Shown: one piece after another, positions 1 to 64,000 of the stretch | How the letters are laid out: each line of letters begins with the position of its first letter | Numbering within the stretch: position 1 is the stretch's first letter | Sequence record: PQ462667.1 | Source: Escherichia phage HMD-P3 | Reading direction: 5' to 3' (one strand) | Length of the DNA: 64,000 nt | The notes under the pieces: model-generated | Database searches by the model: none | What the model saw: the letters and a program-made list of their open reading frames with translations, nothing else | Told to the model about the DNA's origin: nothing | Program-made: the position numbers and the translations under genes

Positions 1-1
1 C

Positions 2-223
2 GTCGTTTTTGATAGCTTTTACAGCTTTCGCCGCTTTTGGTTTTGCTGGTTTATTTGCTTCTAACCAATCACAAATCGCGGTCGAGTGTTTCGTTGTATC
101 GTAGACCGCTTTTGATATATCGTCGCAGACTTCCAGCTTAGTAGCGCGCAGACGTTTACCGTAGAAATTAAAATCAGCGGCCAGCTTCAGGATAACGGTT
201 TGTTTTTCTGCGGAAAAAATCAT
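2..223 (-). CDS. hypothetical protein, partial (ORF runs off the window start)
   Basis: Minus-strand ORF with ATG at 221-223 and no stop down to position 2; upstream GGAG-type leader (ccctttaatggagtttta) shared with the next three genes. Confidence 0.4.
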   Translation of the reverse strand, partial: MIFSAEKQTVILKLAADFNFYGKRLRATKLEVCDDISKAVYDTTKHSTAICDWLEANKPAKPKAAKAVKAIKND

Positions 224-319
224 GATAATAAAACTCCATTAAAGGGATTAAAAAACGTTTGTTATTGGCAATATTGCCAAATATAACGCCTCGAATAATA
301 GGCGTTATAATTTGCAACA

Positions 320-532
320 TTAATTTAAAGGCATCAGGCTAGAACTAACACCACAAACAACGGCGGCAATAAAACAAATCAGACCTAAACGCTTTGCCAG
401 CCTAGATTTACGTTTAAAATAATACGAATCTAAATCATTTTGAAAATATGCGAACAATAGCGAGGCCGCCATAATAAATAAGCCTAGAATCAATGATTCA
501 GTAGGATAAAAGATCATTTTTAAAAACTCCAA
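320..532 (-). CDS. small membrane protein (two hydrophobic segments)
   Basis: 70-aa ORF with hydrophobic stretches; same conserved GGAG leader upstream. Confidence 0.5.
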   Translation of the reverse strand: MEFLKMIFYPTESLILGLFIMAASLLFAYFQNDLDSYYFKRKSRLAKRLGLICFIAAVVCGVSSSLMPLN

Positions 533-575
533 TTAAAGGGAAATTATAGTGGGGAATAATCCCCACTAGTTAAAT

Positions 576-983
576 TTATTCACCTGCGGCCTGTTTTACC
601 TCATCGGCAACGCCTAACAACTGCGCCACGGCGTCCAGCGTTTCCAGCTTCGCGCTTTCAAGGCTTGCCAGATCATCGGCGTCCTTGATAATGCCGGAAT
701 CGATAGCGTGCTTTGCAATTACTCGTACATAGTGAGCTTTACGGATTGAGCTGCCGCCGCCTACTTTGCGTGGCTTGTCGCTTTTTTGATATGCTTTCGC
801 GCTGGTCAATTTCGAACGAACTGACACGGGAGAAGTCGCGCCAACTGCTTTCGCGATCTCTTTCAGGCCGTCGCTATTTGCGAATTCTAAACCGTTTTCG
901 TTGATTAACTGCTGATACATGGTAACAGCCTGCTGAGTGTTTTCTTCGTTCCAGGAAAATTTTGCGGTTTTTGCGTTGGTCAT
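576..983 (-). CDS. hypothetical protein
   Basis: 135-aa ORF; conserved leader ttaattggagtttatacc directly upstream of the ATG. Confidence 0.55.
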   Translation of the reverse strand: MTNAKTAKFSWNEENTQQAVTMYQQLINENGLEFANSDGLKEIAKAVGATSPVSVRSKLTSAKAYQKSDKPRKVGGGSSIRKAHYVRVIAKHAIDSGIIKDADDLASLESAKLETLDAVAQLLGVADEVKQAAGE

Positions 984-1084
984 GGTATAAACTCCAATTA
1001 ATTTAATTTAAGGGATTAAATGATTAACATAATGTTAATCGTTATATGCCCCGAACTACTGGGGCATATAAAGTTAACACTAAT

Positions 1085-1336
1085 TTATAATACAGCTTCC
1101 CATTTTTCGTTGCGTTGAACAACCTTTACAACGTCGCCAGACTTTACGCGAACGTTATAAATCGGCTTGCCGTTGTTACTGCGCTCATTTTCAGCGTATA
1201 CCGCGTCAATTGTATCGAACGGCATGAGCGCCGCGCCTTTAATACGTTCGGCTTTTCCGGTTAATTCGTCCGTTTTAGTAACGAAAGGAATAAAAACGGA
1301 TTGACCAATTTTAGGCGCGGTAATAACGTTTTTCAT
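1085..1336 (-). CDS. hypothetical protein
   Basis: 83-aa ORF; same leader motif upstream. Confidence 0.5.
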   Translation of the reverse strand: MKNVITAPKIGQSVFIPFVTKTDELTGKAERIKGAALMPFDTIDAVYAENERSNNGKPIYNVRVKSGDVVKVVQRNEKWEAVL

Positions 1337-1370
1337 GGTATAAACTCCAAGTTATTTGTGGATTGTTCCG

Positions 1371-1400
1371 CATTATCTGCTAGAAAATACTAGCAGATAA
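1371..1400. promoter_or_regulatory. perfect 12-bp inverted repeat with 6-nt spacer (operator-like palindrome)
   Basis: attatctgctag-aaaata-ctagcagataat, about 35 nt upstream of the 1085..1336 start; no T-run, so not a typical terminator. Confidence 0.4.
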
Positions 1401-2159
1401 TAAGAAAAAATCCGCTCGCCATTATAAAATCAATTTAAGGAACTCCACGCGGGCCGCTATATCCCAGTTAGGGGGCGGGGCACATTATGGTAAGTACCGA
1501 CCGTCAAATTGTATCAAGTTATCGCTCTTATCGAACTGGGCACATCTTAAAGCCTATCGGCTAGATTGTCAAATAGTTTTTTCGTTTTCTTTTAAGTTAG
1601 GATTTTCCCAACTGAATAACATTTCGCAAAATATTTTCCCATCTTTATGATGGTACGCTATTTCGCTTCCGTGGTTCGCGCAAAAACTGATCACCGCTTC
1701 AGCTTGTTCTACCGTGATATTGTTAGCCGTTTCTTTGATTTTCATATCGTCGATTCCTTATAATGAATAAGTTTACCGCCGATAGGCTTTAAGATATACC
1801 CAATTTTTTTAAAGAGCGCAGCGGTAAACTTCCCGCCGTGTAGTTCGTCATTGCCGCCCTACGAGATAAATAATAACAAACAACGAAAAAGGCGCAACCT
1901 TATATTTGTAAAGAAATGTAAAGACAAACACCACCGGACACCGTGCGGCGACCTGGGCGCGGCGCGTTAAAATTAAAAGAAACGGGCGCGCGAATACCAC
2001 AAAATAGGGCAGATAAGCAAGTAATTTTTTCATTTATATTTGCTTTGCCCTACTTGACAAAATCTAAAAAGCTCGTGGCAGCGATAAACGGCCTATCCCT
2101 TTATGATTGGATGGCCAAAAACTTTATTGCGTTCTAGGGCGTTTTAGGCGCATTCTAGC

Positions 2160-2640
2160 CTTGTTGATAACTTATCCCCAAAAGCAAAAATGAAATTTTC
2201 CTATTTATCCACTTGACTTTTATTTTCCAGTGGATAACTACTTATTTTATAAAATTAATTAATTGACTTTTATTTGTTAGTATGCATCGGAAAGATAGCA
2301 GACTAATAATTGCTGGGATGATAATCATGCTGGTGGATTGTAACGGCTTAAACTATTAGCAGACTATTAATCACGGAAAATCTCATTAGCCAACTAACTA
2401 TTTCATGATATATAATATACTTATAAATTAATGAGAAATAATAACTATAAGAAATCATCACCAATATAATAACTATAAGAAATCATCACCATTATAATAA
2501 TAACGATAAGAAACTATCGGCCTAAGTGAGAACCACTATCATTTAAGTTATCCACAACGTTATCCACAGCACAAAATAATTTGACACGATAGGCGGCGAT
2601 ATGAGGGCTTTTACACAGACTTATCCACAGGTTATCCTAC
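2160..2640. promoter_or_regulatory. cluster of DnaA-box-like 9-mers
   Basis: Three perfect TTATCCACA at about 2548, 2560 and 2621 plus 1-mismatch variants near 2163, 2173, 2205 and 2231; region is ORF-free. Confidence 0.55.
2438..2517. repeat. iteron-like tandem direct repeat (28-bp period, about 2.8 copies)
   Basis: ataataactataagaaatcatcacca at about 2438 and 2466, degenerate third copy about 2494-2517. Confidence 0.6.
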
Positions 2641-2922
2641 TGTATAAATATACAGGGTAAAAAGGCAGTGTTAACGACTGCAATCAATTTTAAGCGGCCT
2701 AAAACGCTTTCTAACGAGCTAAACGATGCGGGGTAATATTAAAGTAAAGCCGCGACACGGCGCCCTGGTGGCTTCGCCGTGTTTTGCTCGTTATTACACC
2801 GCTGCGCGGTTATCATAAAATTAGGCGTTAGGCAAGGAAAATAAAAAGGTAAATTAATCTTTGCCTATGCTAGAAAATTACCGTTATCATTCACTCACCA
2901 ATTAACGAGGGAGGCCGAACAA

Positions 2923-3900
2923 ATGAGGCTTTATAAACCTGATAATGCCACCGTTTTAAAAGGTGCGCTGCGTAACCTGCTGGATGGTAGCAGAACAACC
3001 AGCATTAAGCACTTTGTTAACAAGGCCGAAGATATTCACCAAAATTTTTTTGATGATTTCGACGCCTATGATATGAGTAGTTTTTTGCAACTATATAAGC
3101 AAGGGGCAACGCTTGTTTTATATAATCGGGATAATCACCTGCTCACTAGTCGGGGGCCGGATACTGATTTCATAATCGTAAAAGGCAACACAGTAAAAGC
3201 CTATGATACTGGGGCGGGCTTAGAAGTTTTCACAATAGTAAACTATGAGGCTAATGATAATGATCTTTATGACGTAGAAAATTTTCTTGATTCATTTTGG
3301 CGTTATTTATCAGTTGGCTGGAATCGGTCAATTGGTGACGGGTATCGTCTGGCGGCTGTAATGGCCTTTGATGATGATGGCAATTTTTTGCTACCGTCGG
3401 AAATATACCCCTACATATATGATGGAGATATAGAAAGCGCGGGCTTTTCTTTCTGGAAGGAGAAAGATCAGCCCATTGACAACACGGAAAAACATGCTGT
3501 AAATTCTAGCACTCAAACTACTGAAAACAAAGGAAAAAATGCCATGACCAAGATCTCTAATATCGTTGCCGCCAATAAGTCTGCCGTTGTAAACGCTGCA
3601 AAACTGGAAGCGGGTAAAATTGCACTAACTCAAATCACGAAAGTAGCGGCTAAAAAAGCACCGTTCATGATCAAAGGTTATATCGATACGCCGATTGGTC
3701 GTGTAGTGATCGCTAACCTGCTGAGTGTAGCGGTTGACCAGTACGCCCCGAGTAACCAGAAAGCGAAAGCGGTAGCGGGGGCGGCTATGGAAGCGGCAAT
3801 GTTAGAAATGGTGCAAAGTTTTAACATCGCTGAGATGATCGATGAAATGGTAAAAGGTATCGATATTTCTACTTTTACCGTTAACACCGAAAACGAGTAA
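2923..3900 (+). CDS. hypothetical protein (325 aa)
   Basis: Long ORF with strong SD (gagggagg) 7 nt upstream; followed by a hairpin and T-run. Confidence 0.7.
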   Translation: MRLYKPDNATVLKGALRNLLDGSRTTSIKHFVNKAEDIHQNFFDDFDAYDMSSFLQLYKQGATLVLYNRDNHLLTSRGPDTDFIIVKGNTVKAYDTGAGLEVFTIVNYEANDNDLYDVENFLDSFWRYLSVGWNRSIGDGYRLAAVMAFDDDGNFLLPSEIYPYIYDGDIESAGFSFWKEKDQPIDNTEKHAVNSSTQTTENKGKNAMTKISNIVAANKSAVVNAAKLEAGKIALTQITKVAAKKAPFMIKGYIDTPIGRVVIANLLSVAVDQYAPSNQKAKAVAGAAMEAAMLEMVQSFNIAEMIDEMVKGIDISTFTVNTENE

Positions 3901-3928
3901 TAACTAGCCTATTGTAAAGTTTTGTAAA

Positions 3929-3954
3929 GGTCGCCTTTTATGGTGGCCTTTTTT
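3929..3954 (+). terminator. rho-independent terminator candidate
   Basis: ggtcgcc-ttttat-ggtggcc stem (with G-U pairs) followed by tttttt; a TATAAT hexamer follows at about 3957. Confidence 0.5.
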
Positions 3955-4018
3955 GCTATAATGCCTTTACACCGTTTGAGGACGGTTGAAAATTTTCCCA
4001 AAAATTTGGAGGCTTAAA

Positions 4019-4249
4019 ATGGTTGCTTTTTCTTCTTCTGACGCTCTTTTCACTGGTAAAGGCTGGGTATCAAATCGCTGGATTATTCAAGAAATGGTGC
4101 AAGAATACGGCATCGCTAAAACTTATAATACCATTCAGGCGCTTTATGATAATGATCAAATCGATCAGCAAACGGCGGGCTTTTTACTGGATACCCTGAA
4201 GGCGGAACACTGTACCAAAAAACAAGCCGCTAAAATTGTTTTAATGTAA
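4019..4249 (+). CDS. hypothetical protein (start moved to the ATG behind GGAGG)
   Basis: In-frame ATG at 4019 preceded by ggaggcttaaa; the track start at 3986 is a TTG without an RBS. Confidence 0.55.
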   Translation: MVAFSSSDALFTGKGWVSNRWIIQEMVQEYGIAKTYNTIQALYDNDQIDQQTAGFLLDTLKAEHCTKKQAAKIVLM

Positions 4250-4297
4250 TTAATAACGGGGCGTTACTTTCGCCCCACTAACTAGGGAGTATTACAA

Positions 4298-4480
4298 ATG
4301 ATTATTTTTCGGGCTATTCTGGCGGGTATCTTGGGCGCTATTTTGACCCTTTTCGCCACCGCTTATGGTATTCAAGATTCTTATTGTGGTTTGGTAAACA
4401 CAAAACCTATGGTTATTATTGGCGCGGGCGTCGCTGTATTTTCTTATCTGCTGGGCTGCATGACTAGTAAAGGAGAATAA
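4298..4480 (+). CDS. small membrane protein
   Basis: 60 aa, two hydrophobic segments; RBS ctagggag. Confidence 0.55.
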   Translation: MIIFRAILAGILGAILTLFATAYGIQDSYCGLVNTKPMVIIGAGVAVFSYLLGCMTSKGE

Positions 4481-4482
4481 AA

Positions 4483-4695
4483 ATGATCCGCAACGTTTCT
4501 CTTGCACGTTCGAAAGGCTTTAAGCTGGTGGACGCTAACACGTTCGAGCGTCCAGATTGTAAAATCGAATATGTAGCACGTAATAAAAATGCCTTTCGTG
4601 TTACCGAGAAAAAATTTGATAAGCGCGGCAACGTGATCATTGAAACGGTTAGGCACTTTGCCACCTTTTACGCTGCGTTTCGTGGGGTACTATGA
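4483..4695 (+). CDS. hypothetical protein
   Basis: RBS aaaggagaa; tightly packed with neighbours. Confidence 0.55.
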   Translation: MIRNVSLARSKGFKLVDANTFERPDCKIEYVARNKNAFRVTEKKFDKRGNVIIETVRHFATFYAAFRGVL

Positions 4696-4823
4696 AAAGC
4701 GTTATTGTTGTTCTCCTTGCAATGGCTGGCGGTTTTATCGCCACCTTATTTAAGAATGATCCCATTTCGTTGGGTATCTTTATGCTTTTATCTGGATACC
4801 TGATCGGGAGGATATGCAAATGA
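4692..4823 (+). CDS. small membrane protein (43 aa, below the ORF-track cutoff)
   Basis: ATGA overlap with the upstream stop; hydrophobic product MKSVIVVLLAMAGGFIATLF; hand translation. Confidence 0.4.
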   Translation: MKSVIVVLLAMAGGFIATLFKNDPISLGIFMLLSGYLIGRICK

Positions 4824-5164
4824 TCATTTACGAGGGCAATCGTTTTGTTGCTAATTGCCGCCCGGCATTGTTAGCAAACTATTTGAACCAGCTTTCGCCA
4901 GCTTATAAGGGCGTTATTAATATTTACGAGGGAAAGGCGCATTATAAAATCAATGCGGTCGTTGCCCGTGAACTAGCGTTTCAATTTTTAACCTTTGCAT
5001 CTTGCGACGTTCAGGTTATGGGTGAGGCATTAATTGCAGAAAATGAGGATGATTTTATTAATATTTTTCGCAAGGTATGCACCGAGCGCCTGATAATGAA
5101 AGGCGCATATATTCAATCCACGGCTGATAGTATTGAAACAGCGTTTCGAAAGGTGGCGCAATGA
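4814..5164 (+). CDS. hypothetical protein
   Basis: 116-aa ORF; gggagg RBS. Confidence 0.55.
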   Translation: MQMIIYEGNRFVANCRPALLANYLNQLSPAYKGVINIYEGKAHYKINAVVARELAFQFLTFASCDVQVMGEALIAENEDDFINIFRKVCTERLIMKGAYIQSTADSIETAFRKVAQ

Positions 5165-5376
5165 ATGAAATTACTTGGAATATGTTGCTGAAGGTTAAAC
5201 GGGTAAAATTAACACAGGATTTATGGGGAGTAGGTAAAACAGGGGATGTATTCACTGTGTTTAAAGACGCTCATCATAGGTTTATAAGAAGGAATAACAA
5301 TACCGGTACAGCGTTTTATTTAATTGATTTAATCAAATTACACGGTGAGGATATTTTCAAACTAGAATATGAGTAA
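5161..5376 (+). CDS. hypothetical protein
   Basis: ATGA start/stop overlap with the upstream gene. Confidence 0.5.
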   Translation: MNEITWNMLLKVKRVKLTQDLWGVGKTGDVFTVFKDAHHRFIRRNNNTGTAFYLIDLIKLHGEDIFKLEYE

Positions 5377-5431
5377 CTATATAATTTTGGCGTATTGCAA
5401 TGAGATAGCCAACTAATAACGGGGCGTTATT

Positions 5432-5626
5432 ATGAGCAATAAAATTATTGTAACCAAAACCAGTACAATGGTTGATATTTTTTACGTGCCCGATACGCCG
5501 GAAAACCGACAAGCGGTTGAGCGTGGGGAATATGATAAAGTGATTTATGATCACGATGGTTATTATCAGTATTTAGTGGATTCCTACGGGGAGGAGGAAA
5601 AAATCACGCATCGACTACCAGACTAA
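5432..5626 (+). CDS. hypothetical protein
   Basis: 64-aa ORF preceded by the taataacggggcg element also seen at about 4250. Confidence 0.5.
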   Translation: MSNKIIVTKTSTMVDIFYVPDTPENRQAVERGEYDKVIYDHDGYYQYLVDSYGEEEKITHRLPD

Positions 5627-5665
5627 TAATCATGGGGCGCAACTATCTGGGAGTGCCCCCAATTT

Positions 5666-5690
5666 TCAAATGAGAATGATTCTCATTTGA
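5666..5690. repeat. perfect 25-bp palindrome tcaaatgagaatgattctcatttga
   Basis: Read directly; founding copy of the AAATGAGAAT repeat family. Confidence 0.8.
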
Positions 5691-5889
5691 CCGCGCCCGC
5701 TATGGTTAGCCTGCTAATGGTTAGGGTGTTACGTGTCGCCTTGTGTGATCGTTAGCGTGCTAACTAATTTTCAAGCCTCCTCCAATTTTGCCCTTGTTTT
5801 AGTATCCCCACCAAAATTAAACGCGTTAGAATGCGATCTAGGACGTTTTAGCGGTATATTAGAACTATTCACTGCGTAGGAATACTGTA

Positions 5890-5995
5890 TATTTATCCAG
5901 TAGGATAAGCTGTGGATAAGTCTGTTGATAACGCTTCAAAATGGCTAGAATTTTGTCAAGTCAAATCGTGCTGTTGATAAGTCTGGGGATAACTT
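5890..5995. promoter_or_regulatory. second DnaA-box cluster
   Basis: tgtggataa (perfect, reverse orientation) at about 5921, plus ttatccag, tgttgataa (twice) and ggggataac. Confidence 0.5.
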
Positions 5996-6017
5996 AAATA
6001 ACAGTGTTTCTCACTTC

Positions 6018-6180
6018 CGTTCTTAAATGCGAATCATTATCATTCGCATTCCACTTTTTAAATGAGAATCATTCCACTTTCTAAATGAGATTGATTCTCG
6101 TTTCACTTTCTAAATGCGAATTATTATCATTCTCATTCCGCTTTTTAAATGAGAATGATTCTTATTATCATTCGTATTTA
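6018..6180. repeat. about 6 direct or partly palindromic copies of the ctttttaaatgagaatcatt family
   Basis: Copies at about 6023, 6051, 6073, 6098, 6125 and 6143; ORF-free. Confidence 0.7.
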
Positions 6181-6206
6181 GCGCAGGGCAATTGCCCTGC
6201 GCTTTT
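6181..6206. terminator. GC-rich perfect hairpin (gcgcagggc-aatt-gccctgcgc) followed by TTTT
   Basis: 22-bp palindrome then a T-run; could terminate transcripts from either direction. Confidence 0.55.
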
Positions 6207-6943
6207 GTGCAAATCCGACATTGCTCCACGGGTGTTACGTGCGGGCATGTATGTGCAAATCCGACAATTTTTGGCAGTGTGCAAATCTGACCCGAAAAAT
6301 TTTTATAGTGTGCAAATCCGACAATGAATTTTCCTAAAAACTCCAGCAATCCGATGCTGCGCATCAATCCTGTGGAATTAACTAGAATATGTGCAAATCC
6401 GACATGGGTTTATTTGTGCGAATCCGACAAGATTTTTATGACTTCGATGAGAGGGTGTGTGATTGTGTGAGTTTAGGGAGAAGATGAGAGAGTGAGAGAA
6501 AATTAGGGGAACTACGGAAGGGGCGCATGTTTGGTGCAGGGCACCAGATTTGCGGGGATTTTGGGGAAGAGTTGAGAAGATTTGAGTTAATTTGAGATTA
6601 GTGGAGATAAAGTAAAATTTTATTAGCAAAATGGGGCAAAATAACTTGACAAGTGAAAATTTCTGTGGCTCTAAAAACTCAGGCAATCATGGGCCTTCGG
6701 CCCGAAATAATGCTGCTATTTTCAGGAGATTATGTGTTCCTAAAAACTTAGGTAATTGTGCAAATCCGACCATAAATTTCTAGAAACACAATGTGCAAAT
6801 CCGACAGTAATTTCTGGAAATGTGTTTTCAAAAAATGTCTCCTAGAAATAACCGCCCTCCCCATAACCGCCCTGTATAGGAAAACCGGCCTAGGATATTT
6901 ATAGTAGATGAAAAACTGCCCTAGAACATGTGCAAATCCGATT
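6206..6943 (+). repeat. nine same-orientation copies of the 15-mer TGTGCAAATCCGACA
   Basis: Copies at about 6206, 6252, 6278, 6309, 6390, 6415, 6757, 6792 and 6929 (four with one or two substitutions); irregular spacing. Confidence 0.8.
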
Positions 6944-7351
6944 TAAAGTTCAGTGTAAACCCTAGAGTTAGTGTTCAACTATTCCTAGAAACTTAGGAGT
7001 CTAGAAGAAAGTGTTGTGCCATCCTAGCAGATGAGCGGCAACAGGTGTATCATCTTAAACACAGATATTGCCTTTAAATATTTTTTAGTTATTTAAAAGT
7101 AAATATACCCCCATTTCATGAGAGTTAGCCCCTCTAGGCGCGTGCGATTTGATACATCCTCCTAAGTCTCGGTGTGGAAGAACAATTGACGAGAACCTGC
7201 GAGCAGAACCGTCATCAAGTGTTTTCCTACGAGGAATGATGTAAATCTACGGCCTAGAGGTAAAAACAAGTTGATGTTTTTAATCTATGAGATTATTATA
7301 ACACATTATTCTCACGAATGTCAAGCAGATTTCGTTATTTTTAAATTTTCG

Positions 7352-8189
7352 TCATGAGTTTGGAGTTGGGTAAACTTTTATACAACCTTGACTTAATAGA
7401 TACTCTTCTGCCTCTACAGCTTTAATGTTGAATATCTCTTTTGCTCCATCGAATTTATAATGGTTAGCAAATTTATTTTCGAAAAATTTATGTGCTTGAT
7501 GTTCTATTCTGTAAGCGAGTTCTTTCGATCCTTTTAATGATACGGCGACCACCGAGATCTACACCTGAGGAAACACTCTTTCCCTACACGACGCTCTTCC
7601 GATCTTGATGTTCTATTCTGTAAGCGAGTTCTTTCGATCCTTTCTTATATTGGTAGATACCAAATACTTCCATATCTTCGAAACCCGGCACACGCAATTT
7701 ATCATACTCTAGATTCTTAAACCTTTGATGTGGCTCTCTAGAGACTCCAATCTTTGTCTTTAATTTTTTCCTAGACTGATCTTTATTAGAGAAGATATAG
7801 AGATATGTGGGAAATTGAACATCTTCATCTACTTCTGGCTTCTCGACAGGTGTATTAAGGTTGCTTTCTCTAGCACACTGTAAACAGCCGTGCCCATCTA
7901 GGTGGGATCTAGCAGTTTGCATAAAGTATCCTTTATGCTTATAGCACCATATCTCTACTAACTGATTGGCTGTCTTATAATTAACTTTTTCATACCCATA
8001 TTCTTCTTTCTGGACTTTTAAAGCTTTCCTAATAAAGATAAGGTTTAAGGCCTCTTGTTGGAAGTCAGGGTGAAGTTGCCTAATCTTCGTTATATTAGTA
8101 GAGCCATTTGACTTCAAAAAGTTTTTAAGAGGAAACCTCCGGGCTTCCTCTCGTAGCTTTTTATTAATTTCAGTACGTAAATCATCCAT
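7352..8189 (-). CDS. HNH-like (Cys/His-rich) homing-endonuclease-family protein, reading frame broken by the adapter artefact
   Basis: Track ORFs 7352..7552 and 7584..8189 share the duplicated peptide KGSKELAYRIEHQ; paralog of 10216..10659; motif CYKHKGYF...TARSHLDGHGCLQC. Confidence 0.6.
7536..7605 (+). other. Illumina P5/TruSeq adapter with 8-nt index CTGAGGAA (sequencing artefact)
   Basis: Exact AATGATACGGCGACCACCGAGATCTACAC-CTGAGGAA-ACACTCTTTCCCTACACGACGCTCTTCCGATCT; flanked by a direct duplication of about 40 bp (7494-7535 and 7606-7645). Confidence 0.95.
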
Positions 8190-8907
8190 CTTTATTAACC
8201 TTCAGAATAACCCCTTTTGACGCCATGAAAAGGAATGTTGCTAGGTAAGATGACTCGGAATTTAGCGCAGAATAATCTACACTTCCCCTAGGTCTAGTTT
8301 CTTGTTTAGTGTCAAGAATTGTTGATATATCAAACTTAACAGACTTAGCAACTTTTCTAGCTTGTTCAGGATCACGTAAAACTTCAAAGTGAGCAGCATC
8401 TAGAATAGGGTTAGATGTTGTTGAGTCATCAACTATACTTAGATGAACCTGCGCAAGTGTAGATACGATTCCTAGCTTTAATTCAGATAGAGAAGAATAA
8501 GGTGGTTCTACTTTCTTTGTAAGCCTAGGGAGATGATCGTATTTACATTGCTTTTGAGGAATCATCAAAATGTTAGGATAACATTCTAGACATGACTTTG
8601 CATTTCCTTCTTTAAAATACGGTAGTTCTTTATCTGCAAAGACGTGGAATGAGTCTGCTGAAAATCCTTTAATAGTAGGATCAACAGTTTGAATCAGACG
8701 ACGTAAACTAATATAAGAAGGTGCTAGAGTAACTTCTCCTGCATCTTTATTATATTTAGGTTGTCCACTAGCATTAATATATGCAGGATAAAACTCTGCA
8801 CAAAATGCTACTGCATGTGCCTCTAACTCATTAAGCTGAGAAACACATTTCCCATTACAAGCTCTAGCTAACTTAATAATCTCTGCTAAATTCTTTTTAA
8901 TACTCAT
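8182..8907 (-). CDS. hypothetical protein (241 aa)
   Basis: Long AT-rich ORF, start/stop overlap with neighbours. Confidence 0.6.
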   Translation of the reverse strand: MSIKKNLAEIIKLARACNGKCVSQLNELEAHAVAFCAEFYPAYINASGQPKYNKDAGEVTLAPSYISLRRLIQTVDPTIKGFSADSFHVFADKELPYFKEGNAKSCLECYPNILMIPQKQCKYDHLPRLTKKVEPPYSSLSELKLGIVSTLAQVHLSIVDDSTTSNPILDAAHFEVLRDPEQARKVAKSVKFDISTILDTKQETRPRGSVDYSALNSESSYLATFLFMASKGVILKVNKDG

Positions 8908-9527
8908 TAACTACCTCTCTTGTCCTCATTAATAGCAGCTCCCAACGCCTCCATAATAGCATCCTCTAAACTTCCATGTTTACTAGGATTATTAAAATGA
9001 ATAGTACAAACAGAACTCCTAGAAACTCCAGCATCCGCAGGTGCTACGCTTCGCATATCAGATTCAAAAGCTTCTTGAGTATGTTTTAACTGCACAGAAG
9101 GGCCGTAATCTTCCGCAAATTTATATGACTGCGTACTACTTACCACACCCCCACAAGGAACATTGTGCATATCTGACATTAATCTTTTATCGGAGTTATT
9201 CAGCATTGAGATTGTCCCTGACTGCCACGGATCTCTAATAGTCACTGGAGTACTAGGGCGGTTCACCTCAGTCTTCACAAGTTTGTACCCTGCATCGATT
9301 AATGCGTTAATTAGATTATCAGCCGGGATGCGAGCCTTGCCAAAAATCTCACGAGCGTTGTTGAGCCTGCCTTCAAAACCTTTACATGCTCTAATATTAG
9401 TGTGTGCAAAGGTTAGCTTCATAGATTTGAATTGTACAGTAGCAGTTAAATCTTTAAAGCTATAATCCCATGTATTCAGTTCATGGTCTGGTACTACTTG
9501 AATAGGTTGTTGTACATTAAAAGTCAT
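8907..9527 (-). CDS. hypothetical protein (206 aa)
   Basis: Long ORF, translationally coupled to neighbours. Confidence 0.6.
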   Translation of the reverse strand: MTFNVQQPIQVVPDHELNTWDYSFKDLTATVQFKSMKLTFAHTNIRACKGFEGRLNNAREIFGKARIPADNLINALIDAGYKLVKTEVNRPSTPVTIRDPWQSGTISMLNNSDKRLMSDMHNVPCGGVVSSTQSYKFAEDYGPSVQLKHTQEAFESDMRSVAPADAGVSRSSVCTIHFNNPSKHGSLEDAIMEALGAAINEDKRGS

Positions 9528-9712
9528 TATTTATTCTCCAGTTTGTCTAACAGTTTATGGGCTGCGATGTTATATTGTTTAAGTTCACGATTAAGGATTT
9601 GGTTCTCACTCTTTAGCTCTAGATTCTTATTATTAAGAATACTGCAGATTAGTAGAAGTGCTAGTATTAGTAACAGAGAACCTACGAGCATTAAAAGAAA
9701 AAGAGTTTCCAT
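9527..9712 (-). CDS. small membrane protein with coiled-coil tail
   Basis: N-terminal hydrophobic helix LLMLVGSLLLILALLLI. Confidence 0.5.
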   Translation of the reverse strand: METLFLLMLVGSLLLILALLLICSILNNKNLELKSENQILNRELKQYNIAAHKLLDKLENK

Positions 9713-9957
9713 TATTTAACTCCCATGTAACGTTTGAGATACACAATGAAGTCTTCTGCTGTATGCGCTGTGCTACCTTGAGATACGAATAGCTTGAGAG
9801 CTTCACGTTGTAGTTTTAGACCCGCTACCTCACCACGTAATTTTACTAGATCTTCTGCTAGTTCTCTAGCTCTACGCATAATAGCAAAAGATACAAGTAC
9901 TACGATGAATAACATAACTACTAAAATAATTGCTATGATTTCCATATTAACATCCAA
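9712..9957 (-). CDS. small membrane protein
   Basis: Hydrophobic helix IIAIILVVMLFIVVLV. Confidence 0.5.
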   Translation of the reverse strand: MDVNMEIIAIILVVMLFIVVLVSFAIMRRARELAEDLVKLRGEVAGLKLQREALKLFVSQGSTAHTAEDFIVYLKRYMGVK

Positions 9958-10223
9958 CTTTTATCACACATTTGGGCATGCTCTATCAATTCATTCATTG
10001 ATATACTGGCATCATAAATACTCTCTAGTATATCCCTTCTGTCAAATTCGTCAACCAAATATTCTACGTTATTTATTACTACTTTATACAGATCTGGGAC
10101 TAGTGAGCATGTATTTGGTATTGGGCGACTGCTTAAGTCTATTTCATTATAGCCCCACGTTGTTTTAAATAGTTTGTTACTAAGTGCTGCTAATGGATTT
10201 GACCATATAATATAGCTACTCAC
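9933..10223 (-). CDS. hypothetical protein
   Basis: 96-aa ORF. Confidence 0.45.
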   Translation of the reverse strand: MSSYIIWSNPLAALSNKLFKTTWGYNEIDLSSRPIPNTCSLVPDLYKVVINNVEYLVDEFDRRDILESIYDASISMNELIEHAQMCDKSWMLIWKS

Positions 10224-10659
10224 TATTTATCTCCATTCTTAACTTTGAAAACTTATTATACCAAACTATATGATTATCGTCAATTACAAATTTATGATAA
10301 CATGCTGGCACGGTGTAGGTTCCATAATCCGTGACACGCTGCACAACCTTGTGTGCACACAGTCGACAACCATGCCCTTCTAAATGAGATCTAGCAGTTT
10401 GCCAGTAATAACCATCATGGTCCTGGCAATAGATCTCGACTTGCTGTTGCATTGTTTTATAATTTACACGCTCATACCCAAAGAAAGCTCCATGAGCTGC
10501 AATAGCTTTCTTGATAAATATAAGATTTAGTGCTTCTTGCTGAAAGTCGGGATGTAGCTGCTTAATCTTAGTTCTATTAATAGATCCATCTGATTTGATA
10601 AACCTATTTATTGGGAAGTTGTTAGCTTCCTCGATTAGTAATTCATTTACTTTTTCTCT
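10216..10659 (-). CDS. HNH-like homing-endonuclease-family protein (paralog of 7352..8189)
   Basis: Shared block NxxKIxQLHPDFQQEALNLIFI...QTARSHLxGHGC; start moved to the internal Met (MREKVNELL) to avoid overlap with 10664..10888. Confidence 0.6.
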   Translation of the reverse strand, partial: REKVNELLIEEANNFPINRFIKSDGSINRTKIKQLHPDFQQEALNLIFIKKAIAAHGAFFGYERVNYKTMQQQVEIYCQDHDGYYWQTARSHLEGHGCRLCAHKVVQRVTDYGTYTVPACYHKFVIDDNHIVWYNKFSKLRMEINSE

Positions 10660-10663
10660 CATA

Positions 10664-10888
10664 TTAGATATTCTCACACCTAAGATAGAAACATTCGTAA
10701 GCATCACCAGTAAACTCTTTATCTTGTAGTATACACTTAGCCTGGTCTTCTGGTACTCCAGCATCTAATAATTGTTGTTTACTTGGCTTTTCAGCGAATA
10801 CCTTTACAAAATATTCACCATCCTGATTGTATTCATTTATATCTCTAGTGAGGACATATACTTGCATTTGAAGTTCCTTGAAACACAA
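10664..10888 (-). CDS. hypothetical protein
   Basis: 74-aa ORF. Confidence 0.45.
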   Translation of the reverse strand: MCFKELQMQVYVLTRDINEYNQDGEYFVKVFAEKPSKQQLLDAGVPEDQAKCILQDKEFTGDAYECFYLRCENI

Positions 10889-10921
10889 AAGGCCAGAACA
10901 ATTAAGTCCTGGCCTCTAGAA

Positions 10922-11293
10922 TTAATGAAGTTGTTTACCACTTCTTAACATAGTGGCCGTTTCCATAAGATTTAACGTTGTATCACGCTTTTTGATTTGT
11001 TTGTCGAGTTCATCGGTACGTTTGCCAATGTAAGCGTTAATAGCCATATTCATAGCTGAGGCGAGATCTTCTTTGGTTATCTCTTCATCATCTAAAGCTA
11101 ATTTAGCCAAAGAATCGAAAGTACTAGAAAGTCCTATAAGGTCAGAAGCTTCCCCAGCCAAAATAGGGTTAACATTATCTATTGTTACTTCTAGCATGGA
11201 GTTAACAATATCTTCTCCGTCTACTAGACCAGATTCAATATTACTCTCCCATTCCTTCATCTGCTCCAGCAATGGATTTTTCTTTTCTGTCAT
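10922..11293 (-). CDS. hypothetical acidic protein
   Basis: Start moved to the Met preceded by aggaaacc. Confidence 0.5.
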   Translation of the reverse strand: MTEKKNPLLEQMKEWESNIESGLVDGEDIVNSMLEVTIDNVNPILAGEASDLIGLSSTFDSLAKLALDDEEITKEDLASAMNMAINAYIGKRTDELDKQIKKRDTTLNLMETATMLRSGKQLH

Positions 11294-11702
11294 GGTAGAG
11301 GTTTCCTGTGTCAGTTGGTAAGAAGGACGATTGAGCTTTAGGCGGATGTTGTTTAGCAATCCAGTTAAGAATCAGCACACGACTAGGAACAATATCAGTG
11401 TTGTACCAGAAATCATGAACCCATTGACGAGCATCCTCAAACTTACCAAATTTATACGCTTTCTTAAACAATTTAAATCCAAAACAATCCGGTGTAAAGT
11501 CTACTTCACGATACTGAATTACTTTAGAACCAGTTAGGTCTTGGATCGCTGCATTAATTTCTGTATGAGAGAATTTTGTTTCGTGAAACTTATTAAAGAA
11601 TCGGTAGTTGAAGCGTCCGTTCGTTTCGACAAATAACTGGATAAAGAGATCGTTAAATTGGTTATCAAACCAGTAATTCTGTAGTTGTTGTAGTGCTGTC
11701 AT
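11241..11702 (-). CDS. hypothetical protein
   Basis: 153-aa ORF. Confidence 0.55.
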   Translation of the reverse strand: MTALQQLQNYWFDNQFNDLFIQLFVETNGRFNYRFFNKFHETKFSHTEINAAIQDLTGSKVIQYREVDFTPDCFGFKLFKKAYKFGKFEDARQWVHDFWYNTDIVPSRVLILNWIAKQHPPKAQSSFLPTDTGNLYHDRKEKSIAGADEGMGE

Positions 11703-11899
11703 TTACGAACTCCGTTAATTGCCATAATGATGCCTTCATACATAAAAGGAAGTAGTTCAGAAGTGTAGAAGATATTTTCCGTTATTCCTAGATGTCGAAA
11801 AAGTATATTAAATAATGTTGTTAGAAATACAATCTGAGGCAGTAATACAAAATACTCAGTTACAATCTTTGGTGCCTGATAAACAAGACGTTTTATCAT
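11699..11899 (-). CDS. small membrane protein
   Basis: Hydrophobic segment. Confidence 0.45.
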   Translation of the reverse strand: MIKRLVYQAPKIVTEYFVLLPQIVFLTTLFNILFRHLGITENIFYTSELLPFMYEGIIMAINGVRK

Positions 11900-11998
11900 T
11901 GTTTTTAAGTCTCCTTATTACTTTGGCCTGCTCCACAATAATAAAAACTGCAAGCACTAATAGTGCTATTAGCCCCGCAGTAATTGGTACTAAATCAA

Positions 11999-12325
11999 TC
12001 ATGGGAGACGCCATACGTAATTAGCTGTCTGTAGGATCTTAGGTGTGTCATTATGATACATTACTACAGACTTTGGTGAATAGCTATCAGCTAGTTCTTT
12101 ACGAATCATTTCACACTCTTCACCAGTATCAATATTTTTAACTATCACTTTCATATTAAGCGGTGTTAATACAGAAAGTGGTTTCCAGGAGTCCTCAATC
12201 TCAATTCCTACCTTTTTCTCGATTAACATGAGAACTTCTAATGTATCATCTGGAATACTAATATTATTATTCACAAACTGTAATATCTCATGTAAGGTAT
12301 TTAATTCATTAAAATTAAGCTTCAT
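11999..12325 (-). CDS. hypothetical protein
   Basis: 108-aa ORF. Confidence 0.5.
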   Translation of the reverse strand: MKLNFNELNTLHEILQFVNNNISIPDDTLEVLMLIEKKVGIEIEDSWKPLSVLTPLNMKVIVKNIDTGEECEMIRKELADSYSPKSVVMYHNDTPKILQTANYVWRLP

Positions 12326-12560
12326 CTTTAAGAATATCCTCTACCATATCACAAGACTGTTGCAATTCATTCGCAATTCGTTTAATATCGGTTTTTGTTA
12401 CTTTACCAACTAACATCACCAGTAGCATAGAAAAGATAATAAGTGGAACTGGAATAACAAATAAAGCTACCTTAACAACATTCTTTGGCGTCCATGTGTG
12501 GTATTTAGTAACCAGTACACCAACCACAATTAGATAAAACGCTAGAATAAACATCATCAT
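12315..12560 (-). CDS. small membrane protein
   Basis: Two hydrophobic helices. Confidence 0.5.
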   Translation of the reverse strand: MMMFILAFYLIVVGVLVTKYHTWTPKNVVKVALFVIPVPLIIFSMLLVMLVGKVTKTDIKRIANELQQSCDMVEDILKDEA

Positions 12561-12838
12561 TTTTTAATCTCCGTAATTATCTGTGCACGCATTACTTTAT
12601 TAGGTAATTTTGTATTCCCAGCTATTGCTTCAATATTGTTTAGTTTTTCTTTTAGAATATCTGAGCGTCTTTGTGCTAGTTCAATATCTTGTTCTTGTTC
12701 TATTAAGCGGCAGTGAAGTCCACTATTAGTAGTAAGCATACTCTCTATATTTTTTCGTATGCTTACAATACCAATAATCCCACCTATAGCTACTAGTGTC
12801 ATAAGCACTAGCAATCCAATGAGAATTTCAGTTAACAT
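12557..12838 (-). CDS. small membrane/coiled-coil protein
   Basis: N-terminal transmembrane helix, then coiled coil. Confidence 0.5.
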   Translation of the reverse strand: MLTEILIGLLVLMTLVAIGGIIGIVSIRKNIESMLTTNSGLHCRLIEQEQDIELAQRRSDILKEKLNNIEAIAGNTKLPNKVMRAQIITEIKK

Positions 12839-13001
12839 TAAATACCTCTACATTTTTCGTTATCCGGGACTAATTTACACATTTCTACATTTAACTCGTG
12901 GAGAGATTTGTCTACCTCAGTTAATCGCATGTTAAGAGCAACCATATTATATATTAATACTCCTATAAGGAATGACAGTATTGAAATTGATACTCTTTCC
13001 A

Positions 13002-13271
13002 TTATTTCTTACCTTTCAGTTGCTTAACTTCACGCTCAAAAGATGCTGCACGACGTTCAGCAGTCGCCTGATGTTCTTTCGCAAAACGTGCTTCCTGTTT
13101 TGCAAGGTTGAACGCCATAGCATTCTTATTCAGGGAATCATACATCTTTTTCATTGCCGGAATAGACATCTTCATGAGCTGGCCTTCAAAACCCTGCATG
13201 TCGAGGAGAATTGCCAGAACGTTAGCCATTTCGATTTTTGTCATGTTTTCCATTAGAATTTCCTCTCTCAT
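13002..13271 (-). CDS. hypothetical protein
   Basis: 89-aa ORF directly downstream of a T5-type early promoter/leader. Confidence 0.55.
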   Translation of the reverse strand: MREEILMENMTKIEMANVLAILLDMQGFEGQLMKMSIPAMKKMYDSLNKNAMAFNLAKQEARFAKEHQATAERRAASFEREVKQLKGKK

Positions 13272-13285
13272 TAATTTATGAACTT

Positions 13286-13314
13286 ATTATACAGAATTTT
13301 AAGGCTTAAAGCAA
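13286..13314 (-). promoter_or_regulatory. T5-type early promoter (TTGCTT-N17-TATAAT) with conserved leader
   Basis: Minus-strand reading: ttgctttaagccttaaaattctgtataat, then aagttcataaattaatgagagagga-ATG. Confidence 0.6.
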
Positions 13315-13331
13315 CTGAATTTTTTAATTAC

Positions 13332-13763
13332 TTACCAATCGTTAACAACGCCGGAGAACTCAGAAGCAAAAACTTTTTCAAATTTCTCTGCAATTTCAGG
13401 ATGATCTTTGCAGATCAGCTCAATACAGGCTTCTGGAGTCATCCCTTCATCTTCAGGATCACCATAGTATTTATCCCAAAGATCATCAGGAATGATATGC
13501 TCCGCCAAATCTTGGAAAGAGATTAACTGATAACGTTCTGCCTCCTCAGCGATAAGAATTTCGCACAGATCTTTATCTATATCGCTACGATAATCCGCAA
13601 TTAATAGGGCATTGCAAGCATGACATTCCCAGACCATCAAACGTTCAGAGATAGGGTTAGACTTATCCTGAACGTAAGACTGGAACAAGGTTCGGAAAGT
13701 TGCCTTAACTTGTTCAAACTTATCTGCTGCTGCGAAAACTAGAGCTTTATCAACTTTGTTCAT
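13332..13763 (-). CDS. hypothetical acidic protein
   Basis: 143-aa ORF with promoter/leader module upstream. Confidence 0.55.
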   Translation of the reverse strand: MNKVDKALVFAAADKFEQVKATFRTLFQSYVQDKSNPISERLMVWECHACNALLIADYRSDIDKDLCEILIAEEAERYQLISFQDLAEHIIPDDLWDKYYGDPEDEGMTPEACIELICKDHPEIAEKFEKVFASEFSGVVNDW

Positions 13764-13930
13764 TTTGATTCCTTCTCATCAATTTATAAAGTAATTATAC
13801 AGAAACTTAAGCATTTTAGCAAATAAAACTTTTAATTAAAATGCCTAATCCCGTGCCAATAGCAATACAAATGATTATAAGTATTGCTATCGCTTGTATG
13901 ATTCGTTTAATAATAGCCTCAGCTATATAC

Positions 13931-14521
13931 TTAGACATTTATATCACCACGTAATACAGCAGCTACATCTTCCCCTATTTGTAATACTTCGCCGGTAGTA
14001 CAATTAACTACTCTATCATAGCTAGTAAACTTACCAGACACAATATCCTCTAGTGGAACTGGAGTTTTACTCATTTCAAATGAGACATTAATATAACGTG
14101 GGTCACGTAAAGAAATAGTATGTACATGTCCGTGAATATTTAGTTTACCACGAAGTTCATTGGGGTGCAAAGGGCAGTGAGATAACCAAAACTTTTTGCC
14201 ACCTCCAGTCTGTTTACCTAGAGCCTGAATATCATCATAAACTTCCACTAAGTCCCTAATACTCAGTCCTTGACGCTCCGCATCATGATTACCCATAATC
14301 AGTTGATTAGGAACATTGTGGATAACCGACTTTAATTTGGCCAAGCCTTCACGACCTACTGCAATATCTCCTAGCAAAATAAGTTTTGTTCGCTTACCAA
14401 TATTCTTGGACAAAGTATCTAAAATATACTCATCGTGTTCTTTCATGTTCTTAAACCACGGACGGAAACGTAACGCTCCAGGGTGATCTAGGTGCAAGTC
14501 TGACCAGAATTTAACTTTCAT
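13931..14521 (-). CDS. calcineurin-like metallophosphoesterase
   Basis: Motifs SDLHLDH, GDIAVG, GNHD, GHVH. Confidence 0.7.
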   Translation of the reverse strand: MKVKFWSDLHLDHPGALRFRPWFKNMKEHDEYILDTLSKNIGKRTKLILLGDIAVGREGLAKLKSVIHNVPNQLIMGNHDAERQGLSIRDLVEVYDDIQALGKQTGGGKKFWLSHCPLHPNELRGKLNIHGHVHTISLRDPRYINVSFEMSKTPVPLEDIVSGKFTSYDRVVNCTTGEVLQIGEDVAAVLRGDINV

Positions 14522-14837
14522 TACTCTTTTCCTTATTCTGTATTAAACTATCAGCCCAAGAGGTTAACACTTTGGTTTTAAACTCCTCTGGAGTCTCTCC
14601 TTCCTTAAGGTCTACCTCATTAAGGTAGGTAGTAAGCCTTGTTTCTATCTCTATTTCAGCAGGAGAATTAAAACAAAAATTGACTGCTATTCCAGAATAT
14701 ATTACTCCGGTATCTCCTTTGACGAAAGCATTAACTAATGCCCTCCAACGAAGGGCATCAATACGCATTGCTCGTAATTCTTCTTGTACTTCTTTCATTC
14801 TATCATTCATTAAAGAATCCTCTGTACACCGCAGCAA
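14511..14837 (-). CDS. hypothetical protein
   Basis: 108-aa ORF. Confidence 0.5.
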   Translation of the reverse strand: MLRCTEDSLMNDRMKEVQEELRAMRIDALRWRALVNAFVKGDTGVIYSGIAVNFCFNSPAEIEIETRLTTYLNEVDLKEGETPEEFKTKVLTSWADSLIQNKEKSNES

Positions 14838-15685
14838 TTATTTTTATCTGTGGTAAATGTGGTGATTTTGCCCGTTTCATCATTAACTTGCGCAACCGTC
14901 AACTGCCCGTTGAAAACACCGCCAGTATCAAGATAAACACGGTTTTTATAAAGAAGTGGGTAAGGAACCCCAGTGTGTCCGTGGAACACAAAATCTACCC
15001 CCTTAACTTCTGGCACTTCTACCATGTATTTTTCTTTAAATCCTGCATAACGCTGGAAATATGGGTGTTCCTCACCATTTTTGGACAAGTAGAAGCCTAT
15101 TTCTTGGATTACATCTCGATCCCATAAATATGGTTCAACATGGTATCCCGTATGGTCATGTGGGTCTTCCTTAGCTGCTTCTACTTGCGCAATAAGATTA
15201 TCCCATACTGGGGTTTCTACTTCATTACCGCATTCTTTGTACGTAAAAGGTACACCACCATGAACAACACCAAATTTCTTACCACGATGTCTAACAGTTA
15301 GGAATACTGGCATTTTTTCAGCCATATCTTCGGCAATATTTTTAATGGTGTCTGCATCTAGTTCATTCATAGCCCACATACCACCATTATACATCCAATT
15401 AGCCCAATCTCCCACAATCATAAATTGGTCATGATTACCCCGGACACTGATAAAGCGTGGATTATATAGGAATTTGGCTAAAACTTGTAAGTTTTGTGTA
15501 CCTCGGTCAATTAAGTCACCAACACATACTACGCAATCTTTTTTGCTATTATACCCCGCTAATTTCAGCGCATCTTCTAGCAAATCGTTGCATCCATGAA
15601 TATCACCAACGAAAAACAAGTTGGCCTCATCCGGCACTACTAGAGTTTTATGTACATTGAATTCTTTTTTCATAATTATTCCCAA
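14810..15685 (-). CDS. serine/threonine protein phosphatase (PPP family, lambda-phosphatase-like)
   Basis: Motifs GDIHG, GDLIDRG, GNHD. Confidence 0.8.
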   Translation of the reverse strand: MGIIMKKEFNVHKTLVVPDEANLFFVGDIHGCNDLLEDALKLAGYNSKKDCVVCVGDLIDRGTQNLQVLAKFLYNPRFISVRGNHDQFMIVGDWANWMYNGGMWAMNELDADTIKNIAEDMAEKMPVFLTVRHRGKKFGVVHGGVPFTYKECGNEVETPVWDNLIAQVEAAKEDPHDHTGYHVEPYLWDRDVIQEIGFYLSKNGEEHPYFQRYAGFKEKYMVEVPEVKGVDFVFHGHTGVPYPLLYKNRVYLDTGGVFNGQLTVAQVNDETGKITTFTTDKNNCCGVQRIL

Positions 15686-15921
15686 ATAACAGTTAAAATA
15701 GTTGTGCCATAATCATTAGATAGTTGGAGAGTATAACCCTCTTTATAGAGGGCTTTTATAGCTTCATAACTAATTTCATCACGATTAAACTGTACAAAAG
15801 AGCCTCCAATCTCCACAGAAGAAACTATTCTCTTTTTAACATACTTATATGGTTTCTTTCTGCTATTAATAAGTGCAGCTCTATTTATCCTGGCTAAACG
15901 TTTTGCTTGTTCCGCTAACAT
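15676..15921 (-). CDS. hypothetical protein
   Basis: 81-aa ORF. Confidence 0.45.
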   Translation of the reverse strand: MLAEQAKRLARINRAALINSRKKPYKYVKKRIVSSVEIGGSFVQFNRDEISYEAIKALYKEGYTLQLSNDYGTTILTVIWE

Positions 15922-16018
15922 TTAATCCTCCAATCAATTTATATAAGTATTATACCAAAATTTTTAGCAAAAAGCAAGTAAAATAAAAGCCTGATCAGCT
16001 AAGATCAGGCTTTGTTTA

Positions 16019-16309
16019 TTAGTCCTCTGGATTATCATCCAGGAAATTTTTAATAGCTTCGTGCATAGTTTCTTTACGAAGCTGACGTCCAATCAGAATA
16101 TGATTAGCTTCTACTCGACCATTAGGTAAGCGATCCGCCAGAACTACTACAGGAACTTGGCGCACACCAAATTTCTGCATTAATTCTGTATTATCAGTCT
16201 CTTTATGGATTTCCAAATTATAGTCACTGACTACTTTATCAAATACTGGCTCAAACATTTTGCAAGGATTGCAAGTGGAACCTTTCAATAGATATACTAA
16301 TTTACTCAT
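16019..16309 (-). CDS. thioredoxin/glutaredoxin-fold redoxin-like protein
   Basis: CxxC motif (CNPC) near the N-terminus, size about 10 kDa. Confidence 0.5.
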   Translation of the reverse strand: MSKLVYLLKGSTCNPCKMFEPVFDKVVSDYNLEIHKETDNTELMQKFGVRQVPVVVLADRLPNGRVEANHILIGRQLRKETMHEAIKNFLDDNPED

Positions 16310-16733
16310 AGTTATTAATGGCCTCTAAGAAGTTTCTCATAGTTTTTACGGTTGCGGTGCTTAGATCAAGATTTACACCCAAACACTCGGTTAATGCCTC
16401 CTGATAAGGAGCCTTCAATCTGCCTTCTGGGACTTCTACCTTTTTATACTCTTTATTTTTGACCTTTTTAATCATAGTCTCTAGTACAAGAAGCGGTAAT
16501 TTAGCACCTTCAATATCAGTACCCAAAAGTTCAGTTAAAATTTTATTAAGATCAAGACGAGTTAACTTTTTGCCCTTAGACATAGATGCACCTACCTTTG
16601 TATCAATAGATTTTTCCGCTTTCTTTTCGAGCTTTTTGTACTCAGGAGAGTCATGATCACGGAGTGCAATGTTTAGCTCGTAATGTGGTATACGAAAATG
16701 TTCCGCCATTTGAGTATAGAAACGATCAGACAT
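16302..16733 (-). CDS. hypothetical protein
   Basis: 143-aa ORF. Confidence 0.5.
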   Translation of the reverse strand: MSDRFYTQMAEHFRIPHYELNIALRDHDSPEYKKLEKKAEKSIDTKVGASMSKGKKLTRLDLNKILTELLGTDIEGAKLPLLVLETMIKKVKNKEYKKVEVPEGRLKAPYQEALTECLGVNLDLSTATVKTMRNFLEAINNYE

Positions 16734-16808
16734 AATATATACCTCTCTTAACTAATTTATGTATATATTATATAATAACTAGGGCTAAAAGTCAACTACT
16801 TTTTTATC

Positions 16809-17225
16809 TTAATCTACTACATGTATAAATCTTTTCCTAACTAGATACATAGTTATTGGGTAAATTGAGTACATAAGTATCGGGGAGAAAAGGGTGAAAT
16901 ACGCTGTAACTCCCCCAGCTAACATCAAAGGTATTAATGCTAGAGTAAGGGCCATAAGAATCATGCCGAATGAAACAGCCAAAGCTATGGATACTGGATT
17001 CTCTAGTTCCATCCATAGCCAACAGTACTTCGTATCTCCATGGCAATTGTATTTACAAACGCCGAATGAACCCATAATTATATACTCTAGTCCTTGAATA
17101 ATCTTTATTAATAAGTTATTTCTGGTAACTAGTGCAATGATAGTAAAGATTATCAGTGCAACGAATACTACTAGACTTATTTTCCAGATACCTAGCAGCA
17201 TCATAGTGAATAGTTCTGCAAACAT
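16809..17225 (-). CDS. integral membrane protein
   Basis: Four hydrophobic segments. Confidence 0.5.
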   Translation of the reverse strand: MFAELFTMMLLGIWKISLVVFVALIIFTIIALVTRNNLLIKIIQGLEYIIMGSFGVCKYNCHGDTKYCWLWMELENPVSIALAVSFGMILMALTLALIPLMLAGGVTAYFTLFSPILMYSIYPITMYLVRKRFIHVVD

Positions 17226-17304
17226 GGCTTTCTCCTATCTTTAGAAAATTATTAAAGCCCCCTTTTGCCTAAAAAGGCGGGAATATTCCCGCCTCAGTTA
17301 TTAA

Positions 17305-17718
17305 TTAAACTAGTTCTACATGACCGCCATCATAGGTACCACGTTTTATTTCGTCGTGATAGTCTCCCGAAGCATTCCAATCAGCACCAAAACGAAGTTT
17401 AATACCTAGTTCTTTACCTGCTTGTTCAAAAGCCTTTTTAACTGCCCAAAATGCTTCTAAGTCGTTCCAATCAATCTTGCCATTAATGTATGGAGCAAAA
17501 TCAAGAGCATCCCCAGTAATATGCTTGCTTTTACTAGGATCTTTTAAAAATGAAGTACCATTAGCAATATTCTGGGCACTTTGTGCTACTGTACGAATAC
17601 CTTGTACGATCGTAAAATCATATGGAGATAATTCTAAAGCTCTACGAGCTACTTTTTGTAACTCTGGCTTAACAGTAGCTAACTGTTTTTCGCTATTTTT
17701 ACCAAATTTAAAACTCAT
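17305..17718 (-). CDS. lys: endolysin, L-alanyl-D-glutamate peptidase (M15 zinc peptidase, T5 Lys-like)
   Basis: 137 aa; M15 H...D...H signature (HITGDALD...GGHVE); agrees with my recollection of the T5 endolysin. Confidence 0.85.
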   Translation of the reverse strand: MSFKFGKNSEKQLATVKPELQKVARRALELSPYDFTIVQGIRTVAQSAQNIANGTSFLKDPSKSKHITGDALDFAPYINGKIDWNDLEAFWAVKKAFEQAGKELGIKLRFGADWNASGDYHDEIKRGTYDGGHVELV

Positions 17719-18371
17719 ATTGATCTACCTAAAGATCTCTGTTGTGGGGAACAGAGCTTTGTTAAGTACTCGTTAAATTTCTCAGAATCGGCTGCATCTA
17801 CAGGATTATCTTTCCAAGCAATACCAATATATCCAGCATAGATATTGTTTAGATTGAAATACGGACAAGTGTATATGTAATTAAAAGTAACGTTCTTAAA
17901 CGCAGGTATATTTAACCCCATGTATTTATTTACTTTTACACTTAAGTCCGAGGCGTAGTTAAAGCCGTCTAAGTGTCGTCTATATAGCTCAGACGTTTTA
18001 TTTACTGCTTTATCGGCCAAGTCAGCCCTATCTAATTGCGCATTGCTTTCCCATGCAATAATGTTAGAATAATCATTAACGGCTTCGGGTTTATACTTGA
18101 CAACAAAAACAGCATCCGCACCCGTTTGGGAAAAAAGAACCATGCTCTTTTCTCTAGCTACGTTAGGAAAATTACTTATCCTTTGAGTTTGAACATCCTG
18201 TAGAACCGCAGACGTGGAGAAAGTCTTTAAGAATGACATCACCTCACTAGTATTACTAACAAATAAGAAAATAATGACAGCAACTAAGATAGTTAGCAGA
18301 CGTTTAAGAAGCGATGCTGGATCTTTCGCTTCTTGGAGCAGTACCGTTAATAATTGTAAGAACTTTTCCAA
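17715..18371 (-). CDS. putative holin
   Basis: Immediately upstream of and overlapping the endolysin; transmembrane helix ILVAVIIFLFV. Confidence 0.5.
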   Translation of the reverse strand: MEKFLQLLTVLLQEAKDPASLLKRLLTILVAVIIFLFVSNTSEVMSFLKTFSTSAVLQDVQTQRISNFPNVAREKSMVLFSQTGADAVFVVKYKPEAVNDYSNIIAWESNAQLDRADLADKAVNKTSELYRRHLDGFNYASDLSVKVNKYMGLNIPAFKNVTFNYIYTCPYFNLNNIYAGYIGIAWKDNPVDAADSEKFNEYLTKLCSPQQRSLGRSI

Positions 18372-18527
18372 TTGTAACCTCCTCTAACCAGTACCATTAT
18401 ACTAATTTTGGAGGAAAATTACAATGTGTTTTTAAAGATCACTTCTGGAGCATAAAATTTTGTCGTTGTCAAGAAGAATTTTAGATAAAAGAAAAGCCAG
18501 GGTCGTTAAACCCTGGCTTAAAACTAC

Positions 18528-19127
18528 TTACTCTTTGTTGTGCTCCTCGAATTGAGGTAACTGGGCTTTATTATATTGCTCAGATCGATATTTTGCCAAG
18601 ATTTCAATACGCTTATGGATTTCTTTGCTATCTAGATAGATATTTTTATTGTCTTTTACCATCTCGTCGATTTCGTCTATTGAGAAGAACGGATAGTAGA
18701 CATCTAGCATCATATCTTCTACGAACTTGTTGTAAGATTCATAGGCTTTCTTGATTTCTTGACCCTTCTCACAGAATCCGCCAGAGAACGTGTGTCCCAT
18801 TAGCGTAGCATGTGGATGTACTACCCACCCATGGCAGGATAGGAAAATTGTGCAGTAAGCAGAAGCACTAGGACCAACCAGATGCCCTATAACTGTTCCA
18901 CGGCAATTAGCAATTAAGTTAGATAACTGTGCAGCAGTATCAACATAACCACCCGGGCCATTAATCATCAGATTAATTTCGTCATCCTCATGTGCCTGCA
19001 TAAGTACCATTGATAAATCACGGTATTCATCCGGCGGGCCTAATTCTTCATCAAAGAAAAAGGTATACTCGTTAGATTGGCGAATGGAGTGAAACAGGTT
19101 AGTCTTTTCTTCTTTTTTATTAGTCAT
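18528..19127 (-). CDS. ClpP-like serine protease
   Basis: NGPGG motif and GPSAS serine-containing segment resembling ClpP. Confidence 0.5.
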   Translation of the reverse strand: MTNKKEEKTNLFHSIRQSNEYTFFFDEELGPPDEYRDLSMVLMQAHEDDEINLMINGPGGYVDTAAQLSNLIANCRGTVIGHLVGPSASAYCTIFLSCHGWVVHPHATLMGHTFSGGFCEKGQEIKKAYESYNKFVEDMMLDVYYPFFSIDEIDEMVKDNKNIYLDSKEIHKRIEILAKYRSEQYNKAQLPQFEEHNKE

Positions 19128-19139
19128 AGCGATCCTTGA

Positions 19140-19892
19140 TTATCCAACTAGTGGTTCTAGCTCTAAGTCACAGAAGTTATAAACTTCTAGTTTAAGATTA
19201 TTGATACCATCGAATTTATTAACTAATTCGTGAGTAATATATTTTGCAGGAATACCACTTTCAGATGGATGATCTGATTTAATAGTGAACTTCTGCTCAG
19301 CGGGTACTACATTTACTATCAAAGAATCCATATCTAAATGGTTTGTTTCTCTGAGTAACTCTCCTTCGTTGGGGAATCTAACATCTGTTATTACGGCGAC
19401 GTCTGGGTCGTCTTTAGCGATGGATTGCTCCAGAATTATGAGCCAAATGCGTTCATGCACCAGCTGCCTTCCTAGCTCTGTCCCTACGAGCTGTAACATT
19501 TTTCTCGGAGAAATAAATAAACTATAAAGTCCGTCTTCTTTATTCTCTGAGATAAGTTGTTGAGGATTAAGGTATTTTTCCTCAAAAATAGGCCAAACGT
19601 ACGAGAAGTCTTCAAACTTATCGATACCGTACTTAAACCACACATCTCTGGCTCGCTCCAATTGAGATTGTGTGACCGTAAACCATTGGTCAATCTCTTT
19701 TCCCCTGCGCTCTCCTAGAAACTCTGGAGTTACACCGAGGATTACGGATGCAAGTTCATAAACGGGCTTAGCAAAACTATAACGACGGGATAAACACGTT
19801 GGATACGTGTCATTACACCAATCGATAATTAATTTTGCAACGGTATCTTTTCCCGAACCAGCTTCACCATGTAAACCGACTAATACTGACAT
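19140..19892 (-). CDS. dnk: deoxynucleoside monophosphate kinase
   Basis: Walker A GEAGSGKDT at the N-terminus; 250 aa as for T5 dNMP kinase. Confidence 0.75.
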   Translation of the reverse strand: MSVLVGLHGEAGSGKDTVAKLIIDWCNDTYPTCLSRRYSFAKPVYELASVILGVTPEFLGERRGKEIDQWFTVTQSQLERARDVWFKYGIDKFEDFSYVWPIFEEKYLNPQQLISENKEDGLYSLFISPRKMLQLVGTELGRQLVHERIWLIILEQSIAKDDPDVAVITDVRFPNEGELLRETNHLDMDSLIVNVVPAEQKFTIKSDHPSESGIPAKYITHELVNKFDGINNLKLEVYNFCDLELEPLVG

Positions 19893-20245
19893 TAATCTTT
19901 CCTATTGTTAATTGGTGGATAATATACTAAACAACGTTTTTCTTGCAAATCCTGACGATAGAAGCAAACCATACCTGTCAGTCGTGAAATATATGAATAT
20001 TCTGCCTCACGGCATTTTGCCAACATATTCCAATCTTTATATGGTACAACAACTACTACGCCATCTTCTCCATTTGTAGCTAATTTCTTTTCAAACTTAA
20101 AGTCAAAGCTACAAGGTTGGAGTCCTTTAGGCCAATCTACATGAGCTGTTGGTAACTCATGTGAGGGTTCTGGCTTTATTTCTTGCGCACAGCCTGTGAT
20201 TGTGATTGCGGCTGCGAGCAGTATTCCACACTTCCAGAAAGACAT
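19892..20245 (-). CDS. putative o-spanin (outer-membrane lipoprotein, Rz1-like)
   Basis: Signal peptide with lipobox ITGC; 5' end overlaps the 3' end of the upstream gene by 70 nt. Confidence 0.5.
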   Translation of the reverse strand: MSFWKCGILLAAAITITGCAQEIKPEPSHELPTAHVDWPKGLQPCSFDFKFEKKLATNGEDGVVVVVPYKDWNMLAKCREAEYSYISRLTGMVCFYRQDLQEKRCLVYYPPINNRKD

Positions 20246-20619
20246 GCTAATCTCTCCTCAAATTCTTTACTCTGCTTTTTAGCATTTAATGTTACCAATC
20301 CAGGCTTTGCAGCTATAATGTCTTGACGACTAAGTGCTTTATCAAGCTGACTAATCTTTTTGTCTAGATCTGCTTGCGAAATATTATTCATTGTGAAATA
20401 CTGATTCATTCTAGTCTCACGAAGTTCGCTTTCAGCTTTCACTTTATTAAGTGAAGTCTCTAGAGAAGAAATCTTTTTAGTAGCTACCGCAAGATCTCCC
20501 GCCAAAGTCTCCACTTTATTTACTAAGTGATAAGCACCGAATCCGATGCCTATCGCTAGACCTGCTCCCAGGATATACCACTTACCTTTCCATAGAGAAC
20601 CGATAAAGTTTTTTATCAT
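20176..20619 (-). CDS. putative i-spanin (Rz-like)
   Basis: N-terminal transmembrane helix YILGAGLAIGIGFGAY, then coiled coil. Confidence 0.5.
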   Translation of the reverse strand: MIKNFIGSLWKGKWYILGAGLAIGIGFGAYHLVNKVETLAGDLAVATKKISSLETSLNKVKAESELRETRMNQYFTMNNISQADLDKKISQLDKALSRQDIIAAKPGLVTLNAKKQSKEFEERLACLSGSVEYCSQPQSQSQAVRKK

Positions 20620-21296
20620 CTTTTCATATTCCTGAATGACGTAACCGTATCAAATCCATGTGCTGCTAGACGGTCTTTATCTGATACAGTAATCATATCA
20701 GGCTCGCCCGTCCCTAACACGCCCCAGATATATTGCTCGATCATCTGGTGCAAACGGTATAAGTTACTTTCAATTTCCTGCCACGGAATACCTGATAGGT
20801 GTAGACGCGGATTAGTTATAATCTTGAAGTATTTATTGCTATCTTTATCATTTGGAACTAATGAATCTAGAACTGCTAGCGGTACTCTTAGCTCAGATAA
20901 GGCTTCTTTAGCTTTCGGGGTAACTTCTTCTTGCCACGATAAGATCGACTCTTTTGGCTTCCCTCTGTTTATGTCTAGCAAAGAAAACCCTGTTGACCAT
21001 CCCTTCTCATCTAAAATTTCTAACGCCTTGTCCAGGCTGAAGGTTTTTACTTGGGTATCCAGTACATCAATGTGGTATAACCAGTAAATCTCCCCAGCTA
21101 GGAAGAAAGGCAAAATTTTAAAGTAGCCAATCTTCCCCTCAATACGAGCAATCCTACGTTCTTGCATGATCATATAGTTGCCCTCATCTGGGGCTTTTAT
21201 TGTTAGCTCTTCAGTTTTACGTTCCCAAACACGATCTGCGTCAAATAAACTGTTCTGCAAATCATACACATCTACGAATTTAGAGATGATTCTCAT
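20616..21296 (-). CDS. hypothetical protein (226 aa)
   Basis: Long ORF. Confidence 0.55.
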   Translation of the reverse strand: MRIISKFVDVYDLQNSLFDADRVWERKTEELTIKAPDEGNYMIMQERRIARIEGKIGYFKILPFFLAGEIYWLYHIDVLDTQVKTFSLDKALEILDEKGWSTGFSLLDINRGKPKESILSWQEEVTPKAKEALSELRVPLAVLDSLVPNDKDSNKYFKIITNPRLHLSGIPWQEIESNLYRLHQMIEQYIWGVLGTGEPDMITVSDKDRLAAHGFDTVTSFRNMKR

Positions 21297-21450
21297 ATTT
21301 AATCCTCTTGCCTCAATCTATGAGTATATTATACAAAAGTTTGGGCATCTAAGCAACTAAAATTTTATTATAAAAATAGCCCAGTCGCAAAAGTGCAGGC
21401 TGGGCTTTGTCATTATTTGCTTTTGCTAGTAAGTTGATTTAGCATCAATC

Positions 21451-21831
21451 TTATGTAATATTAGTTTCTCTAGCTTTGTGTAGTACCCCTGCATTTCTCC
21501 ACAATTTGATGTCAGCAACTGTTTCTTTATAAGGAGCTATGGTAAAACCTAGTGGGCCAGCACCAAATAATCCTAAGAATCCTATTGCACGCATGTAGAA
21601 TAAACATTCTTCGCCTGTCATTTCTTCAACTGCTTTTCTTTGTTTTTCGTTTTCAAACCCGTGCTCCTTGTTGTCTATACGAAGGTGTTTAATGAACCAT
21701 TCAGCAGAATATTCATCTAAGTGTCTAAGTATAGCTATTGCATATCCAGCGCCAATTAAAAACCAAGCGGTAACAAGAATTAGTACTATAGTCATATAAT
21801 CTCCAGTTAAGGTCAGCGACCAACTCACCAC
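21451..21831 (-). CDS. membrane protein
   Basis: Hydrophobic segments. Confidence 0.5.
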   Translation of the reverse strand: MVSWSLTLTGDYMTIVLILVTAWFLIGAGYAIAILRHLDEYSAEWFIKHLRIDNKEHGFENEKQRKAVEEMTGEECLFYMRAIGFLGLFGAGPLGFTIAPYKETVADIKLWRNAGVLHKARETNIT

Positions 21832-21906
21832 TTACCGCACTAAGGGGGCACGACTCCCTTATCCGTAACAGTTGCAGGTGACGCAACTCGGTCCTACGCG
21901 AGTTCT

Positions 21907-22191
21907 TTAGGTATTCTGCATTTCAGCTTTAAATTTTTTCATATTACGAGTCTTTCTATAAAAGAAAAACACAGATGTTGGGCCTAGAAGAATATCCACA
22001 ATAAATATCATAGATCTAGCACATCTGAGTAATGTTTTATCATCAAGAGGAGGCAGATCTAACGGTCGAGTTTTATGTATAACGTATAATATTACATCTT
22101 TATTCTTAGAAACATACAGATCATCAACCAAGCTGTAAATAGCTACTATAGATCCAATGACGAACCAAAGAGCAAATGGAGAGATAATCAT
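21907..22191 (-). CDS. small membrane protein
   Basis: Hydrophobic N-terminus. Confidence 0.45.
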   Translation of the reverse strand: MIISPFALWFVIGSIVAIYSLVDDLYVSKNKDVILYVIHKTRPLDLPPLDDKTLLRCARSMIFIVDILLGPTSVFFFYRKTRNMKKFKAEMQNT

Positions 22192-22484
22192 TTCAGATCC
22201 TTTTCATTAATTAGAATATTAGTAAACAGTGGAGTAACTCCTAGACTCATAGTAGGTCCAAACGTATTCATGGCTACCCACAATTGCATAGTGATCATCC
22301 CATCTTTAATCTCTGGATCTTTATATTCTTCGATACGTTTTTTGGCAAAGGCAACTACATCTGGAGTACTACCGTTCTTTACAACATGATCATGCCAAAA
22401 CTGAGCGTTTTCACTCCGTAGGAATGTTAAAACATCCTTAGTTGCTGGAATCTGCACTGTGCTATTGATGTTTAGTCTTTTCAC
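22188..22484 (-). CDS. hypothetical protein
   Basis: 98-aa ORF. Confidence 0.45.
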   Translation of the reverse strand: MKRLNINSTVQIPATKDVLTFLRSENAQFWHDHVVKNGSTPDVVAFAKKRIEEYKDPEIKDGMITMQLWVAMNTFGPTMSLGVTPLFTNILINEKDLK

Positions 22485-22881
22485 GTTCTTCTCTCCGACG
22501 TTTGCGTTCTTTCATCATATGAGCTGCTACAACTTCATGGTAGTAGTCATTAATGTTACCTTCTGGTAAGAAATGCTTAATAGTCTCTAACTGACAAATA
22601 ACTCGATGAAGATGGTTATTTGGTAGACATAATTTTATACCTGCAACAAATCCAGAGAAGCCTGGAATACTGAACATGGGTTGGGCTTCTGCTCTACCTT
22701 CAGAGTTGATATTAAGCTCAATTGAGATACCCATTTTCATACTATAAAGCTGGCAATATTCTCCATTACCAGACCTTGACCAAACAGTGAAATCCTCATC
22801 AATTTGATCTTGAATTTCCGTAATTGCAAATTTAATTCTAGGGTCTAAATTATTCATCTTCACCTTCAAAGTCGCAATCAT
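22462..22881 (-). CDS. hypothetical protein
   Basis: 139-aa ORF. Confidence 0.5.
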   Translation of the reverse strand: MIATLKVKMNNLDPRIKFAITEIQDQIDEDFTVWSRSGNGEYCQLYSMKMGISIELNINSEGRAEAQPMFSIPGFSGFVAGIKLCLPNNHLHRVICQLETIKHFLPEGNINDYYHEVVAAHMMKERKRRREEREKTKHQ

Positions 22882-23155
22882 AACGACAAGTAAAAGAACT
22901 GGAGCTATTAGTACGTTGAGTGGTTATTTCACCACGTTTGCTAATAGTAACGGCTGGAGTAGAGAAGTTTTTATTAGTATAGATCTCTACTTTACCATTA
23001 CGTTCCTTAACATCACGAACTTTACCATACTCGGTAATAATGCCGTTCTGTTGGACTTTAACATTACCATTTTTCATAGAAACTTTGGTAGATGCCAGAG
23101 AACCGAAACTAACTGTGGAGATCATCAGTGCAATAATAAACTTATTCATCTTCAT
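22850..23155 (-). CDS. secreted/periplasmic protein (signal peptide)
   Basis: Start moved to MKMNKFIIALMISTVSFGSLAS. Confidence 0.5.
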   Translation of the reverse strand: MKMNKFIIALMISTVSFGSLASTKVSMKNGNVKVQQNGIITEYGKVRDVKERNGKVEIYTNKNFSTPAVTISKRGEITTQRTNSSSSFTCRYDCDFEGEDE

Positions 23156-23423
23156 CCTCCCCACTACAATCACGACATACATCATAATCGTTGAAAGAAC
23201 GTTCGTGAGCTTCACACCACCAAGAACAAGAATCGCAGAGAAACATTTCGGTTTTCTCTAGTGCTTGGCCTAAAAGATCATCAGCTTCCTCAGCAGTAAT
23301 CTTCAATCCGCACACATCTGCCACACGTTCTTTAATTAAACGACCTGCTTCGTGGTAAGACATACAGGTTCCCGCAACATCATGTTCAAGAACATGAACA
23401 GCACAGTCTAGACGAGTTTTCAT
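23142..23423 (-). CDS. Cys-rich zinc-finger-like protein
   Basis: CDSCSWWC...CRDCSGED; promoter/leader module upstream. Confidence 0.5.
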   Translation of the reverse strand: MKTRLDCAVHVLEHDVAGTCMSYHEAGRLIKERVADVCGLKITAEEADDLLGQALEKTEMFLCDSCSWWCEAHERSFNDYDVCRDCSGEDEDE

Positions 23424-23499
23424 TTCAAACCTCTCTCATCAATTTATAAACATATTATAGCAAGAAAAGAGAGGTTTAGCAAATGAATTATTTCAGAAT

Positions 23500-23847
23500 T
23501 TAGTCATAGCACCACCATAATCCACGCTTACGCATGTCATGATCGCGATTATAATCATAATTTTCTGGATCTTTCATCACGCGGTGGAGTTCTTGACGAT
23601 TCCCTTGACGAACCATTTTATTAGAATGCCACTTAACATTCTTACTAATAGAATTCCAGTTATAACCATCCTTTTTCTCATTACGAATGGTTGCTTCCTT
23701 CATTTCCTGTTCTACATCATCCCAGGATTTAGCATAAATAACACGAATCCAGTAGCCATTTTCTTTGAGGAAAGAATATTCTTGAGAGAAGTGTTCTTTA
23801 GACTTCCACCACTGATCACCAGATTGTCTACGATAAGTACGGCTCAT
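23500..23847 (-). CDS. hypothetical basic protein
   Basis: 115-aa ORF. Confidence 0.5.
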   Translation of the reverse strand: MSRTYRRQSGDQWWKSKEHFSQEYSFLKENGYWIRVIYAKSWDDVEQEMKEATIRNEKKDGYNWNSISKNVKWHSNKMVRQGNRQELHRVMKDPENYDYNRDHDMRKRGLWWCYD

Positions 23848-23968
23848 ATTACCTCCATTAAGTCTTTTAAATTAACCTAATGTGGGTGAATTTTATTATA
23901 CATAAACTATTTTCCTGTATACAGAAAAACCCCAGACTACTTATTCAATAGCTGGGGTTTGTTATTAA

Positions 23969-24283
23969 TTACAGATCGGGGCGTTCATCTTCGAAACAGC
24001 CTGAGCTAATTCCTTCTCCGAATCCTACAAAGCCATCAAATTCATCATTTGAGATGCCCATAATCATTGCTTCCATTTTCCTAATCTCCGAGATTTTCAT
24101 GCCTGCTTTACTATTCTTATAGTACTTGCGAGGGTTCCCACACATCCAACAAGAACAGATGCAAGGAGTAGTAGTGATAATACCTAACCGCTTAGGGCTT
24201 TCTTCATGTGGAAAGACTGTCCAGTACTTCTTGCGGTTGTTCTTCACACGTTGCCGGTGATGACGTCTTAATGCTCGATCCAC
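23969..24283 (-). CDS. Cys-rich protein
   Basis: CICSCWMCG cluster. Confidence 0.45.
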   Translation of the reverse strand: MDRALRRHHRQRVKNNRKKYWTVFPHEESPKRLGIITTTPCICSCWMCGNPRKYYKNSKAGMKISEIRKMEAMIMGISNDEFDGFVGFGEGISSGCFEDERPDL

Positions 24284-24364
24284 ACATTTCTCCTAAAACT
24301 TGGGAGATAAACGGAGTTTGCTCGACTACCTTGCGTAGCTGGGAGAAATCGTATCCAAACCCCA

Positions 24365-24733
24365 TTACATCGCCTGAGTAAATGTACGACTAATAACGTC
24401 GTTCTGTTGTTCACGAGTCAGTGCATTAAATCGAACAGCGTAGCCAGAGACACGGATGGTCAACTGAGGATATTTTTCAGGATGTTTCTGCGCATCCAAA
24501 AGCTGATCACGGCTTAACACATTGACATTTAGGTGCTGACCACCTTCGATTTGAGGGGCGACTTCCACTTTGACTTCACGGAAGGCTTCGGGATCGAATT
24601 GTGGTGTGATACCTTCTAGATCTTCAACTAGAACTTTCTGTTTAAGTTCACCATTGTCGGAGTATAGCTGAATAATCTGATTTTCATGAACAAGGTTAAT
24701 TACGCCAGATTTAAGATTTTGATATGCTTTCAT
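24365..24733 (-). CDS. grcA: autonomous glycyl-radical cofactor (GrcA/YfiD-like)
   Basis: C-terminal [29 protein letters not shown], near-identical to the E. coli YfiD glycyl-radical motif. Confidence 0.85.
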
Positions 24734-24756
24734 TAGATCTCCCCGATGTTAGAATT

Positions 24757-24832
24757 TGGTAGTTAGTAGTGGATTTGAACCACTGTAGTCGCTCCGTATG
24801 AAGGAGGTGCATAACCACTCTGCCAACTAACT
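24757..24832 (-). tRNA. tRNA, anticodon CAT (Met or Ile2)
   Basis: Hand fold: acceptor agttagt/actaact, T-loop ttcaaat, anticodon loop ttCATac, encoded CCA. Confidence 0.6.
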
Positions 24833-24928
24833 ATTATGTTTTATTAGGCTAAGTAAGTATTCTTTATACTCTCTAGTCCAATTAGCTTTTTTAAACTTTC
24901 CTGGACGCATAGTCTTAATTCCTAAATT

Positions 24929-25005
24929 TGGTACTCCGGGAGGGATTTAAACCCCCGATCTCTCGGTTATCAGCCGAGTGCTTTAGATCGCTAAGCTACC
25001 GAAGC
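24929..25005 (-). tRNA. tRNA-Ile (GAT)
   Basis: Anticodon arm ctcgg-ctGATaa-ccgag; T-arm and CCA present. Confidence 0.7.
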
Positions 25006-25006
25006 A

Positions 25007-25234
25007 TTAACATTTCACAGCAGAACGTTTGCCATTTCTAGGTGCACCTGGAAGTCGTGCACGTTCTGCCATTCTTCGCTTAATCTTTGAGATATTTTCT
25101 AGTGTTTGTTCTTCAGGCTTAATACCTGAAACACTACACCACTGATTACCATCCCATGCGGTAATGATCATAACACCATTACCCATAATCTTTTCTGTGA
25201 AAGTAATTCTCATTATAGCAACTCGTCTAAGCAA
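25007..25234 (-). CDS. hypothetical protein
   Basis: 75-aa ORF. Confidence 0.45.
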   Translation of the reverse strand: MLRRVAIMRITFTEKIMGNGVMIITAWDGNQWCSVSGIKPEEQTLENISKIKRRMAERARLPGAPRNGKRSAVKC

Positions 25235-25506
25235 GAGGTATATTTAAGTTTACCATCTTTATCTACTTTGATTTCGACTTCCGCTCGTGGTACTTGACGA
25301 ACTACACCATGAATCATCTTATAGCGAATGCCTTTAGCTGGTTCACGATCTTTTGGAAATACTTGCTTAACCGTTACTACTTTATACCCTTCACGCGGTG
25401 TTAACACTACTACTTGATCACCTTCTTTGATCTTCCAAGAGCTAGGAAATTCATAGGTATAGCGTTGACCACCAGTTTGGAACACAACAGAAAGATAACG
25501 TTTCAT
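25213..25506 (-). CDS. hypothetical protein
   Basis: 97-aa ORF with promoter/leader module upstream. Confidence 0.5.
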   Translation of the reverse strand: MKRYLSVVFQTGGQRYTYEFPSSWKIKEGDQVVVLTPREGYKVVTVKQVFPKDREPAKGIRYKMIHGVVRQVPRAEVEIKVDKDGKLKYTSCLDELL

Positions 25507-25573
25507 TTGGTTTCCCTCTCATTAATTTATATAAATATTATAACAATAAATAAGAGAGAAAGCAAATGAATTT

Positions 25574-25741
25574 TTAATAAAGTTTAGTCACTTCATAAAC
25601 TATACTACGAGATTCTTTATTACGTTGTATTAAATTAGCATATGCTTCTTCAGCTTCATTTTTAGTATTAAAGTCTATAACGTGAGAGGTATTAGCTCTG
25701 TTTGATTGGCTATACCAGATAACTACTAGGAGTTTAAACAT
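25574..25741 (-). CDS. hypothetical small protein
   Basis: Start moved to an internal Met to avoid overlap with the tRNA 3' end. Confidence 0.35.
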   Translation of the reverse strand: MFKLLVVIWYSQSNRANTSHVIDFNTKNEAEEAYANLIQRNKESRSIVYEVTKLY

Positions 25742-25755
25742 ACTAATCCTTAAAT

Positions 25756-25842
25756 TGGTGCTGGGCACAGGATTCGAACCTGCAACGGGATTACTCCTCC
25801 TGATTACAAATCAGGTGCATTCAACCATTCTGCCAACCCAGC
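25756..25842 (-). tRNA. tRNA with long variable arm, anticodon ambiguous (loop UUUGUAA)
   Basis: Acceptor gctgggt/gcccagc, T-arm gcagg-ttcgaat-cctgt, 15-nt variable arm; UGU by standard numbering, GUA if shifted. Confidence 0.6.
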
Positions 25843-26007
25843 AGAACCCGTTATTTCAACGGGATTTCTTTTTCAATAACAGAAGACTTATCAGTCATAA
25901 CTGTCATTGCCATTTGTTGTAGAAATTCAAAGGTGAAGGCTACACGTTCTTCACCAATCTCTACTTCTACACGTTTCTTTTGTTTATCGATCTTAACTTT
26001 TAGGTTA

Positions 26008-26229
26008 TCAGCCATCTTCTGGTTCTCGTTGCTGCACTACTTCTAGCCAGTCTGGTAGAAGAAACTTTGTACGAAATTCTTCGTAAGTTTCTTTGGGATA
26101 AAAGCTAAAACCTCCTTTCTCGTCATTCAGGATAACAGAGCCGTCAGTCTGTTCGTATGCTCGGTATGTTTCTCCAATAACAATAACTCGTTTATCGGTA
26201 CTTTTATTACGAAATTCAAAAACGTGCAT
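26008..26229 (-). CDS. hypothetical protein
   Basis: 73-aa ORF. Confidence 0.45.
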   Translation of the reverse strand: MHVFEFRNKSTDKRVIVIGETYRAYEQTDGSVILNDEKGGFSFYPKETYEEFRTKFLLPDWLEVVQQREPEDG

Positions 26230-26246
26230 AATGTTTCCTTAAAAAT

Positions 26247-26321
26247 TGGTGCGGGATACGAGAGTCGAACTCGTGTCTACTGGTTGGAAGCCAGTTATTC
26301 TAGCCACTGAACTAATCACGC
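26247..26321 (-). tRNA. tRNA-Gly (TCC)
   Basis: Anticodon arm actgg-ctTCCaa-ccagt; T-arm acgag-ttcgact-ctcgt; CCA. Confidence 0.65.
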
Positions 26322-26327
26322 GTAAAT

Positions 26328-26402
26328 TGGCAGGAAAGTAGGGATTCGAACCCTAACTAAGAGATTCAAAATCTCCAGTGCTAACCATTACACTACTTTC
26401 CA
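26328..26402 (-). tRNA. tRNA-Gln (TTG)
   Basis: Anticodon loop ttTTGaa; 3' end ...GCCA as in E. coli tRNA-Gln. Confidence 0.6.
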
Positions 26403-26408
26403 ATTGTT

Positions 26409-26484
26409 TGGCTGGGATGCCACGGATCGAACGTGGAACCTTCGATGTCAGAAATCGACGATCTGCCAATTGATCTACACCCCA
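26409..26484 (-). tRNA. tRNA-Gln (CTG)
   Basis: Acceptor tggggtg, anticodon arm tcgat-ttCTGac-atcga, T-arm ccacg-ttcgatc-cgtgg, 3' AGCCA. Confidence 0.65.
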
Positions 26485-26500
26485 ATAATTTCATCTCATT

Positions 26501-26695
26501 CTACGGAAAAATTGTTGTTGGCTCAGATTCTTCCAAACGTTTGCCTTCATGATCTACTCGAATAACTCCGCATCCTTCGCAAATCACAACAGCACCGTAG
26601 CCTTCTTTAACTTCTGCTTCTGTAATCAAACCAGAAAGATCACCAGTATCTTTACCCCACATATCAATGGAGCATTGTTTGCAGAAATCAGCCAT
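26501..26695 (-). CDS. zinc-ribbon protein
   Basis: CKQC...CEGC. Confidence 0.45.
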   Translation of the reverse strand: MADFCKQCSIDMWGKDTGDLSGLITEAEVKEGYGAVVICEGCGVIRVDHEGKRLEESEPTTIFP

Positions 26696-26720
26696 ATTTT
26701 ATTTCCTATTTAAGTTAATT

Positions 26721-26797
26721 TGGGGTGGCTAGTGGAATTCGAATCCACATAGGCCTGATTCACAATCAGGATCATTAACCAATTATGATATAGCCAC
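26721..26797 (-). tRNA. tRNA-His (GTG)
   Basis: Anticodon arm cctga-ttGTGaa-tcagg; discriminator C. Confidence 0.65.
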
Positions 26798-27165
26798 AAT
26801 TGAAAACTCGCAGGGTTAGCGAAACCTCCCTCAATTAGCATGTTCTAGAATACTAATCAAGTTATCTCCTATTGCACGCAGCTCAAGACGAGTACGAATT
26901 TTCAATTGTGGCGGCTCTCCGAAACTCTTCTACTCTAGCCTTAGCAGCTTACTCCCGAACGCATGTCGGGGAAGTCTTACTAAGAGCATCAAATAGCACC
27001 GTTACACTTTGAGCCATAGATATATCAAGAAGTAGAAGGACTTGAACCTTCACGAGATAGACCATTTATCTCAGCCGCTTTATGAGGTATGTTGTAGGGA
27101 GTGGATGTTCCCTATAAACCTTTTAGGCAGCCCCGTCTACCGATTCCGGCATACTTCAAGAACTT

Positions 27166-27348
27166 TTATAAACCAGCAGAAGCCTCATTTAAAGCATCAA
27201 CAATAGCCTGTTGTTGCGTCCATCCTCTACCAGTAGAATTAACATGTGGAAGATATACTTCCCAATAACCGTCCTCTAGTAAGGTTATTTGTGCACTAAA
27301 CTCTGTGCCATCAGTTAGTGTAACCTTCACAGTTTTTGTTAAAGACAT
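27166..27348 (-). CDS. hypothetical protein
   Basis: 60-aa ORF. Confidence 0.4.
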   Translation of the reverse strand: MSLTKTVKVTLTDGTEFSAQITLLEDGYWEVYLPHVNSTGRGWTQQQAIVDALNEASAGL

Positions 27349-27364
27349 ATATTATCCTATAAGT

Positions 27365-27454
27365 TGGCAGAAGATAATGGAGTCGAACCATCACCGTATC
27401 GCTACAGCGGGCTGGTTTTCAAGACCAGTTACGTACCACTACGTCCTATCTTCT
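27365..27454 (-). tRNA. tRNA-Ser (TGA)
   Basis: Long variable arm; anticodon arm ctggt-ctTGAaa-accag; discriminator G. Confidence 0.7.
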
Positions 27455-27467
27455 AGTATTTATTGTA

Positions 27468-27815
27468 CTAATAGTCACTCGTACTAGTGAAGTTTTCTAC
27501 TTTTCCACAAATTTTACAAGTCCTACGATGGTAGTAGGTAATTTTTACTTTAGACCAGCCATCGTGATCATTACCTAGGTTTTCTGTTACTCCCCAAGTA
27601 TGAGAACACTCATTTTCAATTTGCTTAGTAAGAGCGTTATAGCGAGTATAAAACTCCTCCTGAGCAATAGCAAATTCTTTCTGTAGTTTATCACGAGCAA
27701 TAATAGCACGTTCCAGATATGTTAAATCAGGCATTCCAGCTTTTTCAGCAGCATCTATAATCTTATCTTCATCTAAAGATGCTAAAAACTCTAGAGCTTT
27801 ATCTTTTGCTAGCAT
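27468..27815 (-). CDS. zinc-finger-containing protein
   Basis: CSHTWG...CKICGKV. Confidence 0.5.
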   Translation of the reverse strand: MLAKDKALEFLASLDEDKIIDAAEKAGMPDLTYLERAIIARDKLQKEFAIAQEEFYTRYNALTKQIENECSHTWGVTENLGNDHDGWSKVKITYYHRRTCKICGKVENFTSTSDY

Positions 27816-27834
27816 TATTATTACCTCAAATGTT

Positions 27835-27925
27835 TGGCGGAAGAGGAGAGATTTGAACTCTCAAGCCGTTTTACCAGTCAGCCACTTTCCAAGCGGTTTT
27901 CGTCGCCAATTCGATTTGCTCTTCC
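27835..27925 (-). tRNA. tRNA-Ser (GGA)
   Basis: Long variable arm; anticodon loop ttGGAaa; 3' GCCA. Confidence 0.6.
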
Positions 27926-28037
27926 AATAATAAGATGATGCCTCTATCACGCCAGGCAGTTACGCCTCGCTGGGATTCGAACCCATTAAAACAGCTCAAC
28001 CGAGATAGTAGGTTTAATTTACTCTGACCATCAAATT

Positions 28038-28120
28038 TGGTGCTTGCGGAGGGACTCGAACCCACACGAATTAACACGAACTCCTAAGGATCGCGCGTCT
28101 ACCAATTACGCCACGCAAGC
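28038..28120 (-). tRNA. tRNA-Leu (TAG)
   Basis: 5' gcttgcgtggcgtaattggtagac resembles E. coli tRNA-Leu; anticodon loop ctTAGga. Confidence 0.6.
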
Positions 28121-28606
28121 AATTATTTCTTCAAGTGGAGCATGAACCCACTCATTATTTCTAGATGAAAAAGAACTTAGGATTTCTTTTTCTTTGAGTT
28201 CATAATTATCTACTAGTTTATAATACTCTAATACATAGTCCCGAAAAGGGGAGTATGTTTGATAGGTATTTAATCTAGTCTCAGCATCTTTGGCTGCTCC
28301 TACTTTAAACCAGCCTGGAAAAGCTGGATTAGATATTATATAAATATATCCCAGCTTATTATTTATATTATTGATATAACAGTAAAGCTGTACTACTCTT
28401 AGGGATCTTTGATAGCTATGCTCTAGTCTCTTTTGGTATGTATTTGACTTCTTATCCTTACTAGGATTGGCCTTTCTAACTATATACCCATTATACCATA
28501 GAGCTATTTGCATGTAATTACTAGCGGTTACGTCTAGTTTGTTATTGTGGAGGAATATTTCTAACTCATTTAAGTTATCTTTTCTCCCATTTTTAGCTAT
28601 CTTCAT
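28106..28606 (-). CDS. T5orf172/GIY-YIG-like domain protein (homing-endonuclease-like)
   Basis: GYIYIISNPAFPGWFKVGAA...YQTYSPFRDY; paralog of 31392..31937. Confidence 0.65.
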   Translation of the reverse strand: MKIAKNGRKDNLNELEIFLHNNKLDVTASNYMQIALWYNGYIVRKANPSKDKKSNTYQKRLEHSYQRSLRVVQLYCYINNINNKLGYIYIISNPAFPGWFKVGAAKDAETRLNTYQTYSPFRDYVLEYYKLVDNYELKEKEILSSFSSRNNEWVHAPLEEIIACVA

Positions 28607-28624
28607 ACTACATACCCTTTAATT

Positions 28625-28700
28625 TGGTGGACAGTAGGAGAGTCGAACTCCTCACTCCTGAGTGCAAGTCAGGTATTTTCCCCAGATAAACTAACCGCCC
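28625..28700 (-). tRNA. tRNA-Ala (TGC)
   Basis: G3-U70 pair in the acceptor stem; anticodon arm cctga-ctTGCac-tcagg. Confidence 0.7.
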
Positions 28701-28985
28701 AAACTCTTTAGTTTACTAAGGCTATTAGCTCGGCGTAACTACAGCACCTTCGCTTCAAGCGGAAGGAACCGCGTCATCTCGCAAACCCGATACACTATTC
28801 AGTTGCCGCTGAATCTAGTGGACTAATCTAGAACTTCTCCCGAATCATAGGGATCGTGCTTTTTGGCAGCCAGTCCTAGGTCGAGCTAATACCTTAGTGA
28901 ACTATGATGAGGATTTCTCCTCATCAATTTATATAAATATTATAACAAGAAATTAAGCATCAAGCAACTGCATTTTTCTTGAAAT

Positions 28986-29064
28986 TGGTGGGTCGCCTGG
29001 GACTCGAACCCAGAACCTTCCGATTAAAAGTCGGATGCTACTAAACCTATTGAGCTAGCAACCC
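28986..29064 (-). tRNA. tRNA-Lys (TTT)
   Basis: Anticodon arm tccga-ctTTTaa-tcgga; T-arm ctggg-ttcgagt-cccag. Confidence 0.7.
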
Positions 29065-29073
29065 AAAATAACT

Positions 29074-29151
29074 TGGTAGCGGGTTCCAGTACTGCCCTGG
29101 ACTTACTTAGCTTATGAGACTAAGAAGAACTCTATGCCTCCCACCCGCAAT
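29074..29151 (-). tRNA. tRNA-like element, anticodon CAT, with non-canonical T-loop (GGCAGUA) and unpaired 1:72
   Basis: Anticodon arm ttagt-ctCATaa-gctaa, D-stem gagg/cttc, T-stem tccag/ctgga, CCA encoded. Confidence 0.35.
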
Positions 29152-29155
29152 TGTT

Positions 29156-29231
29156 TGGTCAGTGCGGCAGGACTCGAACCTGCGACCCGAAGCATCCAAG
29201 GCTCCCACGCTACCAACTGCGCTACGCACTG
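29156..29231 (-). tRNA. tRNA-Pro (TGG)
   Basis: 76 nt; anticodon loop ctTGGat; T-arm gcagg-ttcgagt-cctgc. Confidence 0.7.
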
Positions 29232-29240
29232 TTAATTCTT

Positions 29241-29438
29241 TTATTGTGGAGGAATATTAATAATTCGTCCATCTACACAATAAACGGTACTAGGAATCGT
29301 ACTATATATGTAGAAATTCTTTATATTACTCTCTCCGCCACAGAAATTTTTAGCAAATTCATACTCTTTATTAATGGTTGAGTCAAATTTAAAACAACCA
29401 GTAAGTAGGAATACAGATAGTAATAAAACTTTCTTCAT
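29241..29438 (-). CDS. small lipoprotein
   Basis: MKKVLLLSVFLLTGC (signal peptide with lipobox). Confidence 0.5.
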   Translation of the reverse strand: MKKVLLLSVFLLTGCFKFDSTINKEYEFAKNFCGGESNIKNFYIYSTIPSTVYCVDGRIINIPPQ

Positions 29439-29891
29439 TTAGCTTTCCTTCTCTTCACTTTATAAGATATATTATACAGAGAATTAAGCAGAATAGCAAA
29501 TGAATTTTTAATAAATTTACTTATTGTGTAGGCCACCTGGAGGCTACCAACCCCACGGCTGACAAAGAAGTTTGCGAGACCTCTCTTAAATGCCAGAATA
29601 GACCCGCCGATCTATCGGAACCTACATAATAAGTAAACTTTATAGTGTCATTCTAGACAGGACTCGAACCTGTTATCACTTGTGCGGACTTACGAGAACC
29701 ATTCTTTCACTCGAATCGAACGAGCTTCTGCCCTCGCCAAGCTGGTTTCCCCATCAACCACGCTAGAATGTTTGATTATTTTCAGTGCAAGAGTCCGAGT
29801 CTTGGACACGACCGCTTCGCAAGTACATAGGCAGCTTATCATGAGTCAGCACTTCCGAATTGCTAGCCCCGTGTTCTGCACTGAAATTTTG

Positions 29892-30239
29892 TTAATTTAA
29901 CAGTAAAGTACGATCTACTTCACCATTAATTGTTCGGCATTCTTCTGGGATCTCTGGTGTAGCCTTATATTCCCACCACTCAGAACCGTCATATTCACCA
30001 CGTTCTAACCAAGTTCCGTCAGTAAACCATACATTACCATAAAGCAATTGCCCACCATAACCAGAATCATATTTAAAGTCTAGATTATTTAGAAAATCTT
30101 CAATATCTTTTTCTGTATAACCTACGGGCAATACCCAAACTTCTTTGTCCCCATAATAACCGAATTCTATCTTAATACACTTAACTTCAGAATTAGTATT
30201 CTTTAGGGCAAGTAACAACTCTTCTTTAGCATTAATCAT
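29892..30239 (-). CDS. hypothetical protein
   Basis: 115-aa ORF. Confidence 0.5.
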   Translation of the reverse strand: MINAKEELLLALKNTNSEVKCIKIEFGYYGDKEVWVLPVGYTEKDIEDFLNNLDFKYDSGYGGQLLYGNVWFTDGTWLERGEYDGSEWWEYKATPEIPEECRTINGEVDRTLLLN

Positions 30240-30265
30240 AGCATATTTCTCGTGCTAGTTTAATT

Positions 30266-30342
30266 TGGCGCGACCGATGGGATTTGAACCCACATTCCCT
30301 CCCGTGACAGGGGAGTACCATTACCAAGCCAGCCCCGGTCGC
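30266..30342 (-). tRNA. tRNA-Asp (GTC)
   Basis: Anticodon loop ctGTCac; discriminator G. Confidence 0.7.
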
Positions 30343-30351
30343 ATAATTCAT

Positions 30352-30537
30352 TTACTCAGCTTTGAGTTTTTCAATAGCTGCATTAAGTTCCTTAAGAAAC
30401 TCTTTCCGTACATTAAGCTCTCGAATACTCATTAAAAGATCAGCCTTTCGAGCTTCAATATCTTTTTGTCGGCACTTAATGTTATTAGCTGTGTTATCAC
30501 GATGAACTTCTAACTGTGCAATTACATTCTTGGACAT
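30352..30537 (-). CDS. small coiled-coil protein
   Basis: 61-aa ORF. Confidence 0.4.
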   Translation of the reverse strand: MSKNVIAQLEVHRDNTANNIKCRQKDIEARKADLLMSIRELNVRKEFLKELNAAIEKLKAE

Positions 30538-30639
30538 GCTTGTTTCCTCAGTTATTAATGAAAATGGTATCTGTGGCTGAATTCGATGTCAGCAATGATA
30601 GCTGGTTGGCTACCGGCTTACTTAACTCTACACAGAATT

Positions 30640-30722
30640 TGGCGGGCCGTGTAGGATTCGAACCTACGTTGTCTTTCGACACGGATTAACAATCCGCCAC
30701 CAAACCGCTTGGCTAACGACCC
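30640..30722 (-). tRNA. tRNA, anticodon GTT (Asn?) with unusually long variable region
   Basis: Anticodon arm gcgga-ttGTTaa-tccgt; T-arm gtagg-ttcgaat-cctac; 83 nt. Confidence 0.5.
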
Positions 30723-30730
30723 TAAAAATT

Positions 30731-30806
30731 TGGACGACCGCATGAGATTTGAACTCACATAAAAAGGATTTGCAATCCTTCGCCTAAGCCATTCAGCCAA
30801 CGGTCG
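30731..30806 (-). tRNA. tRNA-Cys (GCA)
   Basis: Anticodon arm aagga-ttGCAaa-tcctt; discriminator U as in tRNA-Cys. Confidence 0.7.
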
Positions 30807-30875
30807 ATTTATCTTGTTCTGCCATGTTGCTTCTCCAGTTCAATTTATGTAATTATTATACAGAACTTTTGTAAA

Positions 30876-31163
30876 CTAAGCAACTACATTTTTTAAGAAT
30901 TTGATGCCTTTCTTTTTCTTCTTATATTTCCACGTTAAGGGATTCTGTCGATTATGAACGCTTGAGATCTTCGTCTCATCAAAGTTCTTCAATATCATGT
31001 AATCACAAGATAGTTGTTCTAGTGGAATGTGATCACCGTCAAAAGCATATACATAAGGCTGTTGACTAGCACGATAATGATAGACTTTGTTAATTCTACG
31101 TTTCAGCGACTTATCCGCGCAGTAAATAAAGAAATTTTCAGGATGCATCAGCAGCTCCTTCAA
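30876..31163 (-). CDS. hypothetical protein
   Basis: 95-aa ORF. Confidence 0.45.
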   Translation of the reverse strand: MKELLMHPENFFIYCADKSLKRRINKVYHYRASQQPYVYAFDGDHIPLEQLSCDYMILKNFDETKISSVHNRQNPLTWKYKKKKKGIKFLKNVVA

Positions 31164-31165
31164 AT

Positions 31166-31240
31166 TGGTGCACCCTGTTCGTATCGAACGAACCTCTCAA
31201 GCTCTTCAGGCAAGCGCTAATCCATCTCAGCTAAAGGTGC
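31166..31240 (-). tRNA. tRNA, probable Phe (GAA)
   Basis: Acceptor, D-stem and T-arm (gttcg-ttcgata-cgaac) are good; anticodon stem has two mismatches in my reading. Confidence 0.5.
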
Positions 31241-31246
31241 AAATTT

Positions 31247-31322
31247 TGGCAAACCTACTAGGACTCGAACCTAGACCGTACGGTTTTGGAGACCGACATG
31301 CTGTCCAGTAACACTCTAGGAA
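31247..31322 (-). tRNA. tRNA, probable Trp (CCA)
   Basis: Anticodon loop ctCCAaa and T-arm ctagg-ttcgagt-cctag are good; acceptor pairing poor in my reading. Confidence 0.4.
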
Positions 31323-31331
31323 TGCAGAAAT

Positions 31332-31406
31332 TGGTACACCCACGGAGAATTGAACTCCGATTCTCAGATTGAAATCCTGATGTCCTAACCATTAGACGAT
31401 AGGTGC
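31332..31406 (-). tRNA. tRNA-Glu (TTC)
   Basis: D-arm tcgtctaatggttaggaca resembles E. coli tRNA-Glu; anticodon loop atTTCaa. Confidence 0.6.
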
Positions 31407-31937
31407 ATTAACTATTTCTTTATTAACTTTCTGTACTAAATGTTCCAAGCCAGAAAGTTTATTAATTTGTTCAAATATTTTATTTAGTTTTCTCTGAGGC
31501 AACTTAACCCATTCATGGTCCCTATCTTGATAGAGGCTATGGACAAACTTTTCGCCTTCCTTTCTATCAAACCAGAAAGACCAGTGTAGCATTGTATAGT
31601 CCCTAAAAGGGCTATATGTTTGATAGTTTGCTAAGCGTTTCTTTGGGTTAGCTGACATACCAATCTTAAAATAATTGGGCCAGGCCTTATTTGCTATAAA
31701 ATATATGAAGCCTTCTTTTATGGGAAGTTTATTTTCTTGCTTAAATTTAATTAAGGATAAGCACAATAGTTTAACATTATATCTAAGATCTCCTAAGGAG
31801 ACTTTCTTAGCCTTTGTATTACTTAACTCTAAGTAAACTTTCGAGCATTCAACTATTAAATCTGGAGTTATATCAAACTCCTTAGTTTTTGTTATTATCT
31901 GTCTTTTTTGAAGCTCATTTATTAACTTATTGTGCAT
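31392..31937 (-). CDS. T5orf172/GIY-YIG-like domain protein (homing-endonuclease-like)
   Basis: GFIYFIANKAWPNYFKIGMS...YQTYSPFRDY; paralog of 28106..28606. Confidence 0.65.
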   Translation of the reverse strand: MHNKLINELQKRQIITKTKEFDITPDLIVECSKVYLELSNTKAKKVSLGDLRYNVKLLCLSLIKFKQENKLPIKEGFIYFIANKAWPNYFKIGMSANPKKRLANYQTYSPFRDYTMLHWSFWFDRKEGEKFVHSLYQDRDHEWVKLPQRKLNKIFEQINKLSGLEHLVQKVNKEIVNAPIV

Positions 31938-31955
31938 ATTACTTCCTTAGTAATT

Positions 31956-32036
31956 TGGTGGGGGATGGAGGACTCGAACCTCCGCGTGATATACCCGGTC
32001 TACAGCCAGGCGCCGTCGCCACTGAGCCAATCCCCC
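31956..32036 (-). tRNA. tRNA-Tyr (GTA)
   Basis: Acceptor gggggat; anticodon arm cctgg-ctGTAga-ccggg; long variable arm. Confidence 0.65.
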
Positions 32037-32225
32037 ATATTTGAATGAAAAGTAAGTCGGTTAAACTCAAGGTGGAATATTTCAGGATTTCCTGACTTTA
32101 CCCCTAAAGGCAACTCGCCTAATTACTTCTCATTCAGATATGTTTCCAAATTAGATAAATATTATATCAAGTTTTATAGTATTGGGCAAGTCAAATTTTA
32201 AAGAACTTGCCCAATGCTGTATTAG

Positions 32226-32501
32226 TTAGTCGAACTTAGGAGTGACAGTTAAGGAGAACGGAAGTTCAAAAACTTCTTCGCCCTCATCACTAACAGTGAT
32301 TACACGACCTTTAAGTTCAGACATTGAAATATCAATATCAGCTTTTGCATCTGGAGCCATGCCAGCTTCAACACATTTAGCTTTAATTTCCGGCAGAAGT
32401 TCTACATCGTAGAAATAAAGCCATTCAATCTCACCTTCCCAGCCTTCCCAGGATTTACAGATTGCACTTTCAATACCAGCTGCTATAACACGATTTTGCA
32501 T
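32226..32501 (-). CDS. hypothetical protein
   Basis: 91-aa ORF with promoter/leader module upstream. Confidence 0.5.
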   Translation of the reverse strand: MQNRVIAAGIESAICKSWEGWEGEIEWLYFYDVELLPEIKAKCVEAGMAPDAKADIDISMSELKGRVITVSDEGEEVFELPFSLTVTPKFD

Positions 32502-32591
32502 TCGTTAACTCCTTCATCAATTTATACAACTATTATACCAGAAATTTAAAGCAAAAGGCAAGTACATTTTTAAAAATTCTGTTTGGAGGAG

Positions 32592-32798
32592 CTAAACTCC
32601 AGATTCTTCAGCCAAGTCTAGACTAATAAGAGATATAGCCATAATTGCCGCTCCATGTTCTTTTTCTCCAGTCTCTTTAGCTAGAGTTATAATGTCAAGA
32701 AATTGCTTATGAAAATCTGCAACCTCTTGAGTTATACCTGCCTCAGCAATCATGCCTTTAAGCATGAAACGTTGTGCTGTAATTTCAGGATTAGCCAT
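32592..32798 (-). CDS. hypothetical protein
   Basis: 68-aa ORF. Confidence 0.4.
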   Translation of the reverse strand: MANPEITAQRFMLKGMIAEAGITQEVADFHKQFLDIITLAKETGEKEHGAAIMAISLISLDLAEESGV

Positions 32799-32973
32799 GT
32801 TGTTTCTCCAGTTTCATCTTTAATAATCTACAAATAAAATCAATGTCTTCATCCGTGCCTAGATCTCTGTCTTCAAGAGTTGCCTTGAAGTTTTTAGTCA
32901 ATTCCATGAGGATAACTTCCCTAGAACGACGTGTTGGCGGAGGTGGATGTCTATACATCTTATTTCCTTAATT

Positions 32974-33050
32974 TGGTAGGGGTGGTGGGATTCGAACCCA
33001 CAAAACCTGAATTTTAAGTCCAGTACCTATGCCAATTCGATTACACCCCC
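32974..33050 (-). tRNA. tRNA, anticodon TAA (Leu-UAA-like) with short variable arm
   Basis: Anticodon arm ctgga-ctTAAaa-ttcag; T-arm gtggg-ttcgaat-cccac; 77 nt. Confidence 0.5.
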
Positions 33051-33151
33051 ATGTAATCAGTTTATTAGTTGATACATATTATAGCCTAGTGAAAATCCTA
33101 CTACTAGTCCTACAAACCAACCAATATAATAATCTTTTAGTTTCACAGGTA

Positions 33152-33337
33152 TTATCCTCGTTCAATATCTAGGGAAATACCGCAGTTAGGATTAATACCT
33201 GTACCCTTGCAATTTGGGCAAACCCAGATATTGCAAAAAGTATCTCCTGCTTCTGCATCAGAACTTTCACCAATTCCCCTACACTCAGGGCAGGCACATT
33301 CTTCTAGCTCTTGCTTGAGTTCTTGAAACTTAGACAT
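33152..33337 (-). CDS. zinc-ribbon protein
   Basis: CPECRG...CPNCKG. Confidence 0.45.
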   Translation of the reverse strand: MSKFQELKQELEECACPECRGIGESSDAEAGDTFCNIWVCPNCKGTGINPNCGISLDIERG

Positions 33338-33346
33338 AAAGTCTCC

Positions 33347-33535
33347 TTAGTCAATTACTTTTGAGGCTTCAAGGTAGTCGATATAGTGTACGTTTTCTAC
33401 CGTAATCATATAATCAGCCACTTTATCCATAGCTTGGGCTTCAGAGGTAGCTCTGGCTAACCTATATCCTTTTTTATATTCATCCGGGTATTCTCTATCT
33501 TGAATAAACACAACATAAACTATATATAGATCCAT
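33347..33535 (-). CDS. hypothetical protein
   Basis: 62-aa ORF. Confidence 0.4.
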   Translation of the reverse strand: MDLYIVYVVFIQDREYPDEYKKGYRLARATSEAQAMDKVADYMITVENVHYIDYLEASKVID

Positions 33536-33553
33536 TTGTGACCTCTATTTAAT

Positions 33554-33631
33554 TGGTGGCTCCCCGAGGATTCGAACCTACGTACCTTCCGGTTATGAGC
33601 CGGGTGCTCATACCATATGAGCTTGAGAACC
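33554..33631 (-). tRNA. tRNA, anticodon CAT (Met or Ile2)
   Basis: Acceptor ggttctc/gggagcc (G-U pairs), D-stem gctc/gagc, anticodon loop ctCATaa. Confidence 0.55.
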
Positions 33632-33637
33632 AAAATC

Positions 33638-33726
33638 TGGCGGAAGAAGTGGGAATCGAACCCACAAGGCTATATTTCAAACCGACAGATTAGCAATCTG
33701 CTGCAATACCGTTATGCTATTCTTCC
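33638..33726 (-). tRNA. tRNA-Ser (GCT)
   Basis: Long variable arm; anticodon arm gcaga-ttGCTaa-tctgt; T-arm gtggg-ttcgatt-cccac. Confidence 0.65.
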
Positions 33727-33747
33727 GAATTTATAAGATATATTATA

Positions 33748-34317
33748 TTAGAAATTTAGCTTCATAGCAAGAAAATTTTTCAAGTTTTCGGTAGACATCT
33801 CATCCACATCTACAGGAGAAACAAATCCATTTAATTGTCTAGCAAACTTTTCACCAGCAGGATCGTTGTCCCCAACAGCTACTAATTTGAAAGGTAATAA
33901 TTTCAGTTGCTTTAATAACGCTTTTCCTGGAGAAGAACCCAGCATTGCCAGGGCTGGATAACCAGCATTATGTAATGCAACTGCCTTAAATACAGATTCA
34001 GCAATCAATACTACTTTTTCATCTCCATTGAGAGTTTCTAGTCCCCATACACACTGTGTAGTGGAGTAGGTAAAATATTTAGCCTCAAAGGGGCACTTAC
34101 CATGCCCTTTTGGAGCAGAAGGATTATACGTCTGATAGCCCCGCAACATCCCAGAGAAGTCATACAATGGGACTGTTAGCCACCCTTCCGGGCTTAACCA
34201 GCAATGATATTTATCTGTATCAAATCCTCTAGATAAGAGGTGCTGTGTTAGCTCATCAACATTCATATTTGGTTCCTCTCTCAAATTTATAGATATATTA
34301 TACAGAGAATTTAGCAT
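33748..34317 (-). CDS. Toprim-domain-like protein (189 aa)
   Basis: VVLIAESVFKA ... LVAVGDNDPAGEKFA matches the Toprim E...DxD layout; call by motif only. Confidence 0.45.
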   Translation of the reverse strand: MLNSLYNISINLREEPNMNVDELTQHLLSRGFDTDKYHCWLSPEGWLTVPLYDFSGMLRGYQTYNPSAPKGHGKCPFEAKYFTYSTTQCVWGLETLNGDEKVVLIAESVFKAVALHNAGYPALAMLGSSPGKALLKQLKLLPFKLVAVGDNDPAGEKFARQLNGFVSPVDVDEMSTENLKNFLAMKLNF

Positions 34318-34441
34318 TCAAGCAATCAAATTTTTTAACTTTTTAGAGGAAAATCATAGGGCACTTAAGGGTAGCAGATAAGTGGTGAGGACCAAAATTT
34401 GTGACTCCACTAAAAATCCGGGGGCAATTTTTAAAGACCCC

Positions 34442-34470
34442 TTGACATTTTTGTTGGGGTAGTGTAAAGT
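34442..34470 (+). promoter_or_regulatory. sigma70-like promoter (TTGACA-N17-TAAAGT) for the plus-strand island
   Basis: Read directly upstream of 34533; differs from the TTGCTT/TATAAT early module. Confidence 0.45.
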
Positions 34471-34532
34471 ATATGTTATGGATGAGTGATCAAAGAGACA
34501 CACATTTTCTATATACTAGGAGGTGTCAAAAA

Positions 34533-35525
34533 ATGACAGAAGAAGTAGCTAAGAGTCCTGAGACCGTCGCTAGCGTTGCAGCAGAACTGCACCGTCACGA
34601 GGAATCAGATAAGAAAAAGTGGGAGAAGGTCAGAGCCTACGAAGAAAAACATCGTGAACACGATGAAGATGATGAAGAAGATGACGATGATGAACATTGT
34701 CATAAATATGGAAAACATAAAATGCAAGAACCAGTAAACGTATTCACTAGTGGCTTCCCTGGCCTAATGGGCGGTTACCCAGCAAACGCAGGTGCTTTTG
34801 GTGGTGAAGGTATGGGTCTATTCGGAGCTATCCTAATCGGTGCTCTATTAACAGGCGGATTCGGTGGTTTCGGTGGATTCGGTGGACGTGGTGTAGTTGG
34901 TGATGGTAGCGCAGTTGATGCAGTGCTTCAGAATCAAGATACCGCTAGTATTCTAGCAGCTATTAACACTACTCGTACAGAAGCTAATCAGGGTACTGGA
35001 GCTGTTTTAAGCGCAGTTAATAATGGTTTTAGCCAGACATCCCAAAACCAGAGCCGTGATACTCAGTCTGTACTAACTACGATCTATGGTACGGGTGCTA
35101 ATCTGTCTAATCAAATCTGCCAGGAAACTCGCAACGTTATTCAGGGTCAGTTCGATCTTTCTCGCCAGATTGATCAATCTTTCGCAGCTAACCAGATAGC
35201 TCGTGCACAAGATAAGTTTGATTCTGCACAGATCGCTTTCCAGCAGACTTTACAAACTAATAACCAGTTTGCAGCTGTTCAGGCTCAGATGTGTGCTAAC
35301 CAGAACTCTCTGGAACGTCAGATCGCTGAATGTTGCTGTGAACTTCAGACTGCGATCGCTGGTGTAACTACTGCACGTATCCAGGACGAGTTAGACGCAT
35401 GTCGCCTACGTGAAGCAATCGCTGCGGGTAGTGGTGCTAACGGTCAGGTAATTAATCAAATCGCTTTAAGTCTTGGTGCTATCACTCAGACTCTGGCTGG
35501 TCTGCAGGCTAAACTGCCGGCTTAA
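34533..35525 (+). CDS. acidic N-terminus / glycine-zipper hydrophobic segment / Q,N,S,T-rich protein
   Basis: Start moved to the ATG behind taggaggtg; DEDDEEDDDDEH tract, GMGLFGAILIGALLTGGFGGFGGFGG, long polar low-complexity tail, CCCE; E. coli-like codon usage. Confidence 0.65.
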   Translation: MTEEVAKSPETVASVAAELHRHEESDKKKWEKVRAYEEKHREHDEDDEEDDDDEHCHKYGKHKMQEPVNVFTSGFPGLMGGYPANAGAFGGEGMGLFGAILIGALLTGGFGGFGGFGGRGVVGDGSAVDAVLQNQDTASILAAINTTRTEANQGTGAVLSAVNNGFSQTSQNQSRDTQSVLTTIYGTGANLSNQICQETRNVIQGQFDLSRQIDQSFAANQIARAQDKFDSAQIAFQQTLQTNNQFAAVQAQMCANQNSLERQIAECCCELQTAIAGVTTARIQDELDACRLREAIAAGSGANGQVINQIALSLGAITQTLAGLQAKLPA

Positions 35526-35546
35526 TATTAAGGGGAGGAGCCCATT

Positions 35547-35963
35547 ATGAGTAAATATGGTTTTGTAAATAACGGACTTAATCAAAGTATGGGCTCCCAG
35601 CAGCCCATTCCAGGTCTGGATAACCCCTACTTACAACAGTTGCAACAGCGTTTAGCAGAAGCGCAACAGATGCAGCAACAACTCCAGCAAAATCCTAGAA
35701 GTGTGAGTCCTATACAAATGATGCAGCAAATGAGCGGGCAGTCGCAAATGCCTCAACAAATGCAGCAACAGATGCCGCAGCAGCAAGTTCAGCAACAAAC
35801 CCAACAACCGCAGGTTTCTGCGGAAGGACAGGCAGTACTAGCCCTTTTCGAAGACTTCGCAAAGACAGAGGATGGGAAGCAGCTTGTATCACTTATGGGT
35901 AAGTTTAATAGCTTCTGCCAAAGCCAAATTGCAAAAGCTCAAAATAGCGGTGATAACTCCTAA
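35547..35963 (+). CDS. glutamine-rich protein
   Basis: Q-rich runs (QQLQQRLAEAQQMQQQLQQ, MPQQMQQQMPQQQVQQQTQQPQ); RBS aaggggagga. Confidence 0.6.
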   Translation: MSKYGFVNNGLNQSMGSQQPIPGLDNPYLQQLQQRLAEAQQMQQQLQQNPRSVSPIQMMQQMSGQSQMPQQMQQQMPQQQVQQQTQQPQVSAEGQAVLALFEDFAKTEDGKQLVSLMGKFNSFCQSQIAKAQNSGDNS

Positions 35964-35972
35964 GGAGGAATT

Positions 35973-36167
35973 ATGTGTTGCAGAAAATCTGTTTCGTGCT
36001 GCCCAATGCCTGTAGCACGTTGTTGCTCTCCAGCAATGTTTACGCAAATACCGGCGTTCAATCCGTTTGCCTTTAAGCCTACTCTTATCCTGCCCCCTAG
36101 AGTAGATTTTCAGTCAAGATTGGCCTCCCGTATGGGTGGTTGCTGTACACCGAGAGTGTGGTTCTAA
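35973..36167 (+). CDS. Cys-rich small protein
   Basis: MCCRKSVSCCPMPVARCC...GGCC; RBS aaggagga. Confidence 0.5.
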   Translation: MCCRKSVSCCPMPVARCCSPAMFTQIPAFNPFAFKPTLILPPRVDFQSRLASRMGGCCTPRVWF

Positions 36168-36180
36168 ACCAAAAAACAAA

Positions 36181-36213
36181 AGCCCCTGCCGAAAGGTAAG
36201 GGGCTTTTTCTTT
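36181..36213 (+). terminator. rho-independent terminator
   Basis: gcccct-gccgaaaggta-aggggc followed by ttttt. Confidence 0.65.
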
Positions 36214-36217
36214 TGCC

Positions 36218-36259
36218 TTAAATACAGAAAAGCCCGCGCTCTCAGAGGAAACGCGGGCT
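36218..36259 (-). terminator. rho-independent terminator (convergent)
   Basis: agcccgcg-ctctcagaggaaa-cgcgggct with a T-run on the minus strand (plus aaatacagaaa). Confidence 0.6.
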
Positions 36260-36283
36260 TGGTTAGAAGATTACGTGTAACTA

Positions 36284-37231
36284 TTACTTGTTACGCATAT
36301 CCATGATCATTTGACCATCGTAGCCAGTACCTACCACAGTCTGAGGCACACCACCTTGATACTTCTGAGCACGAATCATTTCAACTTCCAGTTGCTTCCA
36401 GCGAATCATCTCAGGAGTAATGGTACGTTGCAATGCGGCGTTAGCTTCAGCTTCTTTTTTAGCTGCGTACAGTTTAGCATCTGCGTCACGTTCATTAGCA
36501 ATAGCTTGGTTGTTGCGAGCTTCACGATCTGCTTCTGCTTGTTTAACTTTTTGCTGTGCTTCCTGTTCAACGCGGGCAAGTTCAGCTTTCGCAGCGTTAA
36601 CTTGCTCTTCACGAACTTTGGTATTCTGTACCTGTTCCATGATTACCGGTGGCAAAGTAATATCCTGAAGAAACACCTGCTTAACTGTGTAACCATATGG
36701 GCGTGCATACTCTTCAACTTCCTGTTGAATTGCAGTTTGCAATTGAGCCTGAATTTTAGCATCAAACAAATCTTGTGCTTTAGGTACAGACTTACCAAAC
36801 TCACGAATAGTAGACAGTAATTTTTCAGTTACATATTTGTCTAATGCTTGATCCTGGGTACCTGCATTAATACGGTTAATCGGTGCCTTAGAACCATCAA
36901 ACTGCAACATAACAGTCAGGTCAACAGTGGATTTAAACTTATCCTGACTAGGAACCTGAAGTTTATCTAATTTTAGAGCAATATCTTTAGTACTAAAAGT
37001 ATCGAAAGAAGCAAAAGGATTTACAATATGAAAGCCGGGTAATACTGGGCTAGGGTCAACTTTACCCAGGAAAGTCTGGGTTTTAACAGTACCGTCTTGG
37101 ACAACAGTATAAGAGTTAAGAGCCAGAACTAAACCTACCAAACCAACTGCAGCACCAATACCCCAACGTTTGATATTACGCATTAATTTTTGCTCATAAG
37201 TCAGTTCTTTAGTGTTTTTAGTAGCAAACAT
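36284..37231 (-). CDS. SPFH/band-7 (prohibitin/HflC-like) membrane protein
   Basis: N-terminal transmembrane helix WGIGAAVGLVGLVLAL, central domain, C-terminal Ala/Glu/Gln-rich coiled coil. Confidence 0.55.
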   Translation of the reverse strand: MFATKNTKELTYEQKLMRNIKRWGIGAAVGLVGLVLALNSYTVVQDGTVKTQTFLGKVDPSPVLPGFHIVNPFASFDTFSTKDIALKLDKLQVPSQDKFKSTVDLTVMLQFDGSKAPINRINAGTQDQALDKYVTEKLLSTIREFGKSVPKAQDLFDAKIQAQLQTAIQQEVEEYARPYGYTVKQVFLQDITLPPVIMEQVQNTKVREEQVNAAKAELARVEQEAQQKVKQAEADREARNNQAIANERDADAKLYAAKKEAEANAALQRTITPEMIRWKQLEVEMIRAQKYQGGVPQTVVGTGYDGQMIMDMRNK

Positions 37232-37265
37232 ATATTTCCTTTGTTTTAGTTACAGTTAATAAAAT

Positions 37266-37340
37266 TGGCCGAGGTGACAGGATTCGAACCTGCATAAAGG
37301 AATTTAGAAGACTCCTGCCTCTCCCTTAGACTACACCTCG
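37266..37340 (-). tRNA. tRNA-Arg (TCT)
   Basis: Perfect acceptor cgaggtg/cacctcg; anticodon arm ggagt-ctTCTaa-attcc. Confidence 0.6.
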
Positions 37341-37844
37341 TTTAAGTATTTTTAAGAACTCTCGTAAAAACTCTTAAAAATACAGACGATACCGGGAGAG
37401 TCATAAGTCTCACTCATTAAGTATTTCAAGACAAAATACGGTAACGTCTACTATTTTCCAGTTTAAGTCAGGGTGACTTAGTGGTTATGTCCTGCGGTAT
37501 ATTGAGGACTCGGTTAGGCTCGGGGTCATGACTTCCCGCCTTTTGCTGCTACTCAACAGGAGTTATCGCGAATTACCTGTGCTATTGTGCACCATTAGTG
37601 ACATCTCTCATGCCAGCATTTCCCACTTTGTGGATAGCTTGAAAAACTACTCCGATATGGAGAAAGAACTTCACTATCCTAGAATACCTTCTAAAGTTCT
37701 TCTTTAGCCTGGACATAGTTAAATCGTAATAAAACTATTCAGCAGACTGGTTGGTTAGTCTGGAACCAACTACCGCGTGGTTTAGGCAGTGCGCAACTAA
37801 CCTCGGAAGCTTTTACTTTAAAAGCATCAGTTATCCAGTTCTTA

Positions 37845-37920
37845 CCGACCATAGGATTCGAACCTACATCTTCCACCAGTTACGGCTTGATAATACCAAT
37901 TATACTAGGACGGCAGTGTT
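37845..37920 (-). tRNA. tRNA-like element, no encoded CCA, anticodon not resolved
   Basis: T-arm gtagg-ttcgaat-cctat and 6/7-bp acceptor found; anticodon arm not convincingly foldable by hand. Confidence 0.3.
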
Positions 37921-38174
37921 ACTACATAAGTGATTTCCACACCCCACTATTTATAAATTAGAGAAGAGTTTAGGGGAGAGGTTTCAGACGCCTCATTTTA
38001 CACGTTCTAGCCACTAACCGGGATTGCCGCCCCCTGTGTACTAGTTTTACAACTAACCCACCGACTCTATTCAATGCGCTTCGGTTGGGATTATGCATTC
38101 AGCGTAATCGGCTCGCTGTTCCCTAATTTATGAATATATTATACAGAATTTAAAGGCATTTAGCAAATAAATTT

Positions 38175-38618
38175 TTAATTAAATTCGCCAGCAATCTGAG
38201 CAGCAGTACCACCATCATAACGCCCAGGAAATTCTTCCTTAATCGCTTTCATCAGCATACCTTTTGTAATTCCAGGGTTTAGCTTAACTAATTCTGCAAA
38301 GTATTTACGAATCTCAGTATCAGATAACTGAGGAGGCAGATACTCCTGCAACCACTTATTTAGAATGTATTCATACTGAGCAGACTGCAAGCTATAGCTA
38401 TCAAGATCTTGACCATGAAGTTTAGCTTTCATCTGGTTAATGCTTTTTAGTTGAGCTTTGAGATAAGACACAAATTGTTCAGAAGTGATGAAATCTTTAT
38501 CAATACGCTGAAGATCCCCGATTATGGTCTGATAACTTTTAGCGACTTCTTTATCAGAACCATTAAACTTAGAATCCTGCAAAGCTCTACGCAAAACATC
38601 TAAAATATTCTCTTCCAT
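38175..38618 (-). CDS. hypothetical protein
   Basis: 147-aa ORF. Confidence 0.55.
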   Translation of the reverse strand: MEENILDVLRRALQDSKFNGSDKEVAKSYQTIIGDLQRIDKDFITSEQFVSYLKAQLKSINQMKAKLHGQDLDSYSLQSAQYEYILNKWLQEYLPPQLSDTEIRKYFAELVKLNPGITKGMLMKAIKEEFPGRYDGGTAAQIAGEFN

Positions 38619-38788
38619 TATTTCATTCCTAGCGCTTGGTTAAAAGATTGTTCTGTCATAACTGCTGAGACTTTGGCGAAATCAAACTTTTTAGGGTTCG
38701 TAGTGATTTCAGCAACGTTAGAAGTTTTAACAGTTTTCGTAGTACGAATACCGCGAGTGTTAACACCAATAATTACAACTGATTTCAT
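38618..38788 (-). CDS. small protein (56 aa, below the ORF-track cutoff)
   Basis: Hand translation MKSVVIIGVNTRGIRTTK...; TAATG overlap with the downstream gene; promoter/leader module upstream. Confidence 0.4.
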   Translation of the reverse strand: MKSVVIIGVNTRGIRTTKTVKTSNVAEITTNPKKFDFAKVSAVMTEQSFNQALGMK

Positions 38789-38856
38789 ACTTCGCTTCCT
38801 CTCATTAATTTATGGAAGTATTATACGGAAATTTAAGTAGTTAAGCAAGTAAATTT

Positions 38857-39324
38857 TTAAGTTTTAGTGACAACAGGTTTATAGAATGTATGTCCCTTAA
38901 TTTTAGTTGTTTTCTTAAATTTCTTTGTCCAGTAAGGTTTATCTTTACCACTATGGAAGTATAGTGCTCCATGTGTAGGATCTTGTGGTAAATCAACGTA
39001 GTATATCACTCTAGCTAAATTCTTAGCGGTTTGCCAAGCCTCATCAGTTTTATCAACTTTTGGTCTCTTAGATACCCAAGAGAACTGGTTAGACTGATAT
39101 ACTACTTTACAGTAGGAATCTGGGAATTTACCGGAGTTTACACGGTTTTTAGTAACATGTGCAATCGCCGTCATTCCCTTTATGCCCTCACCACGACTTT
39201 CGAAATAGATATTTTTAGCAATGCAATCTATTTCTTTTGCATCGTGCGATGCCTGACTACTAAAGCTGAAGGTAAGGGCAGCTACTAAAAGCAAAGCTGC
39301 CTTCATTCTTTTTACTCCTGCCAA
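38857..39324 (-). CDS. secreted cell-wall hydrolase (SleB/CwlJ Hydrolase_2-like)
   Basis: Signal peptide; NIYFESRGEGIKGMTAIAHVTKNRV ... QFSW. Confidence 0.65.
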   Translation of the reverse strand: MAGVKRMKAALLLVAALTFSFSSQASHDAKEIDCIAKNIYFESRGEGIKGMTAIAHVTKNRVNSGKFPDSYCKVVYQSNQFSWVSKRPKVDKTDEAWQTAKNLARVIYYVDLPQDPTHGALYFHSGKDKPYWTKKFKKTTKIKGHTFYKPVVTKT

Positions 39325-39629
39325 TCATATTCAACACGATTGGGATTTTCTTTATACCCTAAGTCAAGCAAATCATTACGCATATTTTGCTTAGCTACTG
39401 GGTTCGAGGTTACTAGTACCACTTTCTTTGGTCTCTGCCCAAATTCTAATAGTAAACGAAGAATTTGATAACCTTCCATACCATCTACAGCCAAGTCATT
39501 ATCCATATAAACGAAATGGCCTGTGGTATCAGTTTTATTCAGAAACTCTACAGCGGCTTCTGGGGTTCGAATGATAATGTCCATTCCGTGAAGATTACGC
39601 ACATCATCAATCAAAATATGAAAAGTCAT
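39312..39629 (-). CDS. hypothetical protein
   Basis: 105-aa ORF with promoter/leader module upstream. Confidence 0.5.
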   Translation of the reverse strand: MTFHILIDDVRNLHGMDIIIRTPEAAVEFLNKTDTTGHFVYMDNDLAVDGMEGYQILRLLLEFGQRPKKVVLVTSNPVAKQNMRNDLLDLGYKENPNRVEYDWQE

Positions 39630-40071
39630 AATAGCCTCGTTTCATCAATTTAAAAATATATTATACATATAATTTAGTAGATTAGCAAATACATTTTTAA
39701 ATTGTGAAACTAGTAAACCGATAAACAGCCTAGAGGCGCCACAGGCCATACCTTATGAGCCATGTACCTTTGATCTAGGGTTTTAATCATCAACGAATAC
39801 TTTGCATCTTTTAGCTTTAGAAGTTTAGAAGTTTGAGTTCTTTAAACTTTTCAGCTTTCATACTTAAATGTTGATCTTTGAAGTTGTGTCGGTAATATCA
39901 ACGACGCTTTGTTTTTACGTGTCAGCTTAAAAGGCTGGTGTAATAAACATAATCTCCAATAGATTATACTTTATAGTATGGTCAGCGGTCCTATTTAACC
40001 TCGTATTTCAACCGCTGCTGCGAGGTAAGATGCTTGGGCTTTCGTCTACCGATTTACTAGCTTTTAAATTA

Positions 40072-40710
40072 TTACTCTACTTCAATGAAGGTAGAGGCGT
40101 TAGACTCGGACAGAACAAAGTCAACATTTGTTGCAAAGTCCTGATATTCCTCGTCATGCTGCTTAATCAGCTTTTCCAGTTCCAGCGGATCAATCAAGAA
40201 TGGAGTATTCTTGAGTTCCAGCAGGTTGAGCTGCATTTTAACTTCATCTTCGGAAGTTTTCTTATCGCGAGTAGCCATGCTATCCTGCAAACGCTCATAT
40301 TTAGCATCAAACTGTGCTTTCTGCGTATTAAACTTAACCGTAGCGGCATGGAACTGCTTACGCATGTTAGCAAGCAGTTGAGCTTTAAGTTCCATAGAAC
40401 GCTTAGCTTCAATTGCTTCCGCAACAGTCATCTTACGAGAGCCAATCTCAACGATTGTTTCTGCATTGCTCTTAATCAGAGCAGATTTGATACTATCACG
40501 CTTAGACATCATATCCAGCAGAGACTGGAAATCAGTCTTAATACGAGTAGACAGATCGGCTACTTCGATTGCAGCGCCAACTACAACCTGGTTTTTATCC
40601 TTACCTTCACCAACAGCGATCAGAAGCTGCTGTTCAGTAGCTTTACGGATTTTAGCTTCCAGAGATTTGATAGTTGCCAGAGCACGAGTTTTAGAAATAC
40701 GAGTAGTCAT
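40072..40710 (-). CDS. hypothetical coiled-coil protein
   Basis: 212-aa ORF. Confidence 0.55.
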   Translation of the reverse strand: MTTRISKTRALATIKSLEAKIRKATEQQLLIAVGEGKDKNQVVVGAAIEVADLSTRIKTDFQSLLDMMSKRDSIKSALIKSNAETIVEIGSRKMTVAEAIEAKRSMELKAQLLANMRKQFHAATVKFNTQKAQFDAKYERLQDSMATRDKKTSEDEVKMQLNLLELKNTPFLIDPLELEKLIKQHDEEYQDFATNVDFVLSESNASTFIEVE

Positions 40711-40763
40711 TATTTGCTTCCTTATATGAAGTTTGAGATTTGAATTTGTTTGAATTTGGTCTA

Positions 40764-40946
40764 TTACAGACCAATTGCCAGCAGAGTGCGCAGAACAGTA
40801 TCGTTACTGTTATCAATTTTAGGATTAGCACGATTTAGTAGATTAAAGATTTTCTGGATACCTGATTGACGTTCAGCCATACGACGGATACCCAGATTAC
40901 GAGTAGCTTTCTTACCATTTTTACGAACATTTTTAGATACTGGCAT
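40764..40946 (-). CDS. small basic protein
   Basis: 60-aa ORF with promoter/leader module upstream. Confidence 0.45.
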   Translation of the reverse strand: MPVSKNVRKNGKKATRNLGIRRMAERQSGIQKIFNLLNRANPKIDNSNDTVLRTLLAIGL

Positions 40947-41016
40947 ATTTGTTTTCCTTTTATTGTTTTCTCAAATTTATGAATATATTATACAGAATTT
41001 TGGAGCCGGAAGCAAA

Positions 41017-41718
41017 TCAAATTTTCATTTTTTCGATCATAGCTGCAACACAATAGCTCTCAACTAAGGCATCAAATGCAGGATCATGCTTAACCGGATA
41101 AATCCCATAACGAATAGTGTCCATCTTCTCCATTTTAGCTATTGCCCAGCTAATACCTTCGGTCTCTAGAGCTTTATAACTGTATCCAGCTTGCATCCAG
41201 AGATTACGAAGAGATCGAACATTGCCCAAATTCCAGAATTTCCACGGAACTACTTCTTCATTGGTTCCAGCATGGAACGTGTTTGCAGAGTAGATAGTCA
41301 TATCAAACTCTGGGCCATTGCCATAATACAAAGCATTTTCGCCTAGAGCCAACTCCATAATATTTTTAGCCATAGAGAAGGCAGCATAGTTTGAGCCAAG
41401 TTTATTAGTGCAATGATGTTTACCATTTTGGAAGGCAATCAGTTTTGGATTACGCTCGTTCATAGCTTCCATAATGTGGATAGCAGACGGGCTATTTTTA
41501 GCTTGATCCATCCAGAATGCTAGAGTAGATGCTGTAACTTTGGCACCAGAATTAAGTTGATCTTGCACATCCAAAGTAACAAATACTAGATCAGGGTCTT
41601 TATCAATCCCATGCATAGCTACAAAAGCGAAAGAAGGCATTGCGATATGAGTAGTACCACAATCTCCTGGAGTTCCTAGAGATTCAATATCTAGCATACC
41701 AAATGGTTTTACTTTCAT
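41017..41718 (-). CDS. putative DEDD-family 3'-5' exonuclease
   Basis: N-terminal MLDIESLG (Exo I D-x-E). Confidence 0.45.
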   Translation of the reverse strand: MKVKPFGMLDIESLGTPGDCGTTHIAMPSFAFVAMHGIDKDPDLVFVTLDVQDQLNSGAKVTASTLAFWMDQAKNSPSAIHIMEAMNERNPKLIAFQNGKHHCTNKLGSNYAAFSMAKNIMELALGENALYYGNGPEFDMTIYSANTFHAGTNEEVVPWKFWNLGNVRSLRNLWMQAGYSYKALETEGISWAIAKMEKMDTIRYGIYPVKHDPAFDALVESYCVAAMIEKMKI

Positions 41719-41746
41719 AAGTTATCCTTTATTGTGTAGAAAACTA

Positions 41747-41968
41747 TTAAAGAGCTGTCTCTTTAATAGACTCCCACTTCTTGGGGTCTTTAAAACCAGG
41801 GAGCATATCCTCACTGACATCCCAGTTCTCCTCCATATAGAGGTCATCTAAGTCTAACTCACCCACTGCTAAATCCATTACCTCATGACTAGAAAGTCGT
41901 GTATAATCCCTAGCGGACTTATGAGTGCTAGCACGGTTAAAATCATTCTTTGCTACAAAATTACGCAT
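41747..41968 (-). CDS. hypothetical acidic protein
   Basis: 73-aa ORF. Confidence 0.45.
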   Translation of the reverse strand: MRNFVAKNDFNRASTHKSARDYTRLSSHEVMDLAVGELDLDDLYMEENWDVSEDMLPGFKDPKKWESIKETAL

Positions 41969-42009
41969 AGTTTCTCCGATTAAGAGGGGCTTTCGCCCCT
42001 ATTTATCTA

Positions 42010-42525
42010 TTACTTCGCTTTACGCTTGCGAGCTGGTTTAGCAGATTTACGAGCAGAATCACCCGTGAACTTAATGCCTACACCGTAACACAGAGCACGA
42101 ACATTATCTTTACTATACTCTACACCAAAGATATTTGGCTTAACAGAACCAAACTGTCCACGAGTATCACGCAATACATCTGCTGTTGGTTTACGCTTCT
42201 GGTTAACTGCCTTCTCATAGTCTTTCATAGACATACCATTACGAGAGAACAATTCAGCCCCAGCGTTGAAGCTCAGGGAAACTGGGACAGATTTGTGGCC
42301 GTAATTTTCTACATACATAACCATTTTGTAGGATTTACGGGTGGCATTTTTAGCTTTAGGCTTCTGACGAATCGGAGCCGGATTATTCAGTGCTTGCGCA
42401 GCCTGAGCATCGGTAGGATGCTTACGCAGGTGACGTTCCAGACGAGCTTTGCGATTAGCCTCAGTCTTCGGGAAAGTTTTAACTGCCGGAGCTGCTTGAG
42501 TTTTTGCGTTTTTCTGCTTAGCCAT
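42010..42525 (-). CDS. basic, Lys/Arg-rich putative nucleic-acid-binding protein
   Basis: Basic N- and C-termini. Confidence 0.5.
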   Translation of the reverse strand: MAKQKNAKTQAAPAVKTFPKTEANRKARLERHLRKHPTDAQAAQALNNPAPIRQKPKAKNATRKSYKMVMYVENYGHKSVPVSLSFNAGAELFSRNGMSMKDYEKAVNQKRKPTADVLRDTRGQFGSVKPNIFGVEYSKDNVRALCYGVGIKFTGDSARKSAKPARKRKAK

Positions 42526-42608
42526 TATTTGTTTTCCTTTTTGTTTATCAATTTATGAAGTATATTATACGAGAATTTGAAGCGTTTAGCAAATGAATTT
42601 TTTAAAAA

Positions 42609-42887
42609 TTATCTACCAACCATCTTAGCTTGTTCGGCATCTGAGACATATTGATACGCCCCTTTATTATACGCTGGAGCAGTACACATTTTCTTACGCT
42701 CAATCTCTTCTTGAGCTTTTCTTTCGCGTTCAGCTAACTCTTCGTCCAGATAAACTAAACGTTGCTCTGGAGGAGGTGGAAGACGTGTTTCTGGCTCACC
42801 AATATTAGCCTTTCTTATTTGACGAGGTGATTGTGCACGTTTTCTCAATGGCTTAAATCCTAATGAATTTGAGTTATAAATCCGCAT
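42609..42887 (-). CDS. hypothetical protein
   Basis: 92-aa ORF. Confidence 0.45.
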   Translation of the reverse strand: MRIYNSNSLGFKPLRKRAQSPRQIRKANIGEPETRLPPPPEQRLVYLDEELAERERKAQEEIERKKMCTAPAYNKGAYQYVSDAEQAKMVGR

Positions 42888-42963
42888 AAAGCCCTCCTCA
42901 CTTTCAATATGAATATTATACTAAATTAGAGGGCTTTAAGCAAGTGAATTTTTAATTTATTTA

Positions 42964-43440
42964 TTACATCTCAGCCATTTCAGCTTCAGTAATAACTGTA
43001 TTACACAATGCATCTACAGCTTCATTACCACTAATACCAGAATGTCCTTTGACCTTAATAAAGGTAGGGTTAGTGTTATGAAAGTTGATATACTGCTGTG
43101 TTAATTTAAATGCTTCCTGCCAAAGTTCTAGATTAAGAGGAACTTCACCATCTGCTTTCTTCCATCCTTTCCTTTGCCAAGAAAACATCCAACTTTCCAT
43201 GCCATTTTTGCAATAAGCAGAGTCAGTATAGATAGCAATTGGTCTATTATCTTTTTTAACAGACCAACGTAGAGCTTCTACAATAGCTGTGAGTTCCATC
43301 TCATTATTTGTAGTTTTAGGATTATAACCAGATTTAGAACCTAAACGATCGTCGTTATCATCATAGACAATAAAACCCCAAGCACCTGGACCTGGATTAG
43401 ACTTACAAGCACCATCTGTGTAAATGTGGAAAACGCTCAC
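42964..43440 (-). CDS. rnh: ribonuclease H
   Basis: IYTDGAC...TNNEMEL...YTDS...GHSG RNase HI motifs. Confidence 0.85.
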   Translation of the reverse strand: MSVFHIYTDGACKSNPGPGAWGFIVYDDNDDRLGSKSGYNPKTTNNEMELTAIVEALRWSVKKDNRPIAIYTDSAYCKNGMESWMFSWQRKGWKKADGEVPLNLELWQEAFKLTQQYINFHNTNPTFIKVKGHSGISGNEAVDALCNTVITEAEMAEM

Positions 43441-43985
43441 TTATTAAGTTCCTCTACTGGTGGGTAATAGTTGGTATAGAAATCTTCTATAACTGCTTCG
43501 CTACCATGAAGTGTTTTTCTTAGTTCATTAGCCTTTATGACCGCACTTTCTAGATCTAAGTAGTCAAAAACACCCCCGTAAATATTTTTACCATTATTAT
43601 CAATTACCTGTACTTGCCATTTCTGTAGTTGTTTGTTCCAGTGTACACCTAGATATCCAGATTTACTCGATGCGGTACAATTTCTATTATTAGACTGGCT
43701 TGTAGCTTCTCTTAGATTTATCCACCTATTATCTGACCTAATTCTATTTTTGTGGTCTATTAAATCAGGTATTGATCCTGTCATGTATAGAAAGGCTAAC
43801 CTATGTGCTAAATAATCTATTTTATCTATCTTAATAGTTATATAGCCATCTTTTCTTAGGTATCCAGCGGGCGAACCTGCTTTTCCTCCCCTACCACGAC
43901 TCACCTTATTAGTAAATATACCAGTATCTGGATCATAGATTAGTATTTCTTTTAATCTTTCTTGGCTAGGTAGCTTTTTACTCAT
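43437..43985 (-). CDS. HNH homing endonuclease
   Basis: YLAHRLAF...DHKNRIRSDNRWINLR...QSNNRN. Confidence 0.65.
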   Translation of the reverse strand: MSKKLPSQERLKEILIYDPDTGIFTNKVSRGRGGKAGSPAGYLRKDGYITIKIDKIDYLAHRLAFLYMTGSIPDLIDHKNRIRSDNRWINLREATSQSNNRNCTASSKSGYLGVHWNKQLQKWQVQVIDNNGKNIYGGVFDYLDLESAVIKANELRKTLHGSEAVIEDFYTNYYPPVEELNK

Positions 43986-44361
43986 CTAACCATCCTATGT
44001 CTATACTAAGTAGTGCTTTTATTCCTGTAATACCTGTACCATAAGTATTATATCGAATAGCACTTCTGCTCTTTACTTCAAGTATATTTTCATGCTCTGT
44101 ATTTTCTAGAATTTCTGTAGATATACCTAAATATCCTAATTGATCTTCCTCGTCCCAACCCATATCTTCTAGAAGATTTAGACGTAACTCTACCTTCTCA
44201 TCTCCATTTCCTACAGAGTAGTGGTCTTCTAAAGTCCTGAATTTAGAAGTGATAGAATCTAGTATTAATAATACCTGTTCCTTAGTAATAGTTTCTTTAT
44301 CACCCTGTAAGTAATTGGAGTAATTCAGAAGGGCTTGTTCTAATTCAATTTCTTTACTCAT
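43978..44361 (-). CDS. hypothetical acidic protein
   Basis: 127-aa ORF. Confidence 0.5.
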   Translation of the reverse strand: MSKEIELEQALLNYSNYLQGDKETITKEQVLLILDSITSKFRTLEDHYSVGNGDEKVELRLNLLEDMGWDEEDQLGYLGISTEILENTEHENILEVKSRSAIRYNTYGTGITGIKALLSIDIGWLDE

Positions 44362-44374
44362 TTTATTATCCTTT

Positions 44375-44434
44375 TGTACTTATTGAGTATATTATATTTG
44401 AAATTGTACTCAATAAGCGAGTACAATTTCAAAT
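44375..44434. promoter_or_regulatory. nested inverted repeats overlapping a promoter -10 region
   Basis: 16-bp perfect IR atttgaaattgtactc / gagtacaatttcaaat (about 44395-44434) plus 11-bp IR cttattgagta / tactcaataag (about 44379-44417); terminator-like hairpin agccccgaagggct at about 44441. Confidence 0.5.
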
Positions 44435-44460
44435 ATAATAGCCCCGAAGGGCTACTTAAG

Positions 44461-45300
44461 TTAAGAGGACATCTTAGCTTTAAGAGCTGGATGTGGATCA
44501 TATCCTTCCAGCTTGAAAGACCAGGCCGCAGTATTATTCTCTAATAAATCATAAAGATCTACAAATTCTGGCATTACTAGAGCTGGCAAAGGACGTGGTT
44601 TACGTTTCAATTGCTCCTCTACTTGCCCTATATGATCACTATAAATATGTGTATCTCCACCACTAAAGATGAGATAACGAGGTTTTAATCCAGTCAGTTT
44701 TGCTAGGATATGTGTTAGTAAAGCATAACTAGCAATATTGAAAGGTAGACCTAGAAAACAGTCTACAGAACGTTGTGTCCATTTAAGATCTAAGTATCCA
44801 TCATTACTTACGTAACATTGGAAACCATAGTGACACGGTGGTAATGCCATCTTATCCAGTTCAGCTACGTTCCATGCAGATACTAGGTGTCTACGACCAT
44901 GTGGATTATTCTTGAGACCCTCAATGAGTTCTAGGATCTGATCTCGTCCACCAAAGTTGCGCCATTGTTTACCATATACTGGCCCCAGATTACCTCTGTC
45001 ATAACCCATGCTTATGGCTTGGTCTTCATAATTTGGAGTCCAGATAGTCCACTGTCCTTCGTCACGCCCAAATGTGAATACTCGTAGATCATGGAGATTT
45101 GTAGATCCAGATAAAAACCATAGGAGTTCTCCAACTACCGATTTCCAAGCTAGACGTTTAGTGGTTACAGCTGGAAATCCTTCACGTAGATCGAACTTAG
45201 CATAGGAATCGAAAATCGAAACTGTGCCTGTCCCCGTACGATCGTTACGTGGTTCACCTAGTAAAATTACATCTGTTAGAATTTTTAAATATTGTTGCAT
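44461..45300 (-). CDS. thyA: thymidylate synthase
   Basis: PCH active-site cysteine; DCFLGLPFNIASYALL. Confidence 0.9.
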   Translation of the reverse strand: MQQYLKILTDVILLGEPRNDRTGTGTVSIFDSYAKFDLREGFPAVTTKRLAWKSVVGELLWFLSGSTNLHDLRVFTFGRDEGQWTIWTPNYEDQAISMGYDRGNLGPVYGKQWRNFGGRDQILELIEGLKNNPHGRRHLVSAWNVAELDKMALPPCHYGFQCYVSNDGYLDLKWTQRSVDCFLGLPFNIASYALLTHILAKLTGLKPRYLIFSGGDTHIYSDHIGQVEEQLKRKPRPLPALVMPEFVDLYDLLENNTAAWSFKLEGYDPHPALKAKMSS

Positions 45301-45833
45301 TAATAAGTAACCAATTCCTGTACAAATCGCAGGCTGTTATCACTGTTTGCGCCAGTTGCGTAAACTAAACGAGTAGATTCATAGTTGTAATCTAGAATCG
45401 TATTATCCAGATGTACATCTGCCTCTAGTTTTTGATTACTAAAGATTGTGGATACGAAAGCACTTTCAATATGACCATGAATATACATTTCGTACAGTAA
45501 TGTTGCGCCACCTAAAACCACTGTCTGTTGATCTTTTAAGAATGTAGGTAATGTATCCCCAATCTTAGAAATTGGAGTGTAAATACCATGTTTAATATCA
45601 TCAGGCAGAGGACGATCCGCACGAATAAAGAGGTCAGATTCTCCAATCATACGTTGCCGAACAACTTCTGGAAGTGCTAAATAAGTACCCGCACCAATGA
45701 TGATGTTATCTGGGTTCAACACGTCCAGTTGAGAGTAGAAAGCATCTAGTTCTTCTTTGAAGGAACCCCATGGAAGTTTACCTCGGAGGCCGAACTCCCC
45801 ATTCGGCCCAACTGCATATAATGCCGTTATCAT
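45300..45833 (-). CDS. frd: dihydrofolate reductase
   Basis: AVGPNGEFGLRGKLPW N-terminal motif; ATGA overlap with thyA. Confidence 0.75.
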   Translation of the reverse strand: MITALYAVGPNGEFGLRGKLPWGSFKEELDAFYSQLDVLNPDNIIIGAGTYLALPEVVRQRMIGESDLFIRADRPLPDDIKHGIYTPISKIGDTLPTFLKDQQTVVLGGATLLYEMYIHGHIESAFVSTIFSNQKLEADVHLDNTILDYNYESTRLVYATGANSDNSLRFVQELVTY

Positions 45834-46975
45834 AAGAAATCTCCAAATTCATTGCCCAGATCTTTCAGAGTATCAGTAGAGGTCTCAGTTACCTGACCTA
45901 CACGGTATGCTGCACCAATCTGGATTTCTTGTGGAGCAGGCTGTAGAGAAGTAGTATCCAACCAGTTCATGATCCACGGAATAGGGTTTTTGGTAATTAC
46001 TGGTAAGTGACTAGGCCATTCTACACCAATGTGCATAAATGCGTTACGTCCCACAAAGTACAAATACTCTTCTAGAAGTTCTGCGTTCAAACCAATCAGG
46101 CTACGACCTTTGAAAATGAAATGACCCCATTCAATTTCAGTTTTCAGAGTTTTCAGGAGCTGTGCTGGTGCTTTAGCCACTGCTTCATCTACCAGATCTT
46201 TGTCAAATTGCTGAAACATAATCTGGATGATTGCTTTGGACATCTGAGTATGCAGAGCTTCATCTTTAGCGATTAATTGCAGATTTTTAGCAATACCTTG
46301 CAGAATATCGTTCTCTGCTAATGCAAAGGTACATGCAAAGGATGCGTAAAACTGCATTGCTTCCAGACCATAGATCGCAAAGTAAGCGTCTAATAGTTTA
46401 GCCTGAGTTTCACGTTTAACTTCAGGGAACTCAGTTTCTGGGTATGTATTGTCGCCACGATGATCGCGTACTGCGATGAAATACTGACCTAACTGGTACA
46501 GTTCATCGAATAGTTCAACAGAATCAGCGATGCGTGCGAATGCTTCTTGGTTTTTGGTTACAGAATCAATAAATTCTGCTGGATCAGTTAACACATTACG
46601 AATAATATTGCTATAAGCACGACTATGCAGATCTTCAAAATAGCTCCACTGCTTGAGCATACCTTCCAATTCTGGACGACTTACAAGCGGCATAATAGCT
46701 GCTTCAGGAGCACGACTGATAAAGGAGTCGGTTTGGGTTTGCCATGCTAAGTTCAGGAGTGTAATTTCCTGAATTTCACGCGGAAGGTTAGGCCATTGTT
46801 TCTTATCTGCTTCCAGACTGATTTCAGTTTCAGTCCAAAATTGAGAGCGTTGCAGTAGTGCCAGACGTTCTAGTTCTGGATGTGCTACACGTACGTAATC
46901 TGCGATACCGAGAGAATCTCCCAGGAAAAGGTCAGCGTTAGTATGATCCCAATTCAGGTTTAGTAAAGTAGTCAT
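45830..46975 (-). CDS. nrdB: ribonucleotide reductase class Ia small subunit
   Basis: Di-iron ligand pattern (...EALH...), 381 aa. Confidence 0.85.
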   Translation of the reverse strand: MTTLLNLNWDHTNADLFLGDSLGIADYVRVAHPELERLALLQRSQFWTETEISLEADKKQWPNLPREIQEITLLNLAWQTQTDSFISRAPEAAIMPLVSRPELEGMLKQWSYFEDLHSRAYSNIIRNVLTDPAEFIDSVTKNQEAFARIADSVELFDELYQLGQYFIAVRDHRGDNTYPETEFPEVKRETQAKLLDAYFAIYGLEAMQFYASFACTFALAENDILQGIAKNLQLIAKDEALHTQMSKAIIQIMFQQFDKDLVDEAVAKAPAQLLKTLKTEIEWGHFIFKGRSLIGLNAELLEEYLYFVGRNAFMHIGVEWPSHLPVITKNPIPWIMNWLDTTSLQPAPQEIQIGAAYRVGQVTETSTDTLKDLGNEFGDFL

Positions 46976-47006
46976 TGATTTTCCTCTTTCTCACTATTTC
47001 AGGAAT

Positions 47007-47035
47007 ATTATAGCAAATCTGGTAGAGATTAGCAA
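47007..47035 (-). promoter_or_regulatory. T5-type promoter (TTGCTA-N17-TATAAT) for nrdB
   Basis: Minus-strand reading: ttgctaatctctaccagatttgctataat. Confidence 0.55.
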
Positions 47036-47045
47036 GTAAAATTTC

Positions 47046-47075
47046 AAAGAAAAAGGAGACCCGAAGATCTCCTTG
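47046..47075. terminator. hairpin with flanking A- and T-runs between nrdA and nrdB
   Basis: aaaaaggagacccgaagatctccttgttttt. Confidence 0.5.
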
Positions 47076-47081
47076 TTTTTA

Positions 47082-49412
47082 TTAAATAGTACAACCACCG
47101 GATGCACAACCGGCTGCTTCTTCTCCAGCACCTCCACCATTTGCGGTATTGAAGTTAGCATAATACCAAGTTTTCCACCCATACTTAACAGCAGTCATGA
47201 AATCACGAACTACTACTGGGCCAGGAATGATTTCATTCTCAAACTTGGTGTAGTCATAGTACATATTCGTACTGATAGACTGACTGAAGAATTTCTGCAT
47301 AGTTGCTACCCATTTGATCCACTCGATACGATCTACATCATAAGCCAGTTTATAGCTCATTAACGTTTCCCAATCGGTTGCGCCTGGAGCAATTGCAATT
47401 ACTTTATTTACTGCACTACCTTTAATAGATACAATCTTACGGGGTGGTTCGATAGAGTTAGTAACACCTAACAGAACAGAAGAACTTTCCCCTGGCATCT
47501 GAGCAGTCAGAACAGAGTTACGCATACCATATTTCAGAATATCTGCACGCAGAGACTCCCAATCCATTTCTAGACCTACGGATACCAGTTCATCAACAGT
47601 TTTCTTGTACGTGTCGATTACCAGAATTCCTTTAGATGGTTTAGTACGATCAAACCACTCACATGCACCCTGTTCTTTAGCTAGGCGTACAGAGGCTTTA
47701 TGCAGGAAGTAAGACAGTTTTTCAGCTTCACGGTGAATCCAGTTACGGGCTTCAATACCTTCATAAGCCAGACCTTCTGCCGCCATTGCACCTGCTGCGT
47801 TCATCAGGCCAATACCAACATTACGACGTTTCTTAGCCGTATATTCCATAGTTGGGAACGGATAATCCTGAATTTCAATAATTGTATCAACGAATTTCAG
47901 GAGGATGTAGCAAGTTTTTTCCCACTCAGCCAAAGATTCCATGCGCCCAAGTACAACACCACCTAAGTTACACAGAGATACTTCACCAATATCCTCCGGC
48001 TTCATTTGATCAAGCTGCTCTTTTGTCTTGTACAGCTCTGTAATGTGATGGAACGGGCGTGTAGGCTGAGTAATTTCAACACAAAGGTTTGTCATACGGA
48101 TCGGATCAAGGAAGTTACCGTGACGATTAGATTCCCCGATGTGATGAGCATACATACGTCCTGTTTCCATTCGGATACGTAGCCAAGTATCTAGGATTTC
48201 TTTTGCAGAGACTTTAGGAGCTGCTGGAACTGTTTTTCCTTCGTGGTCGATCTTTGTAAGAGATGCCACACGTTTCTCCGCTGCCACGTAGATTTCTTCA
48301 AATTTAGCCTCGTCATCACTATAAAACGCTTCATGAACTTCTGGAGCATAGAAGTATGACATTAGCGTAATATCTTCGTTTTTCAGATAACGTTTTAACA
48401 AAAGATTGTTGAAGCTCAGAGAGTAATCCATCTTATCGATTTTATTCTCATCTGTAGCACGTTGTTGCTTAACCTGCATCAATTGAATGATTTCAGGGTC
48501 GAAGTATGGATAAGACACTGTAGCAGAACCACCACGAGTTTGCTGAGTATTGGCCTTTACTGAGCGGTCAATGTGTCGATAATATGGCAGTTTTCCGGAA
48601 TGCGGGAATGCCCCATTTCGCACCGGATCAGCAATTGATCGGCTTTCAAGATGATACCCGATTCCCGCTCTGGCTGCGACCATTTTGAAGACGATGTGCT
48701 CGGCGGTGTCGATTGAATCCAACGTGTCAGTGGAATCCACGAGGCAGCAACTAGCAAATCCACGGTCACTAGAGCGCAGACCAACCAGTGGCGGCGTAGG
48801 AACGTTAATTTTGTGGAGCGACATTGCGTTGTAGAGGTCGATTGCATCTAGAATTGTCCAGTTAGGTTGAGATAGCATCGCCATTGCCATACCCATGTAG
48901 GCAAACTGCGGAGTTTCATAAATTTCACCAGTGGCTATGTTACGGCGGGAATACTTATCAAAGAACTGCTTCAGCCCACCACTAGTAAAAAGACGGTCAC
49001 GATCATGGTCGATAACCTGATTCAGAGCTTCAAATTGCTCATCGGTAATCCATGCACTCATGTCTTCCCATGCACCTACGCTAACCATATGGTCATGGAA
49101 GAAACGCAGAGAAGGCGGTTCGAAGGAATCATAAAGGCGTTTACGCATTTGCGCAAGACGTAATTCCTTTGCTGGCACATCATATGCTGGATTATCTTTG
49201 ATAAGACTTTCAGCAGCTTTAATTAATGCATCCATCAGAGTGTCGGAATCTACAACCCCTTTAGGCAGAGTTTTTTGAGCAGCCATAGTAATGGCTGACC
49301 AACTTACATCAACTGTTTTGCAACCATACTCTGCCCAACCATTGATTTTTTCAGGAGCAAAGTCTTCTACAGTACCGTCACGTTTAATTACTTTTTCAAT
49401 GCGATGGCTCAT
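47082..49412 (-). CDS. nrdA: ribonucleotide reductase class Ia large subunit
   Basis: Start moved to MSHRIEKVIKRDG (ATP-cone, RBS aaaggaaag); active-site region NLCVEI...; 776 aa. Confidence 0.9.
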   Translation of the reverse strand: MSHRIEKVIKRDGTVEDFAPEKINGWAEYGCKTVDVSWSAITMAAQKTLPKGVVDSDTLMDALIKAAESLIKDNPAYDVPAKELRLAQMRKRLYDSFEPPSLRFFHDHMVSVGAWEDMSAWITDEQFEALNQVIDHDRDRLFTSGGLKQFFDKYSRRNIATGEIYETPQFAYMGMAMAMLSQPNWTILDAIDLYNAMSLHKINVPTPPLVGLRSSDRGFASCCLVDSTDTLDSIDTAEHIVFKMVAARAGIGYHLESRSIADPVRNGAFPHSGKLPYYRHIDRSVKANTQQTRGGSATVSYPYFDPEIIQLMQVKQQRATDENKIDKMDYSLSFNNLLLKRYLKNEDITLMSYFYAPEVHEAFYSDDEAKFEEIYVAAEKRVASLTKIDHEGKTVPAAPKVSAKEILDTWLRIRMETGRMYAHHIGESNRHGNFLDPIRMTNLCVEITQPTRPFHHITELYKTKEQLDQMKPEDIGEVSLCNLGGVVLGRMESLAEWEKTCYILLKFVDTIIEIQDYPFPTMEYTAKKRRNVGIGLMNAAGAMAAEGLAYEGIEARNWIHREAEKLSYFLHKASVRLAKEQGACEWFDRTKPSKGILVIDTYKKTVDELVSVGLEMDWESLRADILKYGMRNSVLTAQMPGESSSVLLGVTNSIEPPRKIVSIKGSAVNKVIAIAPGATDWETLMSYKLAYDVDRIEWIKWVATMQKFFSQSISTNMYYDYTKFENEIIPGPVVVRDFMTAVKYGWKTWYYANFNTANGGGAGEEAAGCASGGCTI

Positions 49413-49562
49413 TTGGCTTTCCTTTTTATAGTTATCAGGATTTAAGGAATATTCTACTTTATTATCGGTCATTAGGCAAATAAAATTTTCTGATAGAAAA
49501 GGCCCGAGTATTTTCATACCCAGGCCCTATATATTACCAGTCTAGCTTTTTAGCTTATTCAA

Positions 49563-49847
49563 TTACTTTAGCTCTCTAGCTACTTCTTTTAATAGAATAT
49601 CTATGGAGGTGCTCAGCTCGTTATAATTGAATGGTTTATTTGGATTTGAGGTTACAATTTTCCACGCTAGGGTTGTCTTAGGACTTTCTTCCCCTTCCTT
49701 ACGTGTAATCATATTAGCAGCACTCAGTGAAGTACGATGTATTTTAGTTTTACGGCTCAGATGAACGACGTTTCCCATATTACACCTTCCCCATGTCTTT
49801 AAAAATATCATAGAATGCTTTAGACTCAACAGAACGAACGTTATCAA
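49563..49847 (-). CDS. hypothetical protein
   Basis: 94-aa ORF. Confidence 0.45.
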   Translation of the reverse strand: MITFVLLSLKHSMIFLKTWGRCNMGNVVHLSRKTKIHRTSLSAANMITRKEGEESPKTTLAWKIVTSNPNKPFNYNELSTSIDILLKEVARELK

Positions 49848-50541
49848 TCAATTCGATCATTGAGAATGGGGCATTTTCGTATTTCTCATAGACTTCCATA
49901 AGGAGCGCTAGACCTGAGTCACCTTTAATGTCTTTCTGAGCTATATCTCCGCAGATAATTAAACGGCAGTCTTGCCCTACACGAGTTAGGAGACAAATCA
50001 TTGCCTCAACGGAAATATTCTGAGCTTCATCGACAATTACATAGGAGTTGTTGAAAGTTCTGCCACGAGCATGTTCGATAGCCAAAAATTTAATTTTCTG
50101 ACGTTCGACATATCCTTTATATGCATGATCGCCGATGGCCCATTTCATACCATCAGCTATTGGCTCCAACCAAGGCTCTAGCTTTTCCGCTAGATCACCA
50201 GGAAGCATACCAAGAGACTTACCTAGAGGTTCATTAGGACGTACGAGGATCACTTGCTCAATATCTGAGTGAATGTCTACGAGTTCCTGAGCTGCAAGAA
50301 CGGACGGAATAAAGGTTTTACCAGTACCTGGCTCACCTATACCTACAGTCACTGTGTTGTTCTTGATCATATTGATATATGATTTTTGCTCGCGGTTTTT
50401 ACCTACTAGGGATTTAGCAACTGGGTTAGCGTAATCAGTAGAAAAATCAGCCTGAATTACGTTATTCTCATATTTGTTGCCACGCTTTCTTGAACCATTG
50501 CGGTTCTCTCTTTTTTGACGTGCTTTTCCCATAAATAACAC
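49780..50541 (-). CDS. phoH: PhoH-like ATPase
   Basis: Walker A GEPGTGKTF; PhoH-like size and layout. Confidence 0.8.
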   Translation of the reverse strand: MLFMGKARQKRENRNGSRKRGNKYENNVIQADFSTDYANPVAKSLVGKNREQKSYINMIKNNTVTVGIGEPGTGKTFIPSVLAAQELVDIHSDIEQVILVRPNEPLGKSLGMLPGDLAEKLEPWLEPIADGMKWAIGDHAYKGYVERQKIKFLAIEHARGRTFNNSYVIVDEAQNISVEAMICLLTRVGQDCRLIICGDIAQKDIKGDSGLALLMEVYEKYENAPFSMIELIDNVRSVESKAFYDIFKDMGKV

Positions 50542-50605
50542 TCCTATAGTGTACTTCGCTAACAGAGGATCAACAAAAAGATCTTGTTTATCAACTTACA
50601 AATAT

Positions 50606-50634
50606 ATTATACCAATATATACAGTAAAAAGCAA
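50606..50634 (-). promoter_or_regulatory. T5-type promoter (TTGCTT-N17-TATAAT) for phoH
   Basis: Minus-strand reading: ttgctttttactgtatatattggtataat. Confidence 0.55.
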
Positions 50635-50826
50635 CTACAATTTTAAATAAGCCTATGATATTGCATTTAAATAAAAAATTTGCTTGCTTTTAACGTGAGA
50701 TGTGTGATACTAGATAATCATTTTATATCGCGTGCACGAGTGCGTGATTATACAATTTTTAATAGAGATTGGCAAATAAAATTTTTTGACTCAGATCATG
50801 TTACAGAACTTTATAGTAAAATATTG

Positions 50827-50855
50827 TTGACATCCGCCCTCGAATGAGTTATAAT
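50827..50855 (+). promoter_or_regulatory. consensus sigma70 promoter (TTGACA-N17-TATAAT) for nrdD
   Basis: ttgacatccgccctcgaatgagttataat, 30 nt upstream of the ATG. Confidence 0.7.
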
Positions 50856-50884
50856 AGTAGTCTTAGTTAGAGAAGGAGAGTATA

Positions 50885-52759
50885 ATGAATCGCAATGAAG
50901 AACTAAAGTATAAAGAAATGCAGGCGTTAATTAGAAACTGCAAAGAGATTATCGAAGGGTCAGCAGATGAAGAGCTGCTGTTTAATAATGCTAATAAACC
51001 CTCAGAACGTTTCCCTACACAAAGGGATATGCTTGCAGGTGAATTGAGTAAGTATCTGATTCTAGAAGAAATGCCAATTCAGATTCGAAATGCTCATATG
51101 ATTGGGGATATTCATTTCCATGATGCTGATTATGCTGCATTAGGCATGACTAACTGTTGTCTGGTAGCTCTGGAAGATATGCTGAAGAATGGTATGAAGG
51201 TTGGTAATGCTGAAATTAGCACTCCAAACTCTATCACTACTGCGGCGGCTATTACTGCTCAGATTATCACTCAGGTTAGCTCTCATCAGTATGGTGGTAC
51301 TTCTGTAGATCGCCTTGATGAAGTATTAGCCCCTTATGTTCGTAAATCCTATGACAAAAATCATGCGTTTGCAAAACGTTGGACTAAGGATGAAGCCAAA
51401 GCATCAGTAATGGCTACGGAGATGACTGAAAAGGAAGTCTATGATGCCTGTCAGGGTCTAGAGTATGAAATCAATACGATGTTCAACTCTAACGGTCAGA
51501 GTCCATTTATTACCTTTGGTTTTGGTCTAGGAACTTCTTGGGAAGCACGTCTAGTACAGAAAGCAATACTGAAAGTACGCATGGATGGTTTAGGTATCAA
51601 TAAACGTACAGCTATCTTCCCGAAACTGGTATTTGTACTTCGTGATGGAGTAAATATGAAACCAGGAGATGTTAATTATGACATCAAGAAGTTAGCTATG
51701 AAATGTACTGCTGAACGTATGTATCCAGACTATATCAGCTATGATAAGGTTGTGGAAGTTACTGGGGACTACAAAGTTTCTATGGGTTGTCGTTCATTCC
51801 TAGCTGCTACAGAAGATGGTGAAACTGCCGGTCGTAATAACTTAGGTGTTGTTTCTGTAAACTTGCCTAGAATTGCTATCGAAGCTGAAGGAAATATTGA
51901 CCTATTCTTTGATTTGCTTGAGCTACGTGTAGATACAGCGTTAAAAGCGTTGGAGTGGAGAGTTGATCGCTTAAAATACATTCAAGCTAAAGCTGCACCC
52001 ATCCTGTATATGTCAGGAGCCTTTGGACTGCGCTTGGAGCCTGATGAATATGTATTCGATCATTTCTATAACCGTGCTTCTGTATCTCTAGGGTATATTG
52101 GTTGCCATGAAATGCTACAGTTTATGTTTGGCAAAGATGTAGACACAATGTCCGAGACCTGCATCAAGTTTGTTCAGCGTGTATTGCAGTACATGCGGGA
52201 TAGAGTCGATCAGAAGAAGGAAGAAACTAAATTAGGTTATAGCCTGTATGCTACACCATCAGAATCCCTATGTGACCGTTTTTGTCGTCTAGACCGTGAA
52301 TATTTCCCAGAGCATGAAGATATTCTGTCCAAAGGATACTACACTAACTCGCACCACCTTGATGTAGAACGTAAAGTTGCTCCCAATGTGAAATTTGATT
52401 ATGAATCTAACTTTACTCCGATTGCTTCTGGTGGGTGCATTTCCTATGTAGAACTACCGGATATGAAACGATTCCCAGATGCACTGGAATGGGTTATTAA
52501 TTATGCTGCTAGTAAGGTTCATTACTTCGGTATTAATACCCCAGTGGATTCTTGTGGTAAATGTGGATTCTTAGGTGAAACAATAGCATCCGAAGATGGA
52601 TTTAAGTGCCCTATCTGTGGTAATCATGACCCCGAAACTCTTGAAGTAACTCGTCGAGTTTGTGGGTATCTTGGAAATCCGGGTGCTCGTCCATTTAACC
52701 CCGGCAAACAGCACGAGGTGATGGGCAGAGTGAAGCATCAGGATATTCGAGCTAAGTAA
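50885..52759 (+). CDS. nrdD: anaerobic ribonucleoside-triphosphate reductase (class III)
   Basis: C-terminal glycyl-radical motif RVCGYLG and Zn ribbon CGKCGF...CPICG. Confidence 0.9.
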   Translation: MNRNEELKYKEMQALIRNCKEIIEGSADEELLFNNANKPSERFPTQRDMLAGELSKYLILEEMPIQIRNAHMIGDIHFHDADYAALGMTNCCLVALEDMLKNGMKVGNAEISTPNSITTAAAITAQIITQVSSHQYGGTSVDRLDEVLAPYVRKSYDKNHAFAKRWTKDEAKASVMATEMTEKEVYDACQGLEYEINTMFNSNGQSPFITFGFGLGTSWEARLVQKAILKVRMDGLGINKRTAIFPKLVFVLRDGVNMKPGDVNYDIKKLAMKCTAERMYPDYISYDKVVEVTGDYKVSMGCRSFLAATEDGETAGRNNLGVVSVNLPRIAIEAEGNIDLFFDLLELRVDTALKALEWRVDRLKYIQAKAAPILYMSGAFGLRLEPDEYVFDHFYNRASVSLGYIGCHEMLQFMFGKDVDTMSETCIKFVQRVLQYMRDRVDQKKEETKLGYSLYATPSESLCDRFCRLDREYFPEHEDILSKGYYTNSHHLDVERKVAPNVKFDYESNFTPIASGGCISYVELPDMKRFPDALEWVINYAASKVHYFGINTPVDSCGKCGFLGETIASEDGFKCPICGNHDPETLEVTRRVCGYLGNPGARPFNPGKQHEVMGRVKHQDIRAK

Positions 52760-52801
52760 GCTAATCAGCCGGGTTGCTAGTCGACCTGGCTTTTATTTTA
52801 T

Positions 52802-52830
52802 TTGCTTTCAGCCAAAAATTTATATATAAT
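52802..52830 (+). promoter_or_regulatory. T5-type promoter (TTGCTT-N17-TATAAT) with conserved leader
   Basis: tttgctttcagccaaaaatttatatataat, then agatttataaatttgagaggag-ATG. Confidence 0.6.
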
Positions 52831-52858
52831 AGATTTATAAATTTGAGAGGAGAAAGAT

Positions 52859-53239
52859 ATGGAATTAAAGCCCTATATAGTTGAATCTACATGTGGTAGT
52901 TTCCATCTGGGTGTGGATAATATTGCTGAGGCTGTCTTTGCTGCTACAGGTGATTACTCGCATATAGAGGGTGTTGCATACCCTACCATTATTGGCGATT
53001 GGGTGGGAACAAATCTAGATGTATCGCCTTATAACCCATATTGCTTGTTTGATGAAGACAGAGATGAAGTAAAATGTAATCTTGAATTTGTGTATAATAG
53101 AGTGTTAAAAGTGTACCAACGTAGCCCCAATGGGTACGAAGATATTACTTGGAGTATTAAACAGTATCTTAAAGATATATACTCTAGTTTTTCTGACGAA
53201 GACCTAGAAACAGTTGCAGTGGAGTTTAATAATGACTAA
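52859..53239 (+). CDS. hypothetical acidic protein
   Basis: 126-aa ORF behind the promoter/leader module. Confidence 0.55.
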   Translation: MELKPYIVESTCGSFHLGVDNIAEAVFAATGDYSHIEGVAYPTIIGDWVGTNLDVSPYNPYCLFDEDRDEVKCNLEFVYNRVLKVYQRSPNGYEDITWSIKQYLKDIYSSFSDEDLETVAVEFNND

Positions 53240-53438
53240 GAATGTGAAACACCTTAAATATCGCTTAATTTACAACGGACGTATGGAAACAGAAGATCTG
53301 GCCCAGTTAGCTATTAATTCTAATGAGGTTACAGTACGCGCGCTGGCAATTGAAAAGTTGCGTGCCTCTTATGAAAATCGTGTTATGGAACTAGAGGAGA
53401 AACTTTATGGCATTCTCGAAGCCGATGCTACCAGATAA
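53214..53438 (+). CDS. hypothetical protein
   Basis: 74-aa ORF. Confidence 0.45.
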   Translation: MQWSLIMTKNVKHLKYRLIYNGRMETEDLAQLAINSNEVTVRALAIEKLRASYENRVMELEEKLYGILEADATR

Positions 53439-53628
53439 GGGTTTAAACGCCGCTTTGGAAAACGCATTAATGCAGCGCTGGGAAACTGGCTATAAGGATG
53501 GTGTTGAATCCTGCGCTACTATGCTAGAAGTTATTGCTAATACCTTAATGGAGAAAGGCAATAAAGAATTAGCTGAGCTATTAGACAGTATTGGGCAAAA
53601 CTTCAGAGAACAGGTGAAAAATGCGTAG
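53407..53628 (+). CDS. hypothetical protein
   Basis: 73-aa ORF. Confidence 0.45.
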   Translation: MAFSKPMLPDKGLNAALENALMQRWETGYKDGVESCATMLEVIANTLMEKGNKELAELLDSIGQNFREQVKNA

Positions 53629-54436
53629 ATTAATTATTATTAGTGGTGCAGGTTTGAGTGTTGAAAGTGGTGTACGAGCTTTTCGTACTGATACTGCTAG
53701 CGGTAAAGCATTGTGGGATGATTATGATCTAGAAGAAGTATGTAATATTCATGCCTTTCGCGGTAATTTTTATCATAAAACCCATATGTTTTACAACAAG
53801 CGTCGTGAAGAACTAAAAACTGTTGAACCCAATCTTGCGCATTTGCGTATTGGTGAATGGTATAAACAATATCCAGGTCAAATAGTAAACTTGACTACCA
53901 ATGTTGATGACCTTATTGAGCGTGCTGGCGTTCCACATAGTGACATTCTGCACATTCACGGATATTTAAAAGAGGTTGTTGTAGCTGATAACTACAATAG
54001 TAGCAATAAACGGATTATTGATGTAGGATACAATTCTATTGATCCAGATGATTATAAATGGGTTAAACCTAATGTAATCTTCTTTGGAGAGCATGCTCCA
54101 GCATATGCGGAGATGTACAATGTTTTTGATGGTATTACCAGTCAAGATATGATCATTGTGGTTGGTTGCTCCAACCAAGTAATTAACTTCTACTGGGAAT
54201 TATTTCCTGTTCTTAATTTGACTGCTGCTAAGCTAATGGTTGTTAACTACTATGATAGTGCCCTAGCGGTGGAACCGGGCTATCAAGGTATGACTCGTAG
54301 TGAGATGTATCAACTGGAAGAACGTGGTATCCCTTACTGGAGTAAAGGTGCGGTAGATGCTTTCAGTGATCCTGATTTTATTGCTCGTGTAGAAGCTCAT
54401 TTAGGGGGTAGACCTTATGTATCAGGAACTAAGTAA
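53621..54436 (+). CDS. Sir2-family NAD-dependent deacylase-like protein
   Basis: IISGAGLSVESGVRAFR (sirtuin Rossmann motif), NVDDL, IFFGE. Confidence 0.7.
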   Translation: MRRLIIISGAGLSVESGVRAFRTDTASGKALWDDYDLEEVCNIHAFRGNFYHKTHMFYNKRREELKTVEPNLAHLRIGEWYKQYPGQIVNLTTNVDDLIERAGVPHSDILHIHGYLKEVVVADNYNSSNKRIIDVGYNSIDPDDYKWVKPNVIFFGEHAPAYAEMYNVFDGITSQDMIIVVGCSNQVINFYWELFPVLNLTAAKLMVVNYYDSALAVEPGYQGMTRSEMYQLEERGIPYWSKGAVDAFSDPDFIARVEAHLGGRPYVSGTK

Positions 54437-54929
54437 TACTCCAATTATTTTTCTAGACATTGATGGGGTGCTCAATTCGAGCATCTCCCACCATCATGCA
54501 CCTGATAATGAAAAGATTTTCTTTGGAAGTGACTGGGTTTTCAAACCGCTTCTCAAGGCTTTTCAGGACTTTATTCGTCCTTCTCCAATAATGATTGTTG
54601 GAGTATCATCTTGGTTCTCTGTCAGAAATGAGATGGAGAACGTTCAGATTATGACCGGATTAGGTCTTATCGATCGCTTTCTTGGTACAACGGATTTTAC
54701 TGGTGGTGGATTATCTAGGGGTAATTCTGTTCTTCGTTTCGTCGAAAAGCATAAGCTCAAACATTGGTGTGTACTTGATGATGCGGGTGCTATGATGTAT
54801 CAGTATCCAACGGTTATAGTCAACGGTAGAACTGGGATAAATCTTCAAGATTTAAAAGCTGTTAGCTATATGCTAGAATTTAGCCCAGATCTTGAAATGT
54901 GTAAATCCTTACAACAATTTAAGGTGTAA
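54417..54929 (+). CDS. HAD-superfamily phosphatase-like protein
   Basis: N-terminal IIFLDIDGVLN (HAD motif I). Confidence 0.5.
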   Translation: MYQELSNTPIIFLDIDGVLNSSISHHHAPDNEKIFFGSDWVFKPLLKAFQDFIRPSPIMIVGVSSWFSVRNEMENVQIMTGLGLIDRFLGTTDFTGGGLSRGNSVLRFVEKHKLKHWCVLDDAGAMMYQYPTVIVNGRTGINLQDLKAVSYMLEFSPDLEMCKSLQQFKV

Positions 54930-54931
54930 AT

Positions 54932-55360
54932 ATGTTCAATAATGTATTCTCTAAAGAAGCTAACCCAATTTTGGTTAACTTTTGGCGTACTCTCCCGGCT
55001 AGCCTGTATAATGAGGCTATTAACTCCTTGAAAATATGGTGTGAGAATAACGAAATCTCTTTTGCTTTTAAAGATGATGTTGATGAGGCCCCTTGTATTG
55101 GTTTAAGTGTGCAGGTAGAGGAGGGTCTTGAAGAGATTGTCGGCTGGAAAGAGTTAGATGAAATGGGCTTAGTTTTTGCGTTAAACTATAAGCTGTTTAT
55201 GCCTGCTAAGCATCGCCTCGTTGTTAACTATAAAACTAGTGAATCTCCTGGTTTTCAGGTTAATGAACGTTATGGTTGGTCTTACTCACCGGAAGAAGTA
55301 AATGAGGGGATTCAGAAACTTCGACGTTTCGGGTATATAATCCCAGGTTTAACTGCTTAA
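54932..55360 (+). CDS. hypothetical protein, paralog A
   Basis: Shares PCIG...W.EL...GL..ALN and C-terminal G(Y/I)..PGL(T/S) with 55370..55759. Confidence 0.55.
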   Translation: MFNNVFSKEANPILVNFWRTLPASLYNEAINSLKIWCENNEISFAFKDDVDEAPCIGLSVQVEEGLEEIVGWKELDEMGLVFALNYKLFMPAKHRLVVNYKTSESPGFQVNERYGWSYSPEEVNEGIQKLRRFGYIIPGLTA

Positions 55361-55369
55361 GGAGGCAGA

Positions 55370-55759
55370 ATGGAACAAGTATATTGGCGTCAGATTGACC
55401 CTAGTTTGGTGAAACGTGCGGAGAAGCTGCTACAACGTTGGTTGGGGGTAAGACAAGCCTCCTTTACTTTTCCGGAACAGCAAATAGATGACCCCTGCAT
55501 TGGTGTTTTCCTGTCTGGATATGCCGGGGAATGGGAATTGGATTGGAATGAATTGTCTGCTATGGGCTTGATTGTTGCCCTAAACTTCTCTATATTCCAT
55601 CCACGTGGTTTGGCCATATGTCGTGTGCCGGATGATGGTTGTTCGCCCCATCTTTTACAGGTGGAAGATGATATTTGGGAGTACACTCCAGATATTCTCA
55701 AAGAAGCTAAAGAACAATTAAACCGTGTTGGGATCTATGTTCCGGGGTTAAGTGACTAA
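55370..55759 (+). CDS. hypothetical protein, paralog B
   Basis: Tandem paralog of 54932..55360. Confidence 0.55.
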   Translation: MEQVYWRQIDPSLVKRAEKLLQRWLGVRQASFTFPEQQIDDPCIGVFLSGYAGEWELDWNELSAMGLIVALNFSIFHPRGLAICRVPDDGCSPHLLQVEDDIWEYTPDILKEAKEQLNRVGIYVPGLSD

Positions 55760-55785
55760 TGATTTTTATTAGCTGAACTCTGATT

Positions 55786-55812
55786 ACCGAGTCATTTTGG
55801 CTCGGTTTTCTC
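55786..55812 (+). terminator. rho-independent terminator
   Basis: ccgag-tcattttgg-ctcgg followed by ttttc. Confidence 0.6.
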
Positions 55813-55853
55813 TATGCTCAAGGACACTGATAGCACCTTTGGGAAAATTTTAC

Positions 55854-55882
55854 TTGCAGGATGCCCAAAATCTTGATATAAT
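55854..55882 (+). promoter_or_regulatory. T5-type promoter (TTGCAG-N17-TATAAT) heading a 650-nt leader
   Basis: ttgcaggatgcccaaaatcttgatataat. Confidence 0.5.
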
Positions 55883-56515
55883 ATTTATATTGAATTGAGA
55901 GACATTAGTAAAAATTGATTTTGCTAATTTTTCTTGTTTACAATCCGCGATACGGAACAGTTAGGCTGCCCCATTAAGGGTTGTTTTAACTGTTACGTGT
56001 TAGTTTTTAAACAAATAATTAATAGAATACTTAGCGATCTACATCCCGTAGGAACCCTGGTAAGGCCTCGAAGCAACCTAGTGTGAGGTGGTTGTGAAGT
56101 GAGACGGGAAGAGTGAAAAACTCTGAGAAGTGATGACGTAAGGTATACTGCATCTAGTATGAGCTAGTATATGAAGCATTAGGTGAGCAAATCTGGCTTA
56201 GCGGCCATCCTCAAGGATTTGTGCGGTATAGTGAAGCGGCAGTGTAGCGTGAAAGGGGAAGTTGCCACCCCCCTTCAGTATTTGCGATTAATTGTTGAGA
56301 AATTGACAGTAACAGTTGTTCTATTCTTTCTGAATAGTCCTAAAGAAAACTTATTTCATTTCCAACACAGGAGTATTGTTGTGTTCTCAATCCTACAAGG
56401 TCATGCAGGATTTCATCGCGATTTAGCCACAGGCAATTGGCGGGAAGTTAAAGCAGAAAACTATCTTTTTGCTAAAAGATTTTCCTCAAAGCATCCTGAA
56501 GGTAAACCAGCTTCA

Positions 56516-59170
56516 ATGCCCTTCAAGTTTGATGTAATTGATGAAGTTGATCCTCAAACCCTAGTAGAAATGCTCCCTCTTATGAGACGTTTAACGTCTG
56601 ACCCTCATATCGTTGCGGTACGAGGTCGATGTCTTGCACCTAAAAATAATGTGCGACGTAAGAAGGGCAACTTTAATGTATCTAACCCAAGTCATATAAT
56701 TGCAATGGACGTGGATGGTATTGTAGATACAGGTGGTTGTAACAAGTTTGATCTTGTTGGCATGGCTCGACATATTATTAGAATGTTAAATAGTATTAGT
56801 GAGGATATGTTTCCTCTTGATGCAGGGTTTATCGCTCATGCATCGTCTTCGGCTGGGCTAAAACCAGGTATCCGAATGCACTTAATACTAGAATCTAATG
56901 TTAAAGTAACTCAGGGTCAAATCAAATTCTTATTTACATCTATCAACGAAAGTAGTAGACAAAAGTATGGCTTTGATATTGCCGACTTAGCTTATTACTC
57001 TTCCGTACAGCTCCATTATTTTGCAGATCCGTTATTTACTGATGGTATAGTAGATCCGTTTAAAGCGGAGGGTGCTTCACGTCTGGTATTTGTTAAGGGT
57101 TCTAAGGTAAACTTACCCAATAATCTGGTTGATTATGAAACAACTAGAGGTGAGTTTAAAGAGGAGTTTTACTCTTTACTCGACCAAATTAAGGGTAAAA
57201 AAGCTGCCTCTGATAAAGTAGAGGAAACTATCAGCGAACTAGAAGAAGCTGAGGATGGAGTGTACCTACGTATCATACCTAAACTCTATCACAGAGCTTT
57301 AGAGGATGGTGTTGATTTTGCGTGGCTAGAAAAAGAAATCCGTCCAGCCTTATCAGAATATATTGCAACTAAAGATAATAGTCGTAATATTCAAGATTAC
57401 TTTAATAACGGTCGTAAACAGGCTCTGAAAGCGTTTGTTAATAATTCTAAACGCGATATACCTGATGTTTTAAAAGGTATTCCACTTAAAAAGCTAGAAA
57501 CTAATTCTTTAGAAACTGATAACTTCTTGAAATTAAATACTGTACCACCAGAAGGTTATATGACTTTTGTAAAAGCAAGTCTAGGTACAGGTAAAACTAC
57601 GGCGGTTGTGCGTTGGTTAGATTCAGGAGTTATTAAGGGTAATTTCTTAGCAATTACCAATACTCGAGCACTGGTATCTTCAAATGCTAAGAAATTTAGT
57701 GCAGGACAATATGATAAGTCTGTAGATATGCTTAATTTTAAGCGTGGCGCTATTGACCGTATGTCCACAACTATTCACTCTTTGCATAAGTTCAAGAGTT
57801 TTATTGGTCAAATCGATGCAATCTTTATCGATGAATGTGATGCTGTAATGAATGACCTATTATTCGCCCCGGTTGTTAAACAACGTCGTGAATGTATTCA
57901 GGTTCTTCGGGATATTCTTGCAACTGCAAAAATCATTATATTATCTGATGGGGATATTAGTGCTGAAACAATTGAAGCATATGGTTCTTTGATTGAGTTT
58001 GATAAACCGGTTGCATTTTATAATCACCACCGTAAGATGCTGTCAAAAGCTCATGCTTATGAATTCCCTGATGAATCCAGTATTTGGGTTGCACTTCAGA
58101 CTTCTCTAGAGATGGGTGAGAAGTCTATCCTAGTATCTGACTGTGGTCCAGATGAACTGAATGAGAAGGGTATGGCATTGCGTCGTAATACGGGTGCGTT
58201 AGTTAAGGAAATCCACTCAAACTCTACGTCTGATGTAGATATTCGACGTATTCTGGATTACACAACTAATGAGCTAATTGACCAACAAATTGATTGCTTA
58301 TTATGTAGTCCATCCGTAACGAGTGGTGTTGACTTTAACTATTTTGATAACGTATTCGTTATCACTAGAACCTCAAACCAAGCGCCAAACATGCGTTTTC
58401 AAGCAATCAGGCGCGACCGTGGCGCTCAGAACATTTATTATTTTATTGATAAATCTACGAGTGGATTCTCCGCAGGTTCTGAACAATATAACATTGATGA
58501 AGGTTGGCTGGAGTTAGCACAGCAATTATACGCACGTCGTAGGGAGCTGGAATCTAGGAACTATACTAGTACTTTACGTTATTACTTGCTTGATCAGGGT
58601 GCAACTATTGATATTTTCAGTGAAAGCTGGGGAACTATCGAAGGTGCAGGAAAAGAGTATACGGAAGAGCGAATCAAAGCTATTTTGTATTCAACTCCTG
58701 ATTATTGTGCTCCACGCCATGCAGATGCGTATGAGGCTAAACTACTTCTTGTTCGCTATTATCATCTTGAGTCTATTAAAGATGTAACAGTTGAGCACGT
58801 TGAACAATATATCAAGGATAAACCGAATGATCGAGCTGCATTCTTCCATAAGATGCACGAGATGTTCTGGGAAGATATTAAGAAGTGTTCAAATGTCACT
58901 ATCAAACCATTCATAGAAGCTCTGAAAGGTAAGAAGAAAGATTTCTTCCTTAAAACAGGTCAGAGTGCTAACCCAAAATATGCAAGAATGTATCTTGGTA
59001 TGATGGGTATTGGTAAGGATATGAACACTGAAAATATTGTAGACTGGTACAGAACCTATTGTAAAATCGAGTGTATGCCAATCCCGTATAAGTTTATGAC
59101 TGATGAGGAGAAACATATGCATGATGAAGCAATGGCAGAGCTAGGTGCTAGAAATGACAGTGAAGAATAA
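56516..59170 (+). CDS. large P-loop NTPase / helicase-like protein (putative replication initiator)
   Basis: Walker A ASLGTGKTT and Walker B IFIDECD; start moved to MPFKF because the first 111 codons of the track ORF lie in a C-poor leader; the true start is uncertain. Confidence 0.65.
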   Translation: MPFKFDVIDEVDPQTLVEMLPLMRRLTSDPHIVAVRGRCLAPKNNVRRKKGNFNVSNPSHIIAMDVDGIVDTGGCNKFDLVGMARHIIRMLNSISEDMFPLDAGFIAHASSSAGLKPGIRMHLILESNVKVTQGQIKFLFTSINESSRQKYGFDIADLAYYSSVQLHYFADPLFTDGIVDPFKAEGASRLVFVKGSKVNLPNNLVDYETTRGEFKEEFYSLLDQIKGKKAASDKVEETISELEEAEDGVYLRIIPKLYHRALEDGVDFAWLEKEIRPALSEYIATKDNSRNIQDYFNNGRKQALKAFVNNSKRDIPDVLKGIPLKKLETNSLETDNFLKLNTVPPEGYMTFVKASLGTGKTTAVVRWLDSGVIKGNFLAITNTRALVSSNAKKFSAGQYDKSVDMLNFKRGAIDRMSTTIHSLHKFKSFIGQIDAIFIDECDAVMNDLLFAPVVKQRRECIQVLRDILATAKIIILSDGDISAETIEAYGSLIEFDKPVAFYNHHRKMLSKAHAYEFPDESSIWVALQTSLEMGEKSILVSDCGPDELNEKGMALRRNTGALVKEIHSNSTSDVDIRRILDYTTNELIDQQIDCLLCSPSVTSGVDFNYFDNVFVITRTSNQAPNMRFQAIRRDRGAQNIYYFIDKSTSGFSAGSEQYNIDEGWLELAQQLYARRRELESRNYTSTLRYYLLDQGATIDIFSESWGTIEGAGKEYTEERIKAILYSTPDYCAPRHADAYEAKLLLVRYYHLESIKDVTVEHVEQYIKDKPNDRAAFFHKMHEMFWEDIKKCSNVTIKPFIEALKGKKKDFFLKTGQSANPKYARMYLGMMGIGKDMNTENIVDWYRTYCKIECMPIPYKFMTDEEKHMHDEAMAELGARNDSEE

Positions 59171-59387
59171 AAAATGGGAAACAAGGAAGTTCCCAGTAAA
59201 AGAACGTAAAGTTCCTGTTTACGACACTTCGGAAAAGCTATGTAGGGTGGTACCGCATAGATTAGTTGGCATCCCTAACATATCCGAGTGGTTACTTAAA
59301 CAACGGAAAACAAACGTGTCTCTTCGCATCGGCTTTGAGTTAGATAAAGTCTATGCTGAACTTGCTTCTTTGCTCAAGGAATCGTAA
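59145..59387 (+). CDS. hypothetical protein
   Basis: 80-aa ORF. Confidence 0.4.
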   Translation: MLEMTVKNKKWETRKFPVKERKVPVYDTSEKLCRVVPHRLVGIPNISEWLLKQRKTNVSLRIGFELDKVYAELASLLKES

Positions 59388-59395
59388 AAATTTAT

Positions 59396-59424
59396 TTGCT
59401 TTCAGGAAAATTTTTCTGTATAAT
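59396..59424 (+). promoter_or_regulatory. T5-type promoter (TTGCTT-N17-TATAAT) with conserved leader
   Basis: ttgctttcaggaaaatttttctgtataat, then agatttataaatttgagagaggag. Confidence 0.6.
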
Positions 59425-59455
59425 AGATTTATAAATTTGAGAGAGGAGTTTAAAT

Positions 59456-60160
59456 ATGGCTGGTTCTCGTAGAAAGAAACACATTCATGAAATCCCGGAT
59501 GAAGTCTTTAAAAAGGTTATAGAGCATCTGGAGAACGGTGGTACTAAGAAAGCAGCATGTGAAATGCTCGGCGTATCGTCCAATCCAACTATGGAAAGGA
59601 TGATTGAAGAATGGCAAGACCGCCAGATCCAAGTTGCCGAAATGAAGAAAAAGAAACGTGGCACACTTATTGAAGGCATCGAGTTAGCTAACGTTATTGA
59701 GCAGTATTTATCTGGTGATTCTTTTGAAGAAATTGCCGATCGTAATTATCGCTCTGTAGCAATGGTTAAATCTGTTCTGGAACGATACGGTGCTCTACTT
59801 CGTTTGAATGATATTGTAGATCCATTGAATCCTCCGATTATTCCTGATGATGCTGTAGCAGAAGAATTTGCAGTTGGTGAACTTGTTTGGGTTCCTGGAT
59901 ACCAGTGTATCGGTGAAATCAAAAAAGCAATGGATAATCCTGTTGGTTGCTACCGTGTATGGCTTCTATCAGAAGGCAAACAACAGAACGTCCATTATAT
60001 GAATTACGAGCTGGCTTCTGTTAAACATCTGGAAAAGTTAGGGGTAGACGTAAAATCTCTGGGGTATAAATGGACTCGTGAAGAAATTATTACGTTGATT
60101 AACGAAGCTGTTAAGGCTGCCCTGAAACTTGATAAAGAAAAAGGAAAACGCCGTGAGTAA
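59456..60160 (+). CDS. putative DNA-binding protein (helix-turn-helix-like N-terminus)
   Basis: GGTKKAACEMLGVSSNPTMERMI resembles an HTH. Confidence 0.5.
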   Translation: MAGSRRKKHIHEIPDEVFKKVIEHLENGGTKKAACEMLGVSSNPTMERMIEEWQDRQIQVAEMKKKKRGTLIEGIELANVIEQYLSGDSFEEIADRNYRSVAMVKSVLERYGALLRLNDIVDPLNPPIIPDDAVAEEFAVGELVWVPGYQCIGEIKKAMDNPVGCYRVWLLSEGKQQNVHYMNYELASVKHLEKLGVDVKSLGYKWTREEIITLINEAVKAALKLDKEKGKRRE

Positions 60161-60383
60161 ACTAACAGATTTGCTTAAAGATGGAGATGTAAAATATCTC
60201 CAGCGTGATAGTTGGGAAAATAATAAATACTTTACAGTGGTTTTAGAATTTAACGTAGGGCAGGGTACAGTGACCGAACATGTGTGGGAGAACGGTATGG
60301 AATCCCCACTTATCCGTCAAGTAAACCTTACCCTAGACGAGGCTCTGGCCGACGATTGGGAGATCATTGAGCTAGATGTGTAG
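60129..60383 (+). CDS. hypothetical protein
   Basis: 84-aa ORF. Confidence 0.45.
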   Translation: MIKKKENAVSKLTDLLKDGDVKYLQRDSWENNKYFTVVLEFNVGQGTVTEHVWENGMESPLIRQVNLTLDEALADDWEIIELDV

Positions 60384-60489
60384 CAATTACAGAAAAATTT
60401 CAGTTGCTTAATCCTATAATTCTTGATATAATATTCTCATAGTTTGAAAGAACTATTCTGTTTAATTCTTAATTAAGGAAATATAAAAT

Positions 60490-60900
60490 ATGACTACTCC
60501 AACTCAGTGGACTGATGAACTGTTCGAAAAAATGTCTTCCGAATACGTTGCTCGTATGGAGCAATTCCCAGAGGATGAACGTCCGGGTGTTAGCATGGAA
60601 ATTGTTAGCGAAATTGCCCAGGAAAATGGTGTAACTCCGAACGGTTTTCGTATGAAGCTGACTAAAGCAGGTTTGTATATCAAGAAAGCTGCTGGCTCTG
60701 CTTCTAAATCTAGCGCATCTACTGGAGAAAAAGCTTCTGGTGGTTCTCGTACTTCCAAAGCCCAGGCGCATGCAGATCTTCGTTCAGCGTTCTCTGATGC
60801 TGGCCTAGCACCAGATTTTCTGGATGATGCAATTATCGACAAACTGACCGGTAAAGCGGCTGCTCATCTGGCAGAAGCAATCCGAGCTATCACTAAGTAA
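60490..60900 (+). CDS. hypothetical protein
   Basis: 136-aa ORF; promoter ttgctt...tataat at about 60404-60432; E. coli-like codon usage. Confidence 0.55.
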   Translation: MTTPTQWTDELFEKMSSEYVARMEQFPEDERPGVSMEIVSEIAQENGVTPNGFRMKLTKAGLYIKKAAGSASKSSASTGEKASGGSRTSKAQAHADLRSAFSDAGLAPDFLDDAIIDKLTGKAAAHLAEAIRAITK

Positions 60901-60936
60901 TTTTTAGATAAATCCACCAACAAAAGGAACACAGTT

Positions 60937-61233
60937 ATGACCAAAGCTGAAATTATCGCACAATGTGAAAAATTTGGTGAGTTTTATCTTCATTACGAGA
61001 AACTTCGTCAGAAAGGAACCACGTACCTTCAGGGTACGATGGAATTTGATCCAGCCCAAGATAAATATCTGGCTGAGCGTATTAAACGTGAACGTATTCG
61101 TAAAGCGAAAGATGATGAAATCCTTGTCTTCTCTCGTACTAATGATAGCTTCCGTTTTATTCCTGTCGAGAAAGTCCGTCGTGTGACTAGCCTCCAATCA
61201 GAGTTAGATCGTGCTTCTCCAGTAGGCCGATAA
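60937..61233 (+). CDS. hypothetical protein
   Basis: 98-aa ORF; RBS aaaaggaaca. Confidence 0.5.
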   Translation: MTKAEIIAQCEKFGEFYLHYEKLRQKGTTYLQGTMEFDPAQDKYLAERIKRERIRKAKDDEILVFSRTNDSFRFIPVEKVRRVTSLQSELDRASPVGR

Positions 61234-61243
61234 GAAACCAATT

Positions 61244-61266
61244 AGCCCCTATATGGGGCTTTTTGT
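61244..61266 (+). terminator. rho-independent terminator
   Basis: agcccc-tatat-ggggct followed by ttttt. Confidence 0.65.
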
Positions 61267-61283
61267 GTATTTGGGATATGTAA

Positions 61284-61592
61284 ATGAGCGAACAGGTAAA
61301 TCAAAACTATGAAGGACACGTTGATGACCAGTCCATCATACTTTGGGAGAAGGAGGGAGAACAAGTAAGATTAACAGTATCTGAATTTCGTGGGAATCTA
61401 TACATGGGTATTCGTTACTGGCTTCTTGATATTAATGATGAATGGTTTCCAACGAAATCTGGCTTCTCTTTTCCTTACACCCTAGAAACAACATCACAGC
61501 TTTTCTATGCGTTTACACAGATTCTTAGCGAATCTGAGGTTTTACATGAAGTACAGAAACGAGCTGAAGAACTCAAAGCCAAGAATGCCTAG
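61284..61592 (+). CDS. hypothetical protein
   Basis: 102-aa ORF; terminator hairpin gccaagaa-tgcctag-ttcttggc-ttttt overlaps the stop. Confidence 0.5.
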   Translation: MSEQVNQNYEGHVDDQSIILWEKEGEQVRLTVSEFRGNLYMGIRYWLLDINDEWFPTKSGFSFPYTLETTSQLFYAFTQILSESEVLHEVQKRAEELKAKNA

Positions 61593-61619
61593 TTCTTGGC
61601 TTTTTCTTTATAAATGTAT

Positions 61620-61648
61620 TTGCTTTCAACTCAGTTTTGTTATATAAT
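61620..61648 (+). promoter_or_regulatory. T5-type promoter (TTGCTT-N17-TATAAT) with conserved leader
   Basis: ttgctttcaactcagttttgttatataat, then atttatataaattgatgagaggatc. Confidence 0.6.
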
Positions 61649-61659
61649 ATTTATATAAA

Positions 61660-61866
61660 TTGATGAGAGGATCAATTATGAACATAACACTTCCAAAAAT
61701 TCAAGCAAAGTTAAACCTAGTATCAACTGCTAGAAATAACTATCTAGATAACTTTGGTGGAATCAACGATAAAGCGTACAAAGATGCGTGGTTGAAAGAA
61801 GCGCAAGAGTTAGCCGATCTCACTACTCAGTATAGTAAAGAACTACAGGTAGAAATGAATGACTAA
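61660..61866 (+). CDS. hypothetical protein
   Basis: 68-aa ORF behind the promoter/leader module. Confidence 0.5.
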   Translation: MMRGSIMNITLPKIQAKLNLVSTARNNYLDNFGGINDKAYKDAWLKEAQELADLTTQYSKELQVEMND

Positions 61867-62830
61867 TGTAAAAGACTTTATTAAACGTTGTCAAGAAGCA
61901 TATTACCAGGGAATGTCTTTAATCTCTGACGAAGAATATGATCGTCTGATTAAAAGATTTCCGTTAGAAGAAGAGATCGGGCCTAAGGGTGATATTCCAC
62001 ATCTGTATCGTATGTATTCTTTACAGAAAGTTTATTATAATCGTGGAGATAAACCTCCGTTTAACCCATTAGGTCAGGTAGAAACTGATAAGTTAGATGG
62101 TTGTGCGATTTCTCTGTTATATATTAATGGCGAATTTGTTCAAGCACTAACTCGTGGTAATGGTATTCTAGGGAACGATGTCACAAGCAACGTAAGATTG
62201 CTGAACATTCCTAAAAAGATTTCCCAAAAAGTACCTACTCAAATCACTGGTGAAGTTCTAATTACAAAAGAAGTAGAAAATAAACGTAACTTTGCCTCTG
62301 GTGCTATTAACCTCAAAGATAGTGATGATTTCGTACAGCGTATCGGAGAAGGTGGTTTAATCTTCGTTGCATACGGTATCCAGTGTTCTGGTGAATCTGT
62401 AGGTATTACAGAAACGTATTTAAAAGATATGCTTTGGCTAGAGAATGAGAACTTCTTAACAGTTGTTAATGTGCGTTCCTTCTTTAAGTGGATTCCAACG
62501 GATGGTAAAGTTGTTCGTATTAATGACAACAACAAATTCTTCCGAGAAGGCTGGACTAATAAATTTCCTCGTGGAGCATTCGCTATTAAAGAGGATGAAG
62601 AAGGTGAGATTACTACTCTTACTAAAGTTGAATGGCAGGTAGGGGCTTCTGGTAAAGTAACTCCAGTTGGTTATTTCGAACCGGTAATTATTGATGATGC
62701 TACAATTGTTAAGGCGACTCTTAATAACGTTGATTATATTAACTCTCTCGATCTAGAGATCGGTTGCCAGATTCGAGTAATTCGTGCTGGTGGTGTAATC
62801 CCGTGCATAGTAGAGCGAGTATACGATTAA
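61859..62830 (+). CDS. ligA: NAD-dependent DNA ligase, adenylation-domain subunit
   Basis: KxDG adenylation motif in ETDKLDGCAISLLY. Confidence 0.8.
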   Translation: MTNVKDFIKRCQEAYYQGMSLISDEEYDRLIKRFPLEEEIGPKGDIPHLYRMYSLQKVYYNRGDKPPFNPLGQVETDKLDGCAISLLYINGEFVQALTRGNGILGNDVTSNVRLLNIPKKISQKVPTQITGEVLITKEVENKRNFASGAINLKDSDDFVQRIGEGGLIFVAYGIQCSGESVGITETYLKDMLWLENENFLTVVNVRSFFKWIPTDGKVVRINDNNKFFREGWTNKFPRGAFAIKEDEEGEITTLTKVEWQVGASGKVTPVGYFEPVIIDDATIVKATLNNVDYINSLDLEIGCQIRVIRAGGVIPCIVERVYD

Positions 62831-62973
62831 TACATAACCCTTTGCTACCCATCTACCATATCGGAATTATAAAGTGGTTATTGACATTTTCGCCGCTTAG
62901 GTATATACTATTATCATTCAGTTGAGGGATAGAAAGTTATGGCGAGGGTAAGCAAAGTTAGTTAAAATTGTAG

Positions 62974-63002
62974 TTGCTAAATGCTTAAATACTTGCTATA
63001 AT
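62974..63002 (+). promoter_or_regulatory. T5-type promoter (TTGCTA-N17-TATAAT) for ligB
   Basis: ttgctaaatgcttaaatacttgctataat, then atttatataaattgataaggaag; a second TTGACA-N17-TATACT lies at about 62880-62908. Confidence 0.55.
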
Positions 63003-63029
63003 ATTTATATAAATTGATAAGGAAGAAAT

Positions 63030-63812
63030 TTGATGAAAATCGAAATTCCAATACAATGTCCCTCTTGTGGTTCTAAGCTAGATCTTGTCAACGGACAATT
63101 ATTCTGTCGGAATAAGTCCAACTGTCCAGCGCAATCAAGTAAGTTAATTGAGAACTTCTGTACAAAAATGAAGTTAAAGGGCTTTGGCCCAAAAACTATT
63201 GAGAAGCTGGAGCTGACGAAGATTTCAGAACTATTCTACCTAACCGAAGAAGATTTGGTTAGAGCCGTGGGTAGCAAGGTTGCCGCTAAATTAATTAGCG
63301 AATTAAATACTAAAGTTCGCGGAGACATTGACTTTGGTTCAGTTCTCGGTTCTTTAGGAATCCCTCTAATTGGAGAGGTTGCAGCAAAGAAATTATCCCA
63401 AAATTGCACTAGCTTCCACGATGTGAAGGCTGACGGCAAGGCTGGAGAAAACTATAAAACCTGGCTAAATTCCCCACAAGGCAAGGATGTTATTGAATTA
63501 CCGTGGAAATTCTCAACTGGTATCAGAGGTGCAAAAGCTAATATTATCATTACAGATGAATTAGTTGCCCAGCCAAACGGAATCGCGGTATGTATTACCG
63601 GATCTTTGCAAGATTTTGCAAATCGAACGGATGCAACAAACTATTTAGAAAGTCTAGGATATACGGTTAAGAAATCCGTTACCAAAGACGTCAAATACCT
63701 AATCTGTGAGGATGAATCAAAACGTTCTTCCTCATCTTATAAGAAAGCCGAAACGAATGGGATAGAAATCCTGTCGATTAAAGAACTATTGGAGAAAAAT
63801 AATAATGTCTAA
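63030..63812 (+). CDS. ligB: NAD-dependent DNA ligase, C-terminal subunit (Zn finger / HhH / BRCT-like)
   Basis: CPSCGSKL...C...C zinc finger at the N-terminus; separate ORF from ligA. Confidence 0.75.
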   Translation: MMKIEIPIQCPSCGSKLDLVNGQLFCRNKSNCPAQSSKLIENFCTKMKLKGFGPKTIEKLELTKISELFYLTEEDLVRAVGSKVAAKLISELNTKVRGDIDFGSVLGSLGIPLIGEVAAKKLSQNCTSFHDVKADGKAGENYKTWLNSPQGKDVIELPWKFSTGIRGAKANIIITDELVAQPNGIAVCITGSLQDFANRTDATNYLESLGYTVKKSVTKDVKYLICEDESKRSSSSYKKAETNGIEILSIKELLEKNNNV

Positions 63813-64000
63813 ACTGAACTGGAACGTAGAAGGTGTAACCGAGTCTCTGAAAGCAAAAGCCACTGCTCTGGGTGTTGCTGTAATCTCTCAAGAACAAGTA
63901 GCTGCTATCGCTGCTGAACTGGCTGCTGAAACTGGCAAAGACGTTACAGCTCGCTCTGTCGGCTCTAAACTGCGTAAAGAAGGTTTTGAAGTACAGAAAG
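63806..64000 (+). CDS. hypothetical protein, partial (runs off the window end)
   Basis: ATG overlapping the ligB stop (aataATGtctaa); open to the window end; E. coli-like codon usage. Confidence 0.5.

Follow-up and report, generated by a model that had tools for sequence, protein, structure and literature searches.

Phage lambda encodes a Ser/Thr phosphatase, NinI, whose gene is non-essential, and no phage phosphatase of the lambda type has a known in vivo target. Metallophosphoesterases (MPEs) of the COG4186 family are among the more widespread phage enzymes without known function, and over 1,100 phage genomes encode one. For phage phosphatases and phosphoesterases from other families, a counter-defence role has been proven. 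The metallophosphoesterase of mycobacteriophages A10ZJ24 (Gp48) and Bxb1 (gp47) is a counter-defence DNase (PMC12287305). T5 Dmp counters Kongming and belongs to a protein family different from both phosphoesterases described here. Adpp, the ‘phage phosphatase’ that counters aRES, contains a Macro domain and is again of another family.

We analyzed a 64-kb stretch of DNA (hereafter, the window) from a T5-like phage (Demerecviridae), which shares 97-99% identity with deposited sequences of Salmonella and E. coli phages. It carries a block of early genes for a small MPE, a lambda-type phosphatase and a thioredoxin-like protein. Names for the T5 counterparts of these genes (T5.034, T5.035 and T5.037, respectively) have stood in the T5 record for years, and the window adds nothing new to them.

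Gene content and transcription units

In comparisons with the T5 (NC_005859) and AKFV33 records, the genes of the block map onto T5.034 to T5.038 (Table 1). The original prediction had recognized a calcineurin-like phosphoesterase, a PPP-family phosphatase and a CxxC thioredoxin-fold protein. These identities are correct, and the three genes are real and intact, on the minus strand and essentially at the coordinates first given. The phosphatase gene had been placed at 14810..15685; the gene stands, and its TTG start at 15685 is most likely to be replaced by ATG 15673. The ‘one small ORF’ said to separate the two phosphatases is also real, running from ATG 14810 to 14511.

Table 1. Features of the early gene block, ordered by position in the window
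Feature	Position	Strand	Remarks
40-aa hydrophobic ORF	13816..13938	-	Overlaps MPE stop codon; last small gene before next promoter
Small binuclear MPE, COG4186/aq_1665 family, 196 aa	13931..14521	-	Divergent T5.034 allele
99-aa ORF between the phosphoesterases	14511..14810	-	PHROG 14979, E=3e-62
Lambda-phosphatase-like (PPP-type, NinI-like) Ser/Thr phosphatase, 287 aa	14810..15673	-	T5.035 ortholog; start most likely ATG 15673
81-aa gene, first of phosphatase unit	15676..15921	-	T5.036 ortholog
T5-consensus early promoter of phosphatase unit	15949..15977	-	TTGCTT 15977-15972, 17-nt spacer, TATAAT 15954-15949; read from sequence
Intrinsic terminator of T5.038-like/thioredoxin unit	15986..16013	-	11-bp stem, 6-nt loop, T-rich tail
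Thioredoxin-fold protein, 96 aa, CNPC motif	16019..16309	-	T5.037 ortholog (99% identical); Pfam, PHROG 22 and PDB matches
T5.038-like gene, 143 aa	16302..16733	-	PHROG 4328; weak match to PHROG 624 ‘DNA binding protein’

It had further been proposed that the two phosphatases lie in one early operon and that the redoxin gene follows them. The redoxin gene is present, and on the coding strand it precedes the phosphatases. The two phosphoesterase genes do belong to a single early transcription unit, in which reading frames overlap or abut and stop and start codons overlap, whereas the redoxin gene does not share an operon with them. A strong terminator and a promoter precede the phosphatase unit, and the thioredoxin gene is therefore transcriptionally separate, so the idea of a ‘three-gene operon’ needs caution. 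The thioredoxin gene is co-transcribed with the T5.038-like gene from a promoter at 16795..16767. The T5 and AKFV33 records annotate a terminator and a promoter at the place corresponding to those in Table 1; a generic sigma-70 scan did not list this promoter.

Two small genes of the phosphatase unit, the 81-aa gene and the 40-aa membrane ORF, had been left out of the earlier description. A GGAGG ribosome-binding site precedes ATG 15921 of the 81-aa gene, whose pN/pS is 0.19; ‘major head protein’, the public label of this T5.036 ortholog, is implausible. The 99-aa ORF overlaps the phosphatase stop codon with its start (TAATG) and the MPE start with its end. Just 93 phage records contain it, all of them T5-like; T5 itself lacks it, and its pN/pS of 0.24 is based on few differences. 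That it is an obligate partner of the MPE allele was ruled out, since about 270 records carry the allele. A 73-aa ORF at the corresponding place in Pectobacterium phage My1 is unrelated to it. The 40-aa ORF is without annotation in the T5 and AKFV33 records; most of its differences from T5 leave the amino acid unchanged (GGC>GGT, ACG>ACA, TTA>CTA, GGC>GGT), and its pN/pS is 0.24 across 19 distinct orthologs.

Strong purifying selection acts on all genes of the block, with pN/pS values of 0.06 for the MPE, 0.09 for the phosphatase, 0.10 for the thioredoxin-like gene and 0.05 for the T5.038-like gene. The synteny Trx-x-phosphatase-x-MPE is kept in My1, at 44-49% identity. Phosphatase and MPE genes adjoin each other in all 26 T5-like loci as against 2 of 54 other phage loci, which indicates that the pairing is mostly inherited lineage synteny and not a recurrent module; general pairing across phages was rejected on the same count. 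In the two exceptions, L041 and L045, which are unrelated metagenomic phage contigs, a lambda-phosphatase-like gene adjoins a COG4186 gene. These cases put the pairing slightly above chance expectation and hint at some coupling of both enzymes.

Active sites and family assignments

The phosphatase is 92% identical to T5.035. It carries motif I (GDxHG) as G23-D24-I25-H26-G27, motif II (GDxxDRG) as G52-D53-L54-I55-D56-R57-G58 and motif III (GNH[DE]) as G79-N80-H81-D82, with most residues of the three invariant in 47 homologs. Its fold superposes on lambda phosphatase, and H138 and H233, both invariant, align with the metal ligands H139 and H186 of the lambda enzyme (PDB 1G5B). A helical insert at residues ~155-220 (~65 residues, four helices) is shared only by T5-like relatives. 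The protein scores far below the equivalog cut-offs for E. coli PrpA/PrpB (NF008516/NF007425; 98.9 vs 326 bits and 80 vs 332 bits) and, as judged from sequence, is a homolog of these enzymes and not an ortholog. Neither the curated cut-off nor the closest structural neighbour places it in ApaH. It is a binuclear metal enzyme of the lambda-phosphatase type, with D24, H26, D53, N80, H138 and H233 as metal ligands, H81 as general acid, and R57 and R186 as the phosphate-binding residues. Such an enzyme would hydrolyze phosphomonoesters, most likely phospho-Ser/Thr/Tyr of host proteins early in infection, and the T5-lineage insert beside the active site probably restricts its substrate range.

The MPE falls into PHROG 547, and its sole close solved relative is Aquifex aeolicus aq_1665 (PDB 1XM7), a COG4186 ‘predicted phosphoesterase’. 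Similarity to 1XM7 in sequence and fold is specific and well above that to other MPE families. The five MPE motifs are complete (D8-x-H10, G51-D52, G77-N78-H79-D80, H115 and G131-H132-x-H134) and invariant in 51 sequences. The Pfam scores are marginal, lying under the gathering scores (PF00149, 20.6 vs 21.5 bits; PF12850, 22.5 vs 27 bits), and superfamily membership rests on motifs, profile and fold. Because aq_1665 is a structural-genomics protein without known function, the match is silent on the substrate of the MPE. In a BFVD search, the matches bore no other name than ‘putative phosphoesterase’.

The COG4186 family comprises 14,941 cluster representatives (E<=1e-10), most of which have a single domain and are 160-200 aa long. 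Its MPEs occur in 1,196 phage records from many lineages, with many large lytic phages carrying the gene on its own. Neighbourhoods in other phage lineages consist of ordinary early, replication or nucleotide-metabolism genes. With its complete two-metal site, the MPE would most likely cleave a nucleotide or nucleic-acid phosphoester. The locus is mosaic: identity to T5 is ~97% in the flanks and 54% in the MPE, which has 196 aa here vs 173 aa in T5.034 and a longer C-terminus here, and what lies between the two phosphoesterase genes is variable. The surroundings of a homolog in Motiliproteus (DNA pol A, RNase T, T4_Y16D) are phage-like, so that this homolog provides no independent cellular context. 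A link to NAD salvage, considered from a Staphylococcus phage and from the product name in an Acinetobacter phage, was discarded; one proved to be merely a distant neighbour, the other a product with a wrong label.

The thioredoxin-like protein has the active site C13-N-P-C16, in which both cysteines are invariant, My1 included. Thioredoxins are its best solved relatives in the PDB, and P53 aligns with the cis-Pro position. It exceeds the gathering scores of PF00085 (26.2 vs 23.5 bits) and PF13192 (Thioredoxin_3; 26.3 vs 24.8 bits) and falls far short of the TrxA (TIGR01068; 28.6 vs 96.8 bits) and NrdH (TIGR02194; 19.8 vs 85.75 bits) cut-offs. NrdA, NrdB and ThyA are encoded within the window. 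Going by this co-occurrence in the genome and by analogy with T4, the most likely client of the protein would be the phage’s own class Ia ribonucleotide reductase (RNR), to which it would feed reducing equivalents as T4 NrdC does.

Possible substrates and roles

The analysis establishes what the genes are, their folds and catalytic residues, the signals for their transcription, and their conservation under purifying selection; each substrate and biological role considered here is one that we infer. On balance, we are inclined to regard the block as a set of standard T5-like early genes, in which three unrelated accessory enzymes most likely act independently. For the two phosphoesterases, the scarcity of their pairing outside T5-like phages favours this view. 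An anti-immunity role for the phosphatases is only a guess. One or both enzymes might erase host immune signals, with the phosphatase undoing phosphorylation by kinase-based defence or toxin systems and the MPE degrading the cyclic or linear nucleotide messengers of CBASS, Pycsar, Thoeris or type III CRISPR. We consider this unlikely, even with the precedents from other phosphatase and phosphoesterase families in its favour. The genes look accessory and are early, and they lie in a region that is generally held to encode products for host takeover and anti-immunity (PMC10644984); arms-race accessory loci often show the kind of mosaicism seen at the MPE locus and its variable inter-gene slot. 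However, both genes are near-universal and strongly constrained within the lineage (pN/pS 0.06-0.09), a pattern that fits infection-cycle housekeeping too, and the company that the MPE gene keeps in other phages is that of replication and nucleotide metabolism. A literature search found no experimental link to counter-defence, no paper on the function of T5.034, T5.035 or T5.037, and no functional data on NinI in defence, on COG4186/1XM7 or from T5 early transcriptomes. A PADLOC scan gave no matches, and no sequence or fold similarity to Acb1, Apyc1 or known defence-system proteins was detected. That the phosphatase, with its T5-specific insert, and the MPE form a co-transcribed counter-defence pair, in which one enzyme would undo immune or toxin signalling by kinases and the other would destroy a nucleotide messenger, strikes us as improbable. 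If true, a first function would thereby be assigned to the very large COG4186 family of phages, and the MPE allele replacement and the L041 and L045 pairings would be signs of an arms race.

There is a similarly small chance that the MPE is a DNA nuclease that degrades or processes host or phage DNA, like mycobacteriophage Gp48, the P. putida MPE nuclease or Mre11/SbcD. Gp48 is a precedent for a small phage MPE acting as a DNase, and Acinetobacter T4-like phages carry the gene between SbcD-like and SbcC-like genes. An NCBIfam match to the PdeM endonuclease is weak, at 25 bits far under the cut-off of 150 bits, and LpxH, MJ0936 and YfcE are matched at least as well as the nucleases, which points to superfamily likeness only. 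Moreover, the MPE is not of the Gp48/Bxb1 gp47 family (PHROG 547 vs 221). Bxb1 gp47 matches PHROG 221 and not 547, and hhalign gave a probability of 1.9% with only GHxH aligned; the nuclease and counter-defence roles of Gp48 are thus not transferable. The T5.035-type enzyme, for its part, might have nucleotides or RNA ends as its substrates instead of proteins, either as an ApaH-like Np4N hydrolase or RNA decapping enzyme, or as a Pnkp-like 2',3'-cyclic-phosphate/3'-phosphate healing enzyme that would repair tRNAs cut by host anticodon nucleases. Lambda phosphatase hydrolyzes 2',3'-cyclic nucleotides in vitro, tRNA-cleaving defences are known to target T5-like phages, and the domain is common to PHROG 8238 ‘RNA ligase’ fusion proteins. 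We nevertheless think this very unlikely, as lambda phosphatase and PrpA/PrpB are clearly closest in sequence and structure (35% vs 19-24% identity; 98.9 bits vs partial NCBIfam matches of 60 bits to ApaH and 38 bits to bacterial Pnkp), the ApaH and Pnkp scores are far under their cut-offs, and the operon is without a kinase or ligase partner gene. A T5-like phage with both phosphoesterase genes in one early transcript is convenient for knock-outs and substrate screens.

Comparison with known systems

The window resembles T5 (NC_005859) in its orthologous genes, in their order and in the layout of promoter and terminator. Its phosphatase differs from lambda NinI in length and architecture (287 aa with the insert, as opposed to 221 aa without it), and from both NinI and E. 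coli PrpA/PrpB in belonging to a strictly lytic phage, where a T5 early promoter drives its expression. Relative to aq_1665, the MPE carries an extra C-terminal beta-hairpin and helix (residues ~170-196). With Gp48 it shares small size, early expression in a phage and the five MPE motifs. The thioredoxin-like protein is like T4 NrdC-type proteins, bacterial thioredoxins and NrdH in its thioredoxin fold, CxxC motif and aligned cis-Pro, and departs from the canonical WCGPC motif of thioredoxins with T-C-N-P-C and a short N-terminus. As with T4 NrdC, its gene is phage-encoded and resides in a genome that also encodes an RNR.

Gene content and transcription of the block

The 3.3-kb region shares 96-99% DNA identity with dozens of deposited T5-like phages (Demerecviridae), among them Salmonella phage HMD-7 (98.7% DNA identity) and Escherichia phage AKFV33. 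Orthologs were assigned against the annotated AKFV33 and T5 records, and every gene of this section of the window is encoded on the minus strand. The block is the classical T5 early region, with holin, endolysin, Clp-like protease and dNMP kinase genes upstream and DUF7020/T5.033 downstream, and the genes themselves are already known and annotated. The three annotations of the original prediction, a metallophosphoesterase (MPE), a Ser/Thr phosphatase and a redoxin-like protein, all hold (orthologs T5.034, T5.035 and T5.037, respectively); one start codon, the order of the genes and the limits of the operons needed minor adjustment.

Features of the early block and of the nucleotide-metabolism cluster in phage HMD-P3
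Feature	Position	Strand	Basis
Promoter of the two-gene redoxin unit	16795..16767		
T5.038 ortholog	16733..16302	-	AKFV33/T5 record comparison
T5.037 ortholog, 'putative thioredoxin'	16309..16019	-	AKFV33/T5 record comparison
Terminator hairpin, 11-bp stem	16013..15986		
T5-consensus promoter (TTGCTT 15977-15972; TATAAT 15954-15949)	15977-15949		
T5.036 ortholog (81 aa)	15921..15676	-	AKFV33/T5 record comparison
T5.035 ortholog, 'NinI-like serine-threonine phosphatase'	15673..14810	-	AKFV33/T5 record comparison
99-aa ORF; in AKFV33, missing from T5	14810..14511	-	Record comparison
T5.034 ortholog, 'phosphoesterase'	14521..13931	-	AKFV33/T5 record comparison
40-aa hydrophobic ORF	13938..13816	-	
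Promoter ahead of T5.033-like gene	13822..13794		
Next strong terminator	10917..10888	-	
Nucleotide-metabolism cluster	44461-50541	-	
PhoH-like ATPase	49780-50541	-	
NrdA	49517..47082	-	
NrdB	46975..45830	-	
Thymidylate synthase	44461-45300	-	

A strong hairpin, its tail rich in T, lies directly 3' of the redoxin stop codon; next come a T5-consensus promoter with a 17-nt spacer and then the 81-aa gene, whose ATG is preceded by a GGAGG ribosome-binding site. The T5 and AKFV33 records both carry an annotated terminator and promoter at the equivalent site. The redoxin gene is therefore the last of a two-gene unit and is carried on a separate transcript from the phosphatases; its placement in the phosphatase operon was mistaken, since the terminator and promoter intervene. 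That two phosphatases share one early operon was correctly predicted, as the layout of frames, terminator and promoter indicates. This unit comprises the 81-aa gene, the phosphatase, the 99-aa ORF, the MPE and the 40-aa ORF, whose frames overlap or abut (TAATG junctions at 14810 and 14521; ATG at 13938 before the stop at 13931). No terminator was seen 3' of the phosphatase unit ahead of the next strong minus-strand one. A further promoter precedes the T5.033-like gene. RefSeq records and PHROG 7354 name the T5.036 ortholog 'major head protein', an implausible label for an early gene of 81 aa and probably a misannotation that has been propagated.

Mosaicism and selection

The MPE is just 54% identical to T5.034, a 173-aa protein missing two segments, of 4 and 19 residues, and the DNA on either side (the 3' end of the phosphatase gene; the 40-aa ORF and promoter) is ~97% identical to T5. 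This comparison (window 13931-14810 against 4917-5438 of the T5 record, L002) marks the MPE locus as an allelic replacement relative to T5. The MPE is present as two alleles in the T5-like phages, and its distance from the phosphatase gene varies among them, from 0 to ~580 bp. Only 93 records contain the 99-aa ORF, to which the ORF in the equivalent slot of Pectobacterium phage My1 is unrelated. In AKFV33 (L001, 6427-6804) an extra 378-bp ORF, orf037, separates the T5.036 ortholog from the terminator/promoter junction; the window (15922-16018) and T5 both lack it, which makes this another variable slot.

Every gene of the block is under purifying selection, with pN/pS values of 0.09 for the phosphatase, 0.06 for the MPE, 0.10 for the redoxin, 0.19 for the T5.036-like gene and 0.24 for both the 99-aa and 40-aa ORFs. 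The 40-aa ORF (19 distinct orthologs) overlaps the MPE stop codon, is unannotated in the T5 and AKFV33 records shown, and differs from T5 by mostly synonymous changes; it probably does encode a small membrane protein. Within the block, only the T5.033-like gene is more constrained than the T5.038-like gene co-transcribed with the redoxin (0.05), whose product weakly matches PHROG 624 'DNA binding protein' (E=1.4e-8).

Distribution and pairing of the two enzyme families

The small-MPE family is very large: at E<=1e-10 it comprises 14,941 representatives of 50%-identity clusters, most of them single-domain and 160-200 aa long. Members were found in 1,196 phage records, among them T5-like, jumbo, Acinetobacter T4-like, Schizotequatrovirus, Kuravirus, Ackermannviridae, Herelleviridae and actinophages. 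Nothing about the MPE's neighbors in other phages stands out; they are early, replication or nucleotide genes: SbcD-like and SbcC-like genes flank it in Acinetobacter phages, NrdG adjoins it in ValKK3, DNA polymerase lies upstream in SU10, and exonuclease and dCMP deaminase genes are nearby in a Kuttervirus. Six members (P0206, P0209, P0232, P0250, P0272 and P0290) are 430-514 aa long and match the MPE profile in two separate stretches, which suggests an inserted element (intein or other domain) or a tandem duplication. A few phages have the gene split into two ORFs, matched piecewise or truncated (L025 3998-4589; L059 3935-4498; H38; H41), reflecting either sequencing errors or natural pseudogenes; if the latter, the small MPE would be dispensable. 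A 182-aa COG4186 homolog in Acinetobacter phage AB1I1M-1 (L009 3992-4540) is named 'nicotinate phosphoribosyltransferase / putative serine/threonine protein phosphatase'; the protein is an MPE, and the NAD-salvage part of the name appears to be an annotation error.

Homologs of the lambda phosphatase are present in 1,325 phage records (e.g. lambdoid NinI, P1 Ppp, rV5-like and Vibrio phages). Among 80 IMG/VR loci with a small MPE, a lambda-phosphatase-like gene lay within 4 kb in 26/26 T5-like loci versus 2/54 others, the latter by rough estimate slightly above chance. The distant T5-like phage My1 keeps the order redoxin-x-phosphatase-x-MPE at 44-49% identity, and the pairing is essentially lineage synteny. 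Both exceptions are metagenomic phage contigs with no relation to T5, with the phosphatase-like gene upstream of the COG4186 MPE across a 62-aa ORF (L041, 3076-4543) or immediately downstream of it (L045, 3947-5341), and they give a weak hint of functional coupling.

Functional interpretation and known counter-defense enzymes

The block is best interpreted as encoding three early accessory enzymes independent of one another: a lambda-type protein phosphatase, which here bears a lineage-specific insert, a COG4186 metallophosphoesterase and a redoxin. The 96-aa redoxin exceeds Pfam thioredoxin thresholds, has a C13-N-P-C16 motif and an aligned cis-Pro, and is 99% identical to T5.037. Because the window encodes a class Ia ribonucleotide reductase (RNR) and thymidylate synthase, established knowledge of T4 NrdC makes the RNR, by analogy, its obvious and probable client.

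The original prediction suggested that the two phosphatases remove host phosphorylation signals or nucleotide messengers, plausibly as counter-defense. This is a reasonable hypothesis that would fit what is generally expected of T5 early genes as well as the mosaicism of the locus, with the results here neutral toward it. A PADLOC scan returned no matches, and our literature search turned up no experiments on T5.034, T5.035 or T5.037; T5.035 ('orf5c') appears there solely as a marker for phylogeny. Neither lambda ninI nor P1 ppp is essential, and the value left in the observation is that neither enzyme family has a known in vivo role in phages. Mycobacteriophage Gp48, an MPE DNase, was rejected as a member of the small-MPE family, as it belongs to PHROG 221 and its profile likeness is confined to the GHxH motif. 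The precedents for counter-defense by phage phosphatases, namely T5 Dmp (a dNMP phosphatase of the pre-early region that counters Kongming), the macro-domain protein Adpp, which counters aRES, and Gp48, all differ from the window enzymes in family.

What the first reader, a model, noticed from the sequence alone, without database searches (positions are those of the whole stretch)
17305..20619. Lysis functions split into two early-region modules: endolysin/holin and a separated spanin pair
The M15 endolysin (17305..17718) and an overlapping upstream membrane ORF (putative holin) are followed 1.5 kb away, beyond ClpP-like and dNMP kinase genes, by a classic embedded-overlap pair: a transmembrane plus coiled-coil protein (20176..20619) and a lipobox lipoprotein (19892..20245) overlapping by 70 nt. 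The spanin assignment is by architecture only.
Basis: partly seen in the sequence, partly recalled or inferred. Interest (0 to 1): 0.4.

Follow-up and report, generated by a model that had tools for sequence, protein, structure and literature searches.

The report
Known T5-type split lysis genes
This stretch of a T5-like phage genome carries the four genes that burst the host cell (holin, endolysin and a two-part spanin) in two neighbouring operons, an arrangement already catalogued for phage T5 and its relatives, so the finding is correct but ordinary.

Summary
The window is a T5-like phage (98.4% nucleotide identity to Salmonella phage vB_SalS_ABTNLsp4), and all genes in the finding lie on the minus strand.

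- **Endolysin (17305..17718):** it matches the solved T5 L-alanyl-D-glutamate peptidase (PDB 2MXZ, E 1e-90).
- **Holin (17715..18371):** it is a full-length T4-type holin (Pfam Phage_holin_T, E 2e-112).
- **Spanin pair:** 20176..20619 encodes a membrane-anchored helical protein. 19892..20245 encodes a lipoprotein with lipobox ITGC. The two overlap by exactly 70 nt.

The spanin call no longer rests on architecture alone. The two proteins fall in the same PHROG families (739 and 812) as T4 PseT.3 and PseT.2. That T4 pair complements lambda Rz/Rz1 mutants, and the two cysteines essential in PseT.2 are conserved here (C94, C105).

Kongari et al. 2018 already list a "T5 family" of overlapped spanins and state that the T5 spanins overlap by 70 bp. 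Several GenBank records annotate the same ORFs as i-spanin and o-spanin.

A terminator (18519..18494) and a promoter-like site (18424..18396) split the genes into two transcription units, as annotated in T5.

Two corrections: the architecture is "overlapped", not "embedded", and the spanins lie upstream of holin and endolysin in the direction of transcription.

The parts
20616..21296 (-). T5.047-like ORF of unknown function (226 aa). It is the first gene of the spanin-containing transcription unit, and its stop overlaps the i-spanin start (ATGA).
   Evidence: ORF. phrog_4243, unknown function, E 2e-106. It occupies the same upstream position in T5, Klebsiella, Pantoea and Enterobacter T5-like phages. 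A role in lysis is not shown.
20176..20619 (-). i-spanin (147 aa). It has an N-terminal TMD at residues 15-33, a periplasmic helical/coiled-coil domain, and a C-terminal tail carrying C126 and C134.
   Evidence: phrog_739 'Rz-like spanin', E 4.2e-37, the same PHROG as T4 PseT.3. BLASTP against PseT.3 gives 27% identity, E 1e-6. Hydropathy and heptad analysis; AF2 helices 3-77, 82-102 and 109-128. 88% identical to T5.045. Annotated as i-spanin in GEC_vB_N5.
19892..20245 (-). o-spanin (117 aa precursor). It has a signal peptide with lipobox ITGC (Cys19, +2 Ala) and periplasmic cysteines C45, C78, C94 and C105.
   Evidence: phrog_812 'Rz-like spanin', E 3.4e-29, the same PHROG as T4 PseT.2. BLASTP against PseT.2 gives 29% identity, E 4e-7. 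T4 PseT.2 picks this ORF as the single best tblastn hit in the 64-kb window (E 6e-5). G18, C19, H35, W38, P39, C94, Y96, R97, E102 and C105 are invariant in T5-like and T4-like homologues. A GAGGAG ribosome-binding site lies 8 nt upstream.
20176..20245 (-). 70-nt dual-coding overlap. It encodes i-spanin residues 125-147 (including C126 and C134) and o-spanin residues 1-23 (signal peptide and lipobox Cys19).
   Evidence: The same 70-nt overlap occurs in T5 and GEC_vB_N5 and is stated for T5 in PMC6139136.
19140..19892 (-). dNMP kinase (dnk, 250 aa). This is a nucleotide-metabolism gene lying between the lysis modules. Its ATG overlaps the o-spanin stop by 1 nt.
   Evidence: Pfam DNMK, E 1.5e-11. 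phrog_139, E 7e-52. T5 dnk (T5.043) occupies the same position.
18528..19127 (-). ClpP-like protease homologue (199 aa), the last gene of the spanin-containing unit.
   Evidence: Pfam CLP_protease, E 9e-8, above cutoff. phrog_1827, E 1.6e-89. All NCBIfam ClpP and head-maturation protease hits fall below their cutoffs.
18494..18519 (-). Intrinsic terminator: an 11-bp stem (6 G-C pairs) followed by a T-run, 9 nt after the ClpP-like stop.
   Evidence: It corresponds to the terminator annotated at the same place in T5 AY543070.
18396..18424 (-). Sigma-70-type promoter-like site (TTGTAA-17-TATAAT) upstream of the holin gene.
   Evidence: A promoter is annotated at the equivalent place in T5. This is a consensus match only.
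17715..18371 (-). T4-type (class III, T) holin, 218 aa. It has a single TMD at residues 20-38 and a large C-terminal periplasmic domain.
   Evidence: PF11031 Phage_holin_T, E 1.8e-112, covering profile positions 2-233 of 233. phrog_860 holin, E 6e-78. TMD. 94% identical to the T5 holin; 64-67% identical in Klebsiella, Pantoea and Enterobacter phages.
17305..17718 (-). Soluble endolysin, an L-alanyl-D-glutamate peptidase of the M15 family (EndoT5 orthologue), 137 aa, with no signal or SAR sequence.
   Evidence: PDB 2MXZ/8P3A, E 1.3e-90 over residues 1-137. phrog_465 endolysin, E 2e-54. No hydrophobic segment. H66, D73 and H133 are present in the translation.
17271..17293 (-). Intrinsic terminator after the endolysin gene (GGCGGGAA-TA-TTCCCGCC followed by TTTTT).
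   Evidence: Read directly from the sequence. A terminator is annotated at the equivalent place in T5. The automatic scan did not list it.

Best explanation
This is the standard lysis gene set of a T5-like phage (Demerecviridae, Tequintavirus-type), arranged in two adjacent minus-strand transcription units.

- Unit 1 runs from about 21390 to the terminator at 18494. It encodes a protein of unknown function, the i-spanin, the o-spanin (70-nt overlap), the dNMP kinase and a ClpP-like protein.
- Unit 2 runs from the promoter-like site at 18424 to the terminator at 17271. It encodes a T4-type holin and a soluble M15 L-Ala-D-Glu peptidase endolysin.

The mechanism below is inferred from the characterised homologues.

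1. The holin accumulates in the inner membrane and forms holes at a set time.
2. The signal-less endolysin passes through the holes and cleaves the peptidoglycan stem peptide.
3. The spanin complex is already assembled across the periplasm. The i-spanin is anchored by its N-terminal TMD. The o-spanin is lipidated at Cys19 and sorted to the outer membrane because residue +2 is Ala. Once freed from the murein mesh, the complex destroys the outer membrane, probably by fusing it with the inner membrane.

The spanins are distant homologues of T4 PseT.3/PseT.2, not of lambda Rz/Rz1. The intervening dnk and ClpP-like genes are most simply unrelated early genes sharing the operon.
For: Identity of the phage:
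- 98.4% nucleotide identity to Salmonella phage vB_SalS_ABTNLsp4; 453 phage records match, nearly all T5-like.
- The region is collinear with T5 AY543070.

Endolysin and holin:
- Endolysin matches 2MXZ at E 1e-90.
- Holin matches PF11031 at E 2e-112.

Spanins:
- They hit phrog_739 and phrog_812, which are shared with T4 PseT.3 and PseT.2.
- Pairwise BLASTP gives E 1e-6 and 4e-7.
- The o-spanin lipobox Gly-Cys and the C94/C105 pair are invariant across T5-like and T4-like homologues. C94 and C105 align with PseT.2 C87 and C98, both shown to be essential (PMC6139136).
- T4 pseT.3/pseT.2 complement lambda RzamRz1am.
- The T5 family of overlapped spanins and the 70-bp overlap are described in PMC6139136.
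- GenBank records annotate the same ORFs as i-spanin and o-spanin.

Operon structure:
- Terminator and promoter lie between the modules; a terminator follows lys.
- The same features are annotated in T5.
- The gene order spanins-dnk-ClpP-like-holin-endolysin is conserved in Klebsiella, Pantoea and Enterobacter T5-likes whose spanins are only 24-45% identical to the window's.
Against: - The searches here turned up no direct experiment on a T5-family spanin, holin or their timing. Function is carried over from T4 and lambda.
- i-spanin homology to PseT.3 is weak pairwise (27% identity). T4 PseT.3 does not recover the ORF in a tblastn of the whole window, so this link rests on the PHROG profile.
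- Pfam and NCBIfam have no model that hits either spanin, and no solved structure matches.
- The promoter and terminators are consensus matches plus annotation in T5, not mapped transcripts.
- 'Early' expression is by map position only.
Confidence: 0.9

Rival explanations
1. The lipoprotein is not a spanin subunit but a receptor-blocking or superinfection-exclusion lipoprotein, like T5 Llp or the Cor proteins. The neighbouring TM/coiled-coil protein would then be an unrelated bitopic membrane protein.
For: T5-like phages do encode a small early lipoprotein, Llp, that blocks FhuA (mentioned in PMC4342426). Neither spanin ORF hits any Pfam or NCBIfam model. The i-spanin gives a weak sub-threshold FtsL hit (21 bits against a 50-bit cutoff).
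Against: The o-spanin matches the profile that contains T4 PseT.2 (phrog_812) and conserves the lipobox and the functionally essential Cys pair. The pairing with a PseT.3-family gene holds in every T5-like genome examined. The FtsL hit is what a TMD followed by a coiled coil would produce by composition.
Confidence: 0.03
2. The six genes from the i-spanin to the endolysin form one functional lysis module. On this view the ClpP-like protease, and perhaps dnk, takes part in lysis or its timing, for example by processing or degrading the holin or a regulator, so the 'split' is only apparent.
For: The order spanins-dnk-ClpP-like-holin-endolysin is conserved even where the proteins have diverged to 24-45% identity. 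The ClpP-like gene directly precedes the holin promoter.
Against: A strong terminator and a promoter-like site separate the ClpP-like gene from the holin gene, and T5 carries the same annotation. dnk is a nucleotide-metabolism enzyme. Nothing links ClpP-like proteins to lysis in T4 or lambda. Conserved order is expected anyway within one virus family.
Confidence: 0.05
3. The spanin pair is dispensable or vestigial, and outer-membrane disruption in this phage is achieved by another factor, or by endolysin action and turgor alone.
For: No experiment on T5-family spanins was found. Lambda spanin mutants lyse in shaken culture without added divalent cations (my own knowledge of the lambda literature, not checked here).
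Against: Both frames are conserved across more than 500 genomes, including the dual-coded 70 nt where the i-spanin Cys motif and the o-spanin signal peptide/lipobox are both preserved in distant relatives. No other lipobox-plus-TMD candidate was noted in the region.
Confidence: 0.02

Closest known systems
Phage T5 T5.045/T5.044 (the 'T5 family' of overlapped two-component spanins, Kongari et al. 2018, PMC6139136)
   Same: Orthologues, 88% and 96% amino-acid identity. They share the same lengths (147 and 117 aa), the same 70-nt overlap and the same neighbours: dnk, ClpP-like, holin C1 and lys.
   Different: T5 has the HNH endonuclease gene hegF inserted immediately upstream of the i-spanin, and the window does not. 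Six nucleotides in the overlap differ, changing both proteins (i-spanin LSGSV against LTGNL; o-spanin MSFWKC against MFNWKL).
Phage T4 PseT.3 / PseT.2 spanins (experimentally validated; separated architecture)
   Same: They fall in the same PHROG families 739 and 812. Both have a TMD followed by a helical i-spanin. The o-spanin shares the lipobox and the motifs H..WP, P[YF] and C.YR..L.E..C, with the essential Cys pair conserved. In both phages the spanin genes lie away from the holin and endolysin genes.
   Different: Identity is only 27-29%. The T4 genes overlap by 4 nt only. PseT.3 (117 aa) lacks the C-terminal tail of about 25 aa with two Cys that the T5-like i-spanins carry. T5-like o-spanins have an extra Cys pair (C45, C78). 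Kongari et al. list the T5 and T4 families separately.
Lambda Rz / Rz1 (embedded two-component spanin)
   Same: Same division of labour: an inner-membrane bitopic coiled-coil protein plus an outer-membrane lipoprotein encoded in a different frame of partly shared DNA. The T4 homologues substitute functionally for Rz/Rz1.
   Different: No sequence similarity was detected: no hit to any Rz or Rz1 Pfam model at E<=0.1. Rz1 is wholly embedded in Rz, whereas here the o-spanin gene extends 284 nt beyond the i-spanin stop. In lambda the spanins directly follow the holin and endolysin genes in one late operon.
T4 holin T (PF11031) with endolysin EndoT5 (PDB 2MXZ)
   Same: The holin is a full-length T-family member. 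The endolysin is essentially the solved T5 enzyme.
   Different: T4 pairs its T holin with a lysozyme (gpe) encoded elsewhere. Here the T-type holin gene is coupled by a 4-nt overlap to an M15 peptidase gene. No rI or rIII antiholin homologue was found in the 64-kb window.

Membership tests
Two-component spanin (generic definition; Summer 2007, Kongari 2018) | i-spanin: a single N-terminal TMD (N-in, C-out) followed by a predominantly alpha-helical periplasmic domain with coiled-coil propensity | tested here: met
   The TMD is residues 15-33 (mean KD 1.55), preceded by K3, K11 and K13. In residues 34-61, 100% of heptad a/d positions are hydrophobic. AF2 predicts helices 3-77, 82-102 and 109-128, with pLDDT 79-93 over residues 31-70.
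Two-component spanin (generic definition; Summer 2007, Kongari 2018) | o-spanin: a small protein with a signal-peptidase II signal, a lipobox Cys, and no Asp at +2 (outer-membrane sorting) | tested here: met
   The N-terminus reads MSFWK-CGILLAAAITIT-G-C19-A20. Lipobox ITGC fits [LVI][ASTVI][GAS]C. The Gly-Cys is invariant and +2 is Ala or Ser in all 7 homologues aligned. Actual lipidation cannot be tested here.
Two-component spanin (generic definition; Summer 2007, Kongari 2018) | The two genes are adjacent in one of three architectures (embedded, overlapped or separated) | tested here: met
   Overlapped: 70 nt are shared and the o-spanin frame is offset by 2 nt.
Two-component spanin (generic definition; Summer 2007, Kongari 2018) | The subunits bind through their C-termini and are required for outer-membrane disruption (complementation of lambda Rz/Rz1 mutants) | not testable with these tools
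   Shown only for the T4 homologues (PMC6139136).
T5 spanin family / T4 PseT.3-PseT.2 superfamily | Sequence homology of both subunits to the family representatives | tested here: met
   88% and 96% identity to T5.045 and T5.044. phrog_739 at E 4e-37 and phrog_812 at E 3e-29, the same PHROGs as T4 PseT.3 and PseT.2. BLASTP E 1e-6 and 4e-7.
T5 spanin family / T4 PseT.3-PseT.2 superfamily | Conserved C-terminal Cys pair of the o-spanin (PseT.2 C87 and C98, both essential) | tested here: met
   C94 and C105 are invariant columns in alignment A2. Essentiality in T4 comes from PMC6139136.
Lambda Rz/Rz1 family | Sequence membership in the Rz and Rz1 Pfam families, with Rz1 wholly embedded in Rz | tested here: not met
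   No Rz or Rz1 Pfam model was hit at E<=0.1. The o-spanin gene extends 284 nt beyond the i-spanin stop. It works like Rz/Rz1 but is not a member of that family.
T4-type holin T (PF11031) | Full-length match above the gathering threshold, with a single TMD and a large C-terminal periplasmic domain | tested here: met
   374.9 bits against a 22.2-bit cutoff, covering profile positions 2-233 of 233. One TMD at residues 20-38 of 218.
M15 L-alanyl-D-glutamate peptidase endolysin (EndoT5) | Near-identity to the solved enzyme, Zn ligands present, no export signal | tested here: met
   2MXZ at E 1.3e-90 over residues 1-137. H66, D73 and H133 are present in the translation; their role as ligands is from my knowledge of EndoT5 and was not checked here. 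No hydrophobic segment. The Pfam M15_4 hit is just below cutoff (23.2 against 25 bits).

The most novel reading that the evidence does not exclude
The holin-endolysin unit may have an unrecognised third member. The conserved 4-TMD protein at 16809..17225 (T5.039 homologue, phrog_5944, no known function) lies directly after the endolysin terminator with no promoter-like site of its own. It keeps this slot in divergent T5-like phages. It could be a lysis-timing regulator (antiholin-like) for the T-type holin in a phage in which no T4 RI/RIII homologue was detected.

A smaller variant of this reading concerns the spanins. The T5-clade i-spanin tail with C126 and C134 is encoded wholly within the 70-nt overlap and is absent from T4 PseT.3. 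Together with the extra o-spanin pair C45/C78, it may give this family a different disulfide logic from T4.
Probability: 0.12. Interest if true: 0.4.

Novelty: already known. Interest (0 to 1): 0.08.

Why it matters
It matters little beyond annotation quality. The arrangement shows that T5-like phages combine a T4-type holin and T4-related spanins with a different endolysin. It also shows that their lysis genes are dispersed among early genes rather than forming a lambda-style late cassette. Both points are already in the literature and in GenBank.

The practical value is for annotation. Many T5-like records still label one or both spanin ORFs 'hypothetical', or omit the o-spanin altogether, as in RefSeq SP01 where it starts with GTG. 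The coordinates and conserved motifs given here allow consistent annotation.

Tried and rejected
- **Pfam and NCBIfam on the two spanin ORFs:** no meaningful hits. The only results were sub-threshold matches to CNOT1, MctB and FtsL, which reflect composition.
- **PDB sequence search with both spanins:** nothing below E 0.03.
- **Hydropathy threshold:** a Kyte-Doolittle cutoff of 1.6 missed the Gly-rich i-spanin TMD. Recomputing gave 1.55 for residues 15-33, and AF2 shows this stretch as helix.
- **tblastn of T4 PseT.3 against the whole window:** it did not recover the i-spanin, whereas PseT.2 did recover the o-spanin. The i-spanin-T4 link therefore rests on the PHROG profile and a pairwise BLASTP.
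- **T4 pseT region:** my first guess at its coordinates was wrong; I corrected it.
- **Summer et al. 2007 (J Mol Biol 373:1098):** not held in the library, so I cite it from memory only.
- **Terminator after the endolysin gene:** the automatic scan did not list it. I read it directly from the sequence.
- **AlphaFold2:** run on the i-spanin without an alignment, giving mean pLDDT 66. I used only the secondary structure.
- **Not run:** the large protein-database searches, a second structure job and fold searches. The answer was already settled by the PHROG hits, T4 homology, GenBank annotation and the literature.
- **Llp/Cor-type lipoprotein reading:** considered and rejected; see the rival explanations.


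Full report
**What the window is.** The 4.5-kb stretch 16800..21300 is 98.4% identical to Salmonella phage vB_SalS_ABTNLsp4. It matches 453 phage records, almost all T5-like phages of Salmonella and Escherichia. The region is collinear with phage T5 (AY543070) in the same orientation: the window's 20176..20619 corresponds to T5 22802..23245. The 22 tRNA genes at 24757..37340 fit the T5 early-region tRNA cluster seen in the T5 record.

- The endolysin (17305..17718, 137 aa) has no hydrophobic segment.
- The ORF upstream of it (17715..18371, 218 aa) starts with TTG behind a GAGGAGG ribosome-binding site, has a single TMD at residues 20-38, and overlaps the endolysin start by 4 nt.
- The lipoprotein ORF (19892..20245) reads MSFWK-CGILLAAAITIT-GC19-A. 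Its lipobox ITGC fits [LVI][ASTVI][GAS]C, and a GAGGAG ribosome-binding site lies 8 nt upstream.
- The TM/coiled-coil ORF (20176..20619) has a Gly-rich TMD at residues 15-33 (mean Kyte-Doolittle 1.55). A perfect heptad register follows in residues 34-61.
- AlphaFold2 without an alignment predicts helices 3-77, 82-102 and 109-128 and a disordered tail, with pLDDT 79-93 over residues 31-70.

The two ORFs share exactly 70 nt, and the o-spanin frame is offset by 2 nt. These 70 nt encode i-spanin residues 125-147, including both of its cysteines, and o-spanin residues 1-23, which make up the signal peptide and lipobox. The gap between the o-spanin stop and the holin start is 1520 nt. It is filled by the dNMP kinase gene (Pfam DNMK) and a ClpP-like gene (Pfam CLP_protease, above cutoff).

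**What the genes are.**

- *Endolysin.* It matches the solved T5 L-alanyl-D-glutamate peptidase (PDB 2MXZ/8P3A) at E 1.3e-90 over its whole length.
- *Holin.* The 'membrane ORF' is a full-length T4-type holin: PF11031 at E 1.8e-112 covering profile positions 2-233 of 233, and phrog_860.
- *Spanins, profile evidence.* The pair is supported by homology, not only by architecture. The 147-aa protein hits phrog_739 (E 4.2e-37) and the 117-aa protein hits phrog_812 (E 3.4e-29), both labelled 'Rz-like spanin'. T4 PseT.3 and PseT.2, and their homologues in a Moonvirus, hit the same two PHROGs at E 1e-37 to 3e-43.
- *Spanins, pairwise evidence.* BLASTP gives 27% identity (E 1e-6) to PseT.3 and 29% identity (E 4e-7) to PseT.2. 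In a six-frame search of the whole 64-kb window, T4 PseT.2 picks this ORF as its only significant hit (E 6e-5). PseT.3 alone does not reach significance there, so the i-spanin link leans on the profile.
- *Conserved residues.* I aligned T5-like homologues (T5, Klebsiella, Pantoea, Enterobacter) with T4-like ones (T4, Citrobacter NM4.3). The o-spanin keeps G18-C19 (lipobox), H35, W38-P39, P68 and C94-x-Y96-R97...E102..C105 invariant.

**Experimental anchor.** Kongari et al. 2018 (PMC6139136) showed that T4 pseT.3/pseT.2 complement a lambda RzamRz1am lysogen. They also showed that PseT.2 C87 and C98 are both essential. These two residues align with C94 and C105 here.

**Operon structure.** On the minus strand an 11-bp-stem terminator (18519..18494) follows the ClpP-like stop by 9 nt. 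A TTGTAA-17-TATAAT site (18424..18396) precedes the holin gene. A second hairpin with a T-run (17293..17271) follows the endolysin gene. Upstream, the T5.047-like ORF (20616..21296) overlaps the i-spanin start by ATGA. The o-spanin stop overlaps the dnk start by 1 nt, and dnk and the ClpP-like gene are 12 nt apart.

T5's GenBank record annotates the same terminator-promoter pair between T5.042 and the holin gene C1. It also annotates a terminator after lys and a terminator/promoter before T5.047. So there are two units:

- [unknown, i-spanin, o-spanin, dnk, ClpP-like]
- [holin, endolysin]

In the direction of transcription the spanins come first. The order is conserved in Klebsiella, Pantoea and Enterobacter T5-like phages whose spanins are only 24-45% identical to the window's. 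The overlap is shorter in two of them: 40 nt in Pantoea and 43 nt in Enterobacter, by annotated coordinates.

**Mechanism (inferred).**

1. The T-type holin permeabilises the inner membrane at a programmed time.
2. The signal-less M15 peptidase escapes through the holes and cleaves the L-Ala-D-Glu bond of the murein stem peptide.
3. The spanin complex is anchored in the inner membrane by the i-spanin TMD and in the outer membrane by the Cys19-lipidated o-spanin. Once the murein is gone, it disrupts the outer membrane.

These steps are established for lambda and T4 homologues. For this family they are inference; I found no experiment on T5-family spanins.

**Comparison with what is known.** The finding is already described.

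- The 2005 T5 GenBank record notes similarity of T5.045 and T5.044 to T4 PseT proteins.
- Kongari et al. list a 'T5' family of i- and o-spanins (T5, EPS7, Stitch, SPC35, AKFV33, FFH1, DT57C, My1, phiR201, Shivani) under the overlapped architecture, and state that 'the T5 spanins overlap by 70 bp'.
[quoted passage not shown] - GEC_vB_N5, and by product name NR01 and several RefSeq records, carry spanin labels on these ORFs.
- That spanin genes lie apart from the holin and endolysin genes is also noted for T4.

The pair is not a member of the lambda Rz/Rz1 sequence family, since no Pfam hit was found.

**Differences from T4.** These may deserve a note but are not new. All five T5-like i-spanins carry a C-terminal tail of about 25 aa with a conserved C-L-[ST]-G-x-x-x-x-C-S motif that both T4-like proteins lack. 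The T5-like o-spanins have an extra conserved Cys pair (C45, C78). Kongari et al. tabulated cysteine counts across spanins, so this is at most an untested detail.

**Verdict.** Novelty is nil and interest is low. I did not run the large database searches because the PHROG, T4, GenBank and literature evidence already settled the question.

Noticed in passing
window 16809..17225 (-): A conserved 138-aa protein with 3-4 predicted TMDs (T5.039 homologue, phrog_5944, no Pfam or NCBIfam hit) lies directly after the endolysin terminator. No promoter-like site of its own precedes it; the next promoter-like site is at 16795..16767. It keeps this slot in Klebsiella, Pantoea and Enterobacter T5-like phages. 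It is found in 519 phage records, always labelled hypothetical or membrane protein. It could belong to the holin-endolysin unit by read-through.
   Followed up: partly
window 20616..21296 (-); L004 6004..6501; L002 4318..4815: The T5.047-like ORF overlaps the i-spanin start (ATGA) in the window. In T5 and GEC_vB_N5 an HNH homing-endonuclease gene (hegF) sits exactly at this junction. In Shivani and phiR201 a GIY-YIG endonuclease gene separates the two spanin genes (PMC6139136). The spanin locus looks like a hot spot for homing-endonuclease insertion.
   Followed up: partly
window 19707..19710 (within dnk): A GCGC site (CCCCTGCGCTCTCC) lies at the position equivalent to the 'major DNA single-chain interruption' annotated in T5 dnk (AY543070 22336..22337). 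The nick site of T5 DNA therefore appears to be conserved.
   Followed up: no
L001 (NC_047859, Salmonella phage SP01) 4593..4946 (-): The SP01 o-spanin ORF starts with GTG and is not annotated in the RefSeq record. Many other T5-like records label one or both spanin ORFs 'hypothetical protein'.
   Followed up: partly
window 20176..20245 (-): Compared with T5, SP01 and GEC_vB_N5, the window differs at the same six nucleotides inside the 70-nt overlap. This changes both proteins at once: the i-spanin reads LSGSV instead of LTGNL, and the o-spanin signal peptide reads MSFWKC instead of MFNWKL. The change adds a Cys to the cleaved signal peptide.
   Followed up: partly
L008 (Pantoea phage AAS21) 6992..7489: In the slot where the window has the M15 peptidase, this T5-like phage has a 165-aa Phage_lysozyme (PF00959) endolysin behind the same T-type holin. 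The endolysin has been swapped within an otherwise conserved module.
   Followed up: partly
window 18528..19127 (-): The ClpP-like protein scores best against ClpP-related head-maturation protease models (NF045542, phrog_1684), but far below their cutoffs. Its role in an early operon, away from the structural genes, is unknown.
   Followed up: no
whole window 1..64000: tblastn finds no homologue of the T4 antiholin genes rI or rIII, or of rI.1, in the 64-kb window, although the holin is of the T4 type. The rest of the phage genome was not available.
   Followed up: partly

What the first reader, a model, noticed from the sequence alone, without database searches (positions are those of the whole stretch)
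18528..19127. ClpP-like protease gene in the early region, away from any structural genes
The product has ClpP-like motifs (NGPGG; serine-containing GPSAS segment; size about 22 kDa) but sits among early metabolic genes, not next to a portal or capsid gene as a prohead protease would. It may target host or phage regulatory proteins.
Basis: partly seen in the sequence, partly recalled or inferred. Interest (0 to 1): 0.35.

Follow-up and report, generated by a model that had tools for sequence, protein, structure and literature searches.

The report
T5-type non-capsid ClpP-like protease gene
This is the already-annotated phage T5 gene T5.042, a ClpP-shaped serine protease made with the early genes and unrelated to the phage's real capsid-maturation protease; nobody knows what it cuts, and in T5-type phages one of its three catalytic residues has changed.

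Summary
The ORF is real: 18528-19127, minus strand, 199 aa, 23.0 kDa. The window is a T5-like phage, collinear with T5 from about 3 kb onward, covering the pre-early and early regions.

The gene is the orthologue of T5.042, labelled 'ATP-dependent (Clp) protease' in hundreds of GenBank records. It passes Pfam CLP_protease. The AlphaFold model (pLDDT 91.8) matches solved ClpP structures.

It is not the prohead protease. T5 has a separate S78-family protease (T5.150) between the portal and capsid genes, about 81 kb away. Relatives in five other phage contexts also lie among nucleotide-metabolism or replication genes, never beside head genes in the stretches examined.

The protein belongs to a large phage-specific clade (PHROG 1827; 509 clusters at E<=1e-30). 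It falls far below the curated cut-offs for bacterial ClpP and for ClpP-related head proteases.

Ser89 and His112 are invariant. The third triad position is Asp or Glu in most of the family but Asn162 in all T5-type members, which are under strong purifying selection (dN/dS 0.06-0.13). The ClpX/ClpA docking pocket and the N-terminal pore elements are not conserved, so the 'ATP-dependent' label is unsupported.

Substrates are unknown. The gene is known and ordinary as an annotation; its function is an open, modestly interesting question.

The parts
18528..19127 (-). CDS of the ClpP-like protease (199 aa), orthologue of T5.042
   Evidence: ORF list. Pfam PF00574. PHROG 1827. 98% DNA identity to annotated Tequintavirus records. 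T5 annotation.
18948..18962 (-). Codons for NGPGG (residues 56-60). Gly60 aligns with the ClpP oxyanion-hole Gly68.
   Evidence: G59 and G60 are invariant in 181/181 family sequences. Coordinates.
18861..18863 (-). Codon TCT for Ser89, the predicted nucleophile (aligned with E. coli ClpP Ser97)
   Evidence: Ser in 181/181 family sequences and in 21/21 cellular ClpPs. Coordinates.
18792..18794 (-). Codon CAC for His112, the predicted general base (aligned with E. coli ClpP His122)
   Evidence: His in 180/181 family sequences. Coordinates.
18642..18644 (-). Codon AAT for Asn162, at the position of the triad Asp (E. coli ClpP Asp171)
   Evidence: Across the family this position is D 152, E 17, N 8. 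Asn occurs only in the T5-type clade. The AAT codon is fixed in 15 orthologues.
18768..18770 (-). Codon for Glu120, replacing a Gly conserved in most of the family. Together with Tyr91 (18855-18857) it marks the same clade as Asn162.
   Evidence: Clade comparison.
19133..19137 (-). Shine-Dalgarno AAGGA, 5 nt before the ATG. Only 12 nt separate the dNMP-kinase stop codon from this start codon.
   Evidence: Read from the sequence. ORF coordinates.
18494..18519 (-). Intrinsic-terminator hairpin (11-bp stem, 6 G-C pairs, T run) starting 9 nt after the stop codon. It ends the spanin-dnk-protease transcription unit.
   Evidence: Terminator scan. T5 carries an annotated terminator at the equivalent place, followed by the holin promoter.
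19140..19892 (-). Context: dNMP kinase (dnk), immediately upstream on the same strand
   Evidence: Pfam DNMK. T5.043 annotation.
19892..20619 (-). Context: two overlapping Rz-like spanin genes upstream of dnk
   Evidence: PHROG 812 and PHROG 739.
17305..18371 (-). Context: T-type holin (17715-18371) and M15 endolysin (17305-17718), downstream and beyond the terminator
   Evidence: Pfam Phage_holin_T at E=1.8e-112. Peptidase_M15_4 matched only weakly (23.2 bits, below its 25-bit cut-off). T5.041 and T5.040 annotation.

Best explanation
The gene encodes the T5.042-type protein: a non-structural serine peptidase with the ClpP fold, from a large clade found only in phages (PHROG 1827). It is co-transcribed with dNMP kinase and the spanin genes in the early region and has no part in capsid maturation.

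Shown: the ClpP fold; an invariant Ser-His pair and oxyanion glycines; strong purifying selection; a separate S78 prohead protease elsewhere in T5; and placement of relatives in nucleotide-metabolism or replication clusters in several unrelated large lytic phages.

Inferred: it assembles into ClpP-like rings and degrades peptides or unfolded proteins in the infected cytoplasm during the early to middle phase, either as host takeover or amino-acid recycling, or as removal of particular host or phage proteins. It probably does this without docking ClpX or ClpA in the canonical way, because the hydrophobic docking pocket and the N-terminal pore elements are not conserved.

In T5-type phages the triad is Ser89-His112-Asn162, accompanied by Glu120 and Tyr91. 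Activity in this lineage is therefore probably attenuated or dependent on assembly state. The substrates are unknown.
For: Fold: the AF2 model has mean pLDDT 91.8. Its best PDB matches are ClpP structures, with TM 0.59-0.74 over about 160 columns at 16-23% identity.

Catalytic residues: Ser89 is present in 181/181 family sequences, His112 in 180/181, and G59/G60 in 181/181.

Selection: dN/dS is 0.06-0.13 among Tequintavirus-type orthologues.

Not the head protease: T5.150 is a Peptidase_S78 protein lying between the portal and the major head protein at 103 kb, whereas T5.042 lies at 21 kb. The two proteins share no similarity. The window holds no late genes.

Clade: 509 50%-identity clusters score E<=1e-30 and match full length. 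In BFVD a distinct structural group with TM 0.76-0.86 stands apart from generic ClpP-like viral proteins at about 0.6.

Context in other phages:
- DHFR and recombination protein in a Schizotequatrovirus.
- Early and metabolic genes in Pakpunavirus.
- PhoH and Dam in Barbavirus.
- gp32 and clamp loader in a metagenomic contig.
- PhoH and ribonucleotide reductase in another contig.
- The block spanin-DNMK-protease-T holin-endolysin is retained down to 34% identity.

Docking features: at the pocket positions, 21 cellular ClpPs are 81-100% large-hydrophobic (two of the positions checked, A52 and Y60, are not hydrophobic even in these). The phage family is 4-68%, and the query has N74, H82, H104, A178 and N52 at five of them. 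The N-terminus (residues 1-19) is modelled as coil and has no alignable ClpP pore motif.

Curated models: TIGR00493 clpP scores 15.2 bits against a cut-off of 308.6.

Transcription unit: a terminator follows the stop codon directly, as annotated in T5.
Against: No biochemical or genetic data exist for any member in the searched literature.

The Asn at the triad position could mean very low activity. In Listeria ClpP1 the same Ser-His-Asn arrangement is inactive unless paired with ClpP2.

Oligomeric state could not be modelled here.

The docking-pocket argument rests on an alignment at about 18% identity and on pocket residue numbers recalled from the E. coli ClpP-ADEP literature. Some pocket positions remain hydrophobic in the query (M40, V41, M54, V84, V102).

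The BF23 orthologue was detected by mass spectrometry in purified virions, which a purely cytoplasmic early enzyme would not predict.
Confidence: 0.6

Rival explanations
1. It is a genuine ClpP subunit, as the database label says. It forms a tetradecamer that docks the host ClpX or ClpA unfoldase and carries out ATP-dependent degradation of selected proteins.
For: It passes the Pfam CLP_protease gathering score. The fold is ClpP. Ser and His are invariant. Several pocket positions remain hydrophobic: M40, V41, M54, V84, V102.
Against: TIGR00493 scores 15.2 bits against a cut-off of 308.6, and every other NCBIfam ClpP model is also far below its cut-off. Five pocket positions are polar or small in the query, and the family as a whole is not hydrophobic there, unlike 21 cellular ClpPs. 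There is no conserved N-terminal pore or loop motif and no helix A in the model. The triad Asp is replaced by Asn.
Confidence: 0.12
2. It is a virion-associated or auxiliary head protease: a second maturation enzyme packaged into capsids, descended from ClpP-related prohead proteases.
For: The closest curated families after PHROG 1827 and 5410 are head-maturation proteases: NCBIfam Clp_rel_HeadMat at E=2.4e-10 and PHROG 1684 at E=2.4e-20. The BF23 orthologue gave 3 peptides from purified virions, at an intensity similar to low-copy tail proteins. A long C-terminal helix with a variable charged tail recalls the targeting tails of prohead proteases (a resemblance from memory).
Against: It scores 40.6 bits against the 120-bit Clp_rel_HeadMat cut-off. 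It lies about 81 kb from the head genes, in an early unit with dnk. T5 already has an S78 protease beside its capsid gene. Relatives in other phages also sit in metabolic clusters. DHFR, another early enzyme, was found in the same virion preparation at higher intensity, which suggests carry-over.
Confidence: 0.1
3. It behaves like Listeria ClpP1. It is an intrinsically inactive Ser-His-Asn heptamer that stacks on a host ClpP ring and so rewires or poisons host ClpXP/ClpAP.
For: It has the same triad variant (Ser-His-Asn) and the same lack of a chaperone-docking surface as LmClpP1, which becomes active only in the ClpP1/ClpP2 heterocomplex. The Asn is fixed and the gene is under purifying selection.
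Against: Identity to E. coli ClpP is only about 18%, and the alignment shows a 3-residue deletion in the handle, the region that forms the ring-ring contact. Most of the family keeps Asp or Glu and so needs no partner. Hetero-oligomers could not be modelled with these tools.
Confidence: 0.08
4. It is a lysis-timing factor that processes the holin, spanins or an antiholin.
For: The order spanin-dnk-protease-T holin-endolysin is kept in relatives with only 34-40% identity, even where the endolysin type differs (CHAP versus M15). It is also kept in a Vibrio T5-like phage.
Against: A terminator and a separate promoter lie between it and the holin. The protein has no evident signal or membrane segment on reading the sequence (not tested with a predictor) and is modelled as a soluble ClpP-fold protein. 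Family members in T4-like, Pakpuna-, Barba- and other phages have no lysis neighbours. The synteny may simply be inherited within one phage family.
Confidence: 0.05

Closest known systems
Phage T5 gene T5.042 ('ATP-dependent protease', PHROG 1827) and its orthologues in Tequintavirus/Epseptimavirus genomes
   Same: Same gene. It is 96-99% identical at protein level. It has the same 600-nt length and the same neighbours (dnk upstream; terminator, holin and endolysin downstream).
   Different: Nothing of substance differs. The label was assigned by sequence similarity only, and a 2023 paper calls the function 'currently unknown'.
Bacterial ClpP (MEROPS S14; Pfam PF00574; TIGR00493), e.g. E. coli, S. 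aureus and T. thermophilus ClpP
   Same: Same fold. The Ser and His catalytic residues and the oxyanion glycines align. The size is similar, about 200 aa.
   Different: Identity is only 16-23%. It falls far below the equivalog cut-offs. It has Asn in place of the triad Asp. The docking pocket and N-terminal pore elements are not conserved. The alignment shows a 3-residue deletion in the handle and a family-specific YYPFF insertion, and the protein ends in a long C-terminal helix.
Listeria monocytogenes ClpP1
   Same: It has a Ser-His-Asn triad and no chaperone-binding site (compared).
   Different: LmClpP1 is a cellular paralogue that pairs with a closely related ClpP2. Here no related partner is encoded nearby, and host ClpP is only about 18% identical. 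Hetero-assembly is untested.
ClpP-related phage head maturation proteases (NCBIfam NF045542; PHROG 1684, 94, 2976)
   Same: They are the nearest curated relatives outside the protein's own PHROGs (1827 and 5410). They share the catalytic core over residues about 40-173.
   Different: The score is below cut-off (40.6 against 120 bits). The gene is not beside portal or capsid genes. T5's actual prohead protease is an unrelated S78 enzyme.

Membership tests
ClpP proteolytic subunit (S14; PF00574 / TIGR00493) | ClpP fold | tested here: met
   The AF2 model (pLDDT 91.8) matches solved ClpP structures with Foldseek probability 1.00 and TM 0.59-0.74.
ClpP proteolytic subunit (S14; PF00574 / TIGR00493) | Score above the curated family thresholds | tested here: inconclusive
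   It passes Pfam PF00574 (32.6 against 20.2 bits). It fails the NCBIfam ClpP equivalog TIGR00493 (15.2 against 308.6) and all PRK ClpP models.
ClpP proteolytic subunit (S14; PF00574 / TIGR00493) | Ser-His-Asp catalytic triad | tested here: not met
   Ser89 and His112 are present and invariant. The Asp position is Asn162 in this protein and in all T5-type orthologues, while the rest of the family has Asp (152) or Glu (17).
ClpP proteolytic subunit (S14; PF00574 / TIGR00493) | Hydrophobic surface pocket that docks the IGF/LGF loops of ClpX/ClpA (pocket residue list recalled from the E. coli ClpP literature) | tested here: not met
   Pocket columns are 81-100% large-hydrophobic in 21 cellular ClpPs (except A52 and Y60) and 4-68% in 179 family members. 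The query has N52, N74, H82, H104 and A178. The test is alignment-based only.
ClpP proteolytic subunit (S14; PF00574 / TIGR00493) | Conserved N-terminal axial loop and helix A that gate the pore | tested here: not met
   Residues 1-19 are coil at pLDDT 61-84, and the first structural element is strand 20-25. The family N-termini are variable and mostly gaps against the E. coli N-terminus.
ClpP proteolytic subunit (S14; PF00574 / TIGR00493) | Double-heptamer barrel and ATPase-dependent proteolysis | not testable with these tools
   No multimer modelling or assay is available.
ClpP-related head maturation protease (NF045542 / PHROG 1684) | Score above the family cut-off | tested here: not met
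   NF045542 scores 40.6 bits against a 120-bit cut-off. PHROG 1684 gives E=2.4e-20, against 1.6e-89 for PHROG 1827.
ClpP-related head maturation protease (NF045542 / PHROG 1684) | Gene lies in the head module, between portal and major capsid protein | tested here: not met
   The gene lies between dnk and the holin. There are no late-gene homologues in the window. In T5 the head module is about 81 kb away and has its own S78 protease.
ClpP-related head maturation protease (NF045542 / PHROG 1684) | Present in proheads or virions | tested here: inconclusive
   Literature only. The BF23 orthologue gave 3 peptides in purified virions, but DHFR was detected in the same preparation.
T5.042 family (PHROG 1827) | Full-length profile match | tested here: met
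   E=1.6e-89, with residues 1-198 matched to profile positions 5-201 of 202.
T5.042 family (PHROG 1827) | Demerecviridae synteny: spanin - dNMP kinase - protease - holin - endolysin | tested here: met
   for the window and T5. The same order holds in L090 and L091.
SppA / S49 and NfeD-type Ser-Lys peptidases of the same clan | Family profile match, and a Ser-Lys dyad instead of Ser-His | tested here: not met
   There is no S49 hit. NfeD1b_N scores only 18.5 bits against a 40-bit cut-off. The general base aligned with ClpP is an invariant His.

The most novel reading that the evidence does not exclude
The T5-type protein, with its fixed Ser-His-Asn triad, eroded chaperone-docking surface and lack of gating N-terminus, is a conditional protease. 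On this reading it is either activated by stacking on a host ClpP ring, so hijacking or poisoning host ClpXP/ClpAP as Listeria ClpP1 depends on ClpP2. Or it is an ungated, ATP-independent ClpP-like barrel that large lytic phages use to break down host proteins alongside their nucleotide-scavenging enzymes.
Probability: 0.15. Interest if true: 0.65.

Novelty: already known. Interest (0 to 1): 0.3.

Why it matters
T5-like phages are model organisms and common phage-therapy and biocontrol candidates. This gene is conserved in the hundreds of T5-type genomes that matched it here, yet its label ('ATP-dependent Clp protease proteolytic subunit') has never been tested. The same clade recurs next to nucleotide-metabolism and replication genes in many unrelated large lytic phages, which points to a general but unstudied proteolytic step in host takeover. 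Host ClpP- and Lon-dependent proteolysis also controls several toxin-antitoxin and abortive-infection defences. A phage-encoded ClpP-like enzyme could therefore bear on phage-defence interplay. For annotation practice, the analysis argues for naming it 'ClpP-like serine peptidase, non-structural' rather than 'ATP-dependent' or 'head maturation protease'.

Tried and rejected
1. Prohead protease: rejected on gene location, on the separate S78 enzyme in T5, and on the lack of similarity between the two proteins.

2. Protease-holin fusion in Vibrio phage D25 (320-aa homologue directly abutting the endolysin): rejected. The extra 120 residues are an acidic, low-complexity tail with no evident membrane segment on reading the sequence, and the upstream ORF looks spanin-like.

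3. Glu120 as a relocated acidic triad residue compensating for D162N: not supported statistically. The Y91/E120/N162 combination is a single clade event. Glu120 also occurs with Asp162 in three other sequences (P0024, P0035, P0036).

4. A nearby Asp (D159) as a substitute: rejected. That position is E, H or N in other Asn-type orthologues.

5. Anti-defence or defence homology: no PADLOC match.

6. Phage-encoded unfoldase partner: the only AAA+ neighbour seen (L088) is a gp44-type clamp loader.

7. Literature: seven full-text searches found no functional study (one search failed on a term that was too short). One genome paper asserts 'degradation of host regulatory proteins' but cites only a review on lambda.

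8. Multimer modelling was not possible with the tools.

Full report
**Observation**

The minus-strand ORF at 18528-19127 is real. It runs from ATG to stop and encodes 199 aa, with a mass of 22,996 Da and pI 5.1. An AAGGA ribosome-binding site lies 5 nt upstream, and only 12 nt separate the start codon from the stop of the preceding gene. G+C content is 39.7%, against 38.9% for the window, so nothing suggests recent foreign origin.

**What the window is**

A 4-kb stretch around the gene is 95-98% identical to many Tequintavirus genomes: 453 records match, and 427 of them cover at least 80% of the query. The window is collinear with phage T5 from about 3.1 kb onward. This covers the pre-early and early regions.

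The gene is the orthologue of T5.042, annotated in the T5 reference as 'ATP-dependent protease, identified by sequence similarity'. The neighbours were confirmed with profiles:
- M15-type endolysin at 17305-17718, a weak Pfam match below its cut-off but annotated as endolysin in T5.
- T4 T-type holin at 17715-18371.
- dNMP kinase at 19140-19892.
- Two Rz-like spanins at 19892-20619.

A strong terminator hairpin lies at 18519-18494, directly after the stop codon. It matches the annotated T5 terminator, which separates T5.042 from the holin promoter. The gene is therefore the last cistron of a unit comprising spanins, dnk and protease. It is not part of the holin-endolysin unit.

**Protein identity**

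- Pfam CLP_protease: E=9.1e-8, 32.6 bits against a gathering score of 20.2.
- PHROG 1827 'ATP-dependent protease': E=1.6e-89, full length.
- PDB sequence search: only ClpPs at significant E-values (best 5.4e-5; one unrelated chain at E=0.4).
- AlphaFold2 on a 49-sequence alignment: a confident model with mean pLDDT 91.8 and pTM 0.85.
- Foldseek against PDB: the best matches are ClpP structures from Thermus, Listeria, Staphylococcus, E. coli and Mycobacterium. TM-scores are 0.59-0.74 over about 160 columns, at 16-23% identity.

The refutation test 'non-protease fold' therefore fails. The fold is ClpP.

**Not the prohead protease**

In T5 the head module lies at about 101-108 kb. It contains T5.150, annotated as head maturation protease, between the portal/decoration genes and the major head protein. 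T5.150 is a Pfam Peptidase_S78 protein with no detectable similarity to the window protein. That module is about 81 kb from T5.042.

The window itself has no homologue of the T5 capsid, S78 protease, portal, terminase or tail-tube proteins. NCBIfam's ClpP-related head-maturation model is the best NCBIfam hit, but it scores only 40.6 bits against a 120-bit cut-off.

**A large phage-specific clade**

A profile search of 1.84 billion cluster representatives found 509 clusters at E<=1e-30. The 150 best listed nearly all match almost full length. In the word-indexed search there is a clear gap between this family (E<=2e-29) and cellular ClpPs (E>=2e-9). In the viral structure library, about 19 proteins from diverse large phages match at TM 0.76-0.86. 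Scores then drop to about 0.6 for generic ClpP-like viral proteins.

tblastn finds family members in 1,313 phage records. These include T5-like phages of Salmonella, Escherichia, Klebsiella, Pectobacterium, Proteus and Vibrio. They also include KVP40-like jumbo T4-type phages, Pseudomonas Pakpunavirus, Rheinheimera Barbavirus, Pseudoalteromonas, Acinetobacter and others.

**Genomic context of relatives**

In every case examined, the gene sits among early, nucleotide-metabolism or replication genes. No head gene appeared in the stretches examined.

| Phage or contig | Neighbours |
|---|---|
| Schizotequatrovirus PVA23 | DHFR upstream, recombination protein downstream |
| Pakpunavirus PaoP5 | Small early ORFs, tRNAs, dCMP deaminase, DNA ligase, NAMPT, PRPP synthetase |
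| Barbavirus | PhoH upstream, Dam methylase downstream |
| Alteromonas phage V22 | PhoH-like gene listed immediately before it |
| Metagenomic contig L088 | gp32 upstream, gp44-type clamp loader immediately downstream |
| Metagenomic contig L041 | PhoH upstream, ribonucleotide reductase downstream |
| Metagenomic contig L040 | DNA ligase nearby |

Within T5-like lineages the order spanin, dNMP kinase, protease, T-holin, endolysin is retained down to 34-40% identity. It holds even where the endolysin type changes from M15 to CHAP. It also holds, with variations, in Vibrio phage D25.

T4-type phages have their own gp21 prohead protease. This is established knowledge and was not tested here.

**Catalytic machinery**

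In an alignment of 181 family sequences with E. coli ClpP:
- Ser89 aligns with ClpP Ser97 and is present in 181/181.
- His112 aligns with His122 and is present in 180/181.
- G59 and G60, the oxyanion-hole region, are present in 181/181.

The position of the triad Asp171 is Asp in 152 sequences, Glu in 17 and Asn in 8. The eight Asn sequences are exactly the window protein and its T5-type relatives, down to 56-58% identity (P0001-P0007). The Asn codon AAT is fixed in all 15 intact orthologous genes examined.

These genes are under strong purifying selection. dN/dS is 0.06-0.13, with dS up to about 1.0. The Asn form is therefore a maintained functional state and not decay.

Two further substitutions separate the same clade from its nine nearest Asp-type relatives. 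The first is Gly120 to Glu, in the Gly-rich strand after the catalytic His. The second is Ala91 to Tyr, two residues after the catalytic Ser. This combination represents a single evolutionary event. Glu120 also occurs together with Asp162 in three other family members. Compensation is therefore only a conjecture.

The known precedent for a Ser-His-Asn ClpP is Listeria ClpP1 (Ser98-His123-Asn172). It is an inactive heptamer that cannot bind AAA+ chaperones. It becomes active only when templated by a ClpP2 ring (PMC9257651).

**Is it 'ATP-dependent'?**

ClpP works with ClpX or ClpA through two features: a hydrophobic pocket on the ring face, and its N-terminal loops. The pocket residue list used here (L23, L48, F49, A52, Y60, Y62, F82, I90, M92, F112, L114, L189 of mature E. 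coli ClpP) is recalled from the ClpP-ADEP and ClpX literature.

The exceptions are A52 and Y60. The 179 phage-family sequences are only 4-68% hydrophobic there. The window protein has Asn52, Asn74, His82, His104 and Ala178 at five of them.

The N-terminal 19 residues are Lys/Glu-rich and are modelled as coil. They do not align with the ClpP pore motif. The model starts with the strand equivalent to ClpP beta-1, with no helix A. The NCBIfam ClpP equivalog TIGR00493 scores 15.2 bits against a cut-off of 308.6.

Other differences from ClpP are a 3-residue deletion in the handle region of the alignment, a family-specific YYPFF motif, and a long C-terminal helix (residues 167-189). After that helix comes a tail that varies across the family between short, acidic and Lys-rich.

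The 'ATP-dependent' label is therefore not supported by sequence features. The alignment is at low identity, and several pocket positions remain hydrophobic, so canonical docking cannot be excluded.

**Most likely mechanism**

Shown: a ClpP-fold protein with an intact Ser-His nucleophile pair, conserved under purifying selection. It is encoded in an early transcription unit and is not involved in the known capsid maturation pathway.

Inferred: it forms ClpP-like rings. It acts as a cytoplasmic peptidase during early to middle infection, probably without canonical ClpX/ClpA docking. Its repeated placement beside nucleotide-scavenging and replication genes fits a role in host takeover or resource recycling, or in clearing particular host or phage proteins. 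In T5-type phages the Asn triad implies reduced or assembly-dependent activity.

I put 0.6 on this overall picture. Confidence is about 0.9 for 'ClpP-fold, not the prohead protease' and much lower for the substrate class.

**Rivals**

- Canonical ClpX/ClpA partner: 0.12.
- Virion-associated or auxiliary head protease: 0.10. It rests mainly on 3 peptides in purified BF23 virions, where DHFR was also found, and on the nearest curated relatives being head proteases.
- ClpP1-like partner of host ClpP: 0.08.
- Lysis regulator: 0.05.

**Literature**

Searches of the held library found no functional study of this gene. The BF23 paper explicitly calls its function 'currently unknown' (PMC10644984). 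One genome report asserts degradation of host regulatory proteins but cites only a review on lambda and host proteases (PMC12630848). The Alteromonas V22 paper lists it as 'protein catabolism' (PMC7289586). PADLOC gave no hit.

**Verdict**

The feature is an already annotated, highly conserved T5 gene, so it is not novel as a finding.

What this analysis adds is modest:
- It delimits a large non-structural phage clade, distinct from both bacterial ClpP and ClpP-related head proteases.
- It shows recurrent placement of that clade in nucleotide-metabolism and replication clusters.
- It finds no sequence support for the 'ATP-dependent' label.
- It identifies a lineage-specific Ser-His-Asn active site under purifying selection.

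Interest: 0.3.

Noticed in passing
window 18570-18599 (minus strand): A near-consensus sigma-70 promoter-like site (TTGGCA, 18-nt spacer, TATAAT; 11 of 12 matches) lies inside the 3' end of the protease gene, upstream of its terminator. A second site (10 of 12) at 18396-18424 matches the position of the annotated T5 holin promoter.
   Followed up: no
L027 (IMGVR_UViG_2974601769_000001), about 7945-8445: One otherwise 96%-identical orthologue is frameshifted exactly at the NKN motif (…VKDNKKYLSR*, 501 nt). This removes the Asn162 position and the C-terminal helix. It is either a sequencing error or a natural knockout.
   Followed up: partly
window 17305-20619; L090 and L091: The lysis genes are split. 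The spanins lie upstream of dnk and the protease in one unit, and the holin and endolysin lie in the next unit. This split order is kept in relatives with 34-40% protease identity, even when the endolysin type changes (M15 versus CHAP).
   Followed up: partly
L084 (Barbavirus), L041 9313-10507, Alteromonas phage V22 (PMC7289586): A PhoH-like gene sits immediately upstream of the ClpP-like gene in three phage contexts that are not T5-like. This could be shared ancestry or a functional pairing.
   Followed up: no
L085 4899-5861 (Vibrio phage D25); P0032, P0034, P0036: C-terminal tails after the family's long helix vary widely. D25 has a 120-residue, strongly acidic tail. Several metagenomic members have Lys-rich tails.
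   Followed up: no
T5 record 18303-18548 (T5.036) and SP01 HOS12_gp129; equivalent to about 15.7-15.9 kb in the window: A tiny early-region ORF (81 aa in T5, 46 aa in SP01) is labelled 'major head protein' in the RefSeq records. SP01 also labels a 112-aa early ORF 'capsid and scaffold protein'. These look like mis-annotations and could mislead anyone judging distance to structural genes.
   Followed up: no
Literature: BF23 virion proteome (PMC10644984): Purified BF23 virions gave peptides for the ClpP-like protein (ORF45) and a stronger signal for dihydrofolate reductase, both of them early-region enzymes. This could be carry-over or genuine packaging.
   Followed up: partly
L088 8537-11226: A T4-like metagenomic contig that carries the ClpP-like gene also encodes DUF444 and SpoVR homologues, which are unusual phage cargo.
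   Followed up: no
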